This document shows positions 1 to 64,000 of a stretch of 64,000 bases of DNA, in pieces. The stretch lies in the NCBI GenBank assembly GCA_964631415.1, contig CAZVZC010000004.1, positions 13,814 through 77,813 on the forward strand. The letters are read 5' to 3'. The DNA comes from an uncultured archaeon. GTDB taxonomy: Archaea > Asgardarchaeota > Thorarchaeia > Thorarchaeales > Thorarchaeaceae. The stretch's first letter is position 1; each line of letters opens with the position of its first letter. Both the position numbers and the translations under genes were made by a program. The notes beneath the pieces were generated by a model. It had not been told where the DNA came from, ran no database searches, and saw only the letters and a program-made list of their open reading frames with translations.

Positions 1-444
1 CGATTCCTTCTCGACAACATCCGCGGCGACCCTCTGAAACGCCTGCGTCTTGACTAGGGTCCTGGCGGCGTTGGCGGTGCTTGCATCGGCAGCGATGCTC
101 TCCATACGGACTGCACGTACGAGGTAGGCGTGATGCTTGCGTACATGAGCGATGAAGCTATCAGCTAGTACGCTGCCGTTTCCAGAACTGGCAACTATGA
201 GGCTGCCCACGCCACTCGAGAATACAGGTTTCAGAGCAGCAATGATGGCGTTGAAGAAGTTGTAGCGGTCACCTTCGGTGCCACCGTCGCGATCTCTGGG
301 CCAGTCAATTGACCCGTGTTGTTTGATGGATTGGCTGTGCACGACCCAGAGGACTGCGCAATGGTTATCCAATCCCACCAGTGCAGCGACAGCATATCCT
401 CGCCGCGGACGTCCAATGCCACGATTCCTACTACGTTCAGGCAT
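1..444 (-). CDS. conserved archaeal protein resembling eRF1/pelota middle domains (baeRF-like); 3' end runs off the window edge
   Basis: Manually translated open frame from ATG 444 to position 1, not in the ORF track: MPERSRNRGIGRPRRGYAVAALVGLDNHCAVLW...YNFFNAIIAALKPVFSSGVGSLIVAS...FIAHVRKHH; alpha/beta pattern like release-factor domain 2. Confidence 0.6.
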   Translation of the reverse strand, partial: MPERSRNRGIGRPRRGYAVAALVGLDNHCAVLWVVHSQSIKQHGSIDWPRDRDGGTEGDRYNFFNAIIAALKPVFSSGVGSLIVASSGNGSVLADSFIAHVRKHHAYLVRAVRMESIAADASTANAARTLVKTQAFQRVAADVVEKES

Positions 445-483
445 AGCACTCTCACGACCTGACCTGTGCAATCAGGGAAGACC

Positions 484-720
484 TCATATTACCGGTTTTC
501 CGGAGGCCTGCTTCACAATCGCCCTTACTCGGCCGACCTGTCCGTCCTTCAGCCGGACCTTTATGCCGCGAGGATGAATGGAGGAGTTCGTTAGAATATC
601 ACTGACAACGCCCCGGGTCAGCTTGCCTGTGGCTTGGTCCTTCTTGAGAATCACATCGACAACAAGACCCGGGTGGATGTTCTCTCGATGTGTTCCTGCA
701 TTATCGGTTTCTGTGTTCAT
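484..720 (-). CDS. ywbE: YwbE / DUF2196 family small SH3-like protein
   Basis: IHPGLVVDVILKKDQATGKLTRGVVSDILTNSSIHPRGIKVRLKDGQVGRV matches the recalled family consensus. Confidence 0.85.
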   Translation of the reverse strand: MNTETDNAGTHRENIHPGLVVDVILKKDQATGKLTRGVVSDILTNSSIHPRGIKVRLKDGQVGRVRAIVKQASGKPVI

Positions 721-976
721 CTTGGCTCACGGAAAGCAACGTAGGACTGTTAAACGTGTGCACTCGTCCACGTGACAGAACTCTCTCACACGAACATCAC
801 TGATGACTCTGCACATCTGATCAGTGTCCTCTCACCATTCCTCAGAGGATTGATGGGTGATGAAATGGACGTTCTCTTTCTACTTCGTAACATCACACAC
901 AGGTGCGGTTGATGTCCGCTACAGTTTCTAGGAACTCACTCAAGAGCAGCAAAGACTGAGCCGTACGATAGGAAAT

Positions 977-1288
977 CTATGCGACGCCGAGAACCTTCTT
1001 CATGGCCCTTTGGTAATCGAGGAAGGCTCTTCGGCCCCTACCAGTGAGCTTCAGGGTTGTGCGGGGTTTCTTGCCCACGAACTCCTTGATCACCTCGACG
1101 TATCCCGCCGCCTCCAACTTCATGGTATGAGATGATAGGTTGCCCCATGTGAAACCAGTCTGGCGTTGAAGGAAGAGTAAGTCCGCGCTTTCTACGACAT
1201 ACAGCTGTGCCACTATCTTCAGCCTAGCAGGCTCGTGGATTATTCTGTCAATCTCGCCTTCCACGTCCTTCCTTTCACTGGACGCCAT
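977..1288 (-). CDS. winged-helix transcriptional regulator (HTH_34, ArsR/MarR-like)
   Basis: DRIIHEPARLKI...FTWGNLSSHTMKLEAAGYVEVIKEFVGKKPRTTLKLT; overlaps the upstream membrane gene. Confidence 0.9.
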   Translation of the reverse strand: MASSERKDVEGEIDRIIHEPARLKIVAQLYVVESADLLFLQRQTGFTWGNLSSHTMKLEAAGYVEVIKEFVGKKPRTTLKLTGRGRRAFLDYQRAMKKVLGVA

Positions 1289-1904
1289 TCGCAGAATCCT
1301 CCGTGATGAGAACCGGATACGTGCTCAGGAAGCGAGCTAGGATCATCCCACCGACAAGACCGATCATGCCGGCTAAAGAGAAGAGGTACACGACCAGTCT
1401 ATCTAGTGGAGTTGGAAAGGCAAGCTGAGAGAATAACAGTCCAAGCACGATGCTAAGGCCAGCCAGACCATAGTACCTCTTTAGACCGGACTTGCTCACA
1501 AGGTACATCGACGGGCCCACAAAGACCAGTCCGAATGCGGCAGGAGCCCAGATGAGCCAAGGGTACAGGTACGTCAGTTCTAGATGGGAAGCAATCACCA
1601 TGAAACCCAGGATTATGACTAGGGGCACCACAGTGAGCAGGAAACCGGTGACTGATAGCTGCTGTTTCTCCTCACGAAGCTTGAACTTGCCAAGCCTGGG
1701 GTATGTATACTGCTCCCTGAACTTCTCGATGGCTGTTGTCTGAAAGACTATGATTATCGCTAGGAAGATGACGAACCTGCCGTCGACGAGCACAACTCCA
1801 GAGAAAGCGAGCATCAGTGCCATCATCATCTCTTGCAGGCCGTCCTTCATCGACTCGCGATGCACATTCTGCTCAAGTTCGAACAAGTCCGTTTCAGTTG
1901 ACAT
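1275..1904 (-). CDS. multi-pass membrane protein, partner of the HTH_34 regulator
   Basis: About 6 hydrophobic segments; YTYPRLG motif; overlaps the regulator start. Confidence 0.8.
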   Translation of the reverse strand: MSTETDLFELEQNVHRESMKDGLQEMMMALMLAFSGVVLVDGRFVIFLAIIIVFQTTAIEKFREQYTYPRLGKFKLREEKQQLSVTGFLLTVVPLVIILGFMVIASHLELTYLYPWLIWAPAAFGLVFVGPSMYLVSKSGLKRYYGLAGLSIVLGLLFSQLAFPTPLDRLVVYLFSLAGMIGLVGGMILARFLSTYPVLITEDSANGVQ

Positions 1905-1939
1905 CTTAGACGCCTCAATACGGAAGCTATACTCTGTGA

Positions 1940-1955
1940 TACAAAGTACTTTGTA
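1940..1955. promoter_or_regulatory. perfect 16-bp palindrome TACAAAGTACTTTGTA, putative operator, next to TATA-like TTATAG (1964-1959, minus)
   Basis: Exact self-complementary sequence 36-51 nt upstream of ATG 1904. Confidence 0.65.
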
Positions 1956-2048
1956 CGTCTATAAGCTTATGCTCTCGAGCAAGCAACTGCAGATTTCGAC
2001 TGCAAGACTACATATTGGCTGAGGGGCGGTTCGGGGGTAGATTGCTTC

Positions 2049-2825
2049 TCACCGTGTCCAATCTTTCAGGGCAACCTTGACCGAACGACGCATTTCTGCT
2101 GCAAACCCAGAACCAGTTTTCCGCAAGTAGACACTCTGTCCTATGTTCTGAGTGTCGCCGTAGAAACCATCTGATATCCCAAAGTGTTCCATAAGCATGG
2201 TATCGAACTGTCGCCCATCTACTCGAGAGTATTTGTCCTTGAAGTATACGAATCGTTCCGGAAAGCGCGGAGATTTCTTGCGTATCGCTTCATGCTTGAT
2301 AGGATATCCGAAACACAGTAGTGCGATCGGGAAGACCCATTTTGGCAGGTCAAACATCTCACGGTGAATCTCTATGTTCTCCATTATGTCACCAATGTAA
2401 CACGAACCTATCCCGAGTGATTCGGCGGCTATCACGGCGTTCTGTGCCGCCACCAACGCATCACAGCAGGCAAGCAACAGGTCAGATTCCTTAGGAGTGG
2501 AGTACTCGATCTGGCGGTCCTCACAGAGCTCAGGGACACGTGAGAACTCAAAGAAGTCATACCATCTCTGTAAATCCGCAAGAAACAGGAGCACCAGAGG
2601 GGCTTTAGCGATGAAGGGCTGGTTGTCACACGTCTTCACCAATCGATCTTTCTTCTGTTGGTCTGCCACTTCAATAATCGAATAATGCATCATGTTCCCT
2701 GCAGTGGGTGCGCGCATGGCGCTGTATATGATCCAGTCTTTGTGCTCTGCACTGATAGGTCGAGAGTCATAGCCTCTCAGGGATTTGCGATTGTCGATTA
2801 CCTTCAGGGTTTCATTCATGAGCAA
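2049..2825 (-). CDS. NfrA/NfsA-like FMN-dependent nitroreductase
   Basis: IDNRKSLRGY, APTAGNMMHYSII, AESLGIGSCYIG, LCFGYP motifs. Confidence 0.9.
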   Translation of the reverse strand: MLMNETLKVIDNRKSLRGYDSRPISAEHKDWIIYSAMRAPTAGNMMHYSIIEVADQQKKDRLVKTCDNQPFIAKAPLVLLFLADLQRWYDFFEFSRVPELCEDRQIEYSTPKESDLLLACCDALVAAQNAVIAAESLGIGSCYIGDIMENIEIHREMFDLPKWVFPIALLCFGYPIKHEAIRKKSPRFPERFVYFKDKYSRVDGRQFDTMLMEHFGISDGFYGDTQNIGQSVYLRKTGSGFAAEMRRSVKVALKDWTR

Positions 2826-2902
2826 GCTCTTGTTGGGCTTTCACTTAACAATTATCTCTCTGCGTTCTGAACCATTCGTCAGAACATCCCACCGTCGTCT
2901 GC

Positions 2903-3823
2903 CTAGAGCCGTTTCCTGTAGGTATTGATGAAGGGAGCTGCAGCGACTCCGAGGCGAGAGAACAAATCATTGTACGCCTTGACATTGTCGGGCAACAAGG
3001 TCATGCGAAATCTCTTGAGCCCGTCCTTTGCCCCCGCCTCAATCAGCCTTCTGATGATCCTTCCGCCCACATCAGACAGGTCGACACCCGGAACCATCAT
3101 GACCCTGAGAACTCGCGCCACATCAGGCTCATTGTCTGGAACGGTCATAGCGGAAGCGGCTACTGTCTTGTTGTCCTTACGAAACACCGCCACTCTCCTG
3201 AAGTATGAATCCTTGGCGCCCGACTCATACTGATCCATGAGCAGTTTCACTCGTTCGACCGGGAATCCCAACCCGGCCAGCATTGTACCGAAGACGTCCC
3301 GGTCTTTGCCTCGCTCGTACTGTTCAACACCTCCTGCAGCGGGAAGATGCGAGAAGTCGATGGACGAGATGTTCTTCTCCGCAAGGTACTGTGAAACTCC
3401 AGCATCCTCGAACTTGTACTGCTTGAGAAGAGTTTCCCAGTTGCCCCATCCCTTTCCGACTTCTGTTGTGACAACTGATATGCCTCTCTCCTTGAGAACC
3501 TTGAGAGCGTGGTCCATGAGTGCCTTCTGTGCCCCCTCGTGCCCTTTCTTGACGAGTGGGAGCCTCATGACTGCCGTCTTCTCAGGGGTACCACTTACCA
3601 AGGATGCAGTCAGATAGCCCACCAGCGCACCTTTCACCAATGCATAGAATCTCGTGCTGGGGTCAAAACCTAGACCCGAGTAGGTCTTCCTGAGCTCTTC
3701 GGCGGGAGTCTGCCGGTACTGAGTCCAGTGCTTCGTGGCCTCGCTTCCGATTCTCGCCTGTTCCTCGATGAACTTCTCTTCGTAAGTCTTGATCTCGTAG
3801 GATGCTGTCTTTCGACTTGCCAT
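2903..3823 (-). CDS. tandem GNAT-fold acetyltransferase-like protein; start likely ATG 3823 or 3832 rather than 3931
   Basis: Two GNAT-like halves (GALVGYLTA...RLPLVKKGHEGAQKALMDHALKVLKERG; VAASAM...VGGRIIRRLIEAGAKDG). Confidence 0.65.
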   Translation of the reverse strand: MASRKTASYEIKTYEEKFIEEQARIGSEATKHWTQYRQTPAEELRKTYSGLGFDPSTRFYALVKGALVGYLTASLVSGTPEKTAVMRLPLVKKGHEGAQKALMDHALKVLKERGISVVTTEVGKGWGNWETLLKQYKFEDAGVSQYLAEKNISSIDFSHLPAAGGVEQYERGKDRDVFGTMLAGLGFPVERVKLLMDQYESGAKDSYFRRVAVFRKDNKTVAASAMTVPDNEPDVARVLRVMMVPGVDLSDVGGRIIRRLIEAGAKDGLKRFRMTLLPDNVKAYNDLFSRLGVAAAPFINTYRKRL

Positions 3824-4020
3824 GTTTCTCATGTCCTCTGTGTGCAGCCGTCTAGCGGCCCATGTCCCTCTTGTGAGAGTTTCAGGTTTCTCTTGTGTCT
3901 TCCTCCGCAATAAGAGTGGGGGTGTGCGCATTAGACTATGGAACGCTTATTGAACAGAAACCCCACAACCGGTGAGGCACACATGCCCGGCAGTCACCCA
4001 GATGCCGAGGCTTTGCGGGT

Positions 4021-4740
4021 TTAATGGCTCGCATTGCCGACAGACACAAGACTCATTGAGAGCACAACGGGGTTTCGAATCGGCTTTCTCCAGTCGCGTC
4101 GCTTCGTCTTATGCTTGCCATCGAACCACTCGACGAAGTCCTGTAGGCTCTTCAAGACCTCACCCGGGTTCTCACCCTCGCCGACACGGAAGACCATGAG
4201 CTTCGTCACCACATTGGGTGAAGAATCCCTCATTTCTTCTTGGCACGACATAGAGATCAGCAACTGGGTTGTGTGTTGATTGAGAGTAGCTGGAAGGAAC
4301 TCAAGGTTTCTGATCCATTCGGCCACCAAGCCCGCTCTGCCTTGTGACTCAGCGTAAGATGCAAGATCCAGAGAACTGAGCTCCTTGTTCATCTCAATGA
4401 TATTCTGGGAGATGTAGTAGTGCTGAGAGTATCTCTTGTCTGCCACTTCCGAGTCCGCCTCCTGTGCAAGCACGCCTGCTTCCGACATCAACGCGAGGCT
4501 GCGAAACATGGTCGCTTTGCTCAGACCGGTTGCATTTCTCAGCTCTGCTGGCGTTGTCTTTCCGAACAACATGAGATAGGAGTAAATGGATAGGCAGGAA
4601 TCAATCTTGATGATCCGACTCATCAGTTCCATTGTTCTCAGCTTGGCCTGCAGCTCTGAGTCCGTGCGGTTCGTCGGAATTGTAGTACACCTCCCAACTT
4701 GGGACTGAGATGGTGGACTCCTCCTGGTTGGCGAGTCCAA
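4021..4740 (-). CDS. winged-helix transcriptional regulator with C-terminal helical domain; start TTG 4740 or ATG 4632
   Basis: IYSYLMLFGKTTPAELRNATGLSKATMFRSLALMSEAGVL helix-turn-helix plus wing. Confidence 0.8.
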   Translation of the reverse strand: MDSPTRRSPPSQSQVGRCTTIPTNRTDSELQAKLRTMELMSRIIKIDSCLSIYSYLMLFGKTTPAELRNATGLSKATMFRSLALMSEAGVLAQEADSEVADKRYSQHYYISQNIIEMNKELSSLDLASYAESQGRAGLVAEWIRNLEFLPATLNQHTTQLLISMSCQEEMRDSSPNVVTKLMVFRVGEGENPGEVLKSLQDFVEWFDGKHKTKRRDWRKPIRNPVVLSMSLVSVGNASH

Positions 4741-4743
4741 CCT

Positions 4744-4759
4744 ATCTCATGTGTGAGCC
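4744..4759. promoter_or_regulatory. degenerate copy of operator ATCTCA-N4-TGAGAT (here ATCTCA-TGTG-TGAGCC), below TATA-like TTTTTA
   Basis: Shares 10 of 12 arm bases with the two copies at 5691 and 5716; directly upstream of the wHTH gene. Confidence 0.5.
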
Positions 4760-4785
4760 GTGTAAAAAGCTCACCTACTGTCGCT

Positions 4786-5664
4786 CTAGCTAGCCGTCCC
4801 AATCCTGAGAAGAGCAAACCTTCTGTTGGGGTAGTCGATCACAACTTCTAGGTCCCTCATGAAAGGATACCCGATAATGCCGTCACGTATCAGCTCGCCA
4901 CGGGGCGATACCACCTTCAGGTCGATGACTGCCGCTATTGTGTTCTTTTGGGTGACCGGACCGACAGTGAGGCTATCGATCTGAACACCATATGCCTGTG
5001 CTCTTCCCCCTACGCCTTGGCATCCATCCGCACATCCCCGATTGGTGGGACTGGCAACTTGAACTGCGGCCACCGCCTGATCTTCAGTGAAACCCAGCTG
5101 CTGTGCAATCCGGGGTGTGATTACTGTTCCTCCTGACCCTGTGTCAACCACAAGATGGAAGGGGCCATTTCCATTGATGTACGTTGGCACGCTTATCAGA
5201 TGCGAGTCTTCGACGTACTGCAACTCCTGCCAAGATAGGTTCTTGTCGCGGCGTGAGGTAGCACCCTTCGCCCGCTCCAATTTCATCTTCTTGGCGGGGT
5301 AGTTCACTGACATCACGTAGTTCTTCAGGAATGAGTGCCCGATGACGCCGGGGGTGAAACAGAAACCCCCCATGGCTGAATCGAAGTCTATGACGAGCAC
5401 TTCCTCATTCTCAACAACCTCTGTTCCTATTTGCAGTCTGTCAACCTTGGCAAATGCAACCGGAACACGACCGCCCCCGACACCGGACACAATCTTCCTG
5501 TCACCCTCGTAGGTCCGGATGCTGAGCTCCTCCGCCAGCGATTTTGAAATCGTTGTCGCAATCGCCCCGGTATCCAGTGTGAAGGTGAAGGGGCCCTGCC
5601 CATTCACGAAGACCGGCAGATGCGGATGACCCGACTCAGCACCAATGTCAAACTTGATTTCCAT
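4786..5664 (-). CDS. two-domain retropepsin-like aspartyl protease
   Basis: Two catalytic motifs, FTLDTGA and LVVDTGS, each followed by a GVIG/GIIG(Y)xFL closing motif. Confidence 0.9.
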   Translation of the reverse strand: MEIKFDIGAESGHPHLPVFVNGQGPFTFTLDTGAIATTISKSLAEELSIRTYEGDRKIVSGVGGGRVPVAFAKVDRLQIGTEVVENEEVLVIDFDSAMGGFCFTPGVIGHSFLKNYVMSVNYPAKKMKLERAKGATSRRDKNLSWQELQYVEDSHLISVPTYINGNGPFHLVVDTGSGGTVITPRIAQQLGFTEDQAVAAVQVASPTNRGCADGCQGVGGRAQAYGVQIDSLTVGPVTQKNTIAAVIDLKVVSPRGELIRDGIIGYPFMRDLEVVIDYPNRRFALLRIGTAS

Positions 5665-5690
5665 TGCATTTCACCACGTACTCAATACCC

Positions 5691-5738
5691 ATCTCATTGT
5701 TGAGATATAATACCTATCTCAGTGATGAGATATATTAA
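5691..5738 (-). promoter_or_regulatory. tandem palindromic operators ATCTCA-N4-TGAGAT (5691-5706, 5716-5731) with TATA box TTAATATA (5738-5731)
   Basis: Two perfect 6+6 inverted repeats, 25 bp apart, between the TATA box and protease ATG 5664. Confidence 0.8.
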
Positions 5739-5859
5739 GTCTTTCTGTCGGAACAGAGCTCCCAGCGCGGTTCAGGTGTAGGAGCGTGTTTCTGGATGGA
5801 CACCAGTCAGTCCATCTTTGTTTGCATCAATCCTCGCTTGGTCCGCACGTGCTAAGTCA

Positions 5860-6270
5860 TCAGACGGACACACCATAGTACCACTGGTACCAGTGTTCAC
5901 TGTCGATGGACGCAACAATGGCCGCAGCTGGGTTTGTGTGGCTGCTTGACACAACTCGAGGAGGAACAAGGACCATACCTCCAATCGAAGTGTTGAGAAG
6001 CTCGAACGATCCATCTAAGAATGTAGTCTTGAAGTGCACACGAATCGGAACATCTAGTGGGACTTCCTCTCTATATAGGAACGTGAAGTTTACGGAGTAG
6101 AAGAGCACAGAGTACGATGCGTTCATGTTTAGGTCGTACATCTGTGATTTGTGCCACAATCCCTCGAGCCCATCAATTGTCCTTACGTCAGCAAGAGCCA
6201 CCACCATCCCTGTGACTAAGTAGGCTATGACAATGACTGCGATGCCCGATTGTCGTCTATTCAGCCTCAG
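5860..6270 (-). CDS. small exported or membrane-anchored beta-rich hypothetical protein; probable CTG start upstream of the track ATG 6207
   Basis: Frame stays open 28 codons upstream of 6207 and encodes LRLNRRQSGIAVIVIAYLVTGMVVALA (basic n-region plus hydrophobic helix). Confidence 0.55.
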   Translation of the reverse strand: MRLNRRQSGIAVIVIAYLVTGMVVALADVRTIDGLEGLWHKSQMYDLNMNASYSVLFYSVNFTFLYREEVPLDVPIRVHFKTTFLDGSFELLNTSIGGMVLVPPRVVSSSHTNPAAAIVASIDSEHWYQWYYGVSV

Positions 6271-6315
6271 ACCACTGATCCCCGGTTGTGATTAGGTCAA
6301 ATAGCTAGATGAACC

Positions 6316-7527
6316 TTACTCACTCCGCAGGTCCTCCTGCTGACCAACAGACAAGGACTGTGCCATTCTGGAGAAGAGTGGCATGACAACGAAGATGGAA
6401 CCTATGACTACTATCGCCGTCAGCGTAAGAAAGTCCGTTCCAACGTATCCCGAGGCAAAAGCCTCCCGTGCGATGATAAGTGACATCTCTCCTCTCACAG
6501 CCAAGCCGAGTGTCGAACTCAGCAGGATTCTGCCATGCAGCCCCGCGGCCCGTCCCCCGGCTAGACCTCCGCCCAGCCTTGCACCAATAGCCACGACCAG
6601 GATGACGAAGGCCGTTGGCAGAAGGAGTGGAATATCGAAGGGGTTGATCGCCAGCCCAATACTGGCGAAGAAGACAGCTGTAAAGATGTCCTTCGTCATT
6701 CCCAGCTGTTTTTCGAGATTCTCGCCCACAGGCTTGTAGGGAATGATGGCGCCCACAATGAAAGCTCCTGTGACAGCGGCTAAGCCCACGGAGGTTGCCG
6801 CGAACGCGAAGACCAATCCCAGCCCAAGGAGCACTGGGAAGAGTGTTTCGTCAGACAGCCGACCCTCAAGCCGAACTATTACACGAGGCAGGAGTTTTCC
6901 TCCGAGGAGAACCGACCCGACTATGAATGCGGTCGAGATCAGACCGACACCAAGCAGATTGACCGGCACCAGGACACCACTGGCCATGACAGCTAGCGCA
7001 ACGGTCAGAATGATGAGACCCTCCACATCGTCAAGTACGCATGCAGTAAGAAGGGTTGAACCGTCTTGGGTTCTTACTAGCTTGTTACTGCTCAACAAGG
7101 CTGCCACTACACTTGTTCCGCTCGGTGAGATTACAGCTCCGAGCAAGAAAGATGTGTTGCTCGGGAAACCCAGAGCCAATCCAACACCGTATCCGCAGAC
7201 TAGTGAGAGCAACACTCCGACGGTCGTCAGGAGGAAAGCTCTTCTTCCCATTTTCCAGAAGGCGGATACTTCGAACTCTAGTCCAGTGGTAAAGAGAAGC
7301 AGGACAACGCCTAGAACAGCAAGGAAATTGATGGTGGCAAGATCCGTGACAAGACCAAGTCCTCCAGGGCCACCAATGAATAGCCCGACCAAGATGGCCC
7401 CAATCAGGCCGGGGAGGTTCAGCCGCTTGAACACCCCCGATACGATGGAACAGACAATTATCAACAGTCCCACTTGGTAGAGTAGGAAGACGGTTTGTTC
7501 TCCCGCCATGGGTTGGCAGCGGCTCAC
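6316..7527 (-). CDS. CPA2-family cation:proton antiporter (KefB/NapA-like)
   Basis: About 12 TM segments; LLFTTGLE, SPSGTSVV, ACVLDDVEG, VRGEMSLIIA motifs. Confidence 0.9.
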   Translation of the reverse strand: MSRCQPMAGEQTVFLLYQVGLLIIVCSIVSGVFKRLNLPGLIGAILVGLFIGGPGGLGLVTDLATINFLAVLGVVLLLFTTGLEFEVSAFWKMGRRAFLLTTVGVLLSLVCGYGVGLALGFPSNTSFLLGAVISPSGTSVVAALLSSNKLVRTQDGSTLLTACVLDDVEGLIILTVALAVMASGVLVPVNLLGVGLISTAFIVGSVLLGGKLLPRVIVRLEGRLSDETLFPVLLGLGLVFAFAATSVGLAAVTGAFIVGAIIPYKPVGENLEKQLGMTKDIFTAVFFASIGLAINPFDIPLLLPTAFVILVVAIGARLGGGLAGGRAAGLHGRILLSSTLGLAVRGEMSLIIAREAFASGYVGTDFLTLTAIVVIGSIFVVMPLFSRMAQSLSVGQQEDLRSE

Positions 7528-7623
7528 CTGGTGCTTAAGGCCCTTTCTGGAAGTCGAGATGCTCTCCTAATTCCAGTATACAAAGGTGTATATGGCACGG
7601 CTCGTTAACTATAGTGAACACAT

Positions 7624-7866
7624 ATGAAGGTAATGAGCAAGACTACGAATCTGTCTCCGAAGGAGATCATTGACAGGGCAGAGGCGTTCTTCAATGGGAA
7701 GTATGGACTGAAAATGCTTGAGTCCAGCGAATCCTGTTGTGCATATTTCCAGAGTGATATCGGTTTTGTTTCACTTCGGATTGTGACCTTAGGCAAACGT
7801 AATGAAGCCATACTGGAAACTCGTGAATGGGACTATCAGATTCAGGAGTTTCTGAAAACGCTCTAG
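7624..7866 (+). CDS. small conserved hypothetical protein with vicinal Cys-Cys and ETREWD motif
   Basis: SPKEIIDRAEAFF...ESCCAYFQSDIGFV...LETREWDYQIQEFL; protein-like composition, upstream TATA-like sequence. Confidence 0.7.
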   Translation: MKVMSKTTNLSPKEIIDRAEAFFNGKYGLKMLESSESCCAYFQSDIGFVSLRIVTLGKRNEAILETREWDYQIQEFLKTL

Positions 7867-7898
7867 ACAAGATTGCAGGGAAGTTGTTGATAATCCGC

Positions 7899-8843
7899 TC
7901 AGGCATGCTTCGGGAAGAACACGCCCAAGTTGCGCGGCAGCATATCGAGGTCTTCGAGTATCGAGAGATGCTGTAGTTTCTTCACTGTTTCAGGCGGCAG
8001 TTTCTCGCGTGTTACGCCTTCGAGAAGCATAGCGGTTTCTTGCTCCGAGAACTCCTCTCGGTCCTCAATCCATTTCAGGAACTCCTTGTCGACTGGACAT
8101 ACTCTCTGGCAGCGAAGGCAGCCCTCAATGCAGTTGTGCCACGAGGGTTTCATCCAAGCAGGAAACGGAATGTCACCCGGCCGCTCATTATGAAAGACGA
8201 TGCAACGCTCTGCACGTAAGAGGAACCGGTCAGACGGTATGGCACCCGTGGGACACGCCTTGCGGCAGACTTCACACGATTCGCAGGCCTTCATCATTGT
8301 GGGTTCTTGCCACTTATCCTCGGAACAGGGCATATCAGAGTAGACAGCAACAAGTTGGAGAAAGCTTCCCATTCCGGGCACATAGCAGACATTGTTCCGA
8401 CCGTACTGAGCCAGACCACTTCGCGCCGCCAAGAGTTTGAGCGGCAGACCTGTCTTTGCCACTCTGTAGCCCTTCTTCTCAAGAATCGTGCCTAACAAGC
8501 CCGCAGTCTGTTGCATGATTTCGTCATAGGCTGTATATGTTGGCGGAAGAATGAGCGATCGCTTCTGTCCGCTCCAAGTGAAAGTGGCTTGAGTCTGCGG
8601 CCGAGGAACTGCGACGATGATCAACGACTGAGTGTTTGGCAGTTGCTCAGGCACCTTGAAGTCGAACCATGCGAGACGTAGCTTGTAGAACTCCCGGTCA
8701 AGCTCCTCTCGCTGATAGCGCGACTCAATCTCATCTCGCAGCGAACGAACGTGTTCGGCCGATACAGTGCGGACACGATAACCGCGCTCCCTCAGGGGTC
8801 GAAACAATAAATCGTCAGTTGGATTCATGCCAAACGACACCAA
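7899..8843 (-). CDS. QueG / reductive-dehalogenase-like 2x[4Fe-4S] protein, probably cobalamin-binding
   Basis: LPLKLLAARSGLAQYGRNNV, CESCEVCRKACPTGAI, RCIVFHNE, CIEGCLRCQRVCP. Confidence 0.8.
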   Translation of the reverse strand: MVSFGMNPTDDLLFRPLRERGYRVRTVSAEHVRSLRDEIESRYQREELDREFYKLRLAWFDFKVPEQLPNTQSLIIVAVPRPQTQATFTWSGQKRSLILPPTYTAYDEIMQQTAGLLGTILEKKGYRVAKTGLPLKLLAARSGLAQYGRNNVCYVPGMGSFLQLVAVYSDMPCSEDKWQEPTMMKACESCEVCRKACPTGAIPSDRFLLRAERCIVFHNERPGDIPFPAWMKPSWHNCIEGCLRCQRVCPVDKEFLKWIEDREEFSEQETAMLLEGVTREKLPPETVKKLQHLSILEDLDMLPRNLGVFFPKHA

Positions 8844-8973
8844 ATGCCATCTTATCGACTTGACAGATGAACTTGCCTGCTTAGGAGCAAGTATGCTGGC
8901 AGCACATGATTGCAGGATAGCCTAGCAACATCAGCTCTTTCGTCACTCGGTATCGTAGTATCAGGTCCATTGA

Positions 8974-9588
8974 CTACCAGCTTCCGAAGTCCTTTTCCTT
9001 GCTGTAGTCTCTCTTCAGGGGCTTGCCTGTCAACATGGTGAGGTATCTTATCTGTGCCGAGAATTCAACTCCGGTTGCGTTCTGGAGAGCGTCTTCTAGT
9101 GTTATTCCCTTGGCGAAGACCCCGTGACTCCTGATAACACATGCAGGGTAGTTCTTCAGGACAGGAGGTACCTTCTCGGCCGCCTCAGAAGAACCTGAGG
9201 GTACATTGAGCTCTACGACTGGTACCTTCTTGTACATGAACATGCCTTCCGCATCAATGCATGTGATCTCGTCTTCAATGAGCGATAGGACCACGCTGTA
9301 GGGAGAATGTGTGTGGACAACAGCCATTGCGTCTGTCTGTTGGTAGATGGCACGATGTACACCAAGCTCTGTGCTGGCGAGTAACGATGATGAGTCCTCT
9401 TTGTTCAAGGAGCATTCAATGAGGTCCTCAGGTTCAAGCCAACCCAGCATGGCCGCACGCTTCTTGATGATGATTTTCCCTCCAGATCGGATTGAGATGT
9501 TGCCAGAATGACTGGATCCCAGATTCCGCATGAGCACCTCCTTTCCGACCCTCTGAAAGATGCGAAAGGTCTCTTCATCGATTGTCAT
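8974..9588 (-). CDS. class II aldolase/adducin family (archaeal FucA-like)
   Basis: SHSGNISIR, ASTELGVHRAIY, VVHTHSPY, VIRSHGVFAKG metal-binding His motifs. Confidence 0.9.
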   Translation of the reverse strand: MTIDEETFRIFQRVGKEVLMRNLGSSHSGNISIRSGGKIIIKKRAAMLGWLEPEDLIECSLNKEDSSSLLASTELGVHRAIYQQTDAMAVVHTHSPYSVVLSLIEDEITCIDAEGMFMYKKVPVVELNVPSGSSEAAEKVPPVLKNYPACVIRSHGVFAKGITLEDALQNATGVEFSAQIRYLTMLTGKPLKRDYSKEKDFGSW

Positions 9589-9600
9589 TCCATTCCACTC

Positions 9601-11421
9601 CTACAGCCTGATGCCAAGCTCCTCCAGCTTTGCTTTGGACGGAGCACCTGTTCTGTCCCAGTCCCTGAGTCTGTAGTAATCTTCGAGCATTGAGTCCAGT
9701 GGCACGGTTCTCCCCTTTGACAGCCCCTCGCTCAGAGGTTCTGTCAGGAACCGCTTGGGCAGGGTGTCGTCTTTCCTTGATAGTCCGGCCTTGGTGTTGA
9801 AGAGTCTCTCAAGGTTGTAGATTCGCTCACCAATCTTCATCAGACGAGTGATGTTGAGGTCTTCACCTGTCACAGCAGTCGCAAACCTTGAGTAGAAGTC
9901 GAATCCTAGAGCATAGCCTGCGAACTTGCAGACAATGAGACTGTCCTCGATTGCGCTCTGATGTTGTTTCAGCACTAGAAGGTCAGCCTTGCTGCCTGTG
10001 CTGGCACGGGGAATCTTCTTGGGTGCGGCGAAGACCTCCATCGCCACCAAGTAGCCTGTCAGGTGGCAGCCGCCTCTGTTCGAGGTGGCATAGCCCAGTG
10101 CATGGCCAATCGCGCCGCGAGGATCATACGCCGGGAGTTCCATTCCTTTGACATGTACCGCCGCATCAGGCATACCGTGTTTTGCTGCTAGCCGGGCAGA
10201 CCCGGACGCCAGCTCTTCTCCGATGCCCCGTCTGTAAGCAATGTCTTCTATCAAAGGAATCAGGATGTCTTTGTTTCCAAACTGAATCCTATCGTCATTT
10301 AGGGCTCCCTTCTCACGGAGCTCCATTGCACAGCTGATAGTTCCTGCAGTTGAAACAGTGTCCAAGCCGAGAAGGTTGCAGTGATAGTTCGCTTCAGCGA
10401 CAGTCACCAGATCGAATATACCGGTTAATGTCCCAAGCAGCAGGGATTCAAACTCAGGACCCTTACCATTCATTGATTGGGTCTTTGTCATCCGACCACA
10501 ACGAATGGGACAGGCATGACACCCCTCATCCTTCTCGAATATCTGTTCACGGATTGCTTCCCCGCTGAGGTTCTCAGCTTCATGCGAATAGCCCATCTGG
10601 AAGTTCCTGATTCCGAGCATTCCCAGTTCGTTGATCACGTTCAGCAGGCCTGCGGTTCCAAACATGGGGAGAGATGAGTTCGTGATGGGCGCGACCTTCA
10701 ACTTGTCTCTCGCAGATTTCACATACGTGATGAGCAGTTCCGGGTTGTCAATATCCGGCTTCGCCTTCCCGACCTTGATGACGATAGCTTTGAGATTCTT
10801 CGCTCCCATGACGGCTCCTGACCCACCTCGGCCAAAAGCGCGGTGGTTGCCATCGTTCATGATAGACGCGTAGAGGACTCCATTCTCCCCGGCTGGCCCA
10901 ACCATCAGAGAGTGGAACCTGCCAAGGCCTAGAGATTCAAGTCTGTTCTGAGTTTCCAGAGTGTCCAGACCCCAGAGGCCCCCACATGGCACAATCTGGG
11001 GGTTTTCACCCTCTGAGACCAGCACGTAGCCAGGTTCGTCGAGACGCCCGCTCACTATCAGACAGTCATAGCCTGTGCTCTTCAAAGCAGGTCCGACAGA
11101 GCCACCTGTGTTGGAGTAGAGGATCAAGCCCGTCAGTGGGGACTTTGTGACAAGTGAGAAGCGACCACTCGTTGGAACGATTGACCCAGTCAGAGGACCT
11201 GTTGCGAAAACAAGACAGTTGTTTGGAGACAGTGGGTCTGTTCGGGGATTGACCAGAAACGTGAAGAGCTTGACGCCCAGCCCACGACCACCTAAGTAGT
11301 CTGTGAGTGTTTCGGCATCTATTGCGGATTCCTCTGATGATTGGGCCGACAGGTCAACTGACAGCAGCTTGTTGTGCATTCCTTTCATGGTTTCCAGGTT
11401 CCCCGCAACTGGCGCACTCAT
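9601..11421 (-). CDS. aor: tungsten-dependent aldehyde:ferredoxin oxidoreductase; start may be ATG 11388
   Basis: YLGGRGLG, KSPLTG, FGRGGSGAVMGAKNLKAI, CHACPIRC, GLDTVS, KGMELPAYDPR, SNRGGCH, DSLIVCKF. Confidence 0.95.
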   Translation of the reverse strand: MSAPVAGNLETMKGMHNKLLSVDLSAQSSEESAIDAETLTDYLGGRGLGVKLFTFLVNPRTDPLSPNNCLVFATGPLTGSIVPTSGRFSLVTKSPLTGLILYSNTGGSVGPALKSTGYDCLIVSGRLDEPGYVLVSEGENPQIVPCGGLWGLDTLETQNRLESLGLGRFHSLMVGPAGENGVLYASIMNDGNHRAFGRGGSGAVMGAKNLKAIVIKVGKAKPDIDNPELLITYVKSARDKLKVAPITNSSLPMFGTAGLLNVINELGMLGIRNFQMGYSHEAENLSGEAIREQIFEKDEGCHACPIRCGRMTKTQSMNGKGPEFESLLLGTLTGIFDLVTVAEANYHCNLLGLDTVSTAGTISCAMELREKGALNDDRIQFGNKDILIPLIEDIAYRRGIGEELASGSARLAAKHGMPDAAVHVKGMELPAYDPRGAIGHALGYATSNRGGCHLTGYLVAMEVFAAPKKIPRASTGSKADLLVLKQHQSAIEDSLIVCKFAGYALGFDFYSRFATAVTGEDLNITRLMKIGERIYNLERLFNTKAGLSRKDDTLPKRFLTEPLSEGLSKGRTVPLDSMLEDYYRLRDWDRTGAPSKAKLEELGIRL

Positions 11422-11698
11422 CTCGGACCAGTACTAGTCCCAAAGTGGATGCAATCGCTATCACTTGACTGCTCTATTTTAGTGCTTTCTTTCGCAGGCA
11501 GGAATCATTTGGTTCACTTCCTGCGACATCAGTACCTTCATTGCATGGTCTTCGGTTTCTGTGAACACTCCACGTTGGTCGAGTCTGCCTTAAGAAACAG
11601 TGGAATGTACCTCTTGTCCTCCACTCCCAGCACTGGAGCCTACGACCTAATCAGACTGGTTCTACTGTAGCAGAGCTGACAGACTGAATCAAACCAGG

Positions 11699-12592
11699 CT
11701 ACTCTCGAGGCTTTCCTCGTAGAGCCTGTTTTTCCTTCTCAGACACCATCTCGCCTGTGACGTCAGTTCTGCCCGCTGCCCTCAGTCTTACAAGTGCATG
11801 AGGATAGGGATCGAGGTACTCCTCTTCGACGTTCCTCCGAATCGATTGATCTATGTCATTGAGTCGTCGATAGATTGTATCTTTCTCATTCTTCGATGTG
11901 AATCGAGGGTCAACAATCACGGCCACATGAAAGGAAACCCCCGCATCCCATAGTCGCTGCGCGGCAATAAAAGGCAGGTCAACGAACTCACGGTTGCAAC
12001 CAGTCTTCTCCTCGAAGGGCTCAGGGAGGCCGCCTCTGATTGACAGACGAACATGCCCCACCGTGCCATCTGATGGCTTTCTCGATGCATACTGTGCCAG
12101 ACGTGGAGCGAAGTCTGGTTCCATCGCAAGCACTACTCCATTCGTTTCAATCACAAACAGGTCGAAGGCACTTGATTCCTGATGAACTAGGTTCAGTATA
12201 GCACAGAGGTGGTCGGGGCACAGTGTCGGTTCAGCTCCACTCACTCTCGCCCTTCTGAAACCTCTTTCACGCATCACGTTTCGCAAGCGCGCATAGACCT
12301 CATTCGGCGAGTAGAAAACGCCGTGACTCTCAGGCCAGTCCCGGGACCAGTCAACCCAACAGAACACGCAGCGAAAGTTGCACCCGACCGAGTATGCGGT
12401 GGCTATACCTCCGTATACGCCCACAGCATAGAAGCTGGTGTACTTCCTGAGAGGCACCCCATCGACTACTTTGCATACGATTCTTCTGGTATCAAGAGTC
12501 AGCTGCTTTGGGTCCATTGGAAACGGAAACTCGAACTCTCCATCTGGGCCACGCGTCGCGAAGCGCACAGGACCTTGTTCAGACTTCGGCAT
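11699..12592 (-). CDS. radical SAM protein (COG5014-like archaeal Fe-S oxidoreductase); start likely ATG 12592
   Basis: GGIATAYSVGCNFRCVFCW (CxxxCxxC), RVSGAEPTL, VIETNG. Confidence 0.85.
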   Translation of the reverse strand: MPKSEQGPVRFATRGPDGEFEFPFPMDPKQLTLDTRRIVCKVVDGVPLRKYTSFYAVGVYGGIATAYSVGCNFRCVFCWVDWSRDWPESHGVFYSPNEVYARLRNVMRERGFRRARVSGAEPTLCPDHLCAILNLVHQESSAFDLFVIETNGVVLAMEPDFAPRLAQYASRKPSDGTVGHVRLSIRGGLPEPFEEKTGCNREFVDLPFIAAQRLWDAGVSFHVAVIVDPRFTSKNEKDTIYRRLNDIDQSIRRNVEEEYLDPYPHALVRLRAAGRTDVTGEMVSEKEKQALRGKPRE

Positions 12593-12781
12593 GGAAACCC
12601 CTCTGAAACTCCCTCCGCTTGAAACTTGTGGAGCGATTGAAGATGCATTTCGCTTCCTTACAACACCTGCTGCCAGCCGAGTCCAGTCCTTCACATCGTC
12701 ACGTACGTACGCAGGAAAAAAAGTAGGTGAGAAGGGATGCCGCTAAGCACTCCTCCTCACGATTCGGGTAATGACTTGCTA

Positions 12782-13870
12782 CTAAGAGGACTGCTTCGGG
12801 GCAGAATCATCTGATTGCCTGCCGAACAGCCTTCTTGACCACTTCTTCCAACCTGAGTGGAGTCCGGACCCCCAAGTCCCTTGCCACCACCAGCCCTTTC
12901 CAGCCTTCATGTACATAGAGACCTTCATCCCGGATATCACAAGCTGCCACGAGTTGGTGACGGCAACGATGAAGACTATGAACGTCCAGACACCATTGAA
13001 CAGGAGTGGCAGGAAGGAAATCTCACCGTACAGGCTTGTCATGTCAAAGAGCGACCACACACCATTGGTGTTATTCCAAACATTGACAATAGGCCAGCCA
13101 GTGGTGACCAGCACCATGCACACGACGATCCATACGGCTGAGAGAATGGCTTGGAGCAGTAGATTCGCATTGTTCTCTCCTGCCTTGAAAAACAGATAGC
13201 CCTTCGCCGCGCTCACTGCCATCAGAAACGCCATGACACCTAGGACCGGTAGAAATGCGGGGATGAAGCAGAGCTGTATCTGTGGCAGCAAAAGGATTAC
13301 TGCGAAGAATAGTCCGAACACAATGTCGGCGACTGCATCAAGCCTGGACTTAGGCGTGAAGACACCGCTTCCAGCGCCTAGGACTCCCTCAAGGACTGTC
13401 TTCTCAGTTGGCGCCTTGTACCTGTCAAGGAATGACAACACTCCAATGACGACGATGGCCAGTCCTACCCAAAACATGACCATGACAGGGATGTTGAATG
13501 GCCAGTTCTCGATAGTCGGGAAGCCCCACATTGATAGGGAGATTCCCACGAAGTAAGCGCCGATGCCGAATGCAATCGCAAGAGCCACAAGTGCCATCAC
13601 CATCCGACCGGCGGGCAGCATGTACTCAGCGGGTATGGGGCCGACCTTCTTGCCAGTCCCAGCATAGGCATTGGCGGCTTCCTTCGGATCGCCGAATCGT
13701 TCAATGGCCAGCATCACTGAGCCGCGGGTGAGCTTCCCTTGGCCTAGGGACTGGGCCTCCTCAATCAAGTGCGTTCTAATCTCGGTCAGTGTGTCCTGAC
13801 TATCAATGGGAAGGTATATCCTGACCCGTTCGAGATACTTCTCAATCATTTCCAATGGTTCTTCACTCAT
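12782..13870 (-). CDS. HAAS-domain (HTH-associated alpha-helical signalling) membrane protein
   Basis: IEKYLERVRIYLP...EIRTHLIEEA...AIERFGDPKEAANAY followed by 6-7 TM helices; overlaps padR by 4 nt. Confidence 0.85.
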   Translation of the reverse strand: MSEEPLEMIEKYLERVRIYLPIDSQDTLTEIRTHLIEEAQSLGQGKLTRGSVMLAIERFGDPKEAANAYAGTGKKVGPIPAEYMLPAGRMVMALVALAIAFGIGAYFVGISLSMWGFPTIENWPFNIPVMVMFWVGLAIVVIGVLSFLDRYKAPTEKTVLEGVLGAGSGVFTPKSRLDAVADIVFGLFFAVILLLPQIQLCFIPAFLPVLGVMAFLMAVSAAKGYLFFKAGENNANLLLQAILSAVWIVVCMVLVTTGWPIVNVWNNTNGVWSLFDMTSLYGEISFLPLLFNGVWTFIVFIVAVTNSWQLVISGMKVSMYMKAGKGWWWQGTWGSGLHSGWKKWSRRLFGRQSDDSAPKQSS

Positions 13871-14241
13871 TGTGCGTCAACTCTCCCGAGTAGTTCTTTC
13901 ATTTCATTCGTTAGCACAGACCATGTTTCGGTCATCATCTTGAGGGCTCTCTTGCCCTCGTCCTCAAGGCGGTAGTACTTCTTCGGTTTGGTTGGGTCCG
14001 CATAGTCCCACTCGCTGCTCAGCAGTTTTCGCTCCTTCTCGAGACGACGAAGCAGTGGATACACTGTTCCCTGTTCAAGCTGAAGGAATGTCACCTTGTC
14101 GCTCAGACGTTTGACAATCTCGTACCCGTAGGCAGGACCTTCCTCCAGCACTGCTAGGATTGCGAGGGCCGCAGCACCTTTCTTCACCTCAGTGGACCAC
14201 CGCTCGAATTCCTCTCTTGCAGGACCAGATCCACCGCTCAC
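13867..14241 (-). CDS. PadR-family transcriptional regulator
   Basis: ILAVLEEGPAYGYEIVKRL...EQGTVYPLLRRLE...KYYRLEDEGKRAL. Confidence 0.95.
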   Translation of the reverse strand: MSGGSGPAREEFERWSTEVKKGAAALAILAVLEEGPAYGYEIVKRLSDKVTFLQLEQGTVYPLLRRLEKERKLLSSEWDYADPTKPKKYYRLEDEGKRALKMMTETWSVLTNEMKELLGRVDAQ

Positions 14242-14296
14242 GGCTCAGTACTCGCCTCCCTGTGGGCTGTTTTGCTCATTATTGTGTTACACCTTT

Positions 14297-14337
14297 TACT
14301 ATGCGTTACATAGTAGTGTACTACATGCATATATAAA
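14297..14337 (-). promoter_or_regulatory. padR promoter: TATA box TTTATATA (14337-14330) followed by inverted repeats GTAGT-GT-ACTAC (14313-14324) and TACTATG-N5-CATAGTA (14297-14315)
   Basis: Read directly from sequence, 56-96 nt upstream of the padR start. Confidence 0.65.
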
Positions 14338-14853
14338 GCTTGCTTAGTACGCAGCCAGATTCACGCACTGTTTCTGAGCAGCTGAAGCGCAGCCGACCAT
14401 TGTAGTCCCCATCACATCCAAATGTATCAGGACCCGCTTCATGTCAATGAAGGCAGGTGATCTCCGGCACATCATCGCAGCACCTGGTTTCGGAGTACTT
14501 CGTTTCTGCTGTTGTTTGCAACGAAACCCTGCATGGAGTAGACTGGTTGATGTACACAAGTGTACGTTAATGTACAGTTATGAGCAATATTTATAAGATG
14601 ACCACCACGACCGCCTGACCCTAAGCCTGAGGTGAAGAGTCGCGATGAGCGTGCGTTCCTACCAATGGGGCAGGGGTCTGAAGCGACCCTTAAAGCTAGT
14701 TTTGTAGATACCGCTCTCGCGCCATATTCTTTCACGGCGTCGTTCTCTCACGAAACAGTCGTGCGAAGACTCGATTCAGGTCATGTCATAGCACGTAGTG
14801 CAGACGTGAAACCCCACGCCGTCCTCGGGAAACATGAATGTGAGGAATCATAG

Positions 14854-16173
14854 ATGACAAGACAACAGATCAGAATCACACTAGGTCCTGATGATACACC
14901 AAAGAGCTACGTGAACATAGTTCCCTACTTGCGGAGCCCACTTCCTCCCCCAATCGACGCGACGACGGGCGAACCGGTGAATCCCGAAGCGCTGACGAGA
15001 ATATTCGCGAAAGAGTGCGTGCGACAAGAGGTTTCCCAACAAAGGACTATACCTATCGCTGACGAGGTTAGGGAGGCAATGATCCGTTTCGGAAGGCCAA
15101 CCCCACTTCAGAGAGCGTACGGACTTGAAGAGATGCTAAAGACCCCGGCCAGAATCTACTACAAGAGAGAGGATGTTTCGCCGACTGGCAGTCACAAGAC
15201 GAACACAGCGCTGGCGCAGTGTTACTATGCTATGAAAGAAGGTGTGGAACGATACACGACCGAAACAGGTGCTGGTCAGTGGGGCTGCGCTCTCGCCCTC
15301 GCATGTTCACACTTCGGTCTCGAAGCAATGATATACATGGTAAGGGTCAGTTACGAACAGAAGGCATATCGTGGAACTCTCATGAGACTCTACGGAGCGA
15401 AAGTTGTTCCTAGCCCTTCGCAAAACACCGAGTTTGGGAGAAGACTCAATCGAGAACAGCCAGGACACCCCGGATCTTTGGGAATCGCAATCAGTGAAGC
15501 GCTTGAAGATGCGCTTGGCAGCCAGAACACGAAATACAGTCTTGGATCTGTCCTGAACCATGTCTTACTTCATCAGACAGTCATAGGTCAGGAAGCGAAG
15601 CAGCAACTCAATCTAATCGACACGAAGCCAGACTACGTGGTTGGCTGCGTTGGTGGGGGCAGCAACTTCGCGGGCCTGTCATATCCCTTCATCGCCGACC
15701 CCAGATTCAAGGACACCGAGTTCATTGCTGCCGAATCAGACGCCTGCCCCAAGCTCACTCATGGCGAGTACCGCTACGACTTTGGGGACACAGCAGGGCT
15801 CACACCAAAACTGAAGATGTACACTCTCGGCGCGAACTTCATTCCGCCGAAGATACATGCCGGCGGGCTACGATATCACGGCTCGGCTCCAACACTAAGC
15901 GCACTGATACAGGAGGGCAGGGTCAGACCATTGGCCTATAACCAAATCGACGCCTTGAGTGCGGGGGCCCTCTTCGCAAGGACAGAAGGCATCGTCCCGG
16001 CCCCTGAGTCGTCTCACGCAATAAAGGCAGTCATCGACCTCGCTCTCGAGGCAAAGCAAAGAAACGAAGAGAGAACGATTCTCTTCAATCTGTCAGGCCA
16101 CGGGCATTTCGATATGACAGCCTATGGCTCCTTGATGGATGGCACGCTAAGCGGAGAGAGCATGGCAACATAG
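14854..16173 (+). CDS. trpB2: TrpB2-type tryptophan synthase beta chain / PLP enzyme, stand-alone
   Basis: [27 protein letters not shown] (PLP Lys), [44 protein letters not shown]. Confidence 0.95.
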
Positions 16174-16277
16174 GATTCGATCATGGCACATGCTGCTGTC
16201 AAATGGCAGACGATGCGTGGAACACTGCAACTACCTGCAGCTGGACTTCCGCCACAGACCAGTAGGAAACGGGTCAT

Positions 16278-17021
16278 CTAAAACTCGTGCTTACGGAATC
16301 TCCAGACTGCGAGTTCGCCCAGCACGACCAAGACGACGATGGTTATGATCAGCGGATAGACTGAGAAGTCTGTGCCGTTTGCTATGCCCATCGCCACTGT
16401 GAGCAGACCCCATGGGCCATATGGTCCGATAGTGGGGTTCATTCCAAGGTTGACCCCAAAGAAGATGAAGAATATCGGCAACCACACAACTGATCCGGCC
16501 TTCTCGTAGAATGTTCCCATACATATAGTCAGGAAGAGCAAGAACACCTGCCAAAGAATGACAGGGACAAGACTTGCACAGAACGCCAATATGCTCGGAG
16601 CAGTACCAAACAGAACAGCTAGAAGGAACACTACTGAACCTGGTATCAGGACCATCGAGATGGCAATGTTCAGAGAGTTCGGCAAGAGCTTGGCCAAGAC
16701 AAATGCTGTTCTGGACACGGGCTTTGACAGGACCCACGCAGCAGAACCCGAATCCTTCTCTTCAAGTATCGTTCCTGTTGCGACGACTAGCACTGCAATG
16801 GACGGGAATATGAATGCCATGATGTAGAAAATCATCAAGCCTCCTTCCGCGTTTTGGAGACCTATAGACGAGAACAGGCCGAGCGCTCCAGTCCACATGA
16901 GTGCCTGCTGCCACCATGCTGATGTCCCGAACCAAGCCTTGAGCTCCTTACGCACTAGGTTCGAGAGTCCCATTCTCCAGCCAGTTTCAATGACAGGCTC
17001 GAATGCTTCACTGTGCGACAT
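16278..17021 (-). CDS. ABC-2 type transporter permease
   Basis: 6 TM; EEKDSGSAAWVLSKPVSRTAFVLAK motif; overlaps the ATPase gene. Confidence 0.9.
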   Translation of the reverse strand: MSHSEAFEPVIETGWRMGLSNLVRKELKAWFGTSAWWQQALMWTGALGLFSSIGLQNAEGGLMIFYIMAFIFPSIAVLVVATGTILEEKDSGSAAWVLSKPVSRTAFVLAKLLPNSLNIAISMVLIPGSVVFLLAVLFGTAPSILAFCASLVPVILWQVFLLFLTICMGTFYEKAGSVVWLPIFFIFFGVNLGMNPTIGPYGPWGLLTVAMGIANGTDFSVYPLIITIVVLVVLGELAVWRFRKHEF

Positions 17022-17955
17022 TGTTGCTGTCCTCCACCATCTTCATGAAAATCTCTTCAAGCTCATACTGCTTCAAGCCGAAATCCACGACGTCTACGGT
17101 GTCATCTGCCATTACTGTCCTCAGGAGCTTCTTCCTAGCCATCGAATCATCGCTCACACTGACGACCCATTGCGTTTTGTCCTTGGCCTTCTTCTCGGTA
17201 ATGCCTGTCACCCAAGGTTCCTTGGAGAGCCGTGCGTATGCCTTCTGGGGGTTTCCTTCCAGTGTGAGTGTATAGGCCACACCTTCGCTACCGGCAAGAA
17301 GCTGACCAATCGGTGCCTGCGCTATCATCCGGCCTTTGTTCAAGATTGCCACAGTGTCGCTGACTCGCTGCACATCATCCAGGATATGAGTGCTGTAGAA
17401 TATGGTCGATTCAGAACGTAACCCCTCCATGATCTTGAGAACGTCCTCTCTTCCTTCAGGATCAAGGCCCGCGGCAGGCTCGTCAAGGATCAGAAGCTCT
17501 GGATAGTTAATCTGGGCCTGAGCGATTCCCAGCCGCTGCATCTCTCCACCAGAGAAACCCTCAATCAGCCGGTCCGACTTGTCCTCGAGCTCCACAACCG
17601 AAAGAAGCTGCTCTATTCTCTCCTCGATTTTGTCACGTGGTCCTTTGAAGTAGAAACGCGCAGCAAAGCGCATGGTTTCTCTTGCCGTCATCTCTTTGTA
17701 GAACTTAGGATGCTGAGCAAGGTACCCCACTCCTCTTCTGACCTCGTTACTGTTCTGAACAATGTCATAGCCGAGCACGGTTCCACCGCCAGTTGTCGGC
17801 TTCGTGAGACCCACCAGTAGTTTGATTGTGGTGGTCTTTCCAGCCCCATTGGGTCCAAGGAAAGCAAAGATCGAATTCCTTGGAACTCTCAGATTGAGCG
17901 AACTCAATGCAGCAACGTCCCCGTATGTCTTGCCGAGCTCCTGAGTGCTTATCAC
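17008..17955 (-). CDS. ABC transporter ATP-binding subunit
   Basis: Walker A GPNGAGKTT, signature FSGGEMQR, Walker B LILDEP, STH loop. Confidence 0.95.
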   Translation of the reverse strand: MISTQELGKTYGDVAALSSLNLRVPRNSIFAFLGPNGAGKTTTIKLLVGLTKPTTGGGTVLGYDIVQNSNEVRRGVGYLAQHPKFYKEMTARETMRFAARFYFKGPRDKIEERIEQLLSVVELEDKSDRLIEGFSGGEMQRLGIAQAQINYPELLILDEPAAGLDPEGREDVLKIMEGLRSESTIFYSTHILDDVQRVSDTVAILNKGRMIAQAPIGQLLAGSEGVAYTLTLEGNPQKAYARLSKEPWVTGITEKKAKDKTQWVVSVSDDSMARKKLLRTVMADDTVDVVDFGLKQYELEEIFMKMVEDSNNVAQ

Positions 17956-18074
17956 GAATGACTGTTGGCTCGTGTCAGAATCGCCTCTTTCTCTTTGAAT
18001 GAGCGTCGTGGCTTGCCGGGGTCGTGTTATATAAACCCGGGGGGTGAGTCATCCCTACAAGATCTGATGAACGG

Positions 18075-19100
18075 ATGTCGGACAAGAGCATTGGAGTAGC
18101 TATTGCAGGACTAGGTTTCGTGGGAGCTCGTGCTCATGTTCCTGCCTTCAGAAAGATACCGGGAGCTGAAGTGGTGGGTGTCGTTGCCCGACCTGGTGGC
18201 AGCAGCGAACGCGTCGCCAAAGAGTTGTCCGAGAAGTATGGTTTCAATTACTATCTTGACTATGGGGCAGCCCTAGATGATCCCCGGGTTCATGCAGTAG
18301 TACTTGCAGTGCCAACACCGGATCACTTCGAGATGGCAGCCCAGGCCATGTCAAAGGGAAAGCATGTTCTGTGCGAAATGCCCTTGGCAACCACGATTGC
18401 TCAGGCAAGGAAACTGAAACAACAGGCCGAGAAGGAGGGAGTGCTACTCATGCCTGTCCTCAACTTCCGTTTCACTCCTAACTTCGTGAAAGCAAAGGAG
18501 CTGATTGACCAAGGAGTTGTTGGAAAGCCGCTTGCAGTGACGTTCAAGGAACTTATCGCAGCGAGGGATCTTGCGGCACAATGGCCGCTCACTTCATGGG
18601 CGTGGGATGTGAGAAAAAGTGGTGGGCTTCCGGATTTCACACTCTCGGTCTGGTCATTAGACCTCGTCAGATGGCTATTCAACACCGAAATCGAAGATGT
18701 GCATTGGGTCGCAGACTATGCCACTGTTGAAGGGCTAGAGAACTTCAAGGGGTATCAGACGATTGGTGTTGTTAAGCTCACGAATGGCATGGTTGGGAGT
18801 TTCCATTATGGTTCGACTGTTGCGCCAGGTAGGGGTACAAGTAGGTTGGAGGTCTATGGAAGCAATGGTAGAATCCTCGAGGCGAACCGGAACAACTCCT
18901 TGACACTGATTGGAGAGAACCTAGAGAAACAGGAATGGGCATTCGAAGAGAAAGGCAGCAGAGTATGGGGCCATTATCAGCTGGACTCGTACTTCGTAGA
19001 CTGCATACTCCATGGGATGAAACCATCATTCGGTCCGGAGGATGCCATCAAGGTACAGATGATTGCCCAGAAGATGGTTCGACGGGCCCCCAAGACGTGA
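18075..19100 (+). CDS. Gfo/Idh/MocA family oxidoreductase
   Basis: VAIAGLGFVG, VVLAVPTPDH, GKHVLCEMPLA, NFRFTP. Confidence 0.9.
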   Translation: MSDKSIGVAIAGLGFVGARAHVPAFRKIPGAEVVGVVARPGGSSERVAKELSEKYGFNYYLDYGAALDDPRVHAVVLAVPTPDHFEMAAQAMSKGKHVLCEMPLATTIAQARKLKQQAEKEGVLLMPVLNFRFTPNFVKAKELIDQGVVGKPLAVTFKELIAARDLAAQWPLTSWAWDVRKSGGLPDFTLSVWSLDLVRWLFNTEIEDVHWVADYATVEGLENFKGYQTIGVVKLTNGMVGSFHYGSTVAPGRGTSRLEVYGSNGRILEANRNNSLTLIGENLEKQEWAFEEKGSRVWGHYQLDSYFVDCILHGMKPSFGPEDAIKVQMIAQKMVRRAPKT

Positions 19101-19271
19101 CTCTGACTGACTATCGGGAGATTGTGAGATTCGGTCGGACACGACCTTTCATGCAATGGTTTATGTGCGGCAATGCATTATGGCTAACCGATTTCCCAAA
19201 ACAGTCGCCGCCCTGCCTGAAGCCTAACGTGCGCCGATACAACTGGAGAATCGTTCAGGAAATAGTCAGCG

Positions 19272-19886
19272 TTGATGGGTGTCAGAGTCATTCCCCGCCT
19301 ACTGAGGAAAGACGGAGAGTGCAATCGCTGGACGAGCATGCTCATACTAGTTGTCCTGGTTGGGATTGCCCTTTTCGCTCCGTTCATCGCTGTATTCCAG
19401 CATCCCTCAGAAGTCTTTGCGGAAGACATCACAGGAGTATTCAGCTCTGTGACATGGGCATTCATCGTCCTCAATAATCCACCTGCGTACGACAATCAGA
19501 TGACGTTCATATTGTTTCCAATGCTTGAAGTCCCGATTCTCTTGTTTGTTGCCGTCCTGCGGGTCGCGTATGTCTTGACAGTGATTGGTCATCGCCATGG
19601 ACTCGTCGGCGGCCGTTTCCCGGCATTGACCGGCGCATTGATGTTCTCGTGCATTATGATACTCTGTATCTCTGTCACGTTCAGTCCTCACCTTGTAGGA
19701 CTGCCGTGGGGACATCTCATACCCGTCCCGCCAAGCGAGATAGCCACTGCAGTCTGCTACCCGCTTCCTGCATTGTTCCTAATCGGACTGTTGTCTTATC
19801 CGGCGGCCAGAAAACACTCAGCAGACAGGAGCGACCCGCGTGGCGTAGACACTACTGTGACACAATCGGATTCTCTACCTGCGTAG
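19272..19886 (+). CDS. hypothetical membrane protein; true start uncertain, possibly about 19338
   Basis: About 5 hydrophobic segments; no family recognised. Confidence 0.55.
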   Translation: MMGVRVIPRLLRKDGECNRWTSMLILVVLVGIALFAPFIAVFQHPSEVFAEDITGVFSSVTWAFIVLNNPPAYDNQMTFILFPMLEVPILLFVAVLRVAYVLTVIGHRHGLVGGRFPALTGALMFSCIMILCISVTFSPHLVGLPWGHLIPVPPSEIATAVCYPLPALFLIGLLSYPAARKHSADRSDPRGVDTTVTQSDSLPA

Positions 19887-19963
19887 CATCTAGGACACTA
19901 GGGATTGATCAACTGCCCTGCGATATGAATGGCCTTCAAATCACAAAGCAGGAGGGACAGATC

Positions 19964-20752
19964 CTAGTTGACCAGCTTCAGAAGATGCTCTGGAGATAAG
20001 TAGTAGCAACTCAGCAGTCTGCCGTTGTAGACGATGTTGAAGGTCCCATAGGCAGACGGTGCAGAGGCTCGCACGTCTTCGGTGTTTCTTAGCTCGACAC
20101 TCTTGGCTTCGATTCCATTGTCTCTTGCCGCCTTCAGCACTCCGGCAACTGCCTTCGCAACATACGGACACTGTAGTGTATAGACCACCGTGATTCCAGA
20201 ACCGTATGCCTTGAGCCTATTGTCCCAGTCCTTAGGAAAACTCGGGGGAGGTGCTTGTTTGAATCTCAACACCAGAAGCTCGAAGCTCGGCGGGGCTGTG
20301 TCGACAAGCTCGAACCCATACTTCAGAAACAGACTCTTGTTTGGCAGCCAGGGCCTGTCGCTCGTTACTACTGCGACACCAGCCTTCCTCGTCTTCTTCG
20401 CATCGTCTATGTACATCTGGACGAGCTTGGTGCCATAGCCTTTGCTCTTCCATTTGCCTACGACCCAAAGACAATGAATCACTAGATAGTCCTCTGCATT
20501 CACGGCACGCCACGTGTACTTGCCGGGGATGTACTCAATGAAACCTCTTGATGTGAGGCCCTTTGCTTCCCTGATACGCAGAAGCTTGATGTGCAGACCT
20601 TCTTTGAACCGCTCTCTGATCCAAGCCACCTTGTTCTGATAGCCCTCTCCTCCCTTGTCGGACTTCTTGCAGAGGAAGTCGTAGTCATCTAAGTTGCTCT
20701 CATTCACATCGACTATCTCATAGTCGGCTCCGGTCATTTCTGAACCCTGCAA
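19964..20752 (-). CDS. GNAT acetyltransferase with C-terminal YoaP domain
   Basis: GFIEYIPG, IHCLWVVGKWKSKGYG, FLKYGFELVD, QCPY...APSAYGTFNIVYNG. Confidence 0.9.
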   Translation of the reverse strand: MQGSEMTGADYEIVDVNESNLDDYDFLCKKSDKGGEGYQNKVAWIRERFKEGLHIKLLRIREAKGLTSRGFIEYIPGKYTWRAVNAEDYLVIHCLWVVGKWKSKGYGTKLVQMYIDDAKKTRKAGVAVVTSDRPWLPNKSLFLKYGFELVDTAPPSFELLVLRFKQAPPPSFPKDWDNRLKAYGSGITVVYTLQCPYVAKAVAGVLKAARDNGIEAKSVELRNTEDVRASAPSAYGTFNIVYNGRLLSCYYLSPEHLLKLVN

Positions 20753-20901
20753 GCATCATAGGGAATTGCCTCAGTAGCAGAACAACCTTCTCATGAACTG
20801 TGCGGTGACCGACATACCCCGGTCAACAGGATTCCGAATTGTGGATGTGAAGGCGATATCCGCGAATGACATCATGGTGTTTCCAGACGACAGAAATGAT
20901 T

Positions 20902-20926
20902 GAGGGAGAGTAGTTCTCTCTCCCTC
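20902..20926. terminator. 9-bp hairpin GAGGGAGAG-N7-CTCTCCCTC, 14 nt past the stop of the 20940 gene
   Basis: Perfect inverted repeat read from sequence; terminator role is inferred. Confidence 0.4.
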
Positions 20927-20939
20927 TGCATCTGAACTC

Positions 20940-21704
20940 CTAGCTAAGGTTCGCCGATATGGCACCTGTCGTAGCCTGCGCCACGATTGTGAGCGTGGTT
21001 TCGGCGGTATGGTAGTCGTCGGTTTCGTAGTGACTCGTTGTTATCTTGTTCCATCCGACCTGAGTCACGGTAACTGGGCCGGCCGTGGTTGAGGCCTCGA
21101 AGCTCCCACCCACTCCTACTGGGAGGTCTAGGTTCACAGTGATGGCTCCGGCAGAGGCTTCAAGGTCAAAGATAGAGTCGCCTAGAACCTGCACGTCGTC
21201 ACCCATGATGACAGAGATGGCGCCGGCTGTCGCGGTCAGAAACATGTTACCAATGTGCGCTCCATGATCTAGTGTGATAGATACCGCGCCCGCGGACGTG
21301 ATCACGTCAATCGTGTAGTTGGCACCTGTGCCCAGGGTGAGATTCACCCCTGCAGCTGTATAGTTCAAACGAATCACGTTTGAAGCCAAGATGACGACAG
21401 GCGCCCCGTGTGCTTCGAGTGTAGAGTTCTGAACCTCGACAGTCATCCTGTACAAGAGGGTCGTGTTCTCCTCGAACTTGATGACAACTGCACCAGCGCC
21501 CAAGTTCATATCCAGAGTCACTGTACCTGTTGTGTTGCCGACCTCCTGTTCAAATGGAAAGACTGTCTTAGCAGTGTTCCAGCCCGGGAACCACCACCAA
21601 CCAGTGGATCCAAAGTAGGTCAAAGCGCCGACTGCGAGGGCACCTCCGGTTATGACAGCGATTATGCATGCAACCATTCCCTTGTTTCTTCGATATTCAC
21701 TCAT
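20940..21704 (-). CDS. membrane-anchored exported protein with repeated beta motifs (DUF4097/adhesin-like)
   Basis: N-terminal TM, then repeats of the type TAAGVNLTL / SAGAVSITL / TAGAISVIM / SAGAITVNL / TAGPVTVT / TTGAISANL. Confidence 0.7.
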   Translation of the reverse strand: MSEYRRNKGMVACIIAVITGGALAVGALTYFGSTGWWWFPGWNTAKTVFPFEQEVGNTTGTVTLDMNLGAGAVVIKFEENTTLLYRMTVEVQNSTLEAHGAPVVILASNVIRLNYTAAGVNLTLGTGANYTIDVITSAGAVSITLDHGAHIGNMFLTATAGAISVIMGDDVQVLGDSIFDLEASAGAITVNLDLPVGVGGSFEASTTAGPVTVTQVGWNKITTSHYETDDYHTAETTLTIVAQATTGAISANLS

Positions 21705-22341
21705 TCTTCATTCCACCCGTTCGATGAGACCGGAGGAAGTCGTGCCACTTCTCTCGCAGGTCTCGATACTGCGGATCTTCTTCCAAAGCAAACCGACGCA
21801 TGATCCGCGACACGTCTCCTCTGACCGATGGCGGAAGTTTGTTGTAGCTCGCCGCATCTATTACTTGAGTCTTTGAGCTGACAGCATTCTCGCGCTCGAT
21901 CAGATTCCTCAGCAACGCTGTTGCCTGCTCCGCCTCAGACTCTGGTATCTCCATGCCATAGACCGACAGGCTTGATATCATGGACTTGAAGCGGTTTCTT
22001 GCGAAACGAGCGATGCCTCCGTTAGCCTGTATCATCTCACTGATGCCCAAGCGAAACTCTCTGGCGGTCGCTCGGTAGTATCGCTGCACTATTCCAGTAG
22101 AAGTGAGCTGAGTGCGCTCCTGAACCACAAGACCGGCTTTCTTCAGCGCTTCAATGTGATGCAGTATGGTTCCAGGGTTCTTGCCAAGAGCGTCAGCCAG
22201 CTGCTTGACTGTCATTGAGCCATTCACGAGGTACTTGAATACAATATCAGATCGGACTGGCTCAAGAAGGACCCTGATGACTTTGGAGTCCGTCACCACC
22301 TCAAGGTCTTTCATGGGCTCTACTCGCGTCGGCTCTGTCAA
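21697..22341 (-). CDS. ArsR/HTH_20 winged-helix transcriptional regulator
   Basis: RVLLEPVRSDIV...MTVKQLADALGKNPGTILHHIEALKKAGLV...QRYYRATA. Confidence 0.9.
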   Translation of the reverse strand: MTEPTRVEPMKDLEVVTDSKVIRVLLEPVRSDIVFKYLVNGSMTVKQLADALGKNPGTILHHIEALKKAGLVVQERTQLTSTGIVQRYYRATAREFRLGISEMIQANGGIARFARNRFKSMISSLSVYGMEIPESEAEQATALLRNLIERENAVSSKTQVIDAASYNKLPPSVRGDVSRIMRRFALEEDPQYRDLREKWHDFLRSHRTGGMKNE

Positions 22342-22344
22342 GTT

Positions 22345-23217
22345 CTACACACCTCCGACGAGTCTCACGTCAGGACCTTCATCCTCTGTCGTTTCTGTCG
22401 CGTTGGGGTTGTCTGTCAGGATCAAGTAGACCCTGGTCAGTCCAATCGTCATAGCTGGCAGACCTAGAAACACAAGGGCCAGACCGGCAATCGCTCCTAT
22501 GGGAATCAGCACAACCGTCAAGGCAGACAAGAGGATGAACACAGCGATGTAGGACAACCAAGTGCCGAACACTCGGTCGAAGTACTGCCGGCTGAGTCGT
22601 ACAGACTGCTTGACGGCACCCAGAACAGAGAGCCCGTCTATTATCCCAGGAAAGAGCATTGATAGCATTCCAGTCGTCACTACGAGCCAGACAACTGCGA
22701 ACGCTGCCACTGCCGCCATTGGCAATCCTAACATCCAGCTTCCCGTGACAGTAAAGGCCCAGATACTCATGAGGGCGATTGGCATCAAGCTCACCAGAAA
22801 AAGGACTACACCTCCTCCGGCAAGAGACAGGAACTTCTTTCTGTACCAGACGAACACGCCCTCGGCAGTAGTGCCATCACTCTCGACTATCTCGCGAGCC
22901 ATACCGAACAAGGCACCAAGGGCCACGAGGAATGGACCAAGTAGAGGAATCGCCAGAAACATGATCAAACTGAACAGTTCGGCGCCTTGGAGTGCTGACC
23001 AGTTCTGACCAAGAGAAAAGAAGAACTGCATCATTGGTTCCATCCCCCATGCGAGGATAACAGGAATCATGATGGCGGCTGCTACGATGACCATCAGAAT
23101 GCCTGCGACTATCAAGACACCAATCATTGCCAAGACATAAGAGATGACGTTCTTAGAAGCGAACCTGAAACTGATTCTCAGATCCTGCAGAAGAGTTTCA
23201 AAGCTTGAGTTTTTCAT
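22345..23217 (-). CDS. multi-pass membrane protein (paralog 2)
   Basis: Shares VVALGALFGMARE/VVVGSIYGMSND, AGGG/AGAG, MLFPGIIDG/MVLPAVVNG, FDRVFG and GPDV/GPDI motifs with the upstream gene. Confidence 0.8.
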   Translation of the reverse strand: MKNSSFETLLQDLRISFRFASKNVISYVLAMIGVLIVAGILMVIVAAAIMIPVILAWGMEPMMQFFFSLGQNWSALQGAELFSLIMFLAIPLLGPFLVALGALFGMAREIVESDGTTAEGVFVWYRKKFLSLAGGGVVLFLVSLMPIALMSIWAFTVTGSWMLGLPMAAVAAFAVVWLVVTTGMLSMLFPGIIDGLSVLGAVKQSVRLSRQYFDRVFGTWLSYIAVFILLSALTVVLIPIGAIAGLALVFLGLPAMTIGLTRVYLILTDNPNATETTEDEGPDVRLVGGV

Positions 23218-23251
23218 TTTTCAGCCATCCAGTAGAGGTAGTTTGAGAACA

Positions 23252-23274
23252 CTCCCCTCTTGTTTCGAGGGGAG
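23252..23274. other. 8-bp hairpin CTCCCCTC-N7-GAGGGGAG between the tandem paralogs
   Basis: Perfect inverted repeat in the 79-nt intergenic gap. Confidence 0.45.
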
Positions 23275-23296
23275 CAATCTCTCATCTTGCGTGCGC

Positions 23297-24205
23297 TCAT
23301 ACAATGGGTATGTCGGGGCCTTGCTTCGGCGCGACCTTTCCATCTGTGATCTCATGGTAGACCTTAGCAAATGCGATGACTACCATTGGGAACAGCAGGA
23401 GTATCCACAGAAGACCTGCGATAACAGTCCAAGCCGCGAGTGCACCAATCACGGGCATGAACATTGACTCAGGTCCCATCATTGTCCAGTTGACCGTGAG
23501 CCCCCAGACCATCGCGGGCGCGAACATTGCTACAGCCAAGAGGACTATGGCGGTCCACAGGCCGAAGACACGATCGAAGTGCTTGACGGCCAGTCTGAAG
23601 GACTCACTCACCGCCGCCTGCACTCCTTTTCCATTGACAACAGCTGGGAGGACCATCGAAGTCAGACCGACAGTGACGAAGGTCCAGACGAAGGAGAAAG
23701 CAGTCAGAGCCTGTGCAGCCAGACCTGTAATTGTGTACCCGAGCAAGTACCAAGCGGTGCCCCAGACGACTACCTGGGGGACAATGACTATGATTGTAAG
23801 TATAGCACCCGCACCTGCGAAGGCGAAGAACTTGTGCCAGAGATAAGAGAACGCAGCCTCGGCTTTGGTTTCACCTATCATGACCAAGTCGTTGCTCATC
23901 CCATAGATTGAGCCAACAACCACCAGAAACAGGGACACAACTGGAATCATGACCAGAATGCCTAGTCCTCCTACTAGCATAGGACTGTGCCCGGCCCATG
24001 CCGACATCATTAGACCCATGTTGTTCCAGAACAGACCGCTGGTAGCGAGTGCTAGGAGCATGATGGGCATTGCAATGATGCCAAACAGTATCGCAATAAC
24101 AAAGACCATGCCAAGGTTAGCAAGTAAGTAGCTCAGTACGCTCTTCCTTGCGAGTCCGAGGCTTGTCTTGAGATCGTTGAAGACTGTGTGAAAGTCTGTA
24201 GACAT
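23297..24205 (-). CDS. multi-pass membrane protein (paralog 1); start ATG 24205 (MSTDFH)
   Basis: GGTGA RBS upstream of 24205; the longer track start would overlap the promoter; paralogous to 22345..23217. Confidence 0.8.
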   Translation of the reverse strand: MSTDFHTVFNDLKTSLGLARKSVLSYLLANLGMVFVIAILFGIIAMPIMLLALATSGLFWNNMGLMMSAWAGHSPMLVGGLGILVMIPVVSLFLVVVGSIYGMSNDLVMIGETKAEAAFSYLWHKFFAFAGAGAILTIIVIVPQVVVWGTAWYLLGYTITGLAAQALTAFSFVWTFVTVGLTSMVLPAVVNGKGVQAAVSESFRLAVKHFDRVFGLWTAIVLLAVAMFAPAMVWGLTVNWTMMGPESMFMPVIGALAAWTVIAGLLWILLLFPMVVIAFAKVYHEITDGKVAPKQGPDIPIV

Positions 24206-24237
24206 AGATTCATTCACCACGATGATGATTGTGGAAC

Positions 24238-24297
24238 GTTTGACATGTGCCAAACATAGCACTCTTTTGCTTATAAAGCGTTTGATATCTGCCAAAC
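24238..24297 (-). promoter_or_regulatory. two 18-bp boxes GTTTGA(C/T)AT(G/C)TGCCAAAC (24238-24255, 24280-24297) flanking TATA box TTTATAA (24277-24271)
   Basis: Direct repeats identical at 16 of 18 positions, each with GTTTG/CAAAC inverted ends, 42 bp apart. Confidence 0.8.
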
Positions 24298-24408
24298 GTT
24301 TGGGTCTTACTATCTAACGAACGACCAAGAACCTGCGGCTGTCCACAGGAGCCACTGCGCCTCTGCCTGTACACACGTAATCGCGGAGCCGATAATCGCC
24401 CCAATATC

Positions 24409-25023
24409 TCATACCCGTCTGGCATGCGGAATCCGCGACACCAGTGACTGCCAGACCCAGCTGAACAATGGTGTCAGCAAGAACACTGTGGGGACACCGA
24501 CTGTCAACAGTGGAAGTAGTACGAATCCCAGCGCCACTAGGTCAGCGTAGACTTCCACGGTGAGGCCGACCACAACCGTGACAAGCACTGTAAAGACGAA
24601 GCCAATTACAGACATGATCGACAGTTTGGCTAGTGAGCGACCATTTCCGAAGTCATACCGAACAAGGCCCACGATGAAGCCCATCAATCCGAAGGCCAAA
24701 GGATTCAACGAAACAGTCACGACAGTGCCGAAGAACAGAAGCCCATAGAGCAGCGCACCCAGATATCCGGTCAGCAATCCTGCCAAAGGCCCCCTAATGG
24801 CCCCGACCGTTGAGATGACTGCGAGAGCCGGCCAAAGTCCGAGTTTGAAGAGGTCAACCATTACGTACGGCTCAGGTGGGATCGACAGGACGACGAAGAA
24901 CGTCACGCCTGCGGCCGCAGATGCGATTGTCCAGAGTATGGCATTGCGGTCCTGTATGTAGAAGAGTTCAGAAACTGTTCGCCTCTCTTTCTGATTGACA
25001 TGAGCGTCTGCCTCTTGAGCCAT
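24409..25023 (-). CDS. ECF transporter S-component (substrate unknown)
   Basis: 6 TM; GAIRGPLAGLLTGYLG motif typical of S components; GGTGA RBS. Confidence 0.75.
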   Translation of the reverse strand: MAQEADAHVNQKERRTVSELFYIQDRNAILWTIASAAAGVTFFVVLSIPPEPYVMVDLFKLGLWPALAVISTVGAIRGPLAGLLTGYLGALLYGLLFFGTVVTVSLNPLAFGLMGFIVGLVRYDFGNGRSLAKLSIMSVIGFVFTVLVTVVVGLTVEVYADLVALGFVLLPLLTVGVPTVFLLTPLFSWVWQSLVSRIPHARRV

Positions 25024-25026
25024 GCT

Positions 25027-26682
25027 TCACCCTCCTGCAACAATGACCAGATGATATGTGCCCGGGTTCAGCGTCAACACGTAGTCAGATCCAGATGCAG
25101 TGAGCTGCCCCAAGGAGCGACCTCCCGAGTATGCACTGGGCACAGACCCGAAATTGCTGAAGGTCAGGGTTGCCGTCTGGTCTATCCGTACATTCAATAC
25201 GAAGCCCTCCTTGTCAGGGTCCCACTGAGCTTGGTACACCCACATTCTGTCATCATCTGCCTGAGAGATGTATGGATAGCCCCAGAACTCAGCAGGCCGT
25301 GGGTCACCTAGGTCCTTGATTGTCACTGGTACTGTGGCCCAGAGCCATCCGTAGGCCATACTCGACTGGAGGAACGGCTCTATGGCCATTGTATCCCAGT
25401 GCATTGCACGGCCATCAGCCGACCAGACCTTGTTGTATGGGGACCACATGAAGTTGACAATCCGATCTCTGGTGATCAAATCTCCTCTCTGTTGAGCAAG
25501 CGCCACAGCATAGAGGTTGGACAACATGTCGAACTCATCAAACTTGGTAGGGCAGTTGTACGTATCAATCATGGAAAGCTGGTCGGCAGAGATCTCCTTG
25601 GAGTAGTGCTCAAGAAACGTGGAGTAGTCTTGAGCAACTATGCTCTCGTTGGTGTGCTCTATGAATAACAGTGACCATGCTACACCATATCCCTGCACAA
25701 TGGGGCGTCCGTCTCGAACGAAGGGGTCTAGCATCTTGCCAGGAAACTGCTGTACCGGGCCACCGCCAGTCTGATTGAAGCCCATTGGGCGTTGCACGAA
25801 GTACTCGTCAGTATAGAGACCATAGTCGTCCGTCATGTTTGCCTCAATGAATCCCAGACCATAGTCCCACATTCCGCTCTCCATATAGCTCGTGTTGTGA
25901 ATATCGTCATACAGCTCTGTGAAGAACAGCGGGATGACATTGCACTGAACCCATACGGCATACGGCTGACATGGAATGAGCCCGCACTCCCATATCCCGC
26001 TCTCTCGTGCATTGCCCAGTCCATCAGTTGTCAGCGAGTTGTTCCAGTCGCGCATGTACCAGTCGTACTCGCTGAAGAACTCGCCCGTATTGAAGCTCCG
26101 CTCATAGAGGAGCTCCATCAATGCATAGTGACCAGTCCACATTATGTTAGCTGGGCCTCTGAAACCCCCTGTGAAGATGTCATCTCCGTCAGGATGTATC
26201 GGGTCTGGGTAGTAGTACTTGGTCCAGTTCGAGTAGCCGATGACAGGACGAATCCACTCCATGGACTCGATCGAGGTTTCGCCATACTCCTCCTCGGTGG
26301 TGTTCATCTTCTTGATGAGGTCGTATGCCATGTCCGAGTAGTAGTCAGTCCTGTAACCCGAGGTGACCTCGAACAGCCTTGCGATTGAGTAGGTCATGAA
26401 TGCCAGTTGGTAGTGGACCAAATAGTAGACATCAGAACCAACGTTCCATCCGTCCCACAAACCGTATGGCTGCTCGACAAGTCCGCGTATGTAGTTGTAC
26501 GCTGCGATTTGCTCATGAGTCAGTGACGGGTAGTCTGCCAGATTGAAGACTATACCATTGACTACTTGTATACTCGTCAGTGTTGCCGGGCCGGGCAGGT
26601 TACCGAAGGTCAGTCCTGCAAGAGCAATGGTGATGACGAGGGTGGTGATGAGGAACTTGCTGGCTTTGGGCGATTGACTCAT
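25027..26682 (-). CDS. secreted or membrane-anchored linalool dehydratase/isomerase (Ldi/LinD)-like protein with C-terminal beta domain
   Basis: N-terminal hydrophobic signal; HYQLAFMTY, ANIMWTGHYALM, IPCQPYAVWVQCNV...LYDDIHNTSY, GYGVAWSL align with recalled Ldi motifs KYSIAFYAY, ENIMYKGHLNLM, VCEPDNYFVQCNS...VYDRLHGTDY, AYTTAWTL. Confidence 0.8.
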   Translation of the reverse strand: MSQSPKASKFLITTLVITIALAGLTFGNLPGPATLTSIQVVNGIVFNLADYPSLTHEQIAAYNYIRGLVEQPYGLWDGWNVGSDVYYLVHYQLAFMTYSIARLFEVTSGYRTDYYSDMAYDLIKKMNTTEEEYGETSIESMEWIRPVIGYSNWTKYYYPDPIHPDGDDIFTGGFRGPANIMWTGHYALMELLYERSFNTGEFFSEYDWYMRDWNNSLTTDGLGNARESGIWECGLIPCQPYAVWVQCNVIPLFFTELYDDIHNTSYMESGMWDYGLGFIEANMTDDYGLYTDEYFVQRPMGFNQTGGGPVQQFPGKMLDPFVRDGRPIVQGYGVAWSLLFIEHTNESIVAQDYSTFLEHYSKEISADQLSMIDTYNCPTKFDEFDMLSNLYAVALAQQRGDLITRDRIVNFMWSPYNKVWSADGRAMHWDTMAIEPFLQSSMAYGWLWATVPVTIKDLGDPRPAEFWGYPYISQADDDRMWVYQAQWDPDKEGFVLNVRIDQTATLTFSNFGSVPSAYSGGRSLGQLTASGSDYVLTLNPGTYHLVIVAGG

Positions 26683-26920
26683 GTGAGCACCTCAAACGGA
26701 TTGCGGACAGGTTTCGGAACGCCCGGTGGTTCGTGAGTTATATACCTTCCAACCTCAACGATTATCACGTCGGCAGTTGACGTAGCGCCAACTGCTATTC
26801 ATGAAACCGTCTTTGAAGGGAGGAACCTGCATGGGGCGTGAGATATTGACTGGTATGATCCCCGTGCGAATGCCCAAGCAAAGAGAGGATTGCTCGACGC
26901 GTTTGTGCTCAATCCCTTGA

Positions 26921-28186
26921 CTAGTACTCTGGCTCTACGTTTGCTCTGACACTCGGAAACAACAGCCTGACGATGGGTTTCATTGACGCCCTGCAGGAAA
27001 CATCTGGCTCATGGAGCTGCAATTCATCGAGGGTTTCGTAGCCCATAATCAGACGGGTCAATGCATCAGGAGAGAATGCCGCATCATAATGTGCCGTACC
27101 GGCATCCTTGCCTTGAGTGACCTTGTGGAAAGCCCCATTCTCGAATTGGAGCGTGTAGAGGTCCCTGTAACTACTGATGATCAGGTTGCCTGTGAAGTTG
27201 TCATACTCAGTCCCCTTCAAGCGCTTTGTCAAGACAGATCCTATCGTTTCAAGAAAAGATGCGACTGAAGGAATCTTCACATACCACGCATAGACTCTCG
27301 GGAAGTGGTTGCGTGCAATCGCCATGACGACCTCTCTGACTGCTTCTTGGTCCGGAGGCACAACTCTGATACAGACTCCTCCAAGCTTAGTCGCCATGGC
27401 CTCCACGTGGCGCAATACACTTGCAGTGTGCTGTGGATTCTCTAGACAGAGCTCTGCAAGATTCAGCACCCCTTCGTCGCAGCGCAACGAGAATGAGCCA
27501 ACTATCGCACCTGCTTCTCTCACAGTGAAGAAGTTGTATGCGTAGCAGGTGAGCGAAACATCCGCATAATCGAGGTAGTCGTACTCGATAGACCTGAACT
27601 TTCGATAGAATGTGTGTTTCGGAGCGTGTTTCGCTCTGAATCTGAGGAACTGGTCGAGGCTCTTCTTGTTCACTCTCACGACGCTGACAGGCTCTGATTC
27701 TGCATCCTTGAGCTTGGGAATCAGCTCCGAAGGGACTATTAGGCCACCACCTAGAGATGCCGCATATTCGTACCCAAACATCCTGTAGAAGTATGGAATC
27801 CCTGCGATGACCCAGATCAAGACGCCCCGTTGCAGTGCTCGTTCTTCGTAGGCCTCGTTGAGCTTTCGGATGAGTCCTCTATTCCTGTACTCCTTTCGAG
27901 TGCCCACCATCTCCATTTGTGCCGCGGGAATCTCGGCTCCATCGATCACCCATGTCACCGGGAGCAGCATGATATGGGAAACCACGGTTCCGCTGTTCGA
28001 ATCGACTACGATGAAGCTGTCTTCTAGTTTGAAGTCCGCCATCCTTCTGTATATCGATTCTGTGAGCCCGACGACCCCTTCGTCATGGACGATAAGATTA
28101 TGCTCCAATATAGCAGAAAGATCCTCCATTGTGGCTGTCTTCAGAATCAGCCCATCACCGAGTTCCCTGTTCACTTTCCTATCCAC
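26921..28186 (-). CDS. Eis-like GNAT acetyltransferase with C-terminal SCP2-like domain; start likely GTG 28186
   Basis: QMEMVGTRKEYRNRGLIRKL, GIPYFYRMFGYEYA, C-terminal YTLQFENG...ALTRLIMGY...LFP. Confidence 0.85.
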   Translation of the reverse strand: MDRKVNRELGDGLILKTATMEDLSAILEHNLIVHDEGVVGLTESIYRRMADFKLEDSFIVVDSNSGTVVSHIMLLPVTWVIDGAEIPAAQMEMVGTRKEYRNRGLIRKLNEAYEERALQRGVLIWVIAGIPYFYRMFGYEYAASLGGGLIVPSELIPKLKDAESEPVSVVRVNKKSLDQFLRFRAKHAPKHTFYRKFRSIEYDYLDYADVSLTCYAYNFFTVREAGAIVGSFSLRCDEGVLNLAELCLENPQHTASVLRHVEAMATKLGGVCIRVVPPDQEAVREVVMAIARNHFPRVYAWYVKIPSVASFLETIGSVLTKRLKGTEYDNFTGNLIISSYRDLYTLQFENGAFHKVTQGKDAGTAHYDAAFSPDALTRLIMGYETLDELQLHEPDVSCRASMKPIVRLLFPSVRANVEPEY

Positions 28187-28389
28187 AACCTCTGGGCAAT
28201 ACTGTAGATTCGATGCCTTGGGCACAGAAAGCCTGCCGGAAGCGCACCAATGGCCTGTGACAACCAAGCCAGCCCCTTTATAGTTCACCTTCAATCGATT
28301 CTCGGCCGTTGCAACGGGAAGACGCTTCTTGGACATCGTTAATAAGAGGCGGTTTGGCCGTAAGACTACAGGTCGGGGCGTGCTCACGA

Positions 28390-29745
28390 ATGCTGCCGCT
28401 ACGCAAAAAAATCGGTTACGCCATGGGTCGGTTTCCGTCCTTTCTGATGACGTTCATCACGCTCACGAGTTTCTACATCTACGGCCATAGGTTTGAGCTG
28501 AACTGGCTGCTGACTGGCATATCTCTGTCTGCCTCGTATGTCGTGATTGGCCTGACCCACTGGTTCACAGGATACTACAGTGATAGTTTGAAGACACGAT
28601 GGGGGCGTCGACGCCCTTTTGTCGTGCTGGGAACACCGGCTCTGATCGTTTCCGGCTTCCTGCTCTTCGTACCCAACTGGTTCCTTGACATCGCCGACCC
28701 AGCCACTGAAACTCTGGTGTTTGTTTACTACCTTACGACTCTGTGTTTGTTCAAGTTCTCCTATGCATTTCTGATGACGGCGTACCAGGCTTGGTTGCCA
28801 GAGATTACCGATGAGAACGAGAGGCCGCTGGTGTCGAGCATGCAGAACACCGTCAACTGGTTTGCTGACTCGAGTGGTGCCGTGTTAGGAGTGATGTCAG
28901 CACTGCTCTTCTTGCAGGTGCCACCATACACCCTGACCAGTGATGGTGTCATGATTCTTGTGGCGTTCTGCCTTGTGACACTGGTGTTCAGTCTCCCCTC
29001 TATTCTCTTCATCAGGGAGAAACCAGACATCATAATCCCGGCAAGGAAATTGAGAGAGGAAACGAGTGTCGTCCTGCACAACCGTACCTATGTGGGTTGG
29101 ATACTTGCCGTAGGCTTTCTGTCCTTCACCTTCTCGGCATTCACAAGCCAGATCGTGGGGTTCCTAGAGCAGGTACTGAACCTCACAACAATCGAGTCGC
29201 TCATTCCTGCTGCACTCACCATGCTTGGATCCGTTTTCGTCTTCCTGTACCTCTGGATTACCGCGATACGTCGAATCGGCAAGCGAAAGTCGCTCATAGC
29301 AGGGCTCATTCTCCTTGCAGTCATGCTCCCTCTCACACCATTCTTGCGCGATATAGGCGGCTCAATTGGCTATACAGTCGTCGCCATAATGTTCTTTGTA
29401 CCCTTCGGAGCCGGCATGGCAATCTACTATCTCATGAGTTACATCGTGCCCGCAGACATCGCTCAAGTCGACGAGATTGTTTCTGGCGAGAGCCGTTCTG
29501 GAATGTACACAGGCTTCCTTGGCGTGCCTCTGAACATGTTCCAAGCAGCCTCAGCGCTAGTCCTCGGGTGGCTCATGGACTACTCGGAAGTGATGACGGG
29601 CGGCGAGCTATGGGGTCTGATGTGGTGGGGCCCGGTCTTCGCACCCACGCTACTGATCGCCGCATTGGTGCTTCACTTTATTGACATCGACCCCGACTTC
29701 AACTCGTTGAGGACACAAACAGAAACAAGTGAGAGCGAAAGGTAG
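28390..29745 (+). CDS. MFS transporter, GPH/MelB (MFS_2) type; start ATG 28390
   Basis: GYYSDSLKTRWGRRRPF, YQAWLPEIT, PADIAQVDEIVSGESRSGMYTG; about 12 TM. Confidence 0.9.
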   Translation: MLPLRKKIGYAMGRFPSFLMTFITLTSFYIYGHRFELNWLLTGISLSASYVVIGLTHWFTGYYSDSLKTRWGRRRPFVVLGTPALIVSGFLLFVPNWFLDIADPATETLVFVYYLTTLCLFKFSYAFLMTAYQAWLPEITDENERPLVSSMQNTVNWFADSSGAVLGVMSALLFLQVPPYTLTSDGVMILVAFCLVTLVFSLPSILFIREKPDIIIPARKLREETSVVLHNRTYVGWILAVGFLSFTFSAFTSQIVGFLEQVLNLTTIESLIPAALTMLGSVFVFLYLWITAIRRIGKRKSLIAGLILLAVMLPLTPFLRDIGGSIGYTVVAIMFFVPFGAGMAIYYLMSYIVPADIAQVDEIVSGESRSGMYTGFLGVPLNMFQAASALVLGWLMDYSEVMTGGELWGLMWWGPVFAPTLLIAALVLHFIDIDPDFNSLRTQTETSESER

Positions 29746-29842
29746 ACTGTTACCTCGGCCCTGCCCTCCTTCCAAGACAGGGCATTGCACAAGATTACAT
29801 TATATGCCGCGTGAGGTAGCACAGTCGGTAGTGGTGCATGTT

Positions 29843-30403
29843 ATGAACCGGTCCTGTCTGCTATGCTTGTACACCATCTTCTTTCTCGTCGGGCTCTTCG
29901 GTCTGGTATACGGAGGCCTCGGGTTCCTCACAGTGGGGCTCTTCGGTGCGATTCCTGGCTCAGGACTCCCTCCTGTCCTTCCAATCTCAATCGGCGTGGT
30001 CTTAGGGTTTGGAGGACTGTTCATGATTGTCAGCATGCTCAGGAAAGGTTCGATGATGTCTAGAGTCGTCGCCGTTGCCAGCGCTCATGACAAGATAGGA
30101 ATGGATGACATCAGCCGTGAGTCGGGCGTCGGCCCTACGAAAGTGAAGAGTCTGCTGTATGAGGCCATTGCGAAGGGACAGCTGCATGGTACAGTAAAAG
30201 AGTACACATTCATACGTGCCGAGCAGAAACCTGGTGAGAAGGTGACTATAGAAAGAGAGGTTCTCGTGTCACGCAAGCCCCCTGACCGCTGCATCAAGTG
30301 TGGAGCGTCCATCAACCCCAAGGACGTGGAGTGGGTGGGGCCAGACCAAGTCAGATGCCCACACTGCGGTACGACATTGTCCGTTTCGACCGAACGCATC
30401 TGA
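29843..30403 (+). CDS. 2-TM + winged-helix (PCI-like) + Zn-ribbon protein
   Basis: TM pair; MDDISRESGVGPTKVKSLLYEAIAKGQLHGTV; CIKC...CPHC. Confidence 0.7.
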   Translation: MNRSCLLCLYTIFFLVGLFGLVYGGLGFLTVGLFGAIPGSGLPPVLPISIGVVLGFGGLFMIVSMLRKGSMMSRVVAVASAHDKIGMDDISRESGVGPTKVKSLLYEAIAKGQLHGTVKEYTFIRAEQKPGEKVTIEREVLVSRKPPDRCIKCGASINPKDVEWVGPDQVRCPHCGTTLSVSTERI

Positions 30404-30487
30404 ACGAGCATCCGTCCCGTTTCAGTGTGCCTTAATAGCGTCAATTCTCAGCTTACGCCAGTTACAGTCCCCGAGTTGAATCAAAGC

Positions 30488-31315
30488 ATGCTCGATTTCA
30501 AGGGAGAGAATCGCATTCTCCAGTTTGAAGAGAGTGCAGGTAGGATTGTTTCCGAAGTGTCAACCCTTGATGGTGTGGTTGGCATCGTCTTCCTTGGCGG
30601 GCTCGTGAGAGGCTTCACGGACAGGTCCTCAGACCTTGACATAACGGTCTTTCTAGACGAAGAAGACCAGGGCCTGAGGAGAAAGATCGGACGGATAGGG
30701 CTTGAGGAACAGAAGAGGACAGGCGTTGATGTGGATCTTGAGGTTCACTGCCTTGAAAACTTCGAGAGGAAACGCTGGAGCGAGGTCGATAGATGGGACT
30801 ACAGTATTGCCAAGGTCGTATTCGATCCCATCGGCAAGGTGACCAAGATGATTAGCACGAAGCTAGAAGTTCCAGAAGAGTTCTGGGTGAGGCGGGTCGT
30901 GCTGTGCGCAGAATACATGAAGTGGTATTGCTGTCCACCGAGCAACAACATTGGCACAATCGCCGAAACTTCAGTCGAGAGAGGTGACTTGGCCACGGCA
31001 CAATACTGCCTGAATTATGGGCTTGACCTGCTGTTTAGGACCCTCTTCGCTATCAACAAGACCTTCCTCCCACCTCAGAAATGGCGGCTCATCTACGCCC
31101 GCAACCTGCCCTGGCTTCCCAGAAACTATGAGAGCACGCTAGCGGATCTCCTCACAGTCAAGAGCATTTCGAAGAAAGATGTGAGCAGAAGAATCGGACT
31201 GATCCGCAGTCTGTGGTCGGATATGTCAGTGAAGATGACAAAAGACATGGGACTGAGCCCGGACGCGGTTTCAAGATACTATATTGAGAAACACCTGCAT
31301 CAAGCGTCGGGCTGA
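30488..31315 (+). CDS. Pol-beta-type nucleotidyltransferase with DUF4037-like helical C-terminal domain
   Basis: GIVFLGGLVRGFTDRSSDLDITVF; FAINKTFLPPQKW. Confidence 0.85.
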   Translation: MLDFKGENRILQFEESAGRIVSEVSTLDGVVGIVFLGGLVRGFTDRSSDLDITVFLDEEDQGLRRKIGRIGLEEQKRTGVDVDLEVHCLENFERKRWSEVDRWDYSIAKVVFDPIGKVTKMISTKLEVPEEFWVRRVVLCAEYMKWYCCPPSNNIGTIAETSVERGDLATAQYCLNYGLDLLFRTLFAINKTFLPPQKWRLIYARNLPWLPRNYESTLADLLTVKSISKKDVSRRIGLIRSLWSDMSVKMTKDMGLSPDAVSRYYIEKHLHQASG

Positions 31316-31424
31316 GCGAGAAGTGAACTTTGAAGGAACATCGCTCTGTGAACGCTAGGCTGAATAGGGCGCCAGTCATGAGCATTTGTCAGTTCCTCAA
31401 TGGAGCCGTGGCCCGGTGTAAGAG

Positions 31425-32162
31425 TTGAGCAACCAGAACATTCGTGCAATCGTATTCGACTTGGACGACACCCTGTACACATCAGATGCGAGAATGCTGG
31501 ATGTAGCTCGAAGGCTGTTGGGGGAGGTTGGCCTAGACAAATGCAGTGGTCTATCTGATCAACGCCTTCAGGAAGCGTTTACTCGAGGACCAGACCGATG
31601 GCTCAGCGGGTATATGCAGAAGAACGACGCCGACCGACACTGGAAACCCTCTCGTGATTTGTGGGTTGAGTACGGCCGAAGGTTGCTGCAATCACTGGGA
31701 GTCAAGGAGTCCAAGGAATTCGCAGCGAACATGATTCTCAGATGGATGGGCTACGGAGTGGACATGCGCTCTCACTTGCCAGAGAAGTCTAAGCTGATTC
31801 TTGAAGAGTTACACTCGAGAAACTACAGGTTGGGACTGGCGACAAACCGGTGGGAAGACCCGACGCCGCTTCTTGATAGAGACTCAATACTGCACCTGTT
31901 CGATGCAGTGGAGTATTCACGTGTGCCCGGCTACATGAAGCCCTCTCCGTTCATGCTGATTCAAGCCGCATCTCGTTTGGGCACTAATCCCGCCAGATGT
32001 GCTTATGTTGGGGACTTCGTTAGCATTGACATCGAGGCAGCAAAGAGAGCAGGGATGAAACCATACCTCCTCACATGTTACAGCCATAACCACATGGAAC
32101 AGATTCCACCGGAAGTGATTGTTGTGGAGAGAATCATGGAACTGCTGGACTTGTTCCCCTAA
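31425..32162 (+). CDS. HAD-superfamily hydrolase
   Basis: FDLDDTL, LATN, KPSP, YVGDFVSIDIEAAKRAGM. Confidence 0.95.
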   Translation: MSNQNIRAIVFDLDDTLYTSDARMLDVARRLLGEVGLDKCSGLSDQRLQEAFTRGPDRWLSGYMQKNDADRHWKPSRDLWVEYGRRLLQSLGVKESKEFAANMILRWMGYGVDMRSHLPEKSKLILEELHSRNYRLGLATNRWEDPTPLLDRDSILHLFDAVEYSRVPGYMKPSPFMLIQAASRLGTNPARCAYVGDFVSIDIEAAKRAGMKPYLLTCYSHNHMEQIPPEVIVVERIMELLDLFP

Positions 32163-32337
32163 AGCGCCAATGTGTTGTTTACCTCGTGGACCACGACGTG
32201 AAACTGGTCCAAAGGTCATGAATGCCTATCTCTTGTCCTCAACCTGGCAGAAGGAATAAAGGAAACAGATAGATACGCTTCATCTAACAGTCCCTCAAGA
32301 GAACCACACACACACAGACGCTATGTGAGGTGAATCC

Positions 32338-33210
32338 ATGACCGATTCCATGACATCCACTAAGACCATCATTCGTGCTCCAATGGCTGAAGAGAGAGAA
32401 CGGTTCTACCAAGTCTACAACACCGGTCTGCCCAATGTCGATGAGATTGCTTTCGATCGATTCTCAAAATGGTGGGAAACAAGCACCAACAATGGGGACC
32501 TCGAGAAACTGTGGAGAGTAGCCGTCTTAGAACACCAAATCGTCGGGGTTGTGATTAACGCCGTTTTAGAACCACTGAGATGGGGCATGGTCTGGGAGTT
32601 GGCTGTACTTCCTAAACATCGAAACAAGGGCATAGGTTCCAGACTCATTAAAGAGTCGGAGCGATTGCTCGTCAAGCACGGAGGAGAAATCACGCATTTT
32701 GCCATTGGTGTGAAGACCCACAACACGCGTGCCTTCTCTCTCTATGAGAAGCTGGGCTACGGAGTGCAATTCTTGGTCCTTCGGTTGAGAGGCAAGGTCT
32801 GGAAGCCCGAGAAGACCCCATCAGTTTCGATTCACAATGCAGATGTCCGACATGCCGGAAGACTGTCGCGCCTTGTTTCCAATGCCTACTGGAGTACCAG
32901 AACAAAGGACAGCTGGAGGAGGCTGATTCCCATGGGGGACTGGCACGTGCTCACAACAAGAGAGGACTCGAAGATAGTTGGTGCCGTGAGCCTATCTGAG
33001 GATAAGAAGACCGGCAGCACCGAAGTGTCATTCAGCGCGAAACGCGGATTCGGTAACAGTGTGCTCGATGCTGCTTTGGACCTGGTGAAGACGAAGCAAA
33101 TCGATCTCTGGCTACAGGACGATCACCAAGACATCCTCGAGTATGTCTATCGGAGGGGGCTGAAGCGCGTCGACTCTGAGTATCTTCTGAAGAAACGCGT
33201 TGGCAAGTGA
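32338..33210 (+). CDS. tandem GNAT acetyltransferase
   Basis: VWELAVLPKHRNKGIGSRLI, NTRAFSLYEKLGY; second degenerate GNAT half. Confidence 0.85.
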   Translation: MTDSMTSTKTIIRAPMAEERERFYQVYNTGLPNVDEIAFDRFSKWWETSTNNGDLEKLWRVAVLEHQIVGVVINAVLEPLRWGMVWELAVLPKHRNKGIGSRLIKESERLLVKHGGEITHFAIGVKTHNTRAFSLYEKLGYGVQFLVLRLRGKVWKPEKTPSVSIHNADVRHAGRLSRLVSNAYWSTRTKDSWRRLIPMGDWHVLTTREDSKIVGAVSLSEDKKTGSTEVSFSAKRGFGNSVLDAALDLVKTKQIDLWLQDDHQDILEYVYRRGLKRVDSEYLLKKRVGK

Positions 33211-35348
33211 ATTATGAGGTGATACTCGTGCCATTCCGCGACTTTCTCACCGTGATAAGACCGCTACTGGACCTGTACGATGAATGCGAATACGAGGACG
33301 CATCCATCATAGCCAAGAAGGAACTCGCTGCTGCAACCGACCATGGACTGTCAGTCCTTCTGCAGGCACTGATGCTTCATTTCGAGGGCTACTCTAGGTG
33401 GGAGTCCTCATACGACTATGCGATGGCTAGGAACCTGTTGCGCCAAGCAGACGAGGTCATTGATGCGAGCGTCGATTCATGCCCAAGACTGGATCAGAAA
33501 GGACTGCGTTCGGTCAAGATACTCAATGGTGTCGTGACTTCGGCAATCGACCTTGAGAACGCTCTCATCTCGGCAGACCCACAATCGATGATGGAGTTGG
33601 CTAGCAGGGTGGAGAGTCTAGCTGAGAGTGGGCTTCAGCAATTGGAGGGTCTCGAGGAACAGAAGGGGGACTTCGTGGACTGGCTCCGATCACAGCTGAG
33701 AGTCTGGAAGCACTATGGGGCAGGAGTGGCCGCCTATGGCAGGGCAATGTCCGCACTAAGGACACCTAAGTTCAAAGAGGTATATCCTGAGTCGGAGAGA
33801 GTAATTCTCGCGAGCCTTGAGTTCCTCGACAATTATGGCGACGAAGACTCCTACACCGAACTCTCAAGCTACTACGCATTTCTGCAGCGCCATGCCGAGA
33901 TGGCTGACAGACACCCAGAGTATCTGGTTCTCAAAAACAACGAACTCACTTGGCTGTTCAGCTTCTGGGTTGAGGAGAAGTGCCTGAACACCATACTGGA
34001 CAGGCTAATCGAAGACGGCCGCGGATTCATTGACCATATGGGCTCAGCGGGCATACACGCTGAAGCCGTGGATGAGGACTCTCTCAGCGACCTGTTTGAG
34101 ACCGTGTTGGGAAAAGACCGGATGAAGAATGTGGTCATTCCATTGAAACCGGTCACCATGAGATTCAGAGGTAAGACCGTGTCATTGGCACTGTCTATCC
34201 GCCTGTACAGATATGCAGTTGGCAGCATCTATCTCAAAACGGAAGAGGATGAGATGACTGTTTCTGATTTACGAACTTATCTGACTTTCAATGGGCCTCA
34301 GTCGGCAGAGTATTCGATTGAGTGGGAAGACAGAGCATACAGATATCTGCCCGAGCTGGCCCTCGAAATTGTCGCAGCCCTGCAGGACACATTCAAGAAG
34401 ATCGAACCGAGTGCGGTCGTCAGATTCGTCCCACATCTCAATTGGTACGCATATGCTCTGATTCGTCGTGGCATATGGGGCAGGAGCGACAGAGGAGAAA
34501 CGGCACTCGCCCTCAATGAGGCCAGCGAGCACCCCGACTTCAGGGGTCTGCTAATAGGACAGATGGAGGCTCGTGCTGCCCTGAACGACTGGATTGCCAG
34601 AGACCCGCTTCGGTCCCGCAACCTGGCCCCGATACGCTCGCACACAACGGACCTCTTGGTGACGACTGAGAATCATGGAATCCTCTCTTTCCCAGATGAT
34701 CCTCATTGGGTGGTTGTGCAGTATCAGGAAACGATAGAAACAGTCGTACGTCTGCGCTGTCTGATCTCGACGCTCATAGAGATCGCAGGGGAGCTTCTGG
34801 ACTCCTTTGTTGAAGAGACCGCCGATCTTGCAGGAGAACTTGACAGCCTTGACGTTGATGTGGCCGAAAAGAGAATCGCAGAAACCCGCAGGCAGCTGTT
34901 GCCAGTGATTCACTTCGACACAATGGCGCACATGAACATCGAACTCATCCGTGGCACTTTCACATCCCACTTTCGGGACCACGCAGAACTGCTCAGAGCC
35001 GTAATGGATGCTGTGAATGTCAATCCCATGGTTGAGTTTCTGGAACGTAGACTAGGAATACTCTCTCATCATGAAACCCTCTTCTCCGAGATCGCGGCAG
35101 GGGTAGTGGAGAGAAGGGAGAAAGAGCAGGAGAAGATGGAGGCCAAACACGAAGAGCGACGGACTAGAGCGACTGAGCTGGTTGAGATATTCATATCTGT
35201 GCTGGCAATAGGCGAGATACTCGGCATGTTCTTTGGAGCCCTCAGGGGCGACCCCTTCTTGCTGGTCATTCTGCCGATACAGGAGTTCATTGTCTACGTC
35301 GCCACAATCATTGTGGTGTTCAGTCTGATCCTCTACATTCGTAGGTGA
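33207..35348 (+). CDS. large protein: helical (TPR-like) N-terminus + alpha/beta core + coiled coil + 2 C-terminal TM helices (CorA-like architecture, no GMN)
   Basis: GTGA overlap with the GNAT gene; long amphipathic helices, ERREKEQEKMEAKHEERR stalk, then LVEIFISVLAIGEILGMFFG and FIVYVATIIVVFSLILYIRR. Confidence 0.6.
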   Translation: MNYEVILVPFRDFLTVIRPLLDLYDECEYEDASIIAKKELAAATDHGLSVLLQALMLHFEGYSRWESSYDYAMARNLLRQADEVIDASVDSCPRLDQKGLRSVKILNGVVTSAIDLENALISADPQSMMELASRVESLAESGLQQLEGLEEQKGDFVDWLRSQLRVWKHYGAGVAAYGRAMSALRTPKFKEVYPESERVILASLEFLDNYGDEDSYTELSSYYAFLQRHAEMADRHPEYLVLKNNELTWLFSFWVEEKCLNTILDRLIEDGRGFIDHMGSAGIHAEAVDEDSLSDLFETVLGKDRMKNVVIPLKPVTMRFRGKTVSLALSIRLYRYAVGSIYLKTEEDEMTVSDLRTYLTFNGPQSAEYSIEWEDRAYRYLPELALEIVAALQDTFKKIEPSAVVRFVPHLNWYAYALIRRGIWGRSDRGETALALNEASEHPDFRGLLIGQMEARAALNDWIARDPLRSRNLAPIRSHTTDLLVTTENHGILSFPDDPHWVVVQYQETIETVVRLRCLISTLIEIAGELLDSFVEETADLAGELDSLDVDVAEKRIAETRRQLLPVIHFDTMAHMNIELIRGTFTSHFRDHAELLRAVMDAVNVNPMVEFLERRLGILSHHETLFSEIAAGVVERREKEQEKMEAKHEERRTRATELVEIFISVLAIGEILGMFFGALRGDPFLLVILPIQEFIVYVATIIVVFSLILYIRR

Positions 35349-35495
35349 AGCATCACCGGGGTCAGTAGTTCACTAATGATCTTGTGCACATGGGCGGCAG
35401 GAAGTGACCGTGAAACGGCCATGCCAAGGAGGAAGAATCTGTTCAGCCAATAGCGTAATTAGTCAGACTGGACCACGTGTAACACCAAACAGACC

Positions 35496-36230
35496 ATGAC
35501 CGTCCAAGGGTTCTCTGCAAACGCTGAGCAGGCGTGGAATGAACTCGAGTGGCTTGCCAGCGCTAGAGAGTTAATCCACTGGTCCAATACGACCAGTGCT
35601 GAAGAGCCCCTGATGCTAGTTGTCAGGCACTCCCACAGAGAAGTAATCGCCAGCTACGATGACATGATTGGCAGAGGACTGACCCCACTCGGGCACGCCA
35701 TGGCCAAGGAGTTTGGCAGGCGATTGCCGCCGCGAAAGAACGTCCATATATTCCACAGCTATGTGCCGCGATGCCAAGAAACTGCTGAAGATATCGCAGA
35801 AGGTATTCATGACAGAGGCGGGCAAGTAGACTTGGTTGAGGCATCAGACCTGCTCGTCGGCCCAATAGTGGTTGACCCTCAGTTGTGGCGGAAGCTGGGA
35901 AAGGATGGGATTTGGGTTCTCCAGTTCGTGAATGACTGGTCCAGAGGAGTGTTCACAGAGAGGCAGATTGAGCCTATTCAGGAGTTCAGGAGAAGGGTTG
36001 TTCGTGAGGTGATCGGGAAGCTCAGGATGGCTCCAACGGATTCGATGCGCCTACATGTGACCCATGACCTGTTCCTAGTGGCCGCAAGAAGTTTGCTACG
36101 GACAGCTTCTGCCAGCCGTGAGAGGCCCGCTTACCTCGGGGGGTTCGGTGTTTTGCTAAAGCCCGACAAGCTTGTCATCTTTGACGCGGGAAGAAGCGAG
36201 GAGGTTTCAACCCCGGAGCAGGAGCAATAG
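35496..36230 (+). CDS. histidine phosphatase (phosphoglycerate mutase-like) family
   Basis: LVVRHSHRE, LTPLG, SYVPRCQETA, LHVTHD. Confidence 0.85.
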   Translation: MTVQGFSANAEQAWNELEWLASARELIHWSNTTSAEEPLMLVVRHSHREVIASYDDMIGRGLTPLGHAMAKEFGRRLPPRKNVHIFHSYVPRCQETAEDIAEGIHDRGGQVDLVEASDLLVGPIVVDPQLWRKLGKDGIWVLQFVNDWSRGVFTERQIEPIQEFRRRVVREVIGKLRMAPTDSMRLHVTHDLFLVAARSLLRTASASRERPAYLGGFGVLLKPDKLVIFDAGRSEEVSTPEQEQ

Positions 36231-36306
36231 GCACCATTCGTATAGTTCGGAAAGATGACCCAATGCTGTGCACAGGTTCTCGGCATGTCTTCGAAACCCT
36301 CGTGCA

Positions 36307-37254
36307 TCAATCAGGGGCGTGAAGACGTTCACCAAGCCACGACAGGAAGACATCGCCGTCTTCTGCGAATACAATCTCAAGATGTGATTCTTTCTTGAGG
36401 ATGAACTCCGTGCTTGCATCATCGGGTTCCACATTTAAGACTCCCAAAGCACTCTTATATGGCACGCGATTGACAGCGACAGCCATCGCAAAACAGTCAT
36501 GCGGGCAGGTGCCTATGATAGGCTCGTTAAAGAGCGCAGACCGATAGCGCAGCCAGACATCTAACATCCTGCCTACAAGGCGAACATGAGGGACCTTTGT
36601 TTGACGAAAACGGTCTATGGCGCGCCCTTCCAGCCAGTATCGACAGGTGGCATCATTTGTGACGACACGCATCGGAACACCTGACTGAAGGACTCGGCTT
36701 GCGGCTGCCATGTCACAGAGGATATTGTGCGAATGCCTAGCCCGATAAGACTGGCCACTGAACAGTGTTGGTGGAAGGCTTTGGGGGTAGGTCAGACCCC
36801 CACCCATAAACACGATCTCCTTCAAATCGTCTATCAGATGGGGGCTGGACTCAAGCGCCTTAGCAACGTTTGTGAGAGCACCAAGTGCCACGAGTGTGAC
36901 TTCCTTGGGATGGGTCATCACTTGGTCCATGATGAGACTCGTGGCATCATCAATAACGTTGAACTTGTCAAGCGGCGCTTCAATCTCGTCCTTTGTGAGG
37001 ATACCTTCGCCTTCGGTACCTGCTGTCCAAACGGGCATGAGTGACAGCATGGGTTCGGAAGCTCCCGCCGCCACCGGCGTGTTCAGCCCAGCTGCTGCTA
37101 CAATCTTGCGTGCAATCTTTGCGCGTAGCTCAGTAGGTCCGTATACTGTTGTGATTCCTAGTATCTCCACATCTTTGAGATGAATCGCCAGCAACAGAGC
37201 CAAGGCATCATCAATGTCCGAACCAATGTCAGTGTCGATAAGAACACGCTTCAT
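36307..37254 (-). CDS. inosine-uridine preferring nucleoside hydrolase; start ATG 37254
   Basis: LIDTDIGSDIDDALAL, ITTVYG, LGALTNVA, MGG, HNILCD, CPHD. Confidence 0.92.
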   Translation of the reverse strand: MKRVLIDTDIGSDIDDALALLLAIHLKDVEILGITTVYGPTELRAKIARKIVAAAGLNTPVAAGASEPMLSLMPVWTAGTEGEGILTKDEIEAPLDKFNVIDDATSLIMDQVMTHPKEVTLVALGALTNVAKALESSPHLIDDLKEIVFMGGGLTYPQSLPPTLFSGQSYRARHSHNILCDMAAASRVLQSGVPMRVVTNDATCRYWLEGRAIDRFRQTKVPHVRLVGRMLDVWLRYRSALFNEPIIGTCPHDCFAMAVAVNRVPYKSALGVLNVEPDDASTEFILKKESHLEIVFAEDGDVFLSWLGERLHAPD

Positions 37255-37958
37255 TCTCGCTCCACCCTCTGACACGAAGATCGATGCCGAGTTTCATGAT
37301 GACCCGTATCATTCTGATGGACGGGATAGCCGTTATGATGTGCCGATAGAATGTCAGATCGCAGCAGAATCTCGACGCAGCAGAAACCGACTACAAGTAT
37401 CGCCAATCCTACTATGAACCATACTTCTGGTGGGGTATTGGCTATTCCATCTACGCACACTCCGAAAGTGCAGGAAACATCCTCAAAGAATGCAGCCGCC
37501 CCTGAGTCCACCCAACATACTACCACAAACTCTGCGACAGCCAAGAACATGTGACAACCATTGTTGGGCATATCATCATTTACGAAACTCACTTCGATTG
37601 ACATGTTCTCCGCATGCCATGTCACCTGCGAATGCGAGTCCGGCTCGGCAGTGGCATTGCTGGTCGCAAAGACTACTCCGATGTGTTTCCTCCACAGCAG
37701 CTCGTGTGTCGGCCACCACTCTTCGACACGAACTGCAGCCAATGTTTCCGAAATCGAGGTGTTGTAGGACAAGGCAGACTGGTTGAAACCTGCTAGGTCC
37801 AAGACGACACTGAATCCGAAGCCTTTGACATTGCCTGTCGGGGTCGCATCACCACTCAAGGTATAGCTGCCCACAAGCATGCTCGATGGGACCGCCCCGA
37901 CGGGTGAGCATGGAAGGCAGCACAGTGCGAGAACTAGGGGGATTGCAGTCTGATACAT
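37251..37958 (-). CDS. hypothetical exported protein with C-terminal TM; translationally coupled (ATGA overlap) to the nucleoside hydrolase
   Basis: Signal-like MYQTAIPLVLALCCLPC, late TM segment EVWFIVGLAILVVGFCCV. Confidence 0.55.
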   Translation of the reverse strand: MYQTAIPLVLALCCLPCSPVGAVPSSMLVGSYTLSGDATPTGNVKGFGFSVVLDLAGFNQSALSYNTSISETLAAVRVEEWWPTHELLWRKHIGVVFATSNATAEPDSHSQVTWHAENMSIEVSFVNDDMPNNGCHMFLAVAEFVVVCWVDSGAAAFFEDVSCTFGVCVDGIANTPPEVWFIVGLAILVVGFCCVEILLRSDILSAHHNGYPVHQNDTGHHETRHRSSCQRVERE

Positions 37959-38135
37959 GCGCAAGACGAACCACTCTCCAATGCACCCGAGCATCTGGTA
38001 CTGAGCTAGGAGCTCGAAACGAACACGATTGCCCTTATGACATACAGATGTAACACCGACCGCATATGTCTTTTGCAGGGAATGACCCCTCCTCGACACT
38101 GCGATGAGAGATTCCTAGGAAAAAGGATAAACCTG

Positions 38136-39125
38136 ATGCGAAGTGAGCATGCAAACATGGAGTATGATGGTGTGAAACTGCTGAAACCCCCAAGGCTTGC
38201 TGCAGGGGACACAATCGGGATCGTCGCTCCGTCCCACCCGGTTGCGCCCTTTCAGGCAATGTACGACCAAGGAATAAAGAACCTGAGAAGCCTCGGCTTT
38301 CGGATCAAGGAGGGCAACACAGTCAAGCTTCAGCACGAAGGCTACATGGCCGGCACGGACCAGCAAAGAGCCGATGACATCAACAGTATGTTTGCAGACG
38401 AAGAAGTGAAGGCGATAGTCTGCGCCCTCGGGGGACAAGTAGCCATTCGAGCTCTGCGCTACTTGGACTTCAGTCTGATAAGGAGAAACCCCAAGATATT
38501 CTCTGGAATGAGTGACATATCGACATACCACATTGCCATGCTGGCGAAGACGGGTCTCAGTGGTCTCCACCAGAGCGATGTGACTTTCGCATTTGGGGGA
38601 GAGGTGCACAGCAACGACACTTACGAAAGAGATCTCTTTCTGAGAATAACAGAGAACCCAGAACCACTAGGCATCCTGCCAGCTCTCACGAGCTGGGATG
38701 TCTGGCGCGAGGGCTCTGCCAAGGGCAGGCTGTTTGGTGGAAACATGAATAGCATTCAATGCCTGCTCGGGACTCACTACGTTCCCAAGCTGACCGAGGA
38801 TGTCATCTTCTTCTGGGAATCGATGACACAGCCTCTTAGCCACATCGACCAGAAGTTGGCTCACTTCAGAGAGGCAGGCCTTTTCGACAGAGCTGTTGGA
38901 ATGCTGATAGGCAAGATCAGGGGAGATGAGGGGGGTTCTGTGAAAGACATGACAGCTGAAGTGAAGCCGGTCGCTGTTGATATAGCTGAGGAGTTTGACG
39001 TTCCTGTCATTGCAGGCATGGACTTCGGTCACTATACACCCAACCTGCCTCTACCCATGTGGCTCAAGGCGAGCATGGACACTGAGAACCCGACCGTACG
39101 CATTGAGGAGTCCTATGTCGTATGA
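38136..39125 (+). CDS. S66 family peptidase (LD-carboxypeptidase / MccF-like); start about 38136-38157
   Basis: LAAGDTIGIVAPS, RADDINSMFAD, FSGMSDIS (Ser), GGNM, FFWES (Glu), DFGHYTP (His). Confidence 0.9.
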   Translation: MRSEHANMEYDGVKLLKPPRLAAGDTIGIVAPSHPVAPFQAMYDQGIKNLRSLGFRIKEGNTVKLQHEGYMAGTDQQRADDINSMFADEEVKAIVCALGGQVAIRALRYLDFSLIRRNPKIFSGMSDISTYHIAMLAKTGLSGLHQSDVTFAFGGEVHSNDTYERDLFLRITENPEPLGILPALTSWDVWREGSAKGRLFGGNMNSIQCLLGTHYVPKLTEDVIFFWESMTQPLSHIDQKLAHFREAGLFDRAVGMLIGKIRGDEGGSVKDMTAEVKPVAVDIAEEFDVPVIAGMDFGHYTPNLPLPMWLKASMDTENPTVRIEESYVV

Positions 39126-39143
39126 AGGGGCCGTTTCCGGAAT

Positions 39144-39743
39144 CTACCAGGGTGTGGAACTGCCCATCCAGCCAAAGAGGAAAGCCCAGACCAGCTGTGT
39201 GCCAATCAGCAGGTTGACCAATGCGATGGCAGGACCAAGCGGCACATCATGAAGCTTGTTGAAGGCGACAACATACAGATATCCCACCCAAAGACCAGAG
39301 ATCAGTCCGAAGAAGGGGATCCACCCAAAGAGCAATACAGGCGCAGTTGCGTATGCTCCCACCTTGAATGAGTCCAGAAGTGTGCCGTGACCTCGTAGTA
39401 TCTTGGCAAAGCCATGGAACAGGAGCCCTATGACAGGCAACTTCGCGATATTGCCAACGTATGTCAATAGAGCCACCCAGAAGTAGCGAGAGATGCCTGT
39501 TGACACGTCAAGCGAGGGAGCAGCCGCGTAAGCCCCCATCTGAGCGTTGGTCCCTGCATGGACTATGTCGCAGGGGACACCAAACCAGTTCACAACCGGA
39601 GTTAGTACTGCAATCACGATGTTAAGAATCAAGAACCAACGCAAGACCGGCCAGTAGCCCGGGACCGACTTCTCTTGAGCAAAGGCGGTATCGGGTCGCG
39701 AAATGAACTCCCATGACTTCCTGAAGTCCGGAGGGGCTCTCAT
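39144..39743 (-). CDS. Yip1-domain membrane protein
   Basis: WEFISRPDTAF, LFHGFAKILRGHGTLLDSFKVGAYATAPVLLFGWIP, LW...LYVVAFNKLH. Confidence 0.8.
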   Translation of the reverse strand: MRAPPDFRKSWEFISRPDTAFAQEKSVPGYWPVLRWFLILNIVIAVLTPVVNWFGVPCDIVHAGTNAQMGAYAAAPSLDVSTGISRYFWVALLTYVGNIAKLPVIGLLFHGFAKILRGHGTLLDSFKVGAYATAPVLLFGWIPFFGLISGLWVGYLYVVAFNKLHDVPLGPAIALVNLLIGTQLVWAFLFGWMGSSTPW

Positions 39744-40025
39744 GGTACCACCACCCAACAACTCTTCCTGAGCTGAACAAGGCCAACTGACCATTTATGA
39801 CCTTCGAACTGCGAGTTGTTTGCGCAGTTGTCAACTCTCTTCGTTATGGACCCCTTCTGTGATGTGCGACAGCTTTGTTGCTGCATCTCGTCCGTCATTC
39901 AACCATCTGATCGATTATCACCGATAAGGGTCCGGGCGGCATTGCTTTGGTAGGACTACTGGTAAGGATCACTCGATTATTCATGGTCAGTGATCGGATT
40001 TCCAGAAGAAGGAACACCAAGTTGT

Positions 40026-40796
40026 CTATGACCACATCGGAAATGGTTGAAGGTCCTGTATGATTATCTGAAACAGCTCAGGGTAACTCAGTCCTATCAA
40101 CACCGGTGTAAGAAAGAGAAGGACCACGCAGATGCCACCGAAGGCAATAGTTGCGTAATCGTTGCGCGTCCATTTCACCGGCATGTCCACGTCCGAAACA
40201 ACCGTTTCTGTTTCGATTAGGCGCTCCTCTGGTACATGTGCCCGAAATGCGGTGGCCCACTCCTCTTCAACGCCATTATCCTCTGGCACATTGTCGCTCT
40301 TCTTGTCGTTTCTCTTTGCAATTGCAGTGGTCGTGGTCCGGGCGACATCGTCAACAGACAACATGATTCCGCGTACTGCGCTCTCGTATGCTCCAATTCC
40401 TGCTCCACTACGAACACCAACCTGACTCACTCGTCCTACACGGGAAATGCCCCCGAGTCCAGCCATGCCAAACAGGACACCCAAGTATGCGCTCACTGCA
40501 AAGGAGAACGCGATAAACGACATGTCGAGCTTCAGGTTCCAGAAGGACCCACCAACTGCCTTCCTCAAACAATCTGGACAATGACTGTGTTGCCGTGCCA
40601 GCTCAAGCACAAAGTGAAAATCAACAATGACGACCAACCAGAATAGGCTGACGAAAACGCTGAGGACTACCGCGAGAACGATATAGAGCACATTGAAGGC
40701 TCTGCTCTCATCGTGGCTGATCATCCAAATGTGGGCAGAGCTCAGACGCCCAGGGCTCAGCTTGAACACCAGTGGTGACCATGGCATCTTGCGCAT
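40026..40796 (-). CDS. hypothetical membrane protein with a CxxC (HCPDC) loop
   Basis: 3-4 TM segments plus a Gly/Val-rich stretch; no family recognised. Confidence 0.55.
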   Translation of the reverse strand: MRKMPWSPLVFKLSPGRLSSAHIWMISHDESRAFNVLYIVLAVVLSVFVSLFWLVVIVDFHFVLELARQHSHCPDCLRKAVGGSFWNLKLDMSFIAFSFAVSAYLGVLFGMAGLGGISRVGRVSQVGVRSGAGIGAYESAVRGIMLSVDDVARTTTTAIAKRNDKKSDNVPEDNGVEEEWATAFRAHVPEERLIETETVVSDVDMPVKWTRNDYATIAFGGICVVLLFLTPVLIGLSYPELFQIIIQDLQPFPMWS

Positions 40797-40943
40797 TTAG
40801 ACTATGTGGACACGACTTCGAACAGGAAGGCACAGTGCTCCTCCTGGCTGCTGACGTTCCGGTTTTCCTCTTCTTGGGTCTGGTCGTATTCCCCACAAGC
40901 TAGAAGAACCGCTTCGATCAATTCATTGTGGGTACATCATTGT

Positions 40944-42002
40944 TTGAGTAGTGAAGTCGCCCTTAGACGGTTCGATCCGAGAGTAATCCATGATGGCCTT
41001 CTTCAGAGAAATGAGGAAGAGGGTGCAAGGTGTCTGACCTGCAACCATCGCTGCCTTATCCCAGATAGTGCAAGGGGCTTTTGCGGCACGAGAACGAATT
41101 TCAATGGCAGGGTGACCACGTTGTGTTTTGGCAACATTTCCTCGATCAGCAATAACCCCATAGAGAAGAAGCCATTCTTCCACTTCGCCCCGGGAACGAT
41201 GGCGCTCACTGTTGGAAGCTGGGGCTGCAATGCCACATGTGGTTTTTGTCAGAACTACGAGATATCGAAAAGACATCCGAGTCCTCAGATATCAAGGTAC
41301 ATGAGTCCAGAGGAGTTCGTCGAGCGGGCTATGATAGAAGGGAGCGAAGGAACATCAATCTCACTCAATGAGGCCGCCACGCTCATGCTCGAGTGGAACC
41401 TAGAGGTCTTCAGGAAAGCCCACAGCAAGGGTCTATACAACACAATCGTCACGAATGGATACATGACCACAGAGGCGCTCGATCTCATGATTGACGCAGG
41501 TCTTGATGCAGCTAACGTCGATGTGAAGGGGTGTGCGGAAGGCGTCAAGAGAGTCTGCGGCCTTACAGTAGATCGAGTCTGGGACAATATCACCCATATG
41601 AGCAAGAGAGGAGTGCATGTTGAGCTGACCACTCTGGTCGTACCAGGACTGAGTGACGACAATGAGTGTCTTCAAGAAATCTCATCTCGCATAGTCAGTG
41701 ACGTAGGTGCGGACACGCCTTGGCATGTGAACAGGTATTTCCCTCATTATCACTTCAGAGAACCGCAGACGCCGATTGAAACGCTCCTTGGTGCGAGAGA
41801 AGTAGGTAAGCATCAAGGTCTACAATATGTGTATGTAGGCAATCTGTGGCAGCAAGGACTGGAAGACACCATATGCCCGGCCTGCGGCCATGTCTGCTAC
41901 GTGAGGATGGGGTTCCAATCAAACAATACAGGCACTGATTCTCAGGGAAAGTGTACTCAGTGCGGGCACAACTTGGGAATACGATACTGGTCAAGAAACT
42001 GA
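40944..42002 (+). CDS. amrS: AmmeMemoRadiSam system radical SAM enzyme; start likely TTG 40944
   Basis: CLTCNHRC...GFCGTR, NPIEKKPFFHFAPG, GCNATCGFCQNYEIS, TNGY, WHVNRYFP, YVYVGN, CPAC and CTQC. Confidence 0.9.
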   Translation: MSSEVALRRFDPRVIHDGLLQRNEEEGARCLTCNHRCLIPDSARGFCGTRTNFNGRVTTLCFGNISSISNNPIEKKPFFHFAPGTMALTVGSWGCNATCGFCQNYEISKRHPSPQISRYMSPEEFVERAMIEGSEGTSISLNEAATLMLEWNLEVFRKAHSKGLYNTIVTNGYMTTEALDLMIDAGLDAANVDVKGCAEGVKRVCGLTVDRVWDNITHMSKRGVHVELTTLVVPGLSDDNECLQEISSRIVSDVGADTPWHVNRYFPHYHFREPQTPIETLLGAREVGKHQGLQYVYVGNLWQQGLEDTICPACGHVCYVRMGFQSNNTGTDSQGKCTQCGHNLGIRYWSRN

Positions 42003-42133
42003 CTCGTGGACGTCGTCCATGGAAACCGCGTCAGAGGGAGGCCCTCGAAAGCCCAGATACAACGGATGGCACGAGCGAGGCTCCCATCGGCACGATAGGT
42101 TTCACGAGCAGGCGGGCCCATGCACCTTCGGTC

Positions 42134-43999
42134 CTACTTCATTTCCGCCGATAGCCGGGCAGGAAGAAGACGCTTCATCAGAAGTGTCAATGTTGTGGTC
42201 AACGTGAATACTAGGAATGACAGGACGAAGAAGAAGTACATCAGCGACCTGTCAGCATTGCTCAAGAACCAGAGTAATCCGGGTCCACTGTCGACAATGA
42301 AGTATGCGGTGACAGAGAGATAGATCCCTGTTATGATGAAGATGAATAGTGCTAACCACACCATTGCATCCTTCGGAGCCCCCGATTTCTTGTCAGACAG
42401 TCTGAGAAGCAAGAAGAGAACAACCAGACTAGGCAACAGAGCAAACAACGTGGGGCCGAACAATCGGATCAGGAAGTCTTCGACAGAAGTGAAGAAGTAG
42501 CTGGCTGAGAACCTCCAGCCAAACAGAAGCAATCCGACATATAGCAGCGCGAAGTATATGACAACGACAACTACAGTGGCCGCCACTCGTTGTCCGTCTG
42601 CAAGCGCAGTCTTTGTACTGCTAAAAGAGTTTCTGAACAAGACAGGCACGACCAAGATTCCGGCGAAAATACACGCCAGTACGACCAGAAGCCTTGTGGT
42701 TCGTTCTTCAGCGACCTTTGCATTCCACGACGTTCGGAGAATGCTCTCGGAGACCTCGATAGATGTGATTGCACCGTTGGTGGCAGCACTGCTATTTCCG
42801 CTCGTGAAGTTGCCTCGGGCATACGTGATGAGTTGTTCGGCCTCTGCAATCTGGGACTGATATTGAGTAAGATAGCCCATCTTGCTGACTCTGTGTGTTG
42901 CCTGTGCTATGCGTATCTCTGATAGATTGATTCTGTAGACGGCCTCTTGTTGGAGGGTGAAGCTCAGGCATTGGAACAGGACCGTTCCTGAGCAGTCAGA
43001 AGGCACAGCCCAACCCATTACGGCAGCAATGGTGGGAGCAATCGAGTTCTGATGCAGAGGATCGGCATACGTCCCTGACTTCACACCCGGTCCTCTAATC
43101 AGCAGGGGTATGTGAAGCACCTCTTCCTCGATGCCGCCGTGTTCGCCCTTACCTGAAAGGACATCGACTTGCCCATGATCAGCAACTACAATCACAAGTG
43201 TGGTATTCAGCAGCCCCATAGCATCGTATGCGTCCAGCACCTCTCCAATGTACGTGTCTTCGTTCTTCAGCGCCGTCACATACGACTCGCTTGCAGTGCC
43301 GTTCTGATGGCCCGCCTCGTCAGTTTCGCCAAAGTGAACGAGCATGAACGTCGGAGAGTGCCTCTCCAAGACAAGACGTGCATAATCTGACACAAGACTG
43401 TCTCGATAATCAGGCAAGGTGGCCTCCGTGACCGGCACGCCGCTTGTCGCGTTTATCAGAACAGCTTCTTCATTGGGCACTTGGCTCGTGAACGCCAGAG
43501 AGTAGGTCAGCCAAGGGCCAAAAAGCCCGTACCAAGAGTCACTTCCAATCATGGCTGTAGTGCCCGAGTTCGTGACTGTCGTGTTCCAAATCGAGTCTGC
43601 AAGAAACACCCCTTTGTATTCGTTACTTATTACCTCACTCTCGGACGAGTTGACTCCGGATGAGATGACGCAGTAGCCGGTCTTGCTGACACTGAGAAGA
43701 GTGGAACACTGGACAGCAGTGAAATTGGCCCAGTCGTCGTAGGTTTCAATCTCTGGCTTTGACGTTCGATAGAAAGTGTCTGCGCGCACGCCGTCCAGTA
43801 CGAACACGACTGTCCGATTGGCCAATGGAGTCATCCCCATGCCTTCAATTGATGAAACAGGTCCGGAGGGCACGTAACTGTAAGGGTTCACAAAGGCCAC
43901 ATAGGTAGAGAGCCCGGACACTAAGAGCTGCAGGAAGCCAAGTGAAACGAGCAACATCAGTGCTACTGCATACCTGAGACTGCGATTGCATGCTGGCAT
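42134..43999 (-). CDS. membrane-bound alkaline-phosphatase-superfamily enzyme with GPI ethanolamine-phosphate-transferase-like architecture
   Basis: N-terminal TM; VLDGVRAD, SVSKTGY, HFGETDEAGH, ADHG, HGG, QNSIAPT; helical linker; about 5 C-terminal TM. Confidence 0.8.
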   Translation of the reverse strand: MPACNRSLRYAVALMLLVSLGFLQLLVSGLSTYVAFVNPYSYVPSGPVSSIEGMGMTPLANRTVVFVLDGVRADTFYRTSKPEIETYDDWANFTAVQCSTLLSVSKTGYCVISSGVNSSESEVISNEYKGVFLADSIWNTTVTNSGTTAMIGSDSWYGLFGPWLTYSLAFTSQVPNEEAVLINATSGVPVTEATLPDYRDSLVSDYARLVLERHSPTFMLVHFGETDEAGHQNGTASESYVTALKNEDTYIGEVLDAYDAMGLLNTTLVIVVADHGQVDVLSGKGEHGGIEEEVLHIPLLIRGPGVKSGTYADPLHQNSIAPTIAAVMGWAVPSDCSGTVLFQCLSFTLQQEAVYRINLSEIRIAQATHRVSKMGYLTQYQSQIAEAEQLITYARGNFTSGNSSAATNGAITSIEVSESILRTSWNAKVAEERTTRLLVVLACIFAGILVVPVLFRNSFSSTKTALADGQRVAATVVVVVIYFALLYVGLLLFGWRFSASYFFTSVEDFLIRLFGPTLFALLPSLVVLFLLLRLSDKKSGAPKDAMVWLALFIFIITGIYLSVTAYFIVDSGPGLLWFLSNADRSLMYFFFVLSFLVFTLTTTLTLLMKRLLPARLSAEMK

Positions 44000-44118
44000 C
44001 TAGCATTCGCCCCAAATGGTATTTGATGAGGAGTGCCTAAACCGGCAATCAATGCTATATCAATTGCTGCTCATGATTCTGAGCCCATATCTTGCTGCTG
44101 CTAGTCCCCTAGTCGGAT

Positions 44119-44412
44119 TCACGTTGGCTTGATCTCGCCTGCACGCCTCAACTCAAACACTACCACGTTGCCCGGGTCTGGACATGCCACAGAGGTGCGA
44201 TCCGGATCCTTTCCCCAAGGAAAAGCACCACCGAACTCGAGGACGGTGACGAATGGAAGCATGGAGTTGTACGCCCAGCGACAGACCTTTGCCCTCTCGC
44301 TGTCTTTCGACAGGTCAAACTCGTCACCCACTTTGTAGAGCTTGCACGGACTCTCTCCTTGCTGGGCACGAAGTTCTGCGACACGTGCAATTATCCGGTA
44401 TCTCTTTGTCGT
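44119..44412 (-). CDS. TIGR04076-like small Cys protein; canonical start missing (ACG at 44412, or a 1-nt indel after ATG 44420)
   Basis: Frame reads TTKRYRIIARVAEL...PCKLYKVGDEF...CRWAYNSMLPF...ACPDPGNVVVFELRR; no ATG/GTG/TTG between stop TAA and GTG 44331. Confidence 0.7.
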   Translation of the reverse strand, partial: TTKRYRIIARVAELRAQQGESPCKLYKVGDEFDLSKDSERAKVCRWAYNSMLPFVTVLEFGGAFPWGKDPDRTSVACPDPGNVVVFELRRAGEIKPT

Positions 44413-44434
44413 TCTTGCATCACCATCCGAAACA

Positions 44435-46084
44435 TCACTTTACCTCGCGAAGCTCACGTCGCAGTATCTTCCCCACGGCACTCTTCGGCAGTGAGGAAAC
44501 AAAAGAGATGATGCGAGGGTACTTGTAGGCAGCCATATGCTCCTTGGCCCACTCCTTGATCTCATCCTCAGTGACCTTTCCTTCGTACTCAGGCTTCAGT
44601 CTGATGAATGCCTTGATTGTTTCACCTGCCGCCGGGTCTGGAATGCCGATGACTCCAACTTCAGCGACTGCGGGATGTCTGTAGAGGAGATCCTCCACCT
44701 CCGCTGGGAATACCGAGTACGCCTTGTACTTGATGAGGTCTTTCTTCCTGTCGCCGATGTACACATAGCCGTCTGCGTCAAAGCGGCCGATGTCGCCAGT
44801 GTGCATCCAACCCCCTTTCAGCGTCTCATCGGACTCCTTCTCCTTGTGCCAGTAGCCAGCCATCACCTGTGGGCCTCGAATCAGGATTTCACCCCATTCA
44901 CCAATTGCCATCTCCTTGGCATCATTCGTAGTGTCCACTATCTTGATGTCAGTGTTGAAGATTGGGAGGCCCACGCTTCCTGGCTTCAAGACACCCTCCG
45001 GAATAAGAGTCTGTATTGGCGAGGTTTCTGTCATTCCGTATCCTTCGACTATGTATATTCCTGTGAGCCGCTGAAACTGCTCCAGAATCTCAACAGGGAG
45101 AGGCGCAGCGCCGGAGAAAGCATGCTTCAGGGACTGCAGCGTTTCTTTCTTGAGGTCAGGCCGCCCTAGCATTGAAACATACAGTGTTGGCACTCCAACG
45201 AGTACCGTCGCTCCATACTTCGGGATTACGTGAAGGACCTCCTTTATGTCGGGTCTTGGGATCATTATGATACTGGCCGCTATGTACGAGGCCAGTACAA
45301 GCACACATGAAAGGCCAAATGCGTGAAAGAACGGAAGGACTCCCACAAAGCACTCCTTGCCCTCATTGACCTTGAACCACCTACGACCCGCCTCTGCGTT
45401 GAACATCAAGTTGCGGTGCGTCAGCATCGCGCCCTTGGGCATACCCGTGGTCCCTCCTGTGTATAGCAGAGTGGCAACATCATCTGCGCCAAGAATGTTC
45501 TCAGGGGGTGTCACGGGCTGGTCAGACATCAAATCCTGAAAAAGACGGATCTCAGGTCCAACCGGTAACGTTGGGTGCTCGATCTTGCCAACAAGCTTGC
45601 CCAAAACAGCCTTGGCTTTCGGCAGATATTCACCTGTCCTCGTATAGACTACTGTCTGAACTTCTGTGCCCTTTCTCCCTTTCTCAGCAACCTCATGGAA
45701 CATGTCCAGAGCCACAAGAATCTTGGCTCCAGTGTTCTCAAGTTGATGGTGAAGCTCGAGTTCCTTGAGCAGTGGATTGACTGGTGAAATCATTGCCCCT
45801 GCTTTGAAAGCGCCGTAGAAAGCAATAGGAAACTGCGGCAGGTTGGGAACCATGATTGCTACTCTATCGCCCTTCTCGATGCCCAAGCCCAATAGAGCAT
45901 GAGCGAACTGATTACTCATCTCATCGATCTGTCTGTAGTTTATCGTCTTGCCCATGATGTAGAAAGCGGGATGACTGGGAAACCGCTTGGCAGTAGTCAT
46001 GAAAGTTTCATGAATTGTTACGTTGGGAACCTCGATATCATGTGGCAAGCCCTTCGGCCAGCTGTTCTGCCAGAACCTCTCCAT
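44435..46084 (-). CDS. fadD: long-chain fatty acyl-CoA ligase (AMP-binding); start ATG 46084
   Basis: YTGGTTGMPKG, VEGYGMTETSP, GWMHTGD, DRKKDLIK, KSAVGKILRR. Confidence 0.92.
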   Translation of the reverse strand: MERFWQNSWPKGLPHDIEVPNVTIHETFMTTAKRFPSHPAFYIMGKTINYRQIDEMSNQFAHALLGLGIEKGDRVAIMVPNLPQFPIAFYGAFKAGAMISPVNPLLKELELHHQLENTGAKILVALDMFHEVAEKGRKGTEVQTVVYTRTGEYLPKAKAVLGKLVGKIEHPTLPVGPEIRLFQDLMSDQPVTPPENILGADDVATLLYTGGTTGMPKGAMLTHRNLMFNAEAGRRWFKVNEGKECFVGVLPFFHAFGLSCVLVLASYIAASIIMIPRPDIKEVLHVIPKYGATVLVGVPTLYVSMLGRPDLKKETLQSLKHAFSGAAPLPVEILEQFQRLTGIYIVEGYGMTETSPIQTLIPEGVLKPGSVGLPIFNTDIKIVDTTNDAKEMAIGEWGEILIRGPQVMAGYWHKEKESDETLKGGWMHTGDIGRFDADGYVYIGDRKKDLIKYKAYSVFPAEVEDLLYRHPAVAEVGVIGIPDPAAGETIKAFIRLKPEYEGKVTEDEIKEWAKEHMAAYKYPRIISFVSSLPKSAVGKILRRELREVK

Positions 46085-46253
46085 TTTGCACACGTCCGGG
46101 ATTAGCTAGATGAAACTATACTAACCTGCAGACCCGGGATATAACAGCATTGCCCAATCAAGTGAAACAAAGGCATGTTGACCTCCAGACAAAAACGATT
46201 TGTGCCAGCAATACTATGCACCTGATTACTGAAACGCTCTTGGAGAGGACTAC

Positions 46254-48239
46254 ATGAAGACAATCACTGTGATTGGCGCAGGTACAATGGGGCACGGAAT
46301 AGCCCAGTTGGCTGCCAAGGCAGGTTATCAAGTGTACCTGAATGATGTGAAGAAGGAGTTCATTGACAAGGGTTTCGAACGCATAAAGTGGAGCCTCGGG
46401 AAATTCGCAGAGAAGAAGAACATCACTGAGGAGCAGGCGAAGGAGATCTTCGGGAGAATAAAGCCCGAACTGGATCTAGCAAAGGCCGCAAGAACTGCTG
46501 ACATCATAGTTGAGGCAATCATCGAGGACATGGCCATGAAGCAGGAACTTGGCCGTAACTTGGACAAGGTCATGAAGAAAGGGGCCATATTCGCTACCAA
46601 CACAAGCACACTGCCCATCACAGAGATAGCCTCTGCTTTCTCGCATCCTGAGAATGTAATTGGGATGCACTTCTTCAACCCACCACAGCTAATGCCACTG
46701 GTAGAGATAATCCGCGGCGAAAAGACTTCAGAGAGCACGCTGACGACAATAGTCGAACTGTCGCGCGAGATGGGAAAGGACATTGTCACTTGTAAGAAGG
46801 ATGTCCCTGGCTTCATTGTGAACCGCATGCTCGGGCCTCTGCTCAACGAAGCCGCATGGATAGTCGAACGAGGTGAAGCGAGCATCACGGCCATAGACTC
46901 TGCATCGAAGTACAGGCTTTCTCTGCCCATGGGTCTGTTCGAACTCGCAGACTACAGCGGAGTCGATGTGATCTACAATGCACAGAAGTACTTCGTCAAG
47001 AGAGGATTGATTTCCAACCAGCCGCCCATTTGGGAGAAGAAGGTCAAGGCCCAGGAGTTCGGGATGAAGGTCGGGAAGGGCTTCTACACGTACAAGCAGG
47101 GTGCCCTCGGATGGGAGAGACCAGACATCCCGAGAGATGCAGGAAACAGCGTAGACCTCGTCAGACTCTTCGCTCCGGCAATCAACTCAGGAGCAGAAGT
47201 TGTGCGACTGGAGATTGCCACCAGAGAGGACGTCGACAAGTCGGTGAAGATGGGGCTGGGATTTCCGAAGGGCATTCTCGAGATGGCAGATGAGTTTGGC
47301 ATAGACAAAGTGATGGATGCTCTGAAAGACCTGCGCAGCAAACACGGCGAGTTCTACAAACCAGACCCTATGCTAGAACAGATGATGAGCGAGGGTCGCA
47401 CAGGGAGGGCGGCTGGCAAGGGATTCTATGATTACAAGGAGAAGGCAACCGAGCTGGAAACACTCATTTTGAGAAAGGAACCCGAGAACAAAATCGCTTG
47501 GCTGATTGTGAACCGGCCGCACAGACTGAACACATTCACCCTTGAGTCCATAGGGGACTTCCGACGGGCATTCCTTGATGTCGCCGCTGACAAGAACATC
47601 AGAGTACTCATAATCACTGGCGCAGGAGACAAAGCGTTCTGTACGGGAGCAGACCTGACAGCTTTCTCTGGTGACATCAACCCCTCGGCAGCGCGAGACC
47701 TATCCGCACAGGGTCACGACCTCTTCGCCATGATTGAGAAGCTGCCGCAACCCGTCGTCGCAGCCATAAACGGGTACGCCTATGGAGGTGGGTGCGAACT
47801 CTCATTGGCCTGTGATTTCCGGATTGCCGCTGAGCGTGCCAAGATCGGTCTGACAGAGATGCGCTTGTCACTCCTTCCTGGATGGGGTGGTACACAGCGG
47901 CTACCGAGAATCATCGGGCTTGCGAAGGCCAAGGAGGCCATCATGCTTGCACGGAGGTACACTGCTGAGGAGGCACTGGCGATAGGTCTCGTTCACAAGG
48001 TCGTTCCAAACGAGCACTTCGAGGAAGAGGTCAGAGCATTCGCAAAGGAACTGGCCAAACAGTCCCCAATCGCGATAAAACTCGCCAAGCAATGCCTGAA
48101 TCAGGGTACGCAAGTACCACTCGACGTAGGCATGGAACTTGAAGCACAGGCCTTCGGGACACTCTTCTCGACAGAGGATCTCTTTGAGGGGATTGCGGCA
48201 TTCATGGAGAAGAGGGAGCCGGACTTCAAGGGCAAGTAG
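46254..48239 (+). CDS. archaeal-type 3-hydroxyacyl-CoA dehydrogenase / enoyl-CoA hydratase fusion (HAD N-terminal, ECH C-terminal)
   Basis: VIGAGTMGHGIA, ATNTS, GMHFFNPP, PGFIVNR, PMGLFELAD; AFCTGADL, GGGCELSLACD, GLTE...PGWGGTQRLPR. Confidence 0.95.
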   Translation: MKTITVIGAGTMGHGIAQLAAKAGYQVYLNDVKKEFIDKGFERIKWSLGKFAEKKNITEEQAKEIFGRIKPELDLAKAARTADIIVEAIIEDMAMKQELGRNLDKVMKKGAIFATNTSTLPITEIASAFSHPENVIGMHFFNPPQLMPLVEIIRGEKTSESTLTTIVELSREMGKDIVTCKKDVPGFIVNRMLGPLLNEAAWIVERGEASITAIDSASKYRLSLPMGLFELADYSGVDVIYNAQKYFVKRGLISNQPPIWEKKVKAQEFGMKVGKGFYTYKQGALGWERPDIPRDAGNSVDLVRLFAPAINSGAEVVRLEIATREDVDKSVKMGLGFPKGILEMADEFGIDKVMDALKDLRSKHGEFYKPDPMLEQMMSEGRTGRAAGKGFYDYKEKATELETLILRKEPENKIAWLIVNRPHRLNTFTLESIGDFRRAFLDVAADKNIRVLIITGAGDKAFCTGADLTAFSGDINPSAARDLSAQGHDLFAMIEKLPQPVVAAINGYAYGGGCELSLACDFRIAAERAKIGLTEMRLSLLPGWGGTQRLPRIIGLAKAKEAIMLARRYTAEEALAIGLVHKVVPNEHFEEEVRAFAKELAKQSPIAIKLAKQCLNQGTQVPLDVGMELEAQAFGTLFSTEDLFEGIAAFMEKREPDFKGK

Positions 48240-48241
48240 GA

Positions 48242-49426
48242 GTGGATGTTATGGTTGTGAAGAAACTGCGCGAAGCAGTCATCGTCGAAGCAGTACGAAC
48301 GCCTATCGGCAAGAGAAACGGGAGTTTTGCCAATGTCCGACCTGACGAGTTGGCCTCCCACGTCCTGAAAGAGATCGTCAAGCGGGTCAAGATAGATCCT
48401 GCCACCGTCGACGACGTGATCATGGGCTGTAACACTCAGACTGCACAACAGGCGGCAAACATAGGCCGCCTCTCGGTATTGGGTGCCGGCTTTCCGTACA
48501 CAGTGCCGGCTTGCACACTCAATCGAGCGTGCGGCTCATCCCAGCAGGCAGTCAACTTCGGAGCTCAGTCTATAGCTACATACAACGCAGACATCATCAT
48601 AGCTGCCGGCGTCGAGCATATGACCCTGCTCCCAATCGGTGCGGATTTCGGAGAGGGCTATGCGTCGTTCAATCCGAAGCTCGTGGAGAAGTATGCCCTC
48701 GTGCCTATGACGATGAGTTCGGACATGATGGCAGAGAAGTACAAGATAGCAAGGGAGGACCTAGACAAGTTCGCCCTATGGAGCCACAAGAAAGCGGTTG
48801 CCGCTTGGGATGCTGGGAAGTTCGAGAAGGAAGTGGTGCTCATGGAAGTGGCTCAGCCAGACGGAGGAACCACAATCGTCAAGAAGGATGACAGCCCTCG
48901 TCGTGAAACCTCTCTTGAGAAGCTGGCTTCACTGCCCACACTGCATGGCGGAACGACCACTGCTGGAAATGCCTGTCCCATAAACGATGGAGCTGCCGCA
49001 GTGATGATGATGTCCCGCGAGAAGGCGGACGAGCTCGGTCTCAAGGCTCGTGCGTTAGTCCATACTCAGGCCGTCGTAGGGGTTGAACCTGTCACCTGCC
49101 TTGAGGGACCAATCTACGTCATACCCAAATGCCTGCAACGTGCAGGACTGACGTTGAAAGACATCGACCTCATGGAGATCAACGAGGCATTTGCATCGGT
49201 TGTCTTGGCCACAGGCAAGATGCTAGGCTTTGATGCCCTGACGGACAAGCGACTTGCGGTTCATGGTGGCTCAATTGCCCTAGGACACCCTCTTGGCGCC
49301 TCTGGTGCTAGGCTGATAACAACGTTGCTCCATGCGCTAGAGGACCGAAAGCTGAGATACGGGCTAGTTTCGATGTGCATTGGGCTCGGACAGGGAACAG
49401 CTACAATCATCGAACGTGTGAAATAA
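48242..49426 (+). CDS. thiolase (acetyl-CoA acyltransferase, bacterial-type degradative)
   Basis: NRACGSS (Cys), EINEAFA, GHPLGASG (His), SMCIGLGQG (Cys). Confidence 0.95.
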   Translation: MDVMVVKKLREAVIVEAVRTPIGKRNGSFANVRPDELASHVLKEIVKRVKIDPATVDDVIMGCNTQTAQQAANIGRLSVLGAGFPYTVPACTLNRACGSSQQAVNFGAQSIATYNADIIIAAGVEHMTLLPIGADFGEGYASFNPKLVEKYALVPMTMSSDMMAEKYKIAREDLDKFALWSHKKAVAAWDAGKFEKEVVLMEVAQPDGGTTIVKKDDSPRRETSLEKLASLPTLHGGTTTAGNACPINDGAAAVMMMSREKADELGLKARALVHTQAVVGVEPVTCLEGPIYVIPKCLQRAGLTLKDIDLMEINEAFASVVLATGKMLGFDALTDKRLAVHGGSIALGHPLGASGARLITTLLHALEDRKLRYGLVSMCIGLGQGTATIIERVK

Positions 49427-49491
49427 CAAGCATTCATCTGCATAGGTTCTTTACGCGACATGCCACATCAGAACTCGCAGGCGGCAATGGC

Positions 49492-50298
49492 ATGAACATC
49501 GAGAAAGCTGTTGCTTTCGTGACGGCCAGAGGCAATCCAATCGAGATTGCTCGAATGTCATCCATACTATGGAATCAGAAGAGCAGCCGTTCTGCTGTCA
49601 CCAGACTCAGTAGGATGCAGAACGAAGACGGAGGGTACTCGTTGGAGCAAGGGGGCATCAGCACAGTCTGCACCACGGTCAATGTGATCTCATGGTTGGA
49701 TGATCTTCAACTTCGCAGTGGCCCGCTCGTAGACATGGCGTTCAGGTTTCTACTCAAGCACGAACACACCGATGGCGGCTGGGACGAGGTGGAAGGAATC
49801 ATCGGAACAAACCCTCCTCCATTCCTCATGCCCGGAGAAGCGAGTACGAGAACTTGGCTCACTGCGTGCTGCGCCCACTGGTTTGTGCGGTTTGGCCGCG
49901 GTCAGCCGCTCGACGCCAAGGGACACCCAGTGGATTTCCTGCTCCAAAGCCGGGAAGCGTCGGGCAGACTGAAGGGGTATCTTCGTGCTACTTGGGATGC
50001 TCTGGTCCTATTAAGTCAACACCCCGGGCCTGACTCCAGCGAGTTCAAGGAAACCTTGGCAGCGATAGAGAGAGAGCTTGCCCCAGAGAACTGGGAAGGG
50101 TCCAACCTGGCTTGGCTGCTGTGTTGCTTCAGAGATGCGGGACTGCCCGGTGACAACCTGCTGGTCAAGAAAGCCCTGGATGAACTCGCCAGAAAGCAGC
50201 GCCCGGATGGGAGCTGGTCCTCTGAGGACGGTGAGAAGTTCGCTGTGAGTGCCACCATTGAAGCGCTACGCGTGCTCAAGCACTATGGCAGAGTCTAG
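49492..50298 (+). CDS. prenyltransferase / squalene-oxidase (QW/PFTB) repeat alpha-alpha barrel protein
   Basis: MQNEDGGY, HEHTDGGW, KQRPDGSW repeats. Confidence 0.8.
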   Translation: MNIEKAVAFVTARGNPIEIARMSSILWNQKSSRSAVTRLSRMQNEDGGYSLEQGGISTVCTTVNVISWLDDLQLRSGPLVDMAFRFLLKHEHTDGGWDEVEGIIGTNPPPFLMPGEASTRTWLTACCAHWFVRFGRGQPLDAKGHPVDFLLQSREASGRLKGYLRATWDALVLLSQHPGPDSSEFKETLAAIERELAPENWEGSNLAWLLCCFRDAGLPGDNLLVKKALDELARKQRPDGSWSSEDGEKFAVSATIEALRVLKHYGRV

Positions 50299-50359
50299 AG
50301 AGCCGCCATTTGGCCTGACCGAGCCACAACTGACAAGTGGGAGTCATGTGTGGCAGAAA

Positions 50360-50863
50360 ATGGGTGCCGATACGAGAGAACTCCGTCGAAAGGAGAAAGC
50401 GATTGCAAATCGGAACGAGATGCTGTGGATTCTGGAGCACACACAGTACATCACAGTTGCGATGTGTGCTGACAACGAACCGTATCTTGTGACCCTGAGC
50501 CACGGCTATGACAGAGAAAGGAACTGCATCTATTTTCACTGTGCGAGAGAGGGCAAGAAGATTGATGTCCTGTCAGTCAACAATGTCGTCTGGGGTCAAG
50601 CTCTGATCGACAAGGGCTATGTTCAAGGCGCATGTGACCATCTATACGCCACCGTGCATTTCAGAGGCAGGGTCACATTTGTGGGGAATACGGAGGAGAA
50701 AGAACATGCGCTCAGAATCATGATACATGCCTTGGACGATGACCCATCAGCAGTCATCAAGAAACAGCTCACCCCTCAGTCAGTTGCACGCGTCAACATA
50801 GGCCGGATCGATATCGATTACATGACGGGAAAGAAGGCAGAGAAGGTAGTCATGTCAGTATAG
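50360..50863 (+). CDS. pyridoxamine 5'-phosphate oxidase-like / NimA-type flavin-binding protein
   Basis: LRRKEKAI, EPYLVTLSHGY, IYFHCAREGKKID, YATVHFRGRV. Confidence 0.85.
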   Translation: MGADTRELRRKEKAIANRNEMLWILEHTQYITVAMCADNEPYLVTLSHGYDRERNCIYFHCAREGKKIDVLSVNNVVWGQALIDKGYVQGACDHLYATVHFRGRVTFVGNTEEKEHALRIMIHALDDDPSAVIKKQLTPQSVARVNIGRIDIDYMTGKKAEKVVMSV

Positions 50864-50977
50864 AGGACTACTGTGCCATTGTATCCACGGCCAGTCTTCT
50901 TCTGACATCAAGGTTCGTGCTCAGGACAAGCAAGAGGGTCATATTCATCTAGGTGAAGCAGCTGATTCTGCTTGGCT

Positions 50978-51601
50978 ATGTTGTTTCTTCTTTCTGTCAT
51001 AGGGATGATAGTTGCGGTTCCGATTCACTTCTTGTCGGTCGAACATTCAAGGCTGGAGAAGAAGTACGGGCAAAAGAAGGGAAGAAAAGTTGGAAGCATA
51101 TTGGGCATGATATCAGGATGGGGTTTCTTCGGATTCTGGGTGGGAATATGGGTATCTTCTCAGCCGAAGTTCAGTATCCCGGTTCTTCCAGAATTCGTCG
51201 TGTTTATCCCGATTAGTGGCTTGGCAGTCCCCATGGTCCACTTCTTCTTTGGGCTGCCTCTCGTCTTAGTGGGAGCTTGGTTGGGAATCGCAGGCGTCAA
51301 GGAGATCACGCTCAAAGTCGCCGAAACTCACAGAGCAGAGAGAGTCGTGAAGACGGGGGTCTACTCAACAATTAGGCACCCTCAATACCTAGGCGGCGTT
51401 GTTTCTCACTTGGGAATCATACTCATCCTGTGTGCTTGGTATGCTCTTCTTGTGACGCCGCTGATTGTTTCACTGAACTATGCACTTACCTGGAAAGAAG
51501 AGAAGGAGCTCGCGAGGGAGTTCGGCAGTGAATACATAGAGTATCAGAGGAGCGTGCCAATGATGGTGCCCCGAGTCGGGGGTCGCAAGGCAGATCATTG
51601 A
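50978..51601 (+). CDS. isoprenylcysteine carboxyl methyltransferase / PEMT family membrane methyltransferase
   Basis: VVKTGVYSTIRHPQYLG, EEKELAREFGSEYIEYQRSVP. Confidence 0.9.
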   Translation: MLFLLSVIGMIVAVPIHFLSVEHSRLEKKYGQKKGRKVGSILGMISGWGFFGFWVGIWVSSQPKFSIPVLPEFVVFIPISGLAVPMVHFFFGLPLVLVGAWLGIAGVKEITLKVAETHRAERVVKTGVYSTIRHPQYLGGVVSHLGIILILCAWYALLVTPLIVSLNYALTWKEEKELAREFGSEYIEYQRSVPMMVPRVGGRKADH

Positions 51602-51778
51602 CATATCGAGAAACATGGGTGAGTGCGATCGGTATCGTTGGCTTTCCGACCCGCACTAACCGTATTGATTCAGTGGTAGACTACAACATGGCGGAACCTT
51701 CCAACTAGAAGCTCGTACCAACGAGAGCTGTACTCAGCGGGCTCCTGTCGTCCTTGATTTCGCGGCGATGTACAGCGC

Positions 51779-52171
51779 CTACTTGATTCCCATTCTCGTA
51801 GTGAGCTTGATTATGACGAATATCACGAAGGCGATTGTTATGAAGGTGATTAGGTCACCCACGAATGCGCCCACGCGAAATGGCCCAAATACTATCTCCT
51901 CCCATACGATGCCGACGGGTAGGAAGAACTGAACAATGGGCATCACGAGATTATCCACTAGCGACTTCACAAGACCTCCAAGATAGAGGCCGAGGATGAA
52001 TGCAGTGGCCAAGCCCATAACCTTGTACTCACTTAGAAAGAACTTGAATTCGTTCAACAGACCCTTTGGTCTGGGAACGGGTGGACCTGGTGTAAGCAGC
52101 TTTCGTATACCTCTTAGCTCTTCCAGAATGGAGTCTTCCTGTTCCATAGTAGCACCGTCATGTCTTGACAT
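51779..52171 (-). CDS. mscL: large-conductance mechanosensitive channel MscL family
   Basis: EFKFFLSEYKVMGLATAFILG...LVKSLVDNLVMPIV...GAFVGDLITFITIAFVIF. Confidence 0.88.
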   Translation of the reverse strand: MSRHDGATMEQEDSILEELRGIRKLLTPGPPVPRPKGLLNEFKFFLSEYKVMGLATAFILGLYLGGLVKSLVDNLVMPIVQFFLPVGIVWEEIVFGPFRVGAFVGDLITFITIAFVIFVIIKLTTRMGIK

Positions 52172-52304
52172 GTTCGCACCTCAAGCATGAGTTGTGTGTG
52201 TTCAGAGCGGCAGGGAACTCCCGTATCAATCCTATATTATCTACCAATGTGCACCAAAACCGCGCTTTATCTGCTTGCTTGGAGATTTTCGGGAGGGAGT
52301 TCAT

Positions 52305-53093
52305 ATGGTACTGTCCGCGGAATCATGGTACCAGTCGATCTTTCTACGTCATTCAGAACGAGTCTACTCAAGTAAACCTGTCCCAGAGAAGGAATTGCTC
52401 GAACTCGACAAGCTATGCGAGCAGTTCCGACCATTCTCGGGTTCTCGAGCGAAGCTTGTCAGAAACCCGCCAGATGATGTCTTCAAAGGTATCATTGGTC
52501 CCTATGGCAAGGTCAAGAACGCCCCGCACTATATCGCGTTCATTGGTGACACCAAGTCACCGACTGTGGAGGAGGCACTTGGCTACATGGGCGAGGGCAT
52601 TATCCTCGAGGCGACAGCCCTAGGTCTCAATACATGCTGGGTGGCCGGGTTCTTCCGTCCAGAGAGAGTGATGGAGCATATCGACGTTTCTGAGAATGAG
52701 GTAGTCATGGCAGTCACTCCCATCGGCCATGCGGAGGAGGAATCTGACCGCATTGAGGAGATGAGGCCGGGCCATGACAAGCCGCACATGCGGCGTGACC
52801 TCGAGAGTCTGATGGTGCAGGGCAGTCACACTCCGAAAGATTGGATGAGACTGGGGCTTGAGGCCGCAAGATTGGCGCCATCTGCAGTGAACAGGCAGCC
52901 ATGGCGGTTCCGCCTCGGAGAAGATACGGTGCTGATCGAGCATCTGAGGACTAGGAACTACTTTCGTATACCTTACCGCCTAGACTGTGGCATCGCAATG
53001 CTTCATTTCGAACTGGGGGCACTTGTCGCTGGCGCATCAGGCAACTGGACACTGCTACAATCGCCAAGTGTTGCGGAGTACAGAATCACTTAG
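52305..53093 (+). CDS. nitroreductase-family protein (two-domain, TM1586-like)
   Basis: RHSERVY, YGKVKNAPHY, GYMGEGIILEATALGLNTCWV, APSAVNRQPW, DCGIAMLH. Confidence 0.88.
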   Translation: MVLSAESWYQSIFLRHSERVYSSKPVPEKELLELDKLCEQFRPFSGSRAKLVRNPPDDVFKGIIGPYGKVKNAPHYIAFIGDTKSPTVEEALGYMGEGIILEATALGLNTCWVAGFFRPERVMEHIDVSENEVVMAVTPIGHAEEESDRIEEMRPGHDKPHMRRDLESLMVQGSHTPKDWMRLGLEAARLAPSAVNRQPWRFRLGEDTVLIEHLRTRNYFRIPYRLDCGIAMLHFELGALVAGASGNWTLLQSPSVAEYRIT

Positions 53094-53181
53094 TCGACTG
53101 GGTTCACATCTTCTTTCTTATGAGCAATCACAAAACGGCGATGGTTGTGGGGTGACACATGTCATGTCACATGAGGTTGAG

Positions 53182-53445
53182 ATGGAAACTAGTGCGAGAA
53201 TTTTGTCCATTGCTTCTCGATATATCATAGTCAGTGTGCTGGTGATTGCTATCGGCGCTGTCAGCATAGTCTACGCTTTGCTCATCTTCTTAGTGTCCGG
53301 GGCAGCGGGCTTGATATTCGAGGTCGCCGCAGGCATCTTCATGGGTCTGGCTTTCGCCGCAATTGGACTATTCATAGGGGCCTGGGGTCTCTTCTGGATG
53401 CGGACTGAGGGAAAGAGACTTCGCAAGATGCTTGAAGCTAAGTAA
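53182..53445 (+). CDS. small 2-TM membrane protein (paralog A)
   Basis: Two hydrophobic helices ending AWGLFW, like the next gene. Confidence 0.65.
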   Translation: METSARILSIASRYIIVSVLVIAIGAVSIVYALLIFLVSGAAGLIFEVAAGIFMGLAFAAIGLFIGAWGLFWMRTEGKRLRKMLEAK

Positions 53446-53460
53446 CGGGAGGTCGTAATA

Positions 53461-53799
53461 ATGGCGAAAGATGATCGAGTGACACACAGTGACGATAAGA
53501 AGACAGGACACGAACCAAAGCGCGATATTCCAACTTGGGAGCAGATAACCCAGAACGTATATGATCGCATCGAGTGGTATGCCACCCGATTCATTGTGTT
53601 CTCAACCGTGGGTGTAGTGATTGGGTTCATCGCTCTTGTCTACGGCGCATTGGCGGTCGTATACTTTGGACAAAGCCTGCAGGTGGGCAGCGTCTTTCTC
53701 GCAGCGTTCGTGGGCATCGGAGCGCTCGTCGCGTCAGTCGTCTTGCTTGCCTGGGGTTTGTTCTGGCGCAAGAAGGTCGAAACACGAAGCATTTTCTAG
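53461..53799 (+). CDS. small 2-TM membrane protein (paralog B)
   Basis: GGAGG RBS; two hydrophobic helices ending AWGLFW. Confidence 0.7.
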   Translation: MAKDDRVTHSDDKKTGHEPKRDIPTWEQITQNVYDRIEWYATRFIVFSTVGVVIGFIALVYGALAVVYFGQSLQVGSVFLAAFVGIGALVASVVLLAWGLFWRKKVETRSIF

Positions 53800-53898
53800 T
53801 CTGACTCCACTTCAATCATACATTGCTGAAGTGCCTGACCCCGACAAATGGGGAAATGGGGGCTGCTGAGCCCCCTAGTCTTTCTGATTCGGAATTGT

Positions 53899-54690
53899 CT
53901 AGGACTTAGCTGTCTTGCGCCTGCGAAGGAGAAGCAGGGCAAAGATAGCGACAACGACAACCAGCGCGGCCGTAACGGCAGTTGCCATTATCGTAACACT
54001 GGCCATCTGCTTGACAGCAATACCGACCACGGCCCAGACAAACACGAGGCCGAACGCGATGTCACTCCTCCTGATGATCATTAGGAGATTGATCACCAGA
54101 GCCACGACTATCACAGCGGCTGTCCAGATCTCTTGTGTGGGCAATGGTATTCCAGGCACAAGCACATTCAGAGCGGACGCGATGTTGGCTATGATAGCCA
54201 CCGAGACCCAACCCAGATAGACGCTCACAGGCAGATGCACTGCGAGTCTTTGCTTCATGGGAACCTCCTTGATGCCTACCCCAAGTCGTACGTACATCAC
54301 GAGCAACGACAGTAGAAGTACCGTCATTGGCAGGATAGAAAGTAGGTAGAGTGAGGGTACACCATAGGAGTAGTGGAACAGGACCAGCCAAGTGATGTTG
54401 GCGATTGCAGCCAGAAGATGTAGGAACCCTATCTGTGCAAGATAGCCTTGACTACGTTGGTTGACCCTTGCCTGATAAATCATGAATGTCACCAGAAGTA
54501 CATAGATGACACCCCATATCGCAAACACATACCCCGATGGCGTGAACAGGTTATGGTACGAGTCGGAAACCTGACCAGTGTACACCCCATTCAAGGGAAG
54601 AATGTTTGCGAGCAGGTTGACAAGTATCGTGACGAATATCGCCAGCACGTTTGCAGCCTGCAGGACTTCCGAACTTGTTTTGAATGACAT
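53899..54690 (-). CDS. TspO/MBR-related tryptophan-rich sensory protein; start ATG 54690
   Basis: GQVSDSYHNLFTPSGYVFAIWGVIY, SVYLGWVSVAIIANI, DIAFGLVFVWAVVGI. Confidence 0.85.
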   Translation of the reverse strand: MSFKTSSEVLQAANVLAIFVTILVNLLANILPLNGVYTGQVSDSYHNLFTPSGYVFAIWGVIYVLLVTFMIYQARVNQRSQGYLAQIGFLHLLAAIANITWLVLFHYSYGVPSLYLLSILPMTVLLLSLLVMYVRLGVGIKEVPMKQRLAVHLPVSVYLGWVSVAIIANIASALNVLVPGIPLPTQEIWTAAVIVVALVINLLMIIRRSDIAFGLVFVWAVVGIAVKQMASVTIMATAVTAALVVVVAIFALLLLRRRKTAKS

Positions 54691-54694
54691 GGGT

Positions 54695-54720
54695 TTAACA
54701 ATTGTTAACCCGTTAATAAG
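54695..54720 (-). promoter_or_regulatory. perfect 14-bp palindrome TTAACAATTGTTAA between TATA-like TTATTAA and the ATG (probably leaderless)
   Basis: 54695-54708; TATA-like element about 25 nt upstream of ATG 54690. Confidence 0.6.
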
Positions 54721-54783
54721 TCTTCCCATGTTCATCTGTGCTTGTGAGCCCGATTCACAGTGCACTTGTAGAATCCGACGTAT

Positions 54784-55506
54784 TCACAAGACTGCCTTGA
54801 TTGGCGCTCCACAATAGGGGCAGTAGCGATCCTCGGGTTTCAATGCAAAGCCGCAGTAGACGCAACCTCTAGCTCCACTGACGCCACTGTCTGCAGGGTG
54901 CGCAGGTGCCGAGCTTGTCGTCCCTGTTGCAGGATTGAACCAGACATCAGATGCCCCCTTTCTCTTCTGACCGATTATGAATTGTATTGCTTCGTCCTCT
55001 GGAACTCCCGCGCTGCCTGCAATCTCAGGCACCGTGCGACCTTGCCCGCGCTCAAACTCGGTCAGGACCTTTGACCTGTGACTCACGTTCTCGACAACAC
55101 TTGAGAGAAACACGAACACGAGCACAAAGAGAGGTATCAGAAACACCCAAGAGAAACCACTCTCAAAGTAGAGCCAGCCAAGGATGCCAATCGGAATCAG
55201 AACCCCTACTGCGACGCCTTCCTCCTTCTGCTTCCGACGATCGTAGATGGGTTTTGTGTCGATCTGAGCAGGTATTGGAGTTTCCGAACTGGCAACCGTG
55301 TCCTTTCTTGCCCGTATCCTCTTCTCTTCGGTCACACTTGACACTAGTGACACAAGTAGGACGAAGATTGGAATCAGAAGCCAGACTACTCCTGTAGCCA
55401 CCATAATGATGGACAACACCCCTATCGGGATCAGCAGACCAACTGGCCTGTCTTCCTCATCCTCACTGTCATCATCTTCGTCTTCTCTGAACCGGCGACT
55501 ATGCAT
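54784..55506 (-). CDS. membrane protein with duplicated 2-TM unit + winged helix + C-terminal Zn ribbon; start about 55506
   Basis: GLLIPIGVL...WLLIPIFVL and GVLIPIGIL...VFLIPLFVL repeats; TVPEIAGSAGVPEDEA; CVYC...CPYCG. Confidence 0.7.
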   Translation of the reverse strand: MHSRRFREDEDDDSEDEEDRPVGLLIPIGVLSIIMVATGVVWLLIPIFVLLVSLVSSVTEEKRIRARKDTVASSETPIPAQIDTKPIYDRRKQKEEGVAVGVLIPIGILGWLYFESGFSWVFLIPLFVLVFVFLSSVVENVSHRSKVLTEFERGQGRTVPEIAGSAGVPEDEAIQFIIGQKRKGASDVWFNPATGTTSSAPAHPADSGVSGARGCVYCGFALKPEDRYCPYCGAPIKAVL

Positions 55507-55538
55507 CGGCACATCCGTTCCTTCCTTATTGTCCTCGG

Positions 55539-56531
55539 TTACGACCTGAAGAACCTGTATGCCACGGCAACGATTAGCACTACTGTCAATGCTATACCGG
55601 CAGTCAGCCAGAAGCTGCCATCGAGGCCGCTGCCATCTGGTGTCGTGCTCGTTACTGAGGAGGTCGTGCCATTTGCGTGTTGCGGGACCCATCCGCTCAG
55701 AACTGCAGCCAACCACCAGAATGCATGGCCTTTCTGCTCGCAGCTCGTGTATGTTGTGTGGCCCGCTTGGTCGCCATGGAAGTCCTCGTGCTCGACCGGA
55801 ATATAGTAGTCCCCATACGCATAGGTGCTCTGTTCACCGTTGCTCCATGCATCGAGATCTTCGAAGTCAAAGAGCACCTTGTCATTTGCTATGCAATACT
55901 GGCGAATCTGCTCGTTCCTCTGCCACCTGTTGTAGCCTTCATCTCCGGTGGACTGAGCGTTGCATGTCATGTACACAAAGATTACACTGGGATTCGCCGT
56001 TTCCAGTGAAGACATCGCATCAAGATAGGCTTGGGTTTCAGCCTCACCATACCAGTACAGCTGAGTGCACCATGACCATATGGACACGGTCAGTGTGGGG
56101 TTCTCATCAAGTGTGTTCTGAGTGATGGCAAGACCATCGGGTGTTTCCCAGTATAGGTCTGGCGTGATGTATGACTCAGGGGGATTGCCGTCAAGCACGC
56201 ACAAAGCACCGGACTCGGTTGGCAGGTATCGATCGCCCTGAGCCTGACTGAAAGTAGAGTTAGCATCCTCAATCAAGTCAAGGCCCGTGGTGATCTGACT
56301 GCCATGGCTTGTGTGTGCATAGTGAACTTTCACATCTGACTGAGCGGCCTCTATCCACTCTGCAGGAATCGCATTCAAGTCTGTGCAGGTGTGGTCTACG
56401 ATGAGTCCACTCGGCCAGTCAGCAGAAACCCTGCCGGACGTTGTATAAAGGATTTCAGAAGAGGCCGAGTAAACCTGTAGGGACAGGAAAAAGACAGACA
56501 ACAGTAAGGCAAGACTGGCGTGGCGCGGCAT
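55539..56531 (-). CDS. secreted, C-terminally anchored protein, possibly SGNH-hydrolase-like
   Basis: Signal peptide; HYAHTSHGSQ, WSWC, VYMT, LFDFEDLD, DQAGH...QKGHAFWWL; Ser/Thr linker, TM, RFFRS tail. Confidence 0.7.
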   Translation of the reverse strand: MPRHASLALLLSVFFLSLQVYSASSEILYTTSGRVSADWPSGLIVDHTCTDLNAIPAEWIEAAQSDVKVHYAHTSHGSQITTGLDLIEDANSTFSQAQGDRYLPTESGALCVLDGNPPESYITPDLYWETPDGLAITQNTLDENPTLTVSIWSWCTQLYWYGEAETQAYLDAMSSLETANPSVIFVYMTCNAQSTGDEGYNRWQRNEQIRQYCIANDKVLFDFEDLDAWSNGEQSTYAYGDYYIPVEHEDFHGDQAGHTTYTSCEQKGHAFWWLAAVLSGWVPQHANGTTSSVTSTTPDGSGLDGSFWLTAGIALTVVLIVAVAYRFFRS

Positions 56532-56544
56532 GTTTCATCCTCCA

Positions 56545-56560
56545 AGATTGCCGGCAATCT
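56545..56560. promoter_or_regulatory. perfect 16-bp palindrome AGATTGCCGGCAATCT in a divergent promoter region
   Basis: 14 nt upstream of ATG 56531, downstream of TATA-like TATTAAC on the minus strand. Confidence 0.55.
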
Positions 56561-56648
56561 CACTGGTTAATAGTAAAAGCCTTTTCTCGTGCCAAGTTGC
56601 GACCCACACCGATATAACCGCAATCACGCCCTCCGTGTTCAAGAAGTC

Positions 56649-57467
56649 ATGAGTGAGCGGACTGAAACTGTGTTCGTATCATGTTCCACAATCGGCGGCA
56701 TAAGATCAGGAGCAGTGCCAGAGCTGTTCCTAATAGACCAAGTCCGCACGCTGCTAAGAGTCCATGACGCTGGATATCATCACGTCGAAATGATCTACAC
56801 CAACCAACCAGAATGGGTTGGCAAGACAATAATGGAAGCGTTGGGTGAGCTCTCGCTTGAACCATACTCAATACACCTGCCGAAGTTCATCTTCTCCTAC
56901 AGTGACGACGAGTTCACGGCGTTCACTGCCGCAGCATATCCCTTCATCGAGAAACTGGGGATTCAGGTCGCTGTCCTACACCCGCCCGACCCATCACAGA
57001 TCATGAACACAGACTGGTCGAAGAGATTCGACACACTCCTAGAACTCTCGGAGAAGGCTCACTGCAGACTGACGCTCGAAAACATGCCGTATCTTCCCAA
57101 TGTGGACCAGTTCATCTTGGATCACATATCAAAGAACGTTTCCACCTCCCTTGGCGTCACAATCGACCTAGAGTACATGAGATACAACGGGTCTGACATA
57201 GGCGAACTGATCAAGATGTTTGGAGAACGTCTGTTGAATGTTCACTTCCGTGACGGGGACGGTAGCCTCGTGGACAGTGAGGGGCACAGGCGATACCTGC
57301 TTCCTGGCTCAGGAAACATCGACCTGCTTGGTGTACTCCGAATGCTCCATCGTTCAGGATACAGTGGAGTACTGACCGTTGAAGTTTCACACAGACAGAG
57401 GGACAACATCACCAAAGCCAAGGCGTTTCTTGAGGACAGTCTCAGAAGCATTGGAGTTCAGCTGTGA
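56649..57467 (+). CDS. sugar phosphate isomerase/epimerase (AP-endonuclease-2 TIM barrel)
   Basis: YSIHLP, AVLHP, LTLENMP, TIDLEY, NVHFRDG, LPGSGNID, LTVE. Confidence 0.88.
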   Translation: MSERTETVFVSCSTIGGIRSGAVPELFLIDQVRTLLRVHDAGYHHVEMIYTNQPEWVGKTIMEALGELSLEPYSIHLPKFIFSYSDDEFTAFTAAAYPFIEKLGIQVAVLHPPDPSQIMNTDWSKRFDTLLELSEKAHCRLTLENMPYLPNVDQFILDHISKNVSTSLGVTIDLEYMRYNGSDIGELIKMFGERLLNVHFRDGDGSLVDSEGHRRYLLPGSGNIDLLGVLRMLHRSGYSGVLTVEVSHRQRDNITKAKAFLEDSLRSIGVQL

Positions 57468-57495
57468 AAGAAAGAGATGGGGAGTCCAACCCCTC

Positions 57496-59193
57496 TTAGG
57501 CAGACTCCCTCACGCGGTTGATTCGAATGCATACTGCTGACAGGACAAAGACTGCACTCCCACCTAGGAACAGCGAGGTGTACAGTATCCCTGAGATTCG
57601 CCCGCTGACATCACCAGGAGCCATTTGAGGGAACACCGTGAAGATTGGGTCGTGAACGATTGAGTACCCGTCCCACTCTCCATAGCACGAGCTGTAGTAG
57701 TACGAACCGGACATCATCCCGGTTGATCCTGTGGCAACTCCGCTCAAAGAGGGGGTTGCTTCTGCAGCAAACGCATAGAGGTACACGGGCATGATTGCTG
57801 TGCCCACATCGTGTGTAGAGTTGTCCTTTCTCCAGACATAGGTGCCGCCAAACTCAACAGATGCCAGCGGGTTCTCACCTTCATTGAAGGAGATTCCCCC
57901 ACTGATGACGGGTTCTGCCATGTTGACGGTGGTGGGGGCTATTGGCTGATCATCTCCTCTGACGAGAAGATCAGAGCTCGAGAAGGAGCTCCAGTAGTTC
58001 AACATCAGGCTGAGCCCCTCGGCCTGCGGCAGCATGCCGCCTGTGACCGGTTCTCTAAAGTCACCGATGAGCTGGTCAATCTTCAGTACTGCCGCTTTCT
58101 CATTGACCTCAAAGCGATAAGTCATCTTGAGACTGTCAACCTTAGCCGGGATTGTTTCTGGTTCAGCAAATGGCTCACCACCAGGATAGTCGTATGAGGC
58201 GACCATGTACGGATAACGAGAGTTGAGGACGCCCTCAATGTCAACGACCTCGGTGCTCCATTCTATCTGTCCTTGTGCGTTCACGAACGGAGTCTGGACA
58301 CTGCCCACTGCTGCACTCTGTGCATAGAAGTCATACTTCAGTTCGGAGTTGGTGTAGTTGACCACATAGTACGACCAATCAATGTGACTGTCGTTATCAA
58401 AGTCGTACTCGACCAGGTCATAGGCAATGTCTACTACTCCGTCATCATCTGTGTCATTGAATACGCTTAGCCCTGAGAAGTAGTGCTGCATCCACTGTGT
58501 CTGGTCGTCAGCCGTTGTCATTTCGCTCACATCATATCCAAAACCGCAGTAGTACCAGTCCTGAGCATCACTGTATGATCCGTTCATGAAGGATGCCCAC
58601 TGATACTCCTCCTTCAGGAGTGGAACAATCAGACTAGGGTCTACGACACTCCAATTCTCATCCATCCATGTGTACTGGGCGCTGTACGAGTAGCTGTAGT
58701 TGTAGGTGCTATAGTAGAACGAAGAATAGACAAGGACCTCGTCTCCTGTGAGCGCATCGGCAGTCGGCCACCAGTACATCATCCAGATGTCACCGGCTGT
58801 TGGCTGAGTAGATAGCCATGAGATGAAGCTACCATCAGGATCTAGCACTATCGTCACAAGTAGATTCGAAAAAGACCAATCGGAAGTCGAGTTGTATTCG
58901 GCGTCTTCAAGGATCCAGTAAGTGTTGTTGTTTCTGTCCTCCACCATGTAGTAGTACTCGTAGTCGTACTCATTGCGCATCTCTACAGGAACTGGCCCCA
59001 TATCGTCACTGGATGCGTTCCACCATTGCCAGTAGACATAGACACTGGGCAGCATCTCATCAAAGGGTACGGTGGTCTGTATTGGCGTGGTGATTGGGCC
59101 CGTCTGCATGGCAGCGACCGGACCGACACCAAGCAACAACAGGGCGGCCAGTAGCCCTATTGTAGTGGCGCATTGCCGTGCTCGATCGTTCAT
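57496..59193 (-). CDS. large acidic Tyr/Trp-rich secreted surface protein with C-terminal TM anchor
   Basis: Signal peptide; many N-x-S/T sequons; IVHDPIF before the TM; RINRVRE tail. Confidence 0.8.
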   Translation of the reverse strand: MNDRARQCATTIGLLAALLLLGVGPVAAMQTGPITTPIQTTVPFDEMLPSVYVYWQWWNASSDDMGPVPVEMRNEYDYEYYYMVEDRNNNTYWILEDAEYNSTSDWSFSNLLVTIVLDPDGSFISWLSTQPTAGDIWMMYWWPTADALTGDEVLVYSSFYYSTYNYSYSYSAQYTWMDENWSVVDPSLIVPLLKEEYQWASFMNGSYSDAQDWYYCGFGYDVSEMTTADDQTQWMQHYFSGLSVFNDTDDDGVVDIAYDLVEYDFDNDSHIDWSYYVVNYTNSELKYDFYAQSAAVGSVQTPFVNAQGQIEWSTEVVDIEGVLNSRYPYMVASYDYPGGEPFAEPETIPAKVDSLKMTYRFEVNEKAAVLKIDQLIGDFREPVTGGMLPQAEGLSLMLNYWSSFSSSDLLVRGDDQPIAPTTVNMAEPVISGGISFNEGENPLASVEFGGTYVWRKDNSTHDVGTAIMPVYLYAFAAEATPSLSGVATGSTGMMSGSYYYSSCYGEWDGYSIVHDPIFTVFPQMAPGDVSGRISGILYTSLFLGGSAVFVLSAVCIRINRVRESA

Positions 59194-59368
59194 CGATAGA
59201 CCTCATTCGTTGTTGTCGGTAGGCCTGCTAGGAAACAGAAAGAACATAGTTGTTACCTGTGAACTGTTCCAGAACAGAGAGTTGAAGGATATGATTTGCC
59301 TTGAAAAACGATTACGAGGGCGAATAGGTCTTCGAATCGTTCGAAGAGATGATTTCGATGAGTAAAAA

Positions 59369-59893
59369 TCATCGTGGGACATTGCGTACCAGAACGACTG
59401 TCTTGGTCCTGCCGTGGGCCTCTCGACTGATAAGCGATTTTCTCTCCAGTGAAGACAGGATGACACTCAATGTTGACTTGCTCAGGCCCGATACTCTTCT
59501 GAGCTCGTCTTGAGCCATCTCACCGCCGTTCTCCTCCAATCGGTTGATCACTCGTCTTTCGGTGCTACTCAGAGTGATCACTAGGACCTTTTCGCTCTCG
59601 GATACAGGGACTTGAGTTTCAGTGCCTGCCACCAAGCCCTCTAAGCGAGAAACCCTTCTCTGAAGCCTCAGTACTACTAGGACTGCCACGTTCACAATCA
59701 GTACTAAGGATATCACGAGTGCGATTGTGGTGGCAAGGAACACTATCTCTTTGGCGATGGGCATCGCCGCCATCCAGACCCCTACAGAAGCAGACAGTAT
59801 CACTACAGAGATGCCAACGAGGACTGCATCGATCTTCGCATCCCGGTCTTCATGTCCGTCCATCTGTGGCACCTTCTGATGGTAGTCTGTCAC
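59369..59893 (-). CDS. membrane-anchored winged-helix regulator (2 TM + coiled coil + MarR-like wHTH)
   Basis: TM pair; LSSTERRVINRLEENGGEMAQDELRRVSGLSKSTLSVILSSLERKSLISREAHGRTKTV. Confidence 0.85.
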   Translation of the reverse strand: MTDYHQKVPQMDGHEDRDAKIDAVLVGISVVILSASVGVWMAAMPIAKEIVFLATTIALVISLVLIVNVAVLVVLRLQRRVSRLEGLVAGTETQVPVSESEKVLVITLSSTERRVINRLEENGGEMAQDELRRVSGLSKSTLSVILSSLERKSLISREAHGRTKTVVLVRNVPR

Positions 59894-60143
59894 CTCTTGC
59901 TACCGTAAAAGCAGATTGAGGCGTCCTAGTCAATCAACAGATTCTCACGTCTTCTTCCAGACGCTTTGACTGAAGATATGTGCAGGAAACCCGCCAGTGC
60001 TGATGAAGTTGACGCCGACAGAGACCTGACACAGAGCGGCCCAGAGTAGACATACATGGTACATTGCACAGGATTGCTGACAGTCTGCTATCATAGAACA
60101 AAGAATAATACGGTCCCTCCACTTTCCAGCTAATGTCATGTGA

Positions 60144-61184
60144 ATGGGGCTTGGTGAGATGCTGAAGGAGATATACCTTATCAGCCATGGTTTGCTGCTG
60201 TTCCACTACAACAGGGACAGGAGTCAGAGCGACACAGACGAGGCAGTCCTCTCATCGGGTCTCATGAGTGCCATGCGCGATTTCAGTGAACAAACGAGAT
60301 CAGACGTACTTCAGTCGTTCTCCACTGAGAACGAGTACTTCCTATTCCAACCATGCAAGGACATGAATCGGATCATTGTTGGGGTGTTTGACCGCCGTGC
60401 ACCTGAGGAACTGGCAAGGGACATTCTGGATCGGATACAACGGCTCATCGCGGCCACAAGAATGCCTGAAACCATAGGGGTCCAGTTGAAACCCGAGGAG
60501 AAGGATGATCTCAGGAGCAGAATCGACAAGATACTGGATCAGACGTTCAACACTGGGCAGATGGCAGCATTTGTGGAGAAGCAGATGAGCGGAAGAACAG
60601 ACATTCCACTCGCTTTTGTCTTGGATTTGGATGAAAAGAAAGTCCTAGCTCATTTCGCAAGGCCACATCCTCTCTTCAAGGACACTCAAGTCAGGGATCT
60701 TCTGCTAGTTCACACGACAATCTGCACGACACTATCCAAGCTTGGCATTGGTGAGAAGTACAGCTATTTCTCGGTGCAGTCACCAGAGTACTCCATTGCT
60801 ACCTGTTGGAGTGGACGGCTGCTGAGCATGGCCACCGGAGCTATGCAGGCCCGAAGAGAAGACGTGAGGCAGGCTGCCGCGCAGATCTGCTTTCAAGACA
60901 CTGAGGAACCCGGAGTTAGCTCTCCAGATGCCCCGCGACTTCTCAATAAGTCTAGCCTCCTGGAGAACGGAGTGGTTTCTCACCAGTCTGGCGAATTCCT
61001 TCCCGCTATCAGTGGAGTGTTGCTGTCGACACTCGCCAACAACTTGGATGGTTTCTTCAAGTCCATAACCCGGCGCACCTTCCAAGGATTCGAGATTGCC
61101 AGTCGCAATGGCAGCCCAAAGAAACTGGTAGTGACCCGAAAGGAGTCCGAGAAGACAATGACAGTCGAAGTATATCAACAGTGA
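60144..61184 (+). CDS. longin-domain + roadblock/profilin-like multi-domain protein (Asgard eukaryotic-signature type)
   Basis: N-terminal LKEIYLISHGLLLFHY...VLSSGLMSAMRDFSEQ...beta-beta-beta-helix-helix longin pattern; second domain helix-beta-beta-helix-beta-beta-beta-helix. Confidence 0.7.
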   Translation: MGLGEMLKEIYLISHGLLLFHYNRDRSQSDTDEAVLSSGLMSAMRDFSEQTRSDVLQSFSTENEYFLFQPCKDMNRIIVGVFDRRAPEELARDILDRIQRLIAATRMPETIGVQLKPEEKDDLRSRIDKILDQTFNTGQMAAFVEKQMSGRTDIPLAFVLDLDEKKVLAHFARPHPLFKDTQVRDLLLVHTTICTTLSKLGIGEKYSYFSVQSPEYSIATCWSGRLLSMATGAMQARREDVRQAAAQICFQDTEEPGVSSPDAPRLLNKSSLLENGVVSHQSGEFLPAISGVLLSTLANNLDGFFKSITRRTFQGFEIASRNGSPKKLVVTRKESEKTMTVEVYQQ

Positions 61185-61256
61185 TGAACTCGGTCCAGAC
61201 AGTAAGCGATTTTAGATGCGGGTCCACACTACTCAACCGCTAGAGTTGGGAACACA

Positions 61257-61994
61257 ATGAGCACTGCTAGTATGAATAAGTCCGCGACAAGACGGTCAGA
61301 GCTTGATGCTGTCTTTCTATACATGGGAATACTGGACGCGTACGAGGCAGTTGGCATCGAGCTCATCGGTTCAAAGGTCTTAGACGAACAGGTGCTGCCG
61401 CGCATGGCCTATTATGTGAAGGAATTCTTGCCAGAGCTGTCGTCGGCCAAGGGAAGCTCTGAGGACCTGGTGCCAGAACTGAGAGTATTCCTGAAGGACT
61501 TCCGTGAGAGAGTACAGAAGGCGAAACAGACGGGGTCGGCTCAGGGCTTGTCAATGGAGGACATCTGGAAGCTGAGAGCAGCTGTCTTTGGGTTCGAAAG
61601 TGTCTTCATCAGTATCTTGGGTGACGCCGCAATCAAGAACTACGTCTTCGTGAGAATGTCTGACATTCTGTCAGCCTACTTGCCCGAGAATCTCCTCGAT
61701 CCTAAGATTTCACTTCTCCAGAAGCTAGAAGCCTATGCGAAGTACATCAAGGAACATGGATTCGTTGGGTACTCTAGGGTTTCGGTTGACAGACAGGGCA
61801 TAACCGTCGCTGCAAACAACTGTGCCTTTGCCAGAATCCACGATTCGGAGGCATACAGAAACCTGAACGTGAGGTTCTGTCCGTGGGGGATGATTGCTTC
61901 TGCGATAATAGCCGGGCACGAGGGCAAGGGATCACTGTTGAAGTCGAGTACTTTCACAACAAGGGGGAGTCTAAGCAAGATATCGTCCAATTAG
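61257..61994 (+). CDS. V4R / Bet3(TRAPP) / H-NOX-superfamily-like protein with a duplicated N-terminal helical segment
   Basis: C-terminal GFVGYSRV...ITVAANNCAFA...FCPWGMIASAII...STFTTRGSLSKI; internal 32-aa gap-free repeat. Confidence 0.65.
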   Translation: MSTASMNKSATRRSELDAVFLYMGILDAYEAVGIELIGSKVLDEQVLPRMAYYVKEFLPELSSAKGSSEDLVPELRVFLKDFRERVQKAKQTGSAQGLSMEDIWKLRAAVFGFESVFISILGDAAIKNYVFVRMSDILSAYLPENLLDPKISLLQKLEAYAKYIKEHGFVGYSRVSVDRQGITVAANNCAFARIHDSEAYRNLNVRFCPWGMIASAIIAGHEGKGSLLKSSTFTTRGSLSKISSN

Positions 61995-62009
61995 AAAGGA
62001 GGAGGAGTC

Positions 62010-62450
62010 ATGCAAGTCCAACTCACACCATTCGAGATAGCATCAATCGTGATGGTGGCAGAAACTGTGGTCGTTGTCGGGCTCTTGATCGGATGGTACT
62101 TCGGATCCAGACGAATGAAATTCACCATCCATCACGGGGCGGTCTACTCAGTGGTGCTAGTTCATCTTCTGACAGTAAGCATCTGGATGATCCCACAGGC
62201 ATTGCTGCTTGCCTCCTCTGGTTTGTTCAGCGACCCACTAGGCAACTGGTACCAGATCGCACATGATATGATTGGGCTACTGGCCATAGGCCTTGGGTCG
62301 ATTTTGGTACTTGTCTTCATTACCAGAAGAGGCATGCCGCTCAAGCTTCTGAAGAAGACCCGTCCTCTGATGATAGTCACGTTGGTGATGTGGATACTTT
62401 CGTTCGGGCTTGGTATAGTGAGCTATGTCGCCAACCGTCTGTTGGGTTAG
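62010..62450 (+). CDS. 4-TM membrane protein (DUF420-like)
   Basis: GGAGG RBS; HHGAVY, HDMIG intramembrane His; LWILSFGLGIVSY. Confidence 0.65.
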   Translation: MQVQLTPFEIASIVMVAETVVVVGLLIGWYFGSRRMKFTIHHGAVYSVVLVHLLTVSIWMIPQALLLASSGLFSDPLGNWYQIAHDMIGLLAIGLGSILVLVFITRRGMPLKLLKKTRPLMIVTLVMWILSFGLGIVSYVANRLLG

Positions 62451-62548
62451 TCTTGTTCCAACGCATGGCTCAGGCAATGGGTTCAGGAACTAATGCAAAG
62501 AGGTAAATCACCAAGCACACAGTACGTCGTTGAACAGAGACGGTTGAT

Positions 62549-62926
62549 GTGACAGAGCAAGTGAGTGGGCAGCTGTCGAAGGAGGAACTCCGGCAGCTTA
62601 GAAGACTAAAGATGGTCAAGGAGGCCCTTGATGAGTTGAAGAGGAGGGGAATCTCTGCGGACATACCCGTGTGCCCTGTGTGCAAGAGCCCTCGCATTGT
62701 TCACATGACATCGTTTCAAGACCTGGGGTACATTGGGAGCTTTCAGCCGGCTTATTATTGCCTTGACTGTGGTTGGTATGGGAGAACTCTGACCATCATG
62801 ACCAACCGGCCTGAGGATGATGCTGTGTCCGAGGATCTCAGAGAGGCATTCCCGTCATTCCGAGAGGAAACTCCAGAAGAAGAAGAGTATCCCGAGGACG
62901 AGGAAGAGCGCTCTTGGGAATCCTAG
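62549..62926 (+). CDS. Zn-ribbon protein with acidic tail
   Basis: CPVCKS...YYCLDCGWYG; EEEEYPEDEEE tail. Confidence 0.75.
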   Translation: MTEQVSGQLSKEELRQLRRLKMVKEALDELKRRGISADIPVCPVCKSPRIVHMTSFQDLGYIGSFQPAYYCLDCGWYGRTLTIMTNRPEDDAVSEDLREAFPSFREETPEEEEYPEDEEERSWES

Positions 62927-62984
62927 TAGCCAAGGGCCCAGACGGCACAGATAACAAGAAACTGGCATCAGTTGTGCAGTGATG

Positions 62985-63659
62985 CTACTTCCGCGTTCCG
63001 CTTGCGTACCAATCACATAAAGTAGACAGGAAACAATCTGAGCACAGAGGATTGCGGGCCCGACAGACTTGCCTGCCATGGAGAACTAGATTGTGGTTGA
63101 GGGAGTACAGGCAATGCGCGGGTATAATGCTCTCAAGCATAGGCTGTGCATTCTCACGCGAAACCTTGAGAGGGACCAGACCAAGTCGTCTTGTCACACG
63201 CCAGACGTGAGTGTCGACAGGCAGCGTCGGCCGTCCGAATGAGAAGAGTAGCACAATCGCTGCGGTCTTAGGTCCAACCCCATGCAGCGATGTGAGCCAT
63301 TGAGTCGCATCCTCAGTAGTCATGTCACTAAACAACGAGAGATCCAGACGTCCCACTCTTCGCTGTATCTCCGAAAGCGCGGCCTTGATACGTTTCGCCT
63401 TCAGCTTGTAGTACCCTGACGACCTTATCACTTGTGCTATTTCATCCTCTGGTGCTGACATCACTTCTTCCCAAGTCGGGTAGGTCGCCCTCAGCTTGTC
63501 ATACGCCCTCTGAGAATTCACATCAGCTGTGTTCTGACTCAGTATCGTCATAACGAGCTCATCGATTGGCGGACTGGCTTGCTCTACAACTGTGTTGCCG
63601 TAGTTATGCTGTAACAGCTTGCATATGTGAGAAGCCTTCTTCCGTGCTGCAACATCCAA
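62985..63659 (-). CDS. nth: endonuclease III (HhH-GPD, 4Fe-4S)
   Basis: ILSQNT, LHGVGPKTA (Lys), VDTHV (Asp), CRARNPLCSDCFLSTLC. Confidence 0.92.
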   Translation of the reverse strand: MDVAARKKASHICKLLQHNYGNTVVEQASPPIDELVMTILSQNTADVNSQRAYDKLRATYPTWEEVMSAPEDEIAQVIRSSGYYKLKAKRIKAALSEIQRRVGRLDLSLFSDMTTEDATQWLTSLHGVGPKTAAIVLLFSFGRPTLPVDTHVWRVTRRLGLVPLKVSRENAQPMLESIIPAHCLYSLNHNLVLHGRQVCRARNPLCSDCFLSTLCDWYASGTRK

Positions 63660-63738
63660 ATGTCATGAACCACCTGCTCTCAAGCCTGTGGCTTGCTTCA
63701 GAACGCTTTTCTGTTGGTTGGTCTAGCTGCGTCGATAG

Positions 63739-64000
63739 ATGAAGATGCGCGTAGCTGTAATCTACGAGAGCACCATGGGTCGCACTAGGGCCATGGCCCA
63801 AGCCATTGGCGAAGGTGCTCGTCTAGAAGGGGCACAGTGTGACGTCATAGAAGCGGCTCAGTTCAAGGAATTGGGTGATGCATGTGCACTTGCAGTAGGC
63901 AGCTCCACACGCATTGGGAAACCGCTGCCAAGAATCCGCCAGATTCTCTCCGAACTGAACAACCTGAGTGGTATCACGGCTGCGAGCTTTGGCTCATACG
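63739..64000 (+). CDS. flavodoxin-family protein, truncated by the window end
   Basis: Manual translation MKMRVAVIYESTMGRTRAMAQAIGEG...LAVGSST...AASFGSY; not in the ORF track. Confidence 0.85.
   Translation, partial: MKMRVAVIYESTMGRTRAMAQAIGEGARLEGAQCDVIEAAQFKELGDACALAVGSSTRIGKPLPRIRQILSELNNLSGITAASFGSY

What the first reader, a model, noticed from the sequence alone, without database searches (positions are those of the whole stretch)
4021..5738. Three-copy operator links a wHTH regulator to a retropepsin gene
ATCTCA-N4-TGAGAT occurs twice, perfect and 25 bp apart, between the TATA box and the protease start. A degenerate third copy lies just upstream of the downstream wHTH gene. The simplest reading is a regulator that represses both the protease and itself. 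A cytoplasmic aspartyl protease under dedicated tandem repression suggests an inducible stress or proteostasis circuit, possibly one in which the protease cleaves its own repressor (inference).
Basis: partly seen in the sequence, partly recalled or inferred. Interest (0 to 1): 0.6.

Follow-up and report, generated by a model that had tools for sequence, protein, structure and literature searches.

The report
Asgard protease gene with dedicated repressor
In this uncultured Asgard archaeon, a two-lobed aspartic protease gene and the small DNA-binding regulator gene behind it carry the same conserved binding site on their promoters, so the regulator most likely keeps both the protease and itself switched off until some still unknown signal arrives.

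Summary
ATCTCA-N4-TGAGAT occurs twice, perfect and 25 bp apart (5691-5706, 5716-5731). Both copies lie between a TATA-like box and the start of a 292-aa tandem-retropepsin gene. They are the only perfect copies in the 2.16-Mb genome.

The degenerate third copy (4744-4759) is also real. A matrix trained only on other genomes ranks it third in the whole genome, far above background. 17 of 18 related regulator genes carry a matching site.

The composite of TATA box plus two operators sits in front of the protease gene across Thor-, Hermod-, Hod- and Promethearchaeota-labelled MAGs. All 12 exact extended sites found in 400 phylum genomes lie just upstream of such a protease gene. In two genomes the regulator is unlinked, yet the protease still keeps both operators.

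Best reading: a family-specific wHTH auto-repressor that occludes the core promoters. Its regulon is only these two genes. The inducer is unknown, and cleavage of the repressor by the protease remains untested speculation.

Extra finding: the regulator probably starts at a conserved ATT codon 5-7 nt after a strong Shine-Dalgarno sequence.

This is a new member of a known kind. No binding or expression data exist.

The parts
4786..5664 (-). Gene for a 292-aa single-chain, two-lobed aspartic protease made of two retropepsin-like domains. Each half has a D-T-G active-site motif. No signal peptide or membrane segment is visible.
   Evidence: Pfam PF13650 twice, 109 bits. D31-T32-G33 and D174-T175-G176 are conserved in 79 sequences. 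AF2 model pLDDT 83. Whole-chain Foldseek matches to 9iy9 (TM 0.70) and plasmepsins/pepsins (TM about 0.58).
5671..5675 (-). Shine-Dalgarno GGTGA, 6 nt before the protease ATG.
   Evidence: Read from the sequence. The same arrangement is seen in orthologs.
5691..5706 (.). Operator 2 (promoter-proximal), a perfect ATCTCA-N4-TGAGAT. It probably covers the transcription start region.
   Evidence: 29.7 bits with the foreign-trained matrix.
5716..5731 (.). Operator 1 (distal), a perfect palindrome that abuts and overlaps the 3' edge of the TATA box.
   Evidence: 34.4 bits. The TATA+operator composite is conserved in orthologs.
5731..5738 (-). TATA-like box TTAATATA of the protease promoter, preceded by an A-rich BRE-like stretch (5739-5746).
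   Evidence: Conserved at the same place in orthologs. TTAATA, GACTTA and CTTAAA are among the most enriched 6-mers upstream of SD-led ORFs in this genome. Its function as a TATA box is inferred.
4738..4765 (-). Operator 3 in front of the regulator gene (core 4744-4759). Left half degenerate (GGCTCA), right half plus flank perfect (TGAGATAGGT).
   Evidence: 23.8 bits, third-best site in the genome. Equivalent sites occur in 17 of 18 regulator upstream regions, each beating all 200 shuffles.
4761..4768 (-). TATA-like box TTTTTACA of the regulator promoter, directly upstream of operator 3.
   Evidence: Orthologs have CTTTAAAG, TTTAATTG or TTTATAGC at the same place. CTTTTA is enriched upstream of genes in this genome. 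Inferred.
4688..4695 (-). Strong Shine-Dalgarno GGGAGGTG for the regulator.
   Evidence: a match of at least 6 of 8 to GGAGGTGA at the same relative place in 16 of 18 loci.
4678..4680 (-). Probable ATT start codon of the regulator, 6-7 nt after the SD and in frame. It adds 16 residues to the 203-aa ATG form.
   Evidence: In-frame ATT 5-7 nt after the SD in 16 of 18 loci. An in-frame stop lies just before it in 7 loci. It is the only candidate start in L020.
4021..4680 (-). Regulator gene: N-terminal winged helix-turn-helix, a long helix (residues 100-132 of the ATG form) and a family-specific C-terminal part. 219 aa from ATT, 203 aa from ATG 4632.
   Evidence: Pfam MarR_2 23 bits, below cut-off. 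35 homologs, all Asgard-labelled where named. AF2 pLDDT 82. VIA best match 4g6q, Z 9.9, and ArsR/MarR wHTH proteins at Z about 8.

Best explanation
This is a two-gene module of an Asgard (Thorarchaeota-labelled) archaeon. A dimeric winged-helix regulator of an Asgard-specific family binds ATCTCA-N4-TGAGAT(AGGT). Two strong sites lie 25 bp apart, directly after the TATA box of the protease gene. They cover the stretch where TFB and RNA polymerase must load, so transcription of the protease is blocked. One weaker site, with a degenerate left half, occupies the same position at the regulator's own promoter and gives negative autoregulation. The regulator is probably made in small amounts, because it starts at a weak ATT codon behind a strong Shine-Dalgarno sequence. 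An unknown signal, sensed by the regulator's C-terminal part, releases it and switches on a cytoplasmic two-lobed aspartic protease. Shown here: the sites, their conservation, their genome-wide specificity, and their link to both genes. Inferred: binding by this protein, repression rather than activation, the ATT start, and the existence of an inducer.
For: (1) The two perfect sites are the only ones in the 2.16-Mb genome. (2) A matrix trained on 23 sites from other genomes puts operators 1, 2 and 3 as the top three independent sites in the genome (34.4, 29.7 and 23.8 bits). The best other site scores 15.4 and the control reaches at most 17.7. The regulon is therefore just these two promoters. 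(3) The TATA+operator composite is present in 10 of 14 protease loci from relatives. It is also present in the protease promoters of the named Asgard MAG loci, down to about 40% protein identity, while the sequence upstream of the TATA box is not conserved. In 13 of 18 promoters the two best sites are 25, 26 or 30 bp apart. (4) The exact extended site ATATCTCA-N4-TGAGATAGG has 12 occurrences in 10 of 400 phylum genomes, with 0 in the control. All 12 lie just upstream of a tandem-retropepsin gene and point towards it. (5) Strong regulator homologs occur in 6 of 61 relatives, each directly downstream of the protease gene. The same order holds in 12 of 14 named loci. (6) In the two genomes where the regulator sits elsewhere (behind a PAS histidine-kinase gene), the distant protease gene still has two operators of 33-35 bits. 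(7) 17 of 18 regulator upstream regions hold a site that beats all 200 shuffles, always just after an A/T-rich box. (8) The four protease loci without the motif (L023-L026) come from four genomes. In three of them (G023, G008, G032) no regulator was found; in G035 only a weak match confined to the HTH region (E 1.6e-4, on another contig) was seen. (9) The regulator model is a wHTH with a long helix. (10) Established knowledge: archaeal repressors bound over or just after the TATA box block TBP/TFB binding or RNA polymerase recruitment. Passages read in PMC2995911 cite Lrs14, MDR1 and LrpA.
Against: There is no binding, footprint, TSS or expression data. The TATA boxes and start sites are inferred from sequence and from a crude enrichment test. 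G021 and G030 (88% and 92% complete) have an operator-bearing protease promoter, but no regulator was found with either the protein or the family alignment. One regulator locus, L053 (Hodarchaeota-labelled), has no recognisable site at its own promoter. The loci are related and some are near-duplicates (L041=G002, L044=G034, L046~L047), so the counts overstate independence. The window's regulator misses the Pfam MarR_2 cut-off. The C-terminal part has no informative relative, so nothing indicates the signal.
Confidence: 0.75

Rival explanations
1. Protease-repressor feedback switch. The same repressor and operators are at work, but the inducing event is cleavage or capture of the regulator by the protease it controls. 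Once some protease is active the repressor is destroyed and expression locks on. This would work like BlaI/BlaR1, ImmR/ImmA or pro-sigmaE/SpoIIGA.
For: The gene order protease then regulator is conserved in 12 of 14 named loci and in 5 relatives. The regulator's C-terminal 30 residues are conserved (R179, P184 and P188 invariant), yet the monomer model leaves them without secondary structure and at low confidence. A docking or cleavage segment would look like this. Known precedents exist: SpoIIGA, an aspartic protease encoded directly upstream of its substrate pro-sigmaE (abstract of PMC13174948 seen in the listing; the operon order is recalled).
Against: There is no direct evidence. Adjacency is already explained by local regulation. 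In two genomes the two genes are unlinked. The conserved tail may simply be a strand that only forms in the dimer.
Confidence: 0.13
2. The palindromes are bound by a different factor, and the neighbouring wHTH protein has another role.
For: G021 and G030 keep a perfect or partial operator at the protease promoter, though no regulator homolog was found in those assemblies.
Against: Those assemblies are 88% and 92% complete. The regulator's own promoter carries the same motif in 17 of 18 loci. Regulator and operator occur together even when unlinked. In three of the four genomes whose protease promoters lack the motif no regulator was found, and in the fourth (G035) only a weak HTH-only match was seen.
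Confidence: 0.07
3. The regulator is an activator, or a dual regulator, rather than a repressor.
For: Some archaeal regulators switch between activation and repression depending on site and concentration. Ss-LrpB is described this way in passages read in PMC2995911.
Against: All three sites lie after the TATA-like box, not upstream of the BRE where known archaeal activators bind (same review). Two tandem sites cover the likely start region.
Confidence: 0.04
4. The inverted repeats act as RNA hairpins in the protease leader, not as DNA sites.
For: Each palindrome can form a 6-bp stem. The 71-nt leader folds at -17.1 kcal/mol.
Against: The fold is not better than shuffles (z -1.7; 16 of 200 shuffles fold as well). 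The half-site sequence itself is conserved while the loop varies. Many deviations are uncompensated, for example the second base of the left half at all regulator sites. An asymmetric AGGT flank is conserved. Operator 1 abuts the TATA box and is probably not transcribed.
Confidence: 0.01

Closest known systems
Archaeal promoter-occluding wHTH repressors with autoregulation (Lrs14 of Saccharolobus solfataricus, MDR1 of Archaeoglobus, LrpA and Phr of Pyrococcus)
   Same: A small dimeric winged-helix protein with palindromic sites placed over or just after the TATA box. This blocks TBP/TFB or RNA polymerase loading. It also shows negative autoregulation (mechanisms as in passages of PMC2995911). 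There are weak NCBIfam similarities to Sta1/Lrs14 (E 1.6e-4 and 1.4e-3, far below cut-offs) and a weak structural likeness to Phr 2p4w (Z 8.4).
   Different: It is a different protein family: 35 homologs, all Asgard-labelled where named. It has its own roughly 120-aa C-terminal part with no informative relative. The target is a protease gene, two tandem sites sit at the target promoter, and an ATT start is likely. Nothing has been tested experimentally.
MarR/ArsR-type local repressors of bacteria
   Same: A wHTH fold (VIA Z 8-9 to ArsR and MarR proteins). Pfam MarR_2 is the best family, and several homologs carry PF12802 in precomputed annotation. The operator is a pseudo-palindromic 16-mer, the regulator is encoded next to its target, and its regulon is tiny.
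   Different: The window's protein is below the MarR_2 gathering score (23.1 against 27). It lacks the usual MarR N- and C-terminal helical dimerisation bundle in the model. The promoter context is archaeal.
Repressor and protease gene pairs: BlaI/BlaR1 and MecI/MecR1, ImmR/ImmA of ICEBs1, pro-sigmaE/SpoIIGA of Bacillus (recalled, except SpoIIGA, whose abstract was seen)
   Same: A transcription factor gene lies next to a protease gene. In the Bla/Mec systems a wHTH repressor binds dyad operators at the promoter of the protease-sensor operon that includes its own gene.
   Different: In those systems cleavage of the factor by the protease is demonstrated; here it is only a possibility. The proteases differ (zinc metalloproteases, or membrane-bound SpoIIGA), whereas this one is a soluble two-lobed retropepsin-type enzyme.
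Clan AA aspartic peptidases: bacterial retropepsin-like enzymes (APRc of Rickettsia; 9iy9 of Bacteroides fragilis), eukaryotic Ddi1, pepsins
   Same: DTG active-site motifs are present, and two PF13650 domains score above cut-off. Profile matches to 9iy9 (E 3.6e-12), yeast Ddi1 (1.3e-5), plasmepsin II (1.4e-4) and ApRick. The whole-chain fold matches 9iy9 and pepsins.
   Different: It is a single chain of two retropepsin-size halves (292 aa), not a homodimer as in retropepsins or Ddi1, and smaller than pepsins. No export signal is seen. The substrate is unknown.

Membership tests
Clan AA retropepsin-like aspartic peptidase (Pfam PF13650 Asp_protease_2) | Domain match above the curated cut-off | tested here: met
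   109.4 bits against a cut-off of 24.3, in two stretches. NCBIfam TIGR02281 scores 55.1 against 57.95, just below.
Clan AA retropepsin-like aspartic peptidase (Pfam PF13650 Asp_protease_2) | Catalytic Asp-Thr/Ser-Gly in each half, plus a hydrophobic-hydrophobic-Gly motif | tested here: met
   D31-T32-G33 and D174-T175-G176, with G106/G109 and G262/G265, are invariant or nearly so in 79 sequences.
Clan AA retropepsin-like aspartic peptidase (Pfam PF13650 Asp_protease_2) | Two lobes forming one pepsin-like cleft | tested here: met
   AF2 model pLDDT 83, pTM 0.81. Foldseek whole-chain matches to 9iy9 (TM 0.70) and plasmepsins (TM about 0.58, E 1e-10). This rests on a model only.
Clan AA retropepsin-like aspartic peptidase (Pfam PF13650 Asp_protease_2) | Proteolytic activity inhibited by pepstatin or retropepsin inhibitors | not testable with these tools
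   Needs an enzyme assay.
MarR family transcription regulators (Pfam PF12802 / PF01047) | Domain match above the curated cut-off | tested here: not met
   MarR_2 scores 23.1 bits against a cut-off of 27. Some homologs carry PF12802 in precomputed annotation, so the family is borderline.
MarR family transcription regulators (Pfam PF12802 / PF01047) | Winged helix-turn-helix fold | tested here: met
   AF2 model: H28-35, H39-51 and the wing E55-59/E70-74. VIA Z 7-9 to ArsR/MarR wHTH proteins.
Archaeal promoter-occluding auto-repressor (works like Lrs14, MDR1, LrpA) | Operator overlapping or directly downstream of the TATA box at the target promoter and at its own promoter | tested here: met
   By sequence position in the window and in orthologs. 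The TATA assignment is inferred.
Archaeal promoter-occluding auto-repressor (works like Lrs14, MDR1, LrpA) | Specific binding of the protein to the sites, and block of pre-initiation complex formation | not testable with these tools
   Needs EMSA or footprinting and in vitro transcription.
Protease-cleaved repressor systems (BlaI/BlaR1, ImmR/ImmA type) | Regulator and protease encoded together | tested here: met
   12 of 14 named loci and 5 relatives. Unlinked in 2 genomes.
Protease-cleaved repressor systems (BlaI/BlaR1, ImmR/ImmA type) | Site-specific cleavage of the regulator by the protease | not testable with these tools
   Needs an in vitro cleavage assay.

The most novel reading that the evidence does not exclude
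Asgard archaea carry a self-contained proteolytic switch. A soluble two-lobed retropepsin-type protease is held off by a dedicated repressor, whose level is kept low by a conserved AUU start codon. The repressor's conserved C-terminal tail is the protease's docking or cleavage site, so a small amount of active protease removes its own repressor. The circuit then flips on in an all-or-none way. This would be a prokaryotic counterpart of the eukaryotic Ddi1 to Nrf1/SKN-1A logic, in which a retropepsin-type protease acts on a transcription factor to reset proteostasis.
Probability: 0.1. Interest if true: 0.8.

Novelty: new member of a known kind. Interest (0 to 1): 0.45.

Why it matters
[quoted passage not shown] This finding offers a complete, small and directly testable regulator-operator pair. 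It consists of one protein, three sites of graded strength, two promoters and no other targets in the genome. Synthetic DNA and recombinant protein are enough to test it. It also singles out a soluble two-lobed aspartic protease that these organisms keep under dedicated tight control, which suggests the enzyme is harmful when made constitutively and is needed only on a signal. The conserved ATT start would add to signs that gene finders cut proteins short in this lineage (an earlier scan note reports ACG starts in the same genome).

Tried and rejected
1. Complex prediction of protease with regulator, both as alignments: verdict 'no answer' (score 0.00, mark 0.32). It says nothing either way.

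2. Public sequencing runs: no RNA holder is listed.

3. Fold and sequence searches for the regulator's C-terminal part.
- Foldseek against PDB found nothing at E <= 1e-3.
- A profile search against PDB sequences found nothing below E 0.4.
- The best Atlas score was 0.84, below the level at which a hit means anything.
- VIA-wide gave one unannotated protein, 4g6q, at Z 9.9.
- No function can be read from these.

4. Sites with one mismatch in the core: 15 besides the two perfect ones, against 4 in the control. With the extended matrix only one of them exceeds 15 bits, and none exceeds the control maximum. They were rejected as regulon members.

5. The first TATA-word script used too strict a gene set (193 genes) and gave nothing. 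The relaxed version (751 genes) gave the enriched words.

6. RNA-structure readings were not significant. The protease leader gave z -1.7 and the regulator leader z -1.9.

8. Literature.
- Three papers that hold all the terms retropepsin-like, archaea and aspartic protease were seen by abstract only, and none deals with Asgard proteases.
- None of the 15 listed papers for Asgard/aspartic protease/retropepsin contains 'Asgard'.
- 5 papers hold 'AUU start codon' and 'archaea', and by title and abstract none is about an archaeal AUU-started gene.
- None of the 10 listed papers for Asgard archaea plus transcriptional regulator/operator/palindromic holds 'Asgard archaea'.
- These searches cover only the held library.

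9. Earlier notes of this scan: no look-alike of the regulator was found and no note matched the search words.
Full report
**What is in the sequence.**
On the minus strand the region reads, in order: an A-rich stretch, TTAATATA (5731-5738), operator 1 (5716-5731), operator 2 (5691-5706), GGTGA (5671-5675) and the ATG of a 292-aa ORF (4786-5664). Both operators are perfect ATCTCA-N4-TGAGAT, with starts 25 bp apart. Chance expectation for a perfect copy in the window is 0.00, and 0 of 100 shuffles had any. They are the only two perfect copies in the whole 2,157,830-base, 85%-complete assembly, and the backwards-read control gave 0.

The two units share more than the palindrome. Both are flanked by ATAT on the left and by (A/G)GGTAT on the right, so the repeat is really about 25 bp long. 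The third copy (4744-4759) has two mismatches, both in one half. By the 16-mer alone it is not beyond chance: 8 sites with up to 2 mismatches against 5.13 expected.

**The genes.**
The 292-aa product has two PF13650 retropepsin-like domains (109 bits). An Asp-Thr-Gly motif is conserved in each half across 79 homologs. Its AF2 model (pLDDT 83) matches, over the whole chain, a Bacteroides fragilis putative endopeptidase (9iy9, TM 0.70) and pepsin-family enzymes (TM about 0.58). A family profile also finds yeast Ddi1, plasmepsin II and the Rickettsia retropepsin ApRick among solved structures. It is therefore a single-chain, two-lobed clan-AA aspartic protease. I see no signal peptide or membrane segment in the sequence, so I infer that it is cytoplasmic.

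The downstream ORF (4021-4632 from its first ATG) has a weak MarR_2/IclR helix-turn-helix match below the Pfam cut-off and weak Sta1/Lrs14 matches. Its model (pLDDT 82) is a winged helix-turn-helix followed by a long helix (100-132), a second helix and an unstructured tail. The best structural neighbours are ArsR/MarR-type regulators and one unannotated actinobacterial protein (4g6q, Z 9.9). The family is small. Only 35 clusters were found among 5.8 billion proteins, and where a source names them the labels are Thorarchaeota or Hodarchaeota. The protease family is labelled Thor-, Hermod-, Sif- and Promethearchaeota, with bacterial tandem-retropepsin proteins at about 30% identity. An earlier scan note also calls this genome Thorarchaeota.

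**Is the motif functional? Evidence within the genome.**
I trained a 28-nt matrix on 23 sites (up to 2 core mismatches) taken only from protease promoters of other genomes, excluding the window's genome and its close relative G002. I then scanned the window's whole genome with it. The three best independent sites are operator 1 (34.4 bits), operator 2 (29.7) and the third copy (23.8). The next site scores 15.4, and the same genome read backwards reaches at most 17.7. The degenerate third copy is therefore a real member of the motif. As far as an 85%-complete assembly shows, the regulon is these two promoters only. There are 15 sites with one core mismatch against 4 in the control, but none of them stands out with the extended matrix.

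**Evidence from orthologs.**
- The protease gene was found in 14 of 61 relatives, including the window's genome.
- Of the 14 loci whose upstream regions I read, 10 show the TATA-operator composite. The other 4 (L023-L026) have another coding region running up to the protease start and no motif.
- A search with the regulator family in species-representative genomes gave 14 named Asgard MAG loci. 12 of them have the protease gene directly upstream on the same strand.
- Their protease promoters read, with little variation, TTAATAT-ATCTCA-N4-TGAGATAGGT, then a short spacer, then ATATCTCA-N4-TGAGATAGG. The sequence upstream of the TATA box is not conserved.
- In 13 of 18 promoters the two best sites are 25, 26 or 30 bp apart.
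- The exact extended site occurs 12 times in 10 of 400 genomes of the phylum, all in the window's family, with 0 control matches. All 12 lie a few tens of bases upstream of a tandem-retropepsin gene and face it.

**Link to the regulator.**
Strong regulator homologs were found in 6 of 61 relatives, each directly after the protease gene. Two further weak hits cover only the HTH. 17 of 18 regulator upstream regions hold a forward-oriented site that beats all 200 shuffles of the same region. The site always lies directly after an A/T-rich box (CTTTAAAG, TTTAATTG, TTTATAGC; TTTTTACA in the window). The left half is consistently weaker (G[GA]CTCA or GTCTCA) and the right half with its flank is near-perfect (TGAGATAGGT). 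The exception is the Hodarchaeota-labelled L053.

In two genomes the regulator gene sits behind a PAS histidine-kinase gene, with no protease nearby. The protease gene is found elsewhere in those genomes and still carries two operators of 33-35 bits. The pairing of regulator and operator therefore does not depend on adjacency. Of the four genomes whose protease promoters lack the motif, three (G023, G008, G032) yielded no regulator. The fourth, G035, yielded only a weak match confined to the HTH region.

Some results go against a strict rule. G021 and G030 (88% and 92% complete) have an operator-bearing promoter but no detectable regulator, with either the single protein or the family alignment. 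In G025 the contig ends at the protease gene.

**Mechanism.**
TTAATA, GACTTA, CTTAAA and CTTTTA are among the most enriched 6-mers in the 18-100 nt upstream of 751 SD-led ORFs of this genome. This fits the two A/T-rich boxes being TATA boxes. With the usual archaeal spacing (recalled: TATA centred near -26), operator 1 would span about -24 to -7 and operator 2 about +3 to +18. Archaeal regulators bound over or just after the TATA box repress by excluding TBP/TFB or RNA polymerase, whereas activators bind upstream of the BRE. I read the relevant passages of PMC2995911, which cite Lrs14, MDR1 and LrpA.

I therefore read the system as follows. Two dimers bind the strong tandem sites and shut the protease promoter tightly. 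One dimer binds a weaker site at the regulator's own promoter and holds its level steady. Binding, repression and the existence of an inducer are all inferences. Nothing indicates what the signal is.

**The ATT start.**
In 16 of 18 regulator loci a match of at least 6 of 8 to GGAGGTGA is followed, 5-7 nt later, by an in-frame ATT. In the window the SD is at 4688-4695 and the ATT at 4678-4680.
- In 7 loci an in-frame stop lies within or just before the SD, so the frame cannot start further upstream.
- In 8 loci the codon aligned to the window's first ATG is ATT, ATC or GTC, so that ATG is not a conserved start.
- In L020, ATT is the only start-like codon between the stop and the HTH. In L051 the only others are ATA and a TTG placed inside the SD.
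- The two exceptions (L022, L030) have an ATG instead.
- The 16-17 codons after the ATT stay open in all loci, and they begin with similar residues (Ile-Pro/Ser, then Lys/Ser-rich).

I conclude that the regulator very probably initiates at ATT, giving 219 aa in the window. Such a weak start would keep the repressor scarce.

Nothing here shows that the protease cuts the regulator. The conserved but unmodelled C-terminal tail and the conserved gene order are compatible with cleavage. Both also have simpler explanations. I rate this idea at about 0.1.

**Limits.**
All evidence is comparative. The loci are related and some are near-duplicates. The assemblies are incomplete. No transcription start, binding or expression data exist. 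The paper searches cover only the held library.

**Verdict.**
The finding is a real, conserved and highly specific regulator-operator module of Asgard archaea. It belongs to a familiar mechanistic kind, the local auto-repressor that occludes core promoters. It involves a new regulator family, an unusual target (a soluble two-lobed retropepsin-type protease) and a probable conserved ATT start.

Noticed in passing
window 4678-4695 (-); loci L020, L041-L054: The regulator probably starts at a conserved ATT codon 5-7 nt after a strong Shine-Dalgarno sequence (16 of 18 loci). Gene finders instead pick an internal ATG/TTG or a TTG inside the SD.
   Followed up: yes
window 4786-5664 (-): The protease is a 292-aa single chain of two retropepsin-size halves. 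Its model matches pepsin-family enzymes over the whole chain, and its family profile finds both Ddi1 and plasmepsin. It looks like a minimal two-lobed aspartic protease, which may bear on how pepsins arose from retropepsin-like domains.
   Followed up: partly
L021/L030/L032 (G027:C1:521645-524857): One relative has three tandem paralogs of the protease gene in a row, followed by a single regulator gene. Operators lie in front of the first protease gene and in front of the regulator.
   Followed up: partly
L048 1987-4639; L051: In two genomes the regulator gene, with its own operator, follows a 625-aa PAS sensor histidine-kinase gene instead of the protease gene. This may hint at the signal input.
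   Followed up: partly
window 4021-4110 (-), regulator residues 174-203: The regulator's C-terminal tail (pattern K-R-D-W-K-K-P-L-x-x-P-V-V-L-S-I) is among its most conserved parts, yet the monomer model leaves it without secondary structure. It could be a dimer strand or a docking segment.
   Followed up: no
window 4681-4742 (-): The regulator leader of the window and of G002 is about 40 nt longer than in other loci. It can form a hairpin that pairs CACC with the GGTG of the Shine-Dalgarno sequence. One base pair differs by a change on both sides between the two genomes. The fold is not significant (z -1.9), and two sequences are too few to judge.
   Followed up: partly
window 5860-6207 (-): A 115-aa ORF lies between the Na+/H+ exchanger gene and the protease promoter. 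It has no Pfam family and is 76% identical in G002, where the local DNA is 84% identical. It is unclear whether it is a gene.
   Followed up: partly
G000:C12:36927-36942 and G000:C47:10823-10838: The same one-mismatch 16-mer variant of the palindrome occurs on two different contigs. It may be part of a duplicated sequence.
   Followed up: no
protease promoters of L042, L044, L018, L052 against the others: Operator spacing falls into two classes: 25-26 bp (9 promoters) and 30 bp (4 promoters). That is roughly 2.5 against 3 helical turns, which would place the two dimers on different faces of the DNA.
   Followed up: no

Follow-up and report, generated by a model that had tools for sequence, protein, structure and literature searches.

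The locus described here raises the question of what an Asgard archaeon does with a relative of linalool dehydratase/isomerase (Ldi) encoded directly beside a small membrane protein that resembles the S component of an ECF transporter. The window, a stretch of 64,000 nucleotides from a Thorarchaeota genome, contains both genes as ORFs on the minus strand, 3 nt apart:

25027..26682, minus strand: ORF of the Ldi-family protein, 551 aa, ATG start, stop codon counted
24409..25023, minus strand: ORF of the membrane protein with predicted S-component fold, 204 aa, ATG start, stop codon counted, six predicted TM helices

The gene junction reads GGAGGGTGA-AGC-ATG. The Ldi-like ORF ends with TGA at 25029-25027, and after 3 nt the ATG of the partner gene follows at 25023-25021, so the sequence confirms the spacing reported in an earlier note on this DNA. 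A spacer of only 3 nt suggests that the two genes are translationally coupled. Three short elements were also read from the sequence:

26738..26744, minus strand: TATATAA, archaeal TATA-box-like element about 59 nt 5' of the Ldi-like start codon, with a putative promoter function
26688..26693, minus strand: GAGGTG, Shine-Dalgarno-like, 5 nt 5' of the ATG at 26682
25031..25035, minus strand: GGAGG, Shine-Dalgarno-like RBS of the partner gene, within the last codons of the Ldi-like ORF

The 551-aa protein had been proposed as a relative of Ldi, and Pfam, Foldseek and hhalign agree on this. The Pfam family PF18566 (Ldi) matched residues 178-298 with 44.1 bits, above its cut-off of 26.1 bits (E 2.5e-11), and it was carried by 120/120 homologues among the matches listed. 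The protein had 188 homologues, all of them from Asgard archaea. When PDB sequences were searched with HMMER, the significant matches were Ldi chains only (E 1e-3 to 2.6e-2); three Nef chains with E-values of 0.28-0.83 were regarded as noise. With the AF2 model (pLDDT 88.4) as query, the best 27 Foldseek matches were all Ldi, with E-values of 1e-12 to 4e-11 and TM (target) of 0.70-0.79, and the best non-Ldi fold followed at E 8.7e-5. Comparison with the Ldi-cluster representative by hhalign gave 98.3% probability over residues 57-433, and the identity to Ldi was about 17-22%. The Pfam score, the PDB sequence matches and the Foldseek ranking together indicate that the resemblance to Ldi is not due to chance; sequence and model place the 551-aa protein among the (alpha/alpha)6-barrel proteins of the Ldi family. 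Ldi/LinD of Castellaniella defragrans (PDB 5G1U, 5HLR, 5I3T; PF18566) was by far the best match in both structure and sequence. It is a periplasmic, cofactor-free, thiol-dependent enzyme (PMC6600392, PMC6013536). The known relatives named in reviews are Ldi and Lis alone (PMC6013536, PMC6600392), and, in agreement with the earlier note, no characterised archaeal member of the family was found in the literature.

Residue conservation was counted across 163 relatives of the 551-aa protein. Ldi-type catalysis takes a homopentamer, or at least a dimer, with the active site at a subunit interface, where Asp39' and Tyr45' are contributed by the neighbouring subunit; Met125 and His129 have a catalytic role (cf. 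PDB mutant entry 6THM), and Tyr66, Tyr240 and Trp244 line the barrel and take part in the active site. The catalytic Cys pair C171/C180 is essential and must be reduced (PMC6600392). The corresponding segments of the window protein were located as follows:

26128..26148, minus strand: NIMWTGH motif, residues 179-185, aligned by HMMER with NIMYKGH of Ldi
25939..25971, minus strand: C238-Q239-P240...V245-Q-C247-N248, aligned by HMMER with CEP...VQCN of Ldi
25675..25689, minus strand: Y332...W336, aligned by HMMER and hhalign with Y240 and W244 of Ldi, both present in 163/163 relatives

In the HMMER alignment M181 corresponds to Ldi M125 and H185 to H129. The N, M and H of NIMxxGH were invariant in 162-163/163 relatives, M181 and H185 being present in 162/163 with an X as the sole exception. 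C238 and C247, which HMMER and hhalign both placed on C171 and C180, were found in 163/163 relatives and were the only Cys residues invariant across the Asgard family. Y91, the equivalent of Tyr66, was present in 161/163. Counting P240 as well, seven residues (M181, H185, C238, P240, C247, Y332 and W336) were invariant in 162-163/163, and the motifs NIMYxGH and CEPx6C recur throughout the superfamily, the cluster that represents Ldi included. The alignments support the earlier observation that the catalytic Met/His and both Cys are kept, and show that the residues needed for catalysis inside the Ldi barrel (Met, His, two thiols, Tyr and Trp) are retained. No cofactor-binding domain was detected in the 551-aa protein. 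The residues that Ldi borrows from its neighbouring subunit were poorly conserved among the 163 relatives: the Asp39' position was D in 65, N in 53 and R in 13 (Arg66 in the window), and Tyr45' fell on Y73 by HMMER and on a gap by hhalign. The capping disulfide C48-C101 is essential in Ldi (PMC6600392); no Cys was found at the aligned positions of the 551-aa protein.

The first Cys is followed by a CAG codon, and Gln239 takes the place of Ldi Glu172, as had been noted before. This substitution is limited to a small clade. Position 239 was E in 148/163 and Q in 15/163 relatives, with CEP as the consensus, as in Ldi, and all 15 Q239 sequences formed one group, a small clade of paralogs that includes the window copy; 8 of them also carried R66. 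With two acidic positions changed (Glu to Gln and Asp39' to Arg), the window copy may differ in substrate or reaction scope. The joint change could also mean that the copies of the Q239, R66 clade are catalytically impaired paralogs that serve as binding or regulatory subunits, the active enzyme being an E-type paralog elsewhere in the genome, and genomes with the Q type do hold E-type copies as well (isolates CSMAG_3034 and A3_metabat1). However, every other catalytic position is intact, promoter-like and RBS signals still stand before the gene, which also has its own co-diverged partner, and none of the papers and tool results consulted gives Ldi Glu172 a catalytic role. We consider an impaired paralog highly improbable.

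Outside the barrel, two further segments of the 551-aa protein bear on its location and extent:

26599..26658, minus strand: N-terminal hydrophobic helix, residues 9-28, predicted to be a signal anchor whose N-terminus is on the inside
25030..25275, minus strand: C-terminal beta-sandwich, residues ~470-551, with AF2 strands at 471-549 (pLDDT >90)

The alignment to Ldi had been described as running along the whole length of the protein. This holds for the barrel, residues ~57-433, which is the extent of the match, and fails for residues ~470-551, which form an extra beta-sandwich outside both the HMMER and the hhalign matches. The protein had likewise been called secreted. An outward-facing position is predicted here too, but the protein appears to be tethered: K6 and K9 precede helix 9-28, and a conserved GNLPxP follows the helix with no obvious cleavage site, so that the protein is better read as membrane-anchored than secreted. 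Seven N-x-S/T sequons were counted against 2.8 +/- 1.6 expected; the N127 sequon was kept in 161/163 relatives and the N214 sequon in 120/163. From the Lys residues before the TM helix and from the enrichment and conservation of sequons, the barrel is predicted, and only predicted, to be extracytoplasmic.

The Asgard protein thus shares with Ldi the (alpha/alpha)6 barrel, the NIMxxGH and CxP...VQCN motifs, a (predicted) extracytoplasmic location, equivalents of Tyr66, Tyr240 and Trp244 (161-163/163) and the lack of a detectable cofactor-binding domain. Unlike Ldi, which has a cleaved Sec signal, it has a TM-helix tether, adds a C-terminal beta-sandwich of ~85 residues and larger loop insertions, carries conserved N-glycosylation sequons, and lacks the C48-C101 disulfide. 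Its equivalent of Asp39' is variable and that of Glu172 is Gln in the window clade; its gene has an obligate S-fold partner, and its host is an archaeon. In Lis of Thauera linaloolentis 47Lol, an Ldi-like domain is fused to four N-terminal TM helices in a 644-aa chain; this enzyme is reductant-dependent, has ~20% identity to Ldi, and its catalytic domain was predicted to be cytosolic by its authors (PMC4791888). The membrane tie of Lis shows that the Ldi family works at membranes on lipophilic substrates. As in Lis, the Ldi-like domain of the Asgard protein would be physically bound to the membrane, here by one TM helix and with a separate six-TM partner instead of four fused TM helices. Lis-like multi-TM relatives were found elsewhere in the superfamily (P0187, P0237 and P0245). 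The closest non-Asgard relatives in sequence were bacterial Ldi-domain proteins of 500-600 aa, some with MYXO-CTERM, to which the Thor profile gave 75-100 bits versus 49 bits for the Ldi cluster. These proteins share NIMYxGH, mostly CEPx6C and usually an N-terminal signal or TM segment; their C-terminal regions are different, none is characterised, and beside three of these non-Asgard genes no S-fold neighbour was present.

In ECF vitamin transporters, the membrane subunit that binds the substrate is called the S component. Its usual cargo is a water-soluble vitamin or a metal rather than a lipid, and it depends on an EcfAA'T module. The 204-aa protein of the window had been identified as such a component. 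It scored 26.1 bits with PF07155, just below the cut-off of 26.7, and this family was matched by 29/32 of its relatives at E<=0.01 (best 1.4e-8). NCBIfam gave weak matches to the RibU and FolT models only, RibU being far below its cut-off. When the AF2 model (pLDDT 75) was submitted to Foldseek, the best 18 matches were all ECF S components (RibU, ThiT, FolT and PanT), with TM of 0.41-0.67 and probability of 0.75-1.0, but with E-values of 0.035 or weaker. The identification thus stood at the level of fold and narrowly missed the Pfam threshold; by its model the partner is a six-helix protein of ECF S-component fold. Like RibU, ThiT, FolT and PanT (PF07155), it has six TM helices, ~200 aa and both termini predicted inside. 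Unlike them it belongs to an Asgard-only family, for which the profile search returned 115 tight relatives with no outgroup and no named subfamily, and its scores lie far below any equivalog cut-off. Its context also differs from the usual one, since it is always encoded directly after the gene of a (predicted) extracellular enzyme and has no EcfA/EcfT in the neighbourhood. AxxxA is the helix-1 docking motif of S components, known from the ThiT literature; the window partner has A34xxxA38, but the motif is absent from the family consensus WTLLYxxxGxxxF. The partner profile found nothing meaningful among PDB sequences. Kinship with the membrane domain of Lis was rejected, as the S-fold HMM gave E>1 against the multi-TM Ldi-like relatives. 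No covariation was seen between the extracellular Asp/Gly of the partner (window position 94) and enzyme positions 66 and 239.

An S-component fold beside an outward-facing barrel also permits a reading with a non-isoprenoid substrate, in which the barrel is a glycan-active or other polar-substrate enzyme, or a binding protein, that releases or captures a water-soluble micronutrient for import by the S component. Known S components carry vitamins, and RibU and FolT were the sole weak NCBIfam matches of the partner; an extracellular (alpha/alpha)6 barrel with a beta-sandwich and invariant aromatic and acidic residues is moreover a common glycoside-hydrolase layout, and the weaker Foldseek matches included GH105, GH76, GH127 and sugar epimerases. 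However, GH105, GH76 and GH127 appeared only at E >=2e-4 with TM of 0.26-0.58 versus 0.70-0.79 for Ldi, so that the Foldseek check suggested in the earlier note favoured Ldi by 8 orders of magnitude over every glycoside hydrolase. There was no GH Pfam match, and the strictly invariant residues are exactly the thiol/His/Met set of Ldi. On the Foldseek and Pfam results, a glycoside-hydrolase identity was rejected. A gene for a GPH-type MFS sugar transporter does lie nearby (28309-29745), but it is not conserved beside the pair. We regard a polar substrate as improbable.

The adjacency of the two genes is not unique to the window genome, a point on which the earlier note had asked for a comparison of synteny. 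Counting loci with downstream DNA, the pair was adjacent in 45/45 GTDB loci and also in a close relative (L049), in Helarchaeota (L051) and in Hodarchaeales (L054), that is, in every checkable locus, ~50, from Thor-, Hod- and Helarchaeota. The partner HMM reached 1e-30 on the Hod protein and 1e-23 on the Hel protein. The intergenic gap ranged from -14 to +13 nt in 39 related pairs. The distance matrices of enzyme and partner were correlated (r=0.59), a value reached by 0/2000 Mantel permutations. The pair was present in every Thorarchaeota locus retrieved, with several paralogous pairs per genome, and tandem duplicates included both genes. The pair is a conserved Asgard-archaeal operon, in which both genes duplicate and diverge together.

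By analogy with Ldi and Lis, we propose that the pair forms a cell-surface two-protein unit, consisting of a thiol (de)hydratase/isomerase for an isoprenoid-type substrate and a dedicated membrane partner; we give this proposal about an even chance. The barrel, N-glycosylated and facing outward, would sit on the membrane and use cofactor-free thiol acid/base chemistry, as in Ldi and Lis. It would add or remove water, or catalyse a 1,3-hydroxyl shift, and its substrate would be a hydrophobic allylic alcohol or alkene, with an isoprenoid as the most plausible candidate. The S-fold partner would bind the lipophilic substrate or product within the plane of the membrane and would then either exchange this ligand with the enzyme, in either direction, or carry it across the membrane. 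We infer the isoprenoid or terpenoid substrate from the known enzymes, and likewise infer any direction of transport by the partner.

The gene neighbourhood was compared with two possible sources of such a substrate. The first, which builds on the pathway of the earlier note, is exogenous terpenoid detritus (phytol, plant terpenes or archaeal lipid debris), which would be hydrated or isomerised outside, taken up by a true ECF transporter and oxidised towards beta-oxidation genes about 18 kb away. In bacteria, the anaerobic catabolism of monoterpenes does begin with Ldi and Lis (PMC6013536, PMC4791888). The window also encodes an acyl-CoA synthetase, a fused hydroxyacyl-CoA dehydrogenase/enoyl-CoA hydratase, a thiolase and an aldehyde:ferredoxin oxidoreductase; in Helarchaeota L051 two Zn alcohol dehydrogenases and AFOR lie upstream of the pair, and several paralogous pairs per genome would fit a diversification of substrates. 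The location given for the beta-oxidation genes was correct (44435-49426, 17.7-22.7 kb from the pair), but the link to the pair found no support in synteny. About 18 genes on both strands lie in between, the beta-oxidation trio was absent from the gene clusters found in at least 5 of 48 Thor loci, and the conserved clusters that flank the pair in Thor loci included no alcohol or aldehyde dehydrogenase. The window, for its part, has none of the genes that are conserved beside the pair elsewhere. ECF-mediated uptake was unsupported as well: the 64-kb window and the ~50 loci showed no EcfA/EcfT among their examined or annotated genes, and the only ABC genes seen in the window, considered as energising genes (16278-17955), are of ABC-2 type. 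The catabolism of detritus by this route appears unlikely.

The alternative source is the cell's own isoprenoids. The pair would then remodel a membrane lipid, polyprenol or quinone in the outer leaflet, or salvage free isoprenoid alcohols to be re-phosphorylated for lipid synthesis. The presence of a membrane-tethered pair in all the Thorarchaeota loci retrieved fits such a role, and 20/47 pairs were located just upstream of an operon of c8 and archaeal isopentenyl phosphate kinase (IPK). The IPK scored 160.6 bits on NF040647, and the gaps from c8 to IPK were 14-33 nt. c8 is a multi-TM protein with an invariant GGDGxADxIGRKxGG motif and a faint resemblance to CTP_transf_1, the Pfam model being matched by only 4/16 members at E>=1e-3; it had no NCBIfam match and no PDB match. 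Against this role, the pair and c8-IPK are probably separate transcripts, because the directly adjacent cases are spaced by 93-162 nt (one locus overlaps by 4 nt) and elsewhere a Fur/peroxiredoxin insert separates them. The housekeeping neighbours Trm5, PIMT and RibK were as well conserved as c8-IPK, so its proximity may be plain synteny, and the window copy does not adjoin c8-IPK genes. We consider a role in the turnover of the cell's own isoprenoids doubtful.

In a bolder form, the proposed two-protein unit would couple an enzyme to an S component and dispense with the classical ECF module. Here the outward-facing Ldi-type thiol isomerase/hydratase would dock on the S-fold protein and process membrane-dissolved isoprenoid alcohols, for example by interconversion of tertiary and primary allylic forms, leading to uptake and re-phosphorylation, perhaps by the c8-IPK operon. 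We put this forward as a long shot; if true, it would be an isoprenoid salvage route for Asgard lipid synthesis.

In biocatalysis, Ldi is valued for the cofactor-free hydration of unactivated alkenes and for the production of dienes. The Ldi family would be widened by a large conserved archaeal clade that combines the complete thiol/His/Met set with a new architecture, and this clade would offer anaerobe-derived variants, possibly for longer-chain substrates. An S-component-fold protein genetically locked to a putative extracellular enzyme is an unusual arrangement, which could reveal a new handling of lipophilic molecules at the single archaeal membrane. Among the central questions about the archaeal relatives of eukaryotes are their membrane lipids and the way in which they acquire nutrients, and a core surface module common to Thor-, Hod- and Helarchaeota provides a concrete, expressible target.

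The genes downstream of the pair in the window, for two membrane proteins and an ArsR (21697-24204), were considered as members of the unit and left out, because their conservation does not extend beyond the nearest relatives and they possess a TATA-like element of their own. In Hodarchaeales L054, one acyl-CoA dehydrogenase gene was observed downstream of the pair.

Both open reading frames of the gene pair, and the 3-nt separation that the earlier note had given for them, were confirmed in the sequence. The first encodes a 551-aa protein resembling the linalool dehydratase/isomerase (Ldi, or LinD) of Castellaniella defragrans, the second a 204-aa partner with an S-component-like fold, and the junction reads GGAGGGTGA-AGC-ATG, with 3 nt between the first stop and the second start. 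The features of the pair were as follows.

25027-26682, minus strand, Ldi-like ORF of 551 aa (ORF call)
24409-25023, minus strand, S-fold partner ORF of 204 aa (ORF call)
26744-26738, TATATAA element upstream of the 551-aa gene
5 nt before the ATG of the 551-aa gene, GAGGTG site
Within the 3' end of the 551-aa ORF, GGAGG ribosome-binding site (read from the sequence)

Since the 204-aa gene is followed by a 204-nt spacer carrying a separate CTTTATAAG element ahead of the next ORF, the two genes look like a bicistronic unit. Relatedness is closest to Thorarchaeota metagenome-assembled genomes; the best matches were metagenome proteins at 96% and 92% identity and a protein of isolate OWC5 at 75%. 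On these grounds the window comes from a Thorarchaeote, a member of the Asgard archaea.

The 551-aa protein belongs to the Ldi family, as the earlier note had proposed. It scored 44.1 bits against the Pfam Ldi model PF18566 (cut-off 26.1), and when phmmer was run against all PDB sequences the significant matches were Ldi/LinD chains only, in three collinear segments. When the family profile was compared by hhalign with P0198, a 50%-cluster representative approximately 71% identical to Ldi segments, residues 57-433 aligned with 55-364 at 98.3% probability (E 2e-14). An AlphaFold2 model built with 30 homologues as input (pLDDT 88.4, pTM 0.89) showed an N-terminal helix (9-28), an alpha/alpha barrel and an all-beta C-terminal domain (approximately 470-551). 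The possibility that Foldseek would place this barrel in some other (alpha/alpha)6 family was not borne out, because the first 27 PDB matches were all Ldi chains (E 1e-12 to 4e-11; TM 0.70-0.79 normalised to Ldi) and other folds appeared only at E of about 1e-4 and weaker, with TM up to 0.58: the SSV19 tail protein, then GH105, GH76, GH127 and sugar epimerases.

Residue equivalences for the catalytic set were taken from the HMMER and hhalign alignments. M181 and H185 match M125 and H129 of Ldi, C238 and C247 to C171 and C180, and Y332, W336 and Y91 to Y240, W244 and Y66. This set within the barrel is conserved: M181, H185, C238, P240, C247, Y332 and W336 were invariant in 163 full-length relatives and Y91 was present in 161 of them. 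In Ldi both cysteines are essential and need the reduced state (PMC6600392); by homology, the C238/C247 pair would sit in the pocket. The earlier note was right that Met, His and both Cys are kept and that Gln (codon CAG) follows the first Cys in the window, but the Gln is not a family trait. Glu occupies this position in 148/163 relatives, and the 15 Gln sequences all form a subclade of the window copy, so that Ldi is matched even more closely by the family consensus, IPCEPY..VQCN, than by the window copy. Other parts of the Ldi site differ. The capping disulfide C48-C101, essential in Ldi, has no counterpart in the Asgard enzyme. The position of the Asp lent to the Ldi site by a neighbouring subunit is variable (D in 65, N in 53 and R in 13 members; Arg66 in the window), and the borrowed Tyr maps ambiguously with HMMER and hhalign.

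Two lysines (Lys6 and Lys9) precede a hydrophobic helix of about 20 residues, and a conserved GNLPxP comes after it. As inspection of this N-terminus revealed no obvious signal-peptidase site, it most likely serves as a signal anchor that leaves the barrel outside the cell. The ectodomain holds seven N-x-S/T sequons, compared with 2.8 +/- 1.6 in shuffled sequences; that at N127 is conserved in 161/163 relatives and that at N214 in 120/163. Such excess and conservation would fit an exposed protein that is N-glycosylated in the archaeal manner.

When 1.84 billion cluster representatives were searched with the profile, only 126 clusters matched. Most of the full-length clusters carry NIMYxGH and CEPx6C, most have an N-terminal signal or TM segment, and in a few the N-terminus holds 3-4 TM helices, as in Lis, the linalool isomerase of Thauera linaloolentis 47Lol. 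Outside Asgard, the nearest relatives are bacterial proteins of 500-600 aa that are uncharacterised and in some cases carry MYXO-CTERM; they are nearer to the Asgard enzyme than Ldi is.

The S-component assignment of the 204-aa protein was borne out by the predicted structure; its own score against Pfam PF07155 (ECF riboflavin-type S component) was 26.1 bits, marginally under the 26.7 cut-off. Among its relatives, 29/32 matched PF07155 and 30/32 matched the RibU NCBIfam model weakly. The AlphaFold2 model (pLDDT 75) has six TM helices, and the first 18 Foldseek matches were all S components (RibU, ThiT, FolT, PanT; TM 0.41-0.67, E at least 0.035). Charged residues at the N-terminus, at the R77 turn, in the very well conserved YDFxNGRSLAKLS loop and at the C-terminus are consistent with a protein whose two ends both lie inside. 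A single-sequence search recovered 85 relatives and a 32-member profile 115, all tight and nearly all Asgard; judged from these searches, the partner is a closed family and is orthologous to none of the known vitamin S components. Neither EcfA nor EcfT turned up among the genes inspected in the window and the fetched loci.

The adjacency of the two genes is not unique to the genome of the window. Scanning a single genome for each GTDB species yielded 48 loci, every one Asgard, and the S-fold gene lay directly downstream of the Ldi-like gene in all 45 loci having downstream DNA, with a gap of -14 to +13 nt in the 39 complete pairs. Distances of the two proteins were correlated (r=0.59; none of 2000 Mantel permutations as high), and the nearest neighbour was identical for both in 21/40 cases. 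Tandem duplicated pairs, at L006 (2100-8006) and L013 (5537-10256), with a further copy beginning in L002 (8001-10718), have diverged in enzyme and partner gene alike, and several genomes hold 2-3 diverged pairs that include both Glu- and Gln-type enzymes. Divergent Ldi-like genes in L051 (Helarchaeota) and L054 (Hodarchaeales) are followed 10-12 nt downstream by a PF07155 protein, which the Thor partner HMM matched at 1e-23 and 1e-30, respectively. The S-fold neighbour was absent beside the three non-Asgard Ldi-like genes checked. The pair is therefore strictly coupled genetically across three Asgard lineages. A 204-aa metagenome protein, P0174, fuses Ldi-like residues (approximately 256-297) in frame to S-fold residues 43-201 and is probably the product of a deletion or misassembly.

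The domain calls themselves are not novel, as NCBI entries for some members already bear the names 'linalool dehydratase/isomerase domain-containing protein' and 'ECF transporter S component'. Our literature search found no paper tying linalool dehydratase to archaea or Asgard, and the conserved pairing, architecture and lineage distribution appear undescribed so far. The earlier note's observation holds, and its interpretation is supported in part. We infer that the enzyme faces outward; on the model of Ldi and Lis (PMC6013536, PMC4791888), it may use its thiols for acid/base chemistry on a substrate of allylic isoprenoid type, and the partner would serve in binding, hand-over or transport. 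The pathway may be one of catabolic uptake or one that handles the cell's own lipids.

Downstream of about 40% of Thor pairs lies an operon of c8, the gene of an uncharacterised multi-TM protein, followed 14-33 nt later by archaeal isopentenyl phosphate kinase (IPK; 160.6 bits on NF040647). Where directly adjacent, c8 follows the pair by 93-162 nt, with a 4-nt overlap at one locus; elsewhere Fur/peroxiredoxin genes intervene. Housekeeping genes beside the pair are as well conserved as c8-IPK, and we take the proximity as a hint of isoprenoid metabolism that falls short of proof. The c8-IPK arrangement was noted in L040 (6454-8100 region), L006 (8145-9804) and 15 other Thor loci. The c8 protein (approximately 269 aa) has an invariant GGDGxADxIGRKxGG and resembles CTP_transf_1 only faintly; it may act with IPK as a prenol or polyprenol kinase. 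In about 10 Thor loci, among them L020, L023 and L024, an HTH_10 regulator (HVO_A0563_N + HTH_10, approximately 241 aa) lies directly upstream of the pair, is transcribed divergently from it and is a candidate for its local regulator.

The copy in the window, a paralog, stands in another context, and none of the conserved neighbours was found in the window. Its own neighbours, a GNAT/SCP2 protein, an MFS transporter, two unknown membrane proteins and an ArsR regulator, form a set common only to the closest relatives. These and two more distant features are:

26921-28387, minus strand, GNAT acetyltransferase of 488 aa with SCP2-like C-terminus (Eis-like), directly upstream of the pair
28309-29745, plus strand, divergent GPH-type MFS transporter, overlapping the GNAT start region in the longest-ORF call
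21697-24204, minus strand, two paralogous multi-TM proteins (302 and 290 aa; 27-31% mutual identity), then an ArsR/HTH_5 regulator
44435-49426, beta-oxidation genes: acyl-CoA synthetase, fused 3-hydroxyacyl-CoA dehydrogenase/enoyl-CoA hydratase, thiolase
9601-11421, tungsten-type aldehyde:ferredoxin oxidoreductase (AFOR)

Because the GNAT and MFS counterparts in the close relative L049 are called at 457 and 468 aa, the true starts of both are probably internal. The 302- and 290-aa proteins had no Pfam or NCBIfam match; their group has a separate TATA-like element and is conserved in the closest relatives only (L001, L049). The beta-oxidation genes to which the earlier note had drawn attention are real, but no synteny ties them to the pair. 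In the Helarchaeota locus (L051:1070-7962), an AP_endonuc_2 TIM-barrel gene lies before the pair with a gap of 38 nt, along with two alcohol dehydrogenases of the Zn type and an AFOR, a layout that, at this single locus, resembles ldi-geoA-geoB of Castellaniella.

What the first reader, a model, noticed from the sequence alone, without database searches (positions are those of the whole stretch)
60144..61184. Three-domain longin/roadblock protein, a possible counterpart of tri-longin GEF subunits
Domain 1 (about aa 6-135) has the longin order beta-beta-alpha-beta-beta-beta-alpha-alpha and the SGLMSAMxxF helix typical of Asgard longins. Domain 2 (about 140-250) has roadblock/profilin order. Domain 3 (about 260-346) again reads beta-beta-alpha-beta-beta-beta. 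Eukaryotic Rab GEFs Mon1-Ccz1, Hps1-Hps4 and Fuzzy-Inturned are built from three longin domains, and Ragulator from roadblocks. No small GTPase is in this window.
Basis: partly seen in the sequence, partly recalled or inferred. Interest (0 to 1): 0.7.

Follow-up and report, generated by a model that had tools for sequence, protein, structure and literature searches.

The report
Archaeal tri-longin protein, Mon1/Ccz1-like
This Asgard archaeal gene encodes a compact protein predicted to have the same three-domain build (longin, roadblock, lamtor-like) as the eukaryotic Rab-activating subunits Mon1, Ccz1, Fuzzy, Inturned and HPS1/4, and it always sits beside a V4R/Bet3-fold gene and a small membrane-protein gene, which makes it a candidate prokaryotic forerunner of that machinery.

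Summary
ORF 60144-61184 (+, 346 aa; likely start 60159) is a real gene with about 60 full-length relatives, all in Asgard archaea.

An AlphaFold2 model (pLDDT 85, pTM 0.74) shows three domains:
- D1: bbabbbaa (longin)
- D2: abbabbba (roadblock)
- D3: bbabbb (lamtor-like)

This is the subtype order published for tri-longin-domain (TLD) Rab GEF subunits. In Foldseek against the PDB, the top 21 hits are all TLD-complex chains (Mon1-Ccz1, Fuzzy-Inturned, BLOC-3; best MON1A, E 3.5e-10), aligned over the whole length.

Sequence-level support is only borderline:
- One relative matches Pfam Intu_longin_1 in D1 (E 6.5e-5).
- Another matches Robl_LC7 in D2 (E 1.1e-4).
- Profile-profile tests against Mon1 and CCZ1 were negative.

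The new result is a strictly conserved three-gene module: the TLD-like gene, a V4R/Bet3-fold protein (61257-61994) and a 4-TM protein (62010-62450). It was present in every locus examined whose sequence reached far enough downstream (one unexplained exception), across loci labelled Thor, Hod, Hermod, Heimdall, Frey, Loki-type and Odin.

No small GTPase lies in the window or in these neighbourhoods. Function as a membrane-tethered GTPase platform is inferred, not shown. No prior report was found in the held literature.

The parts
60144..61184 (+). Tri-domain (tri-longin-like) protein gene, 346 aa including 5 probably untranslated N-terminal codons; likely start ATG at 60159
   Evidence: ORF. 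57 homologues of about 340 aa, all starting MLKE. AF2 model with pLDDT 85.4. Foldseek top 21 hits are all TLD-complex chains.
60159..60548 (+). D1 (aa 6-135): canonical longin, bbabbbaa, with a 12-residue a2-a3 loop (105-116; P108 and G112 near-invariant)
   Evidence: DSSP of the model. Relative P0068 matches Pfam Intu_longin_1 over residues 12-93 (E 6.5e-5, 23.6 bits against a cut-off of 23.7). Conservation figures.
60249..60311 (+). Helix a1 plus following loop (aa 36-56, LSSGLMSAMRDFSEQTRSDVL): best conserved segment; invariant A43 and R52; candidate partner or GTPase-binding face
   Evidence: 3.53 bits per column in A1 and 2.97 in A3, the highest of all segments. Invariants. pLDDT is lowest here (residues 51-53 below 50). 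In Mon1-Ccz1 the a1 surface is the main Ypt7 site (PMC5216073).
60561..60893 (+). D2 (aa 140-250): roadblock-type domain, abbabbba
   Evidence: DSSP of the model. Relative P0087 matches Pfam Robl_LC7 over residues 141-228 (E 1.1e-4). Relative P0073 matches MAPKK1_Int (MP1) over 140-227 (E 0.061).
60936..61181 (+). D3 (aa 265-346): lamtor-like longin without C-terminal helices, bbabbb; pLDDT 88-97
   Evidence: DSSP and pLDDT. Foldseek alignments to TLD chains extend over the full length.
61257..61994 (+). Partner gene 1: V4R/Bet3-fold protein (245-aa ORF; homologues start at M6, 61272). Helical N-terminal half, then bb-aa-bb. Invariant C184/H190/C203/H216 (240-aa numbering) form a candidate Zn site.
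   Evidence: 145 homologues at 51-73% identity and alignment A2. AF2 model with pLDDT 82.8, pTM 0.81. Foldseek best hits are the V4R sensor domains MopR, PoxR and DmpR (E 0.03-0.1, prob 0.97-1.0), with TRAPP Bet3-family chains weaker. It directly follows the tri-domain gene in every locus that extends far enough.
62010..62450 (+). Partner gene 2: small integral membrane protein (146 aa, four hydrophobic segments); invariant W59, M60, H85, G89, M121, G135
   Evidence: Hydropathy and alignment A4. Adjacent to the V4R-like gene in loci labelled Thor, Hod, Hermod, Frey, Promethearchaeota and Odin. Convergent but still adjacent in Heimdall L007 and in L008.
59369..59893 (-). Divergently oriented membrane-anchored wHTH (MarR/DUF7343) protein; neighbour only in part of the Thor-type loci; possible local regulator, not part of the core module
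   Evidence: Pfam DUF7343 at 1.9e-11 and MarR_2 at 2.1e-8. Found upstream in 13 of 37 loci, 12 of them Thor (or Thor-like) and 1 Hermod.

Best explanation
The gene encodes a minimal, archaeal tri-longin-domain (TLD) protein. It is a structural counterpart, and probably a distant homologue, of the eukaryotic TLD Rab-GEF subunits Mon1/Ccz1, Fuzzy/Inturned and HPS1/HPS4.

**Shown**
- The predicted fold is three domains in the order longin, roadblock, lamtor-like.
- The whole-length structural best matches are TLD-complex chains.
- The family is restricted to Asgard archaea, with one detectable copy per genome.
- It is strictly linked to a V4R/Bet3-fold gene and a 4-TM membrane-protein gene.

**Inferred mechanism**
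1. The protein dimerises through its longin/roadblock sheets. A homodimer is likely, because no paralogue was found.
2. The highly conserved a1 face of D1 (LSSGLxSAxxxFS...R52), with the a2-a3 loop, forms a platform for a small Ras-superfamily GTPase encoded elsewhere in the genome. The platform would control that GTPase's nucleotide state. GEF activity is more likely by analogy; GAP activity or pure scaffolding are possible.
3. The V4R/Bet3-fold partner and the 4-TM protein bind the platform and hold it at the membrane. The V4R partner possibly adds a ligand- or Zn-dependent input.
For: **Gene reality and family**
- The ORF is real and conserved: 57 clusters of about 340 aa and 44 representative clusters down to 20% identity.

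**Fold**
- The AF2 model has pLDDT 85.4 and pTM 0.74, with topologies D1 bbabbbaa, D2 abbabbba and D3 bbabbb.
- The published TLD definition is LD1 bbabbbaa longin, LD2 roadblock-type and LD3 lamtor-like (PMC6864590).
- In Foldseek against the PDB, ranks 1-21 are all chains of TLD complexes. The best are MON1A chains 9lol_B (E 3.5e-10) and 9l0d_A (E 6.8e-9), followed by fly and Chaetomium Mon1 and Ccz1, Fuzzy-Inturned entries (7q3d, 9rs9) and BLOC-3 (8zwc). Alignments span 386-486 columns.
- Phytochrome PAS-GAF-PHY arrays score 5-6 orders of magnitude worse than the best TLD hit.

**Sequence-level hints in the correct domains**
- P0068 D1 matches Intu_longin_1 at E 6.5e-5, 0.1 bit below the gathering score.
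- P0087 D2 matches Robl_LC7 at E 1.1e-4.
- P0073 D2 matches MP1 at E 0.061.
- Single members match Fuz_longin_1 at 0.079 and Fuz_longin_3 at 0.24.
- The a1 motif spacing G-L-x-x-A-x-x-x-F-[ST] is shared with human and fly CCZ1.

**Functional surface**
- a1 plus its loop is the most conserved segment.
- In Mon1-Ccz1 and TRAPP the a1 surface of the longin dimer is the Rab-binding site (PMC5216073).

**Module linkage**
- The order tri-domain gene, V4R-like gene, TM4 gene holds in every one of 37 loci that reaches far enough, from at least seven differently labelled Asgard lineages. L013 is the one unexplained exception.
- The partner's fold is V4R/Bet3-like.
- TM4 has four hydrophobic segments.
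Against: - **No biochemical data.** All structure here is predicted.
- **Low global superposition.** Global TM-scores to TLD chains are low (0.23-0.31, rmsd about 19-20 A). The domain arrangement therefore differs, or it is not comparable because of the eukaryotic inserts.
- **No significant sequence-level homology for the window protein itself.**
  - There is no significant Pfam or PDB-sequence hit for the window protein or its family profile.
  - hhalign of the family against MON1A, a Mon1 alignment and a CCZ1-LD1 alignment gave probabilities below 1%. Those eukaryotic profiles were shallow.
- **Composition differs.** Eukaryotic TLD GEFs are obligate heterodimers of two paralogues, and only one copy per genome was found.
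- **No linked GTPase.** No small GTPase is encoded in the window or in any examined neighbourhood, so the client is unknown.
- **Independent assembly is possible.** Three tandem domains of one fold superfamily could have been assembled independently. The three domains show no mutual sequence similarity that would date the arrangement.
Confidence: 0.6

Rival explanations
1. Proto-TRAPP-like assembly. The relevant eukaryotic analogue would be the TRAPP core rather than Mon1-Ccz1. In TRAPP, longin subunits (Bet5/Trs23) are flanked by Bet3-family subunits. Here the V4R/Bet3-fold partner would flank the longin platform and contribute to catalysis.
For: - An operonic pairing of a longin-containing protein with a V4R/Bet3-superfamily fold is conserved in all loci.
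- Chains from TRAPP core entries 2j3t and 3cue appear among the single-domain hits of the tri-domain model (TMt 0.51-0.58).
- TRAPP Bet3-family chains appear among hits of the partner model (7e2c_F, 2c0j_B).
- Longin plus Bet3 is the composition of the TRAPP core (PMC10933270; PMC5216073).
Against: - The partner's best matches are bacterial V4R sensor domains (E 0.03-0.1). TRAPP subunits score only E 0.55-1.
- The partner has no sequence match to any PDB chain. That includes the crystallised Thor-TRAPPC3 proteins, if they are in the copy.
- The three-domain chain matches TLD subunits over its whole length far better than it matches single TRAPP longins.
Confidence: 0.15
2. Small-molecule or redox sensing module unrelated to GTPases. 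The V4R-like protein would bind a ligand or metal. The tri-domain protein would act as a PAS/GAF-like signal-transducing scaffold coupled to the 4-TM protein.
For: - V4R domains of MopR, PoxR and DmpR are ligand sensors with a Zn site, and they are the partner's best fold matches.
- The partner has invariant Cys/His residues.
- PAS-GAF-PHY phytochrome modules are found by Foldseek with the tri-domain model at E 6e-5 to 1e-3.
- No GTPase is genomically linked.
Against: - Phytochrome hits are 5-6 orders of magnitude weaker than the best TLD hit, with lower probability (0.4-0.9 against 1.0).
- No output domain (kinase, cyclase or HTH) is present in the module.
- The Pfam hints fall on longin and roadblock families, not PAS or GAF.
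- Asgard GTPase genes are reported not to be operonic with their longin/roadblock partners in general (PMC10933270). The missing GTPase is therefore weak evidence.
Confidence: 0.15
3. GTPase-independent structural adaptor. The three profilin-like domains would serve only as dimerisation or cytoskeleton-binding modules, for example profilin-like actin binding or dynein-light-chain-like scaffolding of a membrane complex.
For: - One family member gives a weak Profilin Pfam hit (E 0.0011).
- Some longin and roadblock domains have non-GTPase roles (PMC10933270).
Against: - It is a single weak hit among 45 members.
- The conserved face is a1 of D1, the GTPase-binding face in all characterised longin GEFs.
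- The whole-chain matches are all GTPase regulators.
Confidence: 0.08

Closest known systems
Tri-longin-domain Rab GEF subunits (Mon1/Ccz1, Fuzzy/Inturned, HPS1/HPS4; Pfam Fuz_longin_1-3 and Intu_longin_1-3)
   Same: - It has three tandem domains in the same subtype order: canonical longin, roadblock-type, lamtor-like.
- It is the best whole-length structural match in the PDB.
- The first domain has a conserved a1 helix with CCZ1-like G-L-x-x-A-x-x-x-F-[ST] spacing.
- It has an a2-a3 loop at the position of the Mon1 elbow loop.
   Different: - It is about 340 aa with no inserts or disordered tails, against 400-900 aa in eukaryotes.
- Only one gene per genome was found instead of a paralogous pair.
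- D3 lacks even the single C-terminal helix, and D2 has three rather than four strands after a2.
- Sequence similarity is borderline at best.
- It is encoded in an operon-like module with a V4R-fold protein and a membrane protein.
- Client GTPase and activity are unknown.
TRAPP core (Bet5/Trs23 longins plus Bet3-family subunits) and archaeal V4R / Thor-TRAPPC3 proteins
   Same: Longin-fold and V4R/Bet3-fold proteins occur together. The partner may share a Zn-type Cys/His site with V4R and Thor-TRAPPC3 proteins.
   Different: - The longin component is a three-domain chain, not single-domain subunits.
- The partner has an extra helical N-terminal region of roughly 90 residues that lies outside the Foldseek alignments.
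- The partner is not detectably related in sequence to any solved V4R or TRAPP chain.
Ragulator/LAMTOR and MglB roadblock dimers
   Same: D2 (and D3) resemble single roadblock/lamtor domains. MP1-p14 1veu_B gives TMt 0.64 and Ragulator 6b9x_B gives 0.60. A relative gives a Robl_LC7 Pfam hit in D2.
   Different: Those are single-domain proteins that form dimers. Here the domains are fused behind a longin domain in one chain.
Longin-domain GAPs (FLCN, NPRL2, SMCR8) and the Asgard FLCN/SMCR8-type longins
   Same: It has a longin first domain, and an invariant arginine (R52) sits near the conserved face.
   Different: - The b1-b2 turn reads HG-L in the window protein, so no GP motif is present. 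Some relatives have G-x-P.
- No DENN-type C-terminal domain is present.
- FLCN, NPRL2 and SMCR8 chains are not among the top 50 Foldseek hits.

Membership tests
Tri-longin-domain (TLD) Rab GEF subunits | Three tandem longin-type domains in the order canonical longin (bbabbbaa), roadblock-type, lamtor-like (PMC6864590) | tested here: met
   The AF2/DSSP topology is D1 bbabbbaa, D2 abbabbba, D3 bbabbb. The published definition was read. Two deviations: D2 has one strand fewer and D3 has no terminal helix.
Tri-longin-domain (TLD) Rab GEF subunits | Whole-length structural similarity to Mon1, Ccz1, Fuzzy, Inturned, HPS1 or HPS4 | tested here: met
   Foldseek ranks 1-21 are all TLD-complex chains, at E 3.5e-10 to 2e-5, prob 0.99-1.0 and 386-486 aligned columns. 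Global TM-scores are only 0.23-0.31.
Tri-longin-domain (TLD) Rab GEF subunits | Detectable sequence homology (HMM or profile-profile) to the Mon1/Fuz/HPS1 or Ccz1/Intu/HPS4 families | tested here: inconclusive
   - The window protein has no Pfam hit.
- Relative P0068 matches Intu_longin_1 in D1 at E 6.5e-5, 23.6 bits against a gathering score of 23.7.
- Single members match Fuz_longin_1 at 0.079 and Fuz_longin_3 at 0.24.
- hhalign against Mon1 and CCZ1 mini-profiles gave probabilities below 1%.
Tri-longin-domain (TLD) Rab GEF subunits | Heterodimer of two paralogous TLD subunits | tested here: not met
   - There was one locus per genome in 25 Asgard genomes.
- Distant hits of the exhaustive search keep the same synteny where checked, so they are orthologues.
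- A very divergent second paralogue cannot be excluded.
Tri-longin-domain (TLD) Rab GEF subunits | Nucleotide-exchange activity on a Rab-type GTPase through the LD1 a1 surface | not testable with these tools
   The only indirect evidence is that a1 plus its loop is the most conserved segment. No GTPase gene is linked.
Roadblock/LC7 (Pfam PF03259), for D2 | abbabbb(a) fold and a profile match | tested here: inconclusive
   The topology is met. Relative P0087 scores 22.4 bits against a gathering score of 23 over residues 141-228. The window protein itself gives no hit.
V4R / TRAPP Bet3 superfamily, for the neighbour 61257-61994 | Two-layer a/b fold with a four-stranded sheet and helices, often with a Cys/His Zn site | tested here: met
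   - The AF2 model has pLDDT 82.8.
- Foldseek best hits are MopR, PoxR and DmpR V4R domains (prob 0.97-1.0, TMt 0.38-0.47, E 0.03-0.1). YslB, BcsD and TRAPP chains score weaker.
- C184, H190, C203 and H216 are invariant.
- There is no Pfam V4R hit and no PDB sequence hit. This is membership at fold level only.
Longin-domain GAPs (FLCN/NPRL2/SMCR8 type) | GP motif in the b1-b2 loop plus an arginine finger (PMC12290439) | tested here: not met
   The b1-b2 turn is S-H-G-L in the window protein and mostly G-[ILV] in Thor relatives. Some distant members have G-x-P. R52 is invariant but lies after a1. I did not verify its equivalence to the known arginine fingers.

The most novel reading that the evidence does not exclude
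The module is the direct prokaryotic ancestor of the eukaryotic tri-longin Rab GEFs. A homodimeric Asgard TLD protein would be anchored to the membrane by a 4-TM protein and a V4R/Bet3-fold subunit, and would activate an Asgard Rab/Arf/Rag-like GTPase. Two consequences would follow. The three-domain architecture would predate eukaryogenesis. The longin-Bet3 partnership of TRAPP and the TLD GEFs would descend from one archaeal membrane-associated complex.
Probability: 0.3. Interest if true: 0.9.

Novelty: new variant of a known kind. Interest (0 to 1): 0.75.

Why it matters
**Background**
- Mon1-Ccz1, BLOC-3 and Fuzzy-Inturned control endosome-lysosome maturation, lysosome-related organelles and cilia.
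- They were proposed to descend from one ancestral tri-longin gene (PMC6864590).
- In the held literature no prokaryotic tri-longin protein is described. Asgard longin, roadblock and TRAPPC3 proteins are discussed there as single domains or as fusions with GTPase or TRAPPC3 domains.

**What this finding adds**
- A compact TLD protein that is widespread in Asgard archaea would move the origin of this architecture before eukaryogenesis.
- It would supply a small, single-gene, probably homodimeric model for how longin platforms act on GTPases.
- Its fixed linkage to a membrane protein and a V4R/Bet3-fold protein gives a testable complex. That could reveal what archaeal membrane process the Asgard GTPase systems regulate.

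Tried and rejected
**Searches that found nothing significant**
- Pfam, NCBIfam and PDB-sequence searches with the window protein found nothing.
- A profile of the family against PDB sequences found only a chance prefoldin hit at E 2.6.
- Profile-profile comparison against human MON1A gave prob 0.6%. Against a Mon1 alignment of human, fishes, an amphibian, fly and Chaetomium it gave 0.9%. Against a CCZ1 first-longin alignment it gave 0.3%. These are all negative, but the eukaryotic profiles were shallow. The last homologue search returned only vertebrate Mon1.
- The MON1A and CCZ1 query sequences were first written from memory. They were then replaced or confirmed by the PDB chain sequences printed by the tool.
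- Internal duplication test: hhalign of D1, D2 and D3 against each other found no similarity. A recent triplication is rejected.

**Searches that failed or were unusable**
- The genome scan with the broad alignment A3 failed for lack of conserved stretches. It was repeated with A1.
- The search for transcript evidence found only sediment metagenome DNA runs and unrelated RNA runs sharing a generic label. It was not pursued.

**Ideas rejected**
- 'Chance ORF' is rejected, given the conservation.
- Recent horizontal acquisition is not suggested, because composition is flat across the window.
- A linked GTPase is rejected (and all neighbourhood tables).

**Not done**
- Per-domain structural searches and multimer predictions could not be run.
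Full report
**1. The observation**

The ORF listing gives an ORF at 60144-61184 (+), 346 aa. It has no hit in Pfam, NCBIfam or PDB sequences.

It is still a real, conserved gene.
- The word-indexed search of 5.8 billion proteins finds 57 clusters (56 besides the window's own protein, at 36-59% identity). Almost all are 338-348 aa. Every one that carries a name is called 'hypothetical protein' from Thorarchaeota, Sifarchaeia, Hodarchaeota/Hodarchaeales or 'Lokiarchaeota' MAGs.
- An exhaustive phmmer of 1.84 billion representatives finds only 44 clusters, down to 20% identity. The full-length ones are all about 332-357 aa.
- One of the most distant is from a Heimdallarchaeota MAG.
- A pattern scan of 185,579 species genomes returns 26 loci, all Asgard (Promethearchaeati). 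There is one per genome. In a single Hermodarchaeota MAG the gene is split over two contig ends.

All homologues start at MLKE, so the probable start is the ATG at 60159.

**2. The fold**

An AlphaFold2 model built on a 45-sequence alignment has mean pLDDT 85.4 and pTM 0.74. DSSP gives three domains.

| Domain | Elements | Order |
|---|---|---|
| D1 | E7-14, E17-23, H38-50, E58-60, E64-70, E76-83, H88-104, H117-135 | bbabbbaa |
| D2 | H140-148, E156-161, E166-172, H180-200, E205-212, E217-223, E226-231, H238-248 | abbabbba |
| D3 | E265-272, E278-283, H290-309, E315-321, E326-332, E339-345 | bbabbb |

Gerondopoulos et al. [quoted passage not shown] The archaeal protein shows two deviations. 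D2 has one strand fewer, and D3 has no terminal helix.

**3. Structural neighbours**

In Foldseek against 350,542 PDB chains, ranks 1-21 are all chains of TLD complexes.
- Human MON1A: 9lol_B at E 3.5e-10 and 9l0d_A at E 6.8e-9.
- Fly Mon1 and Ccz1: 8jbe and 8c7g.
- Chaetomium Mon1 and Ccz1: 7qla, 9rs6 and 9rs7.
- CPLANE and Fuzzy-Inturned entries: 7q3d, 7q3e, 9rs8 and 9rs9.
- BLOC-3: 8zwc.

Mon1 and Ccz1 chain identities were checked. The alignments span 386-486 columns, so all three domains are co-linear.

Bacteriophytochrome PAS-GAF-PHY modules follow at E of about 1e-4. They are another tandem of three profilin-like folds. Single-domain hits come next: MP1-p14 (1veu_B, TMt 0.64), Ragulator (6b9x_B) and chains from TRAPP core entries (2j3t_C, 3cue_C).

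The caveat is that global TM-scores to TLD chains are only 0.23-0.31, with rmsd of about 19-20 A. The similarity is therefore one of domain type and order, not of the overall arrangement.

**4. Sequence-level tests of homology**

The negative results:
- A family profile against PDB sequences found nothing.
- hhalign of the broad family alignment against MON1A, against a Mon1 alignment and against a CCZ1 first-longin alignment gave probabilities below 1%. My eukaryotic profiles were shallow.

The positive hints came from scanning family members one by one against Pfam. The hits fall in the right domains.
- P0068 residues 12-93 (D1) match Intu_longin_1, 'First Longin domain of INTU, CCZ1 and HPS4', at E 6.5e-5. 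The score is 23.6 bits against a gathering score of 23.7, and the match covers profile positions 21-103 of 112.
- P0087 residues 141-228 (D2) match Robl_LC7 at E 1.1e-4.
- P0073 residues 140-227 match MP1 (MAPKK1_Int) at E 0.061.
- Single members match Fuz_longin_1 at 0.079 and Fuz_longin_3 at 0.24.

About 70 distinct proteins were scanned, so the Intu_longin_1 hit remains unlikely by chance. The expected number of such hits is about 0.005.

The a1 helix of D1 (G39-L-M-S-A43-M-R-D-F47-S) has the same spacing as human CCZ1 'GLCEAIVQFT' and fly 'GLSEAIIRFT'.

I rate sequence homology as suggestive, not established. The three domains show no similarity to each other, so the arrangement is old.

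**5. Where conservation lies**

In the broad alignment (39 sequences, down to 16% identity) only A43 and R52 are invariant. E9, L36, S38, G39, F47, F59, E64 and G283 are at least 90% conserved.

Information content is highest in D1 b1-b2 and in a1 plus its loop. Residues 36-56 score 3.53 bits per column in the close set and 2.97 in the broad set. D1 as a whole scores 2.13 in the broad set, D2 1.77 and D3 1.58.

The model's confidence is lowest exactly in this conserved stretch. pLDDT is 55-63 over residues 31-60 and below 50 at 51-53. That pattern is typical of a surface that becomes ordered on binding, which is an inference.

[quoted passage not shown] An 'elbow loop' between a2 and a3 of Mon1 adds contacts. 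TRAPP's Bet5/Trs23 use the same face (PMC5216073). The archaeal D1 has a 12-residue a2-a3 loop (105-116) with near-invariant P108 and G112.

**6. Genomic context: a conserved three-gene module**

Two genes follow downstream on the same strand.
- 61257-61994: a 245-aa ORF. Homologues start at its M6.
- 62010-62450: a 146-aa ORF.
- The gaps are 72 and 15 nt.

The same order recurs in the following loci.

| Lineage label | Loci |
|---|---|
| Thor | L001-L003, L006 |
| Hodarchaeales | L004, L005 |
| Freyarchaeum deiterrae | L009 |
| Promethearchaeota MAG | L010 |
| Odinarchaeota-labelled MAG | L011 |
| 25 species genomes | L012-L037 |

A tblastn over all 37 loci finds both downstream genes wherever the sequence extends far enough. 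The absences are at contig ends, apart from L013, which I did not resolve.

In the Heimdall locus L007 and in L008 the membrane-protein gene is inverted (convergent) but still adjacent. In that locus the tri-domain protein has fallen to 20% identity while the second protein keeps 42%. The remaining flanks are not conserved between lineages.

No small-GTPase Pfam family appears in any neighbourhood. The window has only one Walker-A ORF, an ABC ATPase.

**7. The partners**

The second protein:
- It is strongly conserved: 145 clusters, 51-73% identity, mean column identity 61%, and invariant C184, H190, C203 and H216.
- Its model (pLDDT 82.8, pTM 0.81) has a helical N-terminal part followed by bb-aa-bb.
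- Foldseek's best matches are the V4R sensor domains of MopR, PoxR and DmpR (E 0.03-0.1, prob 0.97-1.0, TMt 0.38-0.47), then YslB and BcsD. TRAPP Bet3-family chains score more weakly: 7e2c_F at E 0.55 and 2c0j_B at E 0.98.
- It has no Pfam V4R hit and no sequence match to any PDB chain. It is therefore a divergent member of the V4R/Bet3 fold class, distinct from the Thor-TRAPPC3 proteins crystallised by Tran et al. 2024 (PMC10933270).

The third protein:
- It has four hydrophobic segments.
- W59, M60, H85, G89, M121 and G135 are invariant.
- It has no convincing family match.

**8. Mechanism**

Shown: the fold class, the domain order, the restriction to Asgard archaea, the single copy, the module linkage, and the position of the conserved face.

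Inferred:
- The protein dimerises like other longin/roadblock proteins.
- The a1 face of D1 binds a small GTPase encoded elsewhere and regulates its nucleotide state.
- The V4R-fold and 4-TM partners localise the platform to the membrane, and the V4R-fold partner possibly makes it ligand-responsive.

Tran et al. note that Asgard GTPase genes generally are not in operons with roadblock, longin or TRAPPC3 genes. The missing GTPase is therefore not strong counter-evidence.

Rivals are a TRAPP-like reading, a GTPase-independent sensor module, and a pure scaffold. They are weighed in the Rival explanations section.

**9. Novelty**

Ten full-text searches of the held library were run. The queries combining Asgard or archaea with 'tri-longin', with Fuzzy and Inturned, with Mon1, with Ccz1 or with V4R plus longin found no description of an archaeal tri-longin protein or of this three-gene module.
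- The closest work treats Asgard longin, roadblock and TRAPPC3 proteins as single domains or as fusions with GTPase or TRAPPC3 domains (PMC10933270).
- Another paper describes FLCN/SMCR8-type Asgard longins (PMC12290439).
- Subscription-only papers are not covered by that library.

I classify the finding as a new variant of a known kind.

**10. Verdict**

| Claim | Confidence |
|---|---|
| Three-domain longin/roadblock/lamtor fold | about 0.85-0.9 |
| True homology with TLD GEF subunits | about 0.6 |
| GTPase-regulating platform function | about 0.5 |

Interest is 0.75.

Noticed in passing
window 59369-59893 (-) and 57496-59193 (-): Two genes lie upstream of the module and divergent to it. One is a membrane-anchored winged-helix protein (MarR/DUF7343). 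The other is a 565-aa protein with hydrophobic stretches at both ends and no Pfam hit. Both recur next to the module in 12 Thor (or Thor-like) loci and 1 Hermod locus, but not in the other lineages. The wHTH protein may be a lineage-specific regulator.
   Followed up: partly
L009:8838-10382 (Freyarchaeum deiterrae CP147778): A Sec23/24-like gene lies about 1.6 kb downstream of the module in this genome. Its precomputed Pfam hits are Sec23_BS (unmarked) and Sec23_trunk and VWA (weak). It may be coincidence, since it was not seen in the other loci.
   Followed up: no
window 39144-39794 (-): A Yip1-domain membrane protein (Pfam Yip1, E 7.8e-11). From general knowledge, eukaryotic Yip1 proteins are Rab-interacting membrane proteins. 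The domain also occurs widely in prokaryotes.
   Followed up: no
window 50972-51601 (+) and 49375-50298 (+): An ICMT/PEMT-family membrane methyltransferase (E 2.3e-12) sits two genes downstream of a protein with squalene-hopene-cyclase/prenyltransferase-type repeats; a Pyridox_ox_2 gene lies between them. From general knowledge, the ICMT family includes the enzyme that methylates prenylated GTPase C-termini in eukaryotes. No such role is implied here.
   Followed up: no
window 44435-49426: A fatty-acid beta-oxidation-type cluster. It holds an acyl-CoA synthetase (AMP-binding), a fused 3-hydroxyacyl-CoA dehydrogenase/enoyl-CoA hydratase, and a thiolase.
   Followed up: no
window 62010-62450 (+); L004:10527-15287: The 4-TM partner has a conserved HH pair (aa 41-42, present in 8 of 9 aligned sequences) and an invariant H85. 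In the Hodarchaeales locus it is followed directly by a DOMON gene and a heme-copper oxidase operon (COX3/COX2/COX1/COX4). A cofactor-binding role for the membrane protein was not examined.
   Followed up: no
L013 (CP070658.1, Thorarchaeota bin8 chromosome): In this complete chromosome the V4R-like match stops after about 145 residues, and no TM4 match is found downstream. Masking, a frameshift or a real disruption was not distinguished.
   Followed up: no
window 33207-35348 (+), 55539-56531 (-), 53899-54765 (-): Several sizeable ORFs (713, 330 and 288 aa) have no Pfam match at E <= 0.001. They were not examined further.
   Followed up: no
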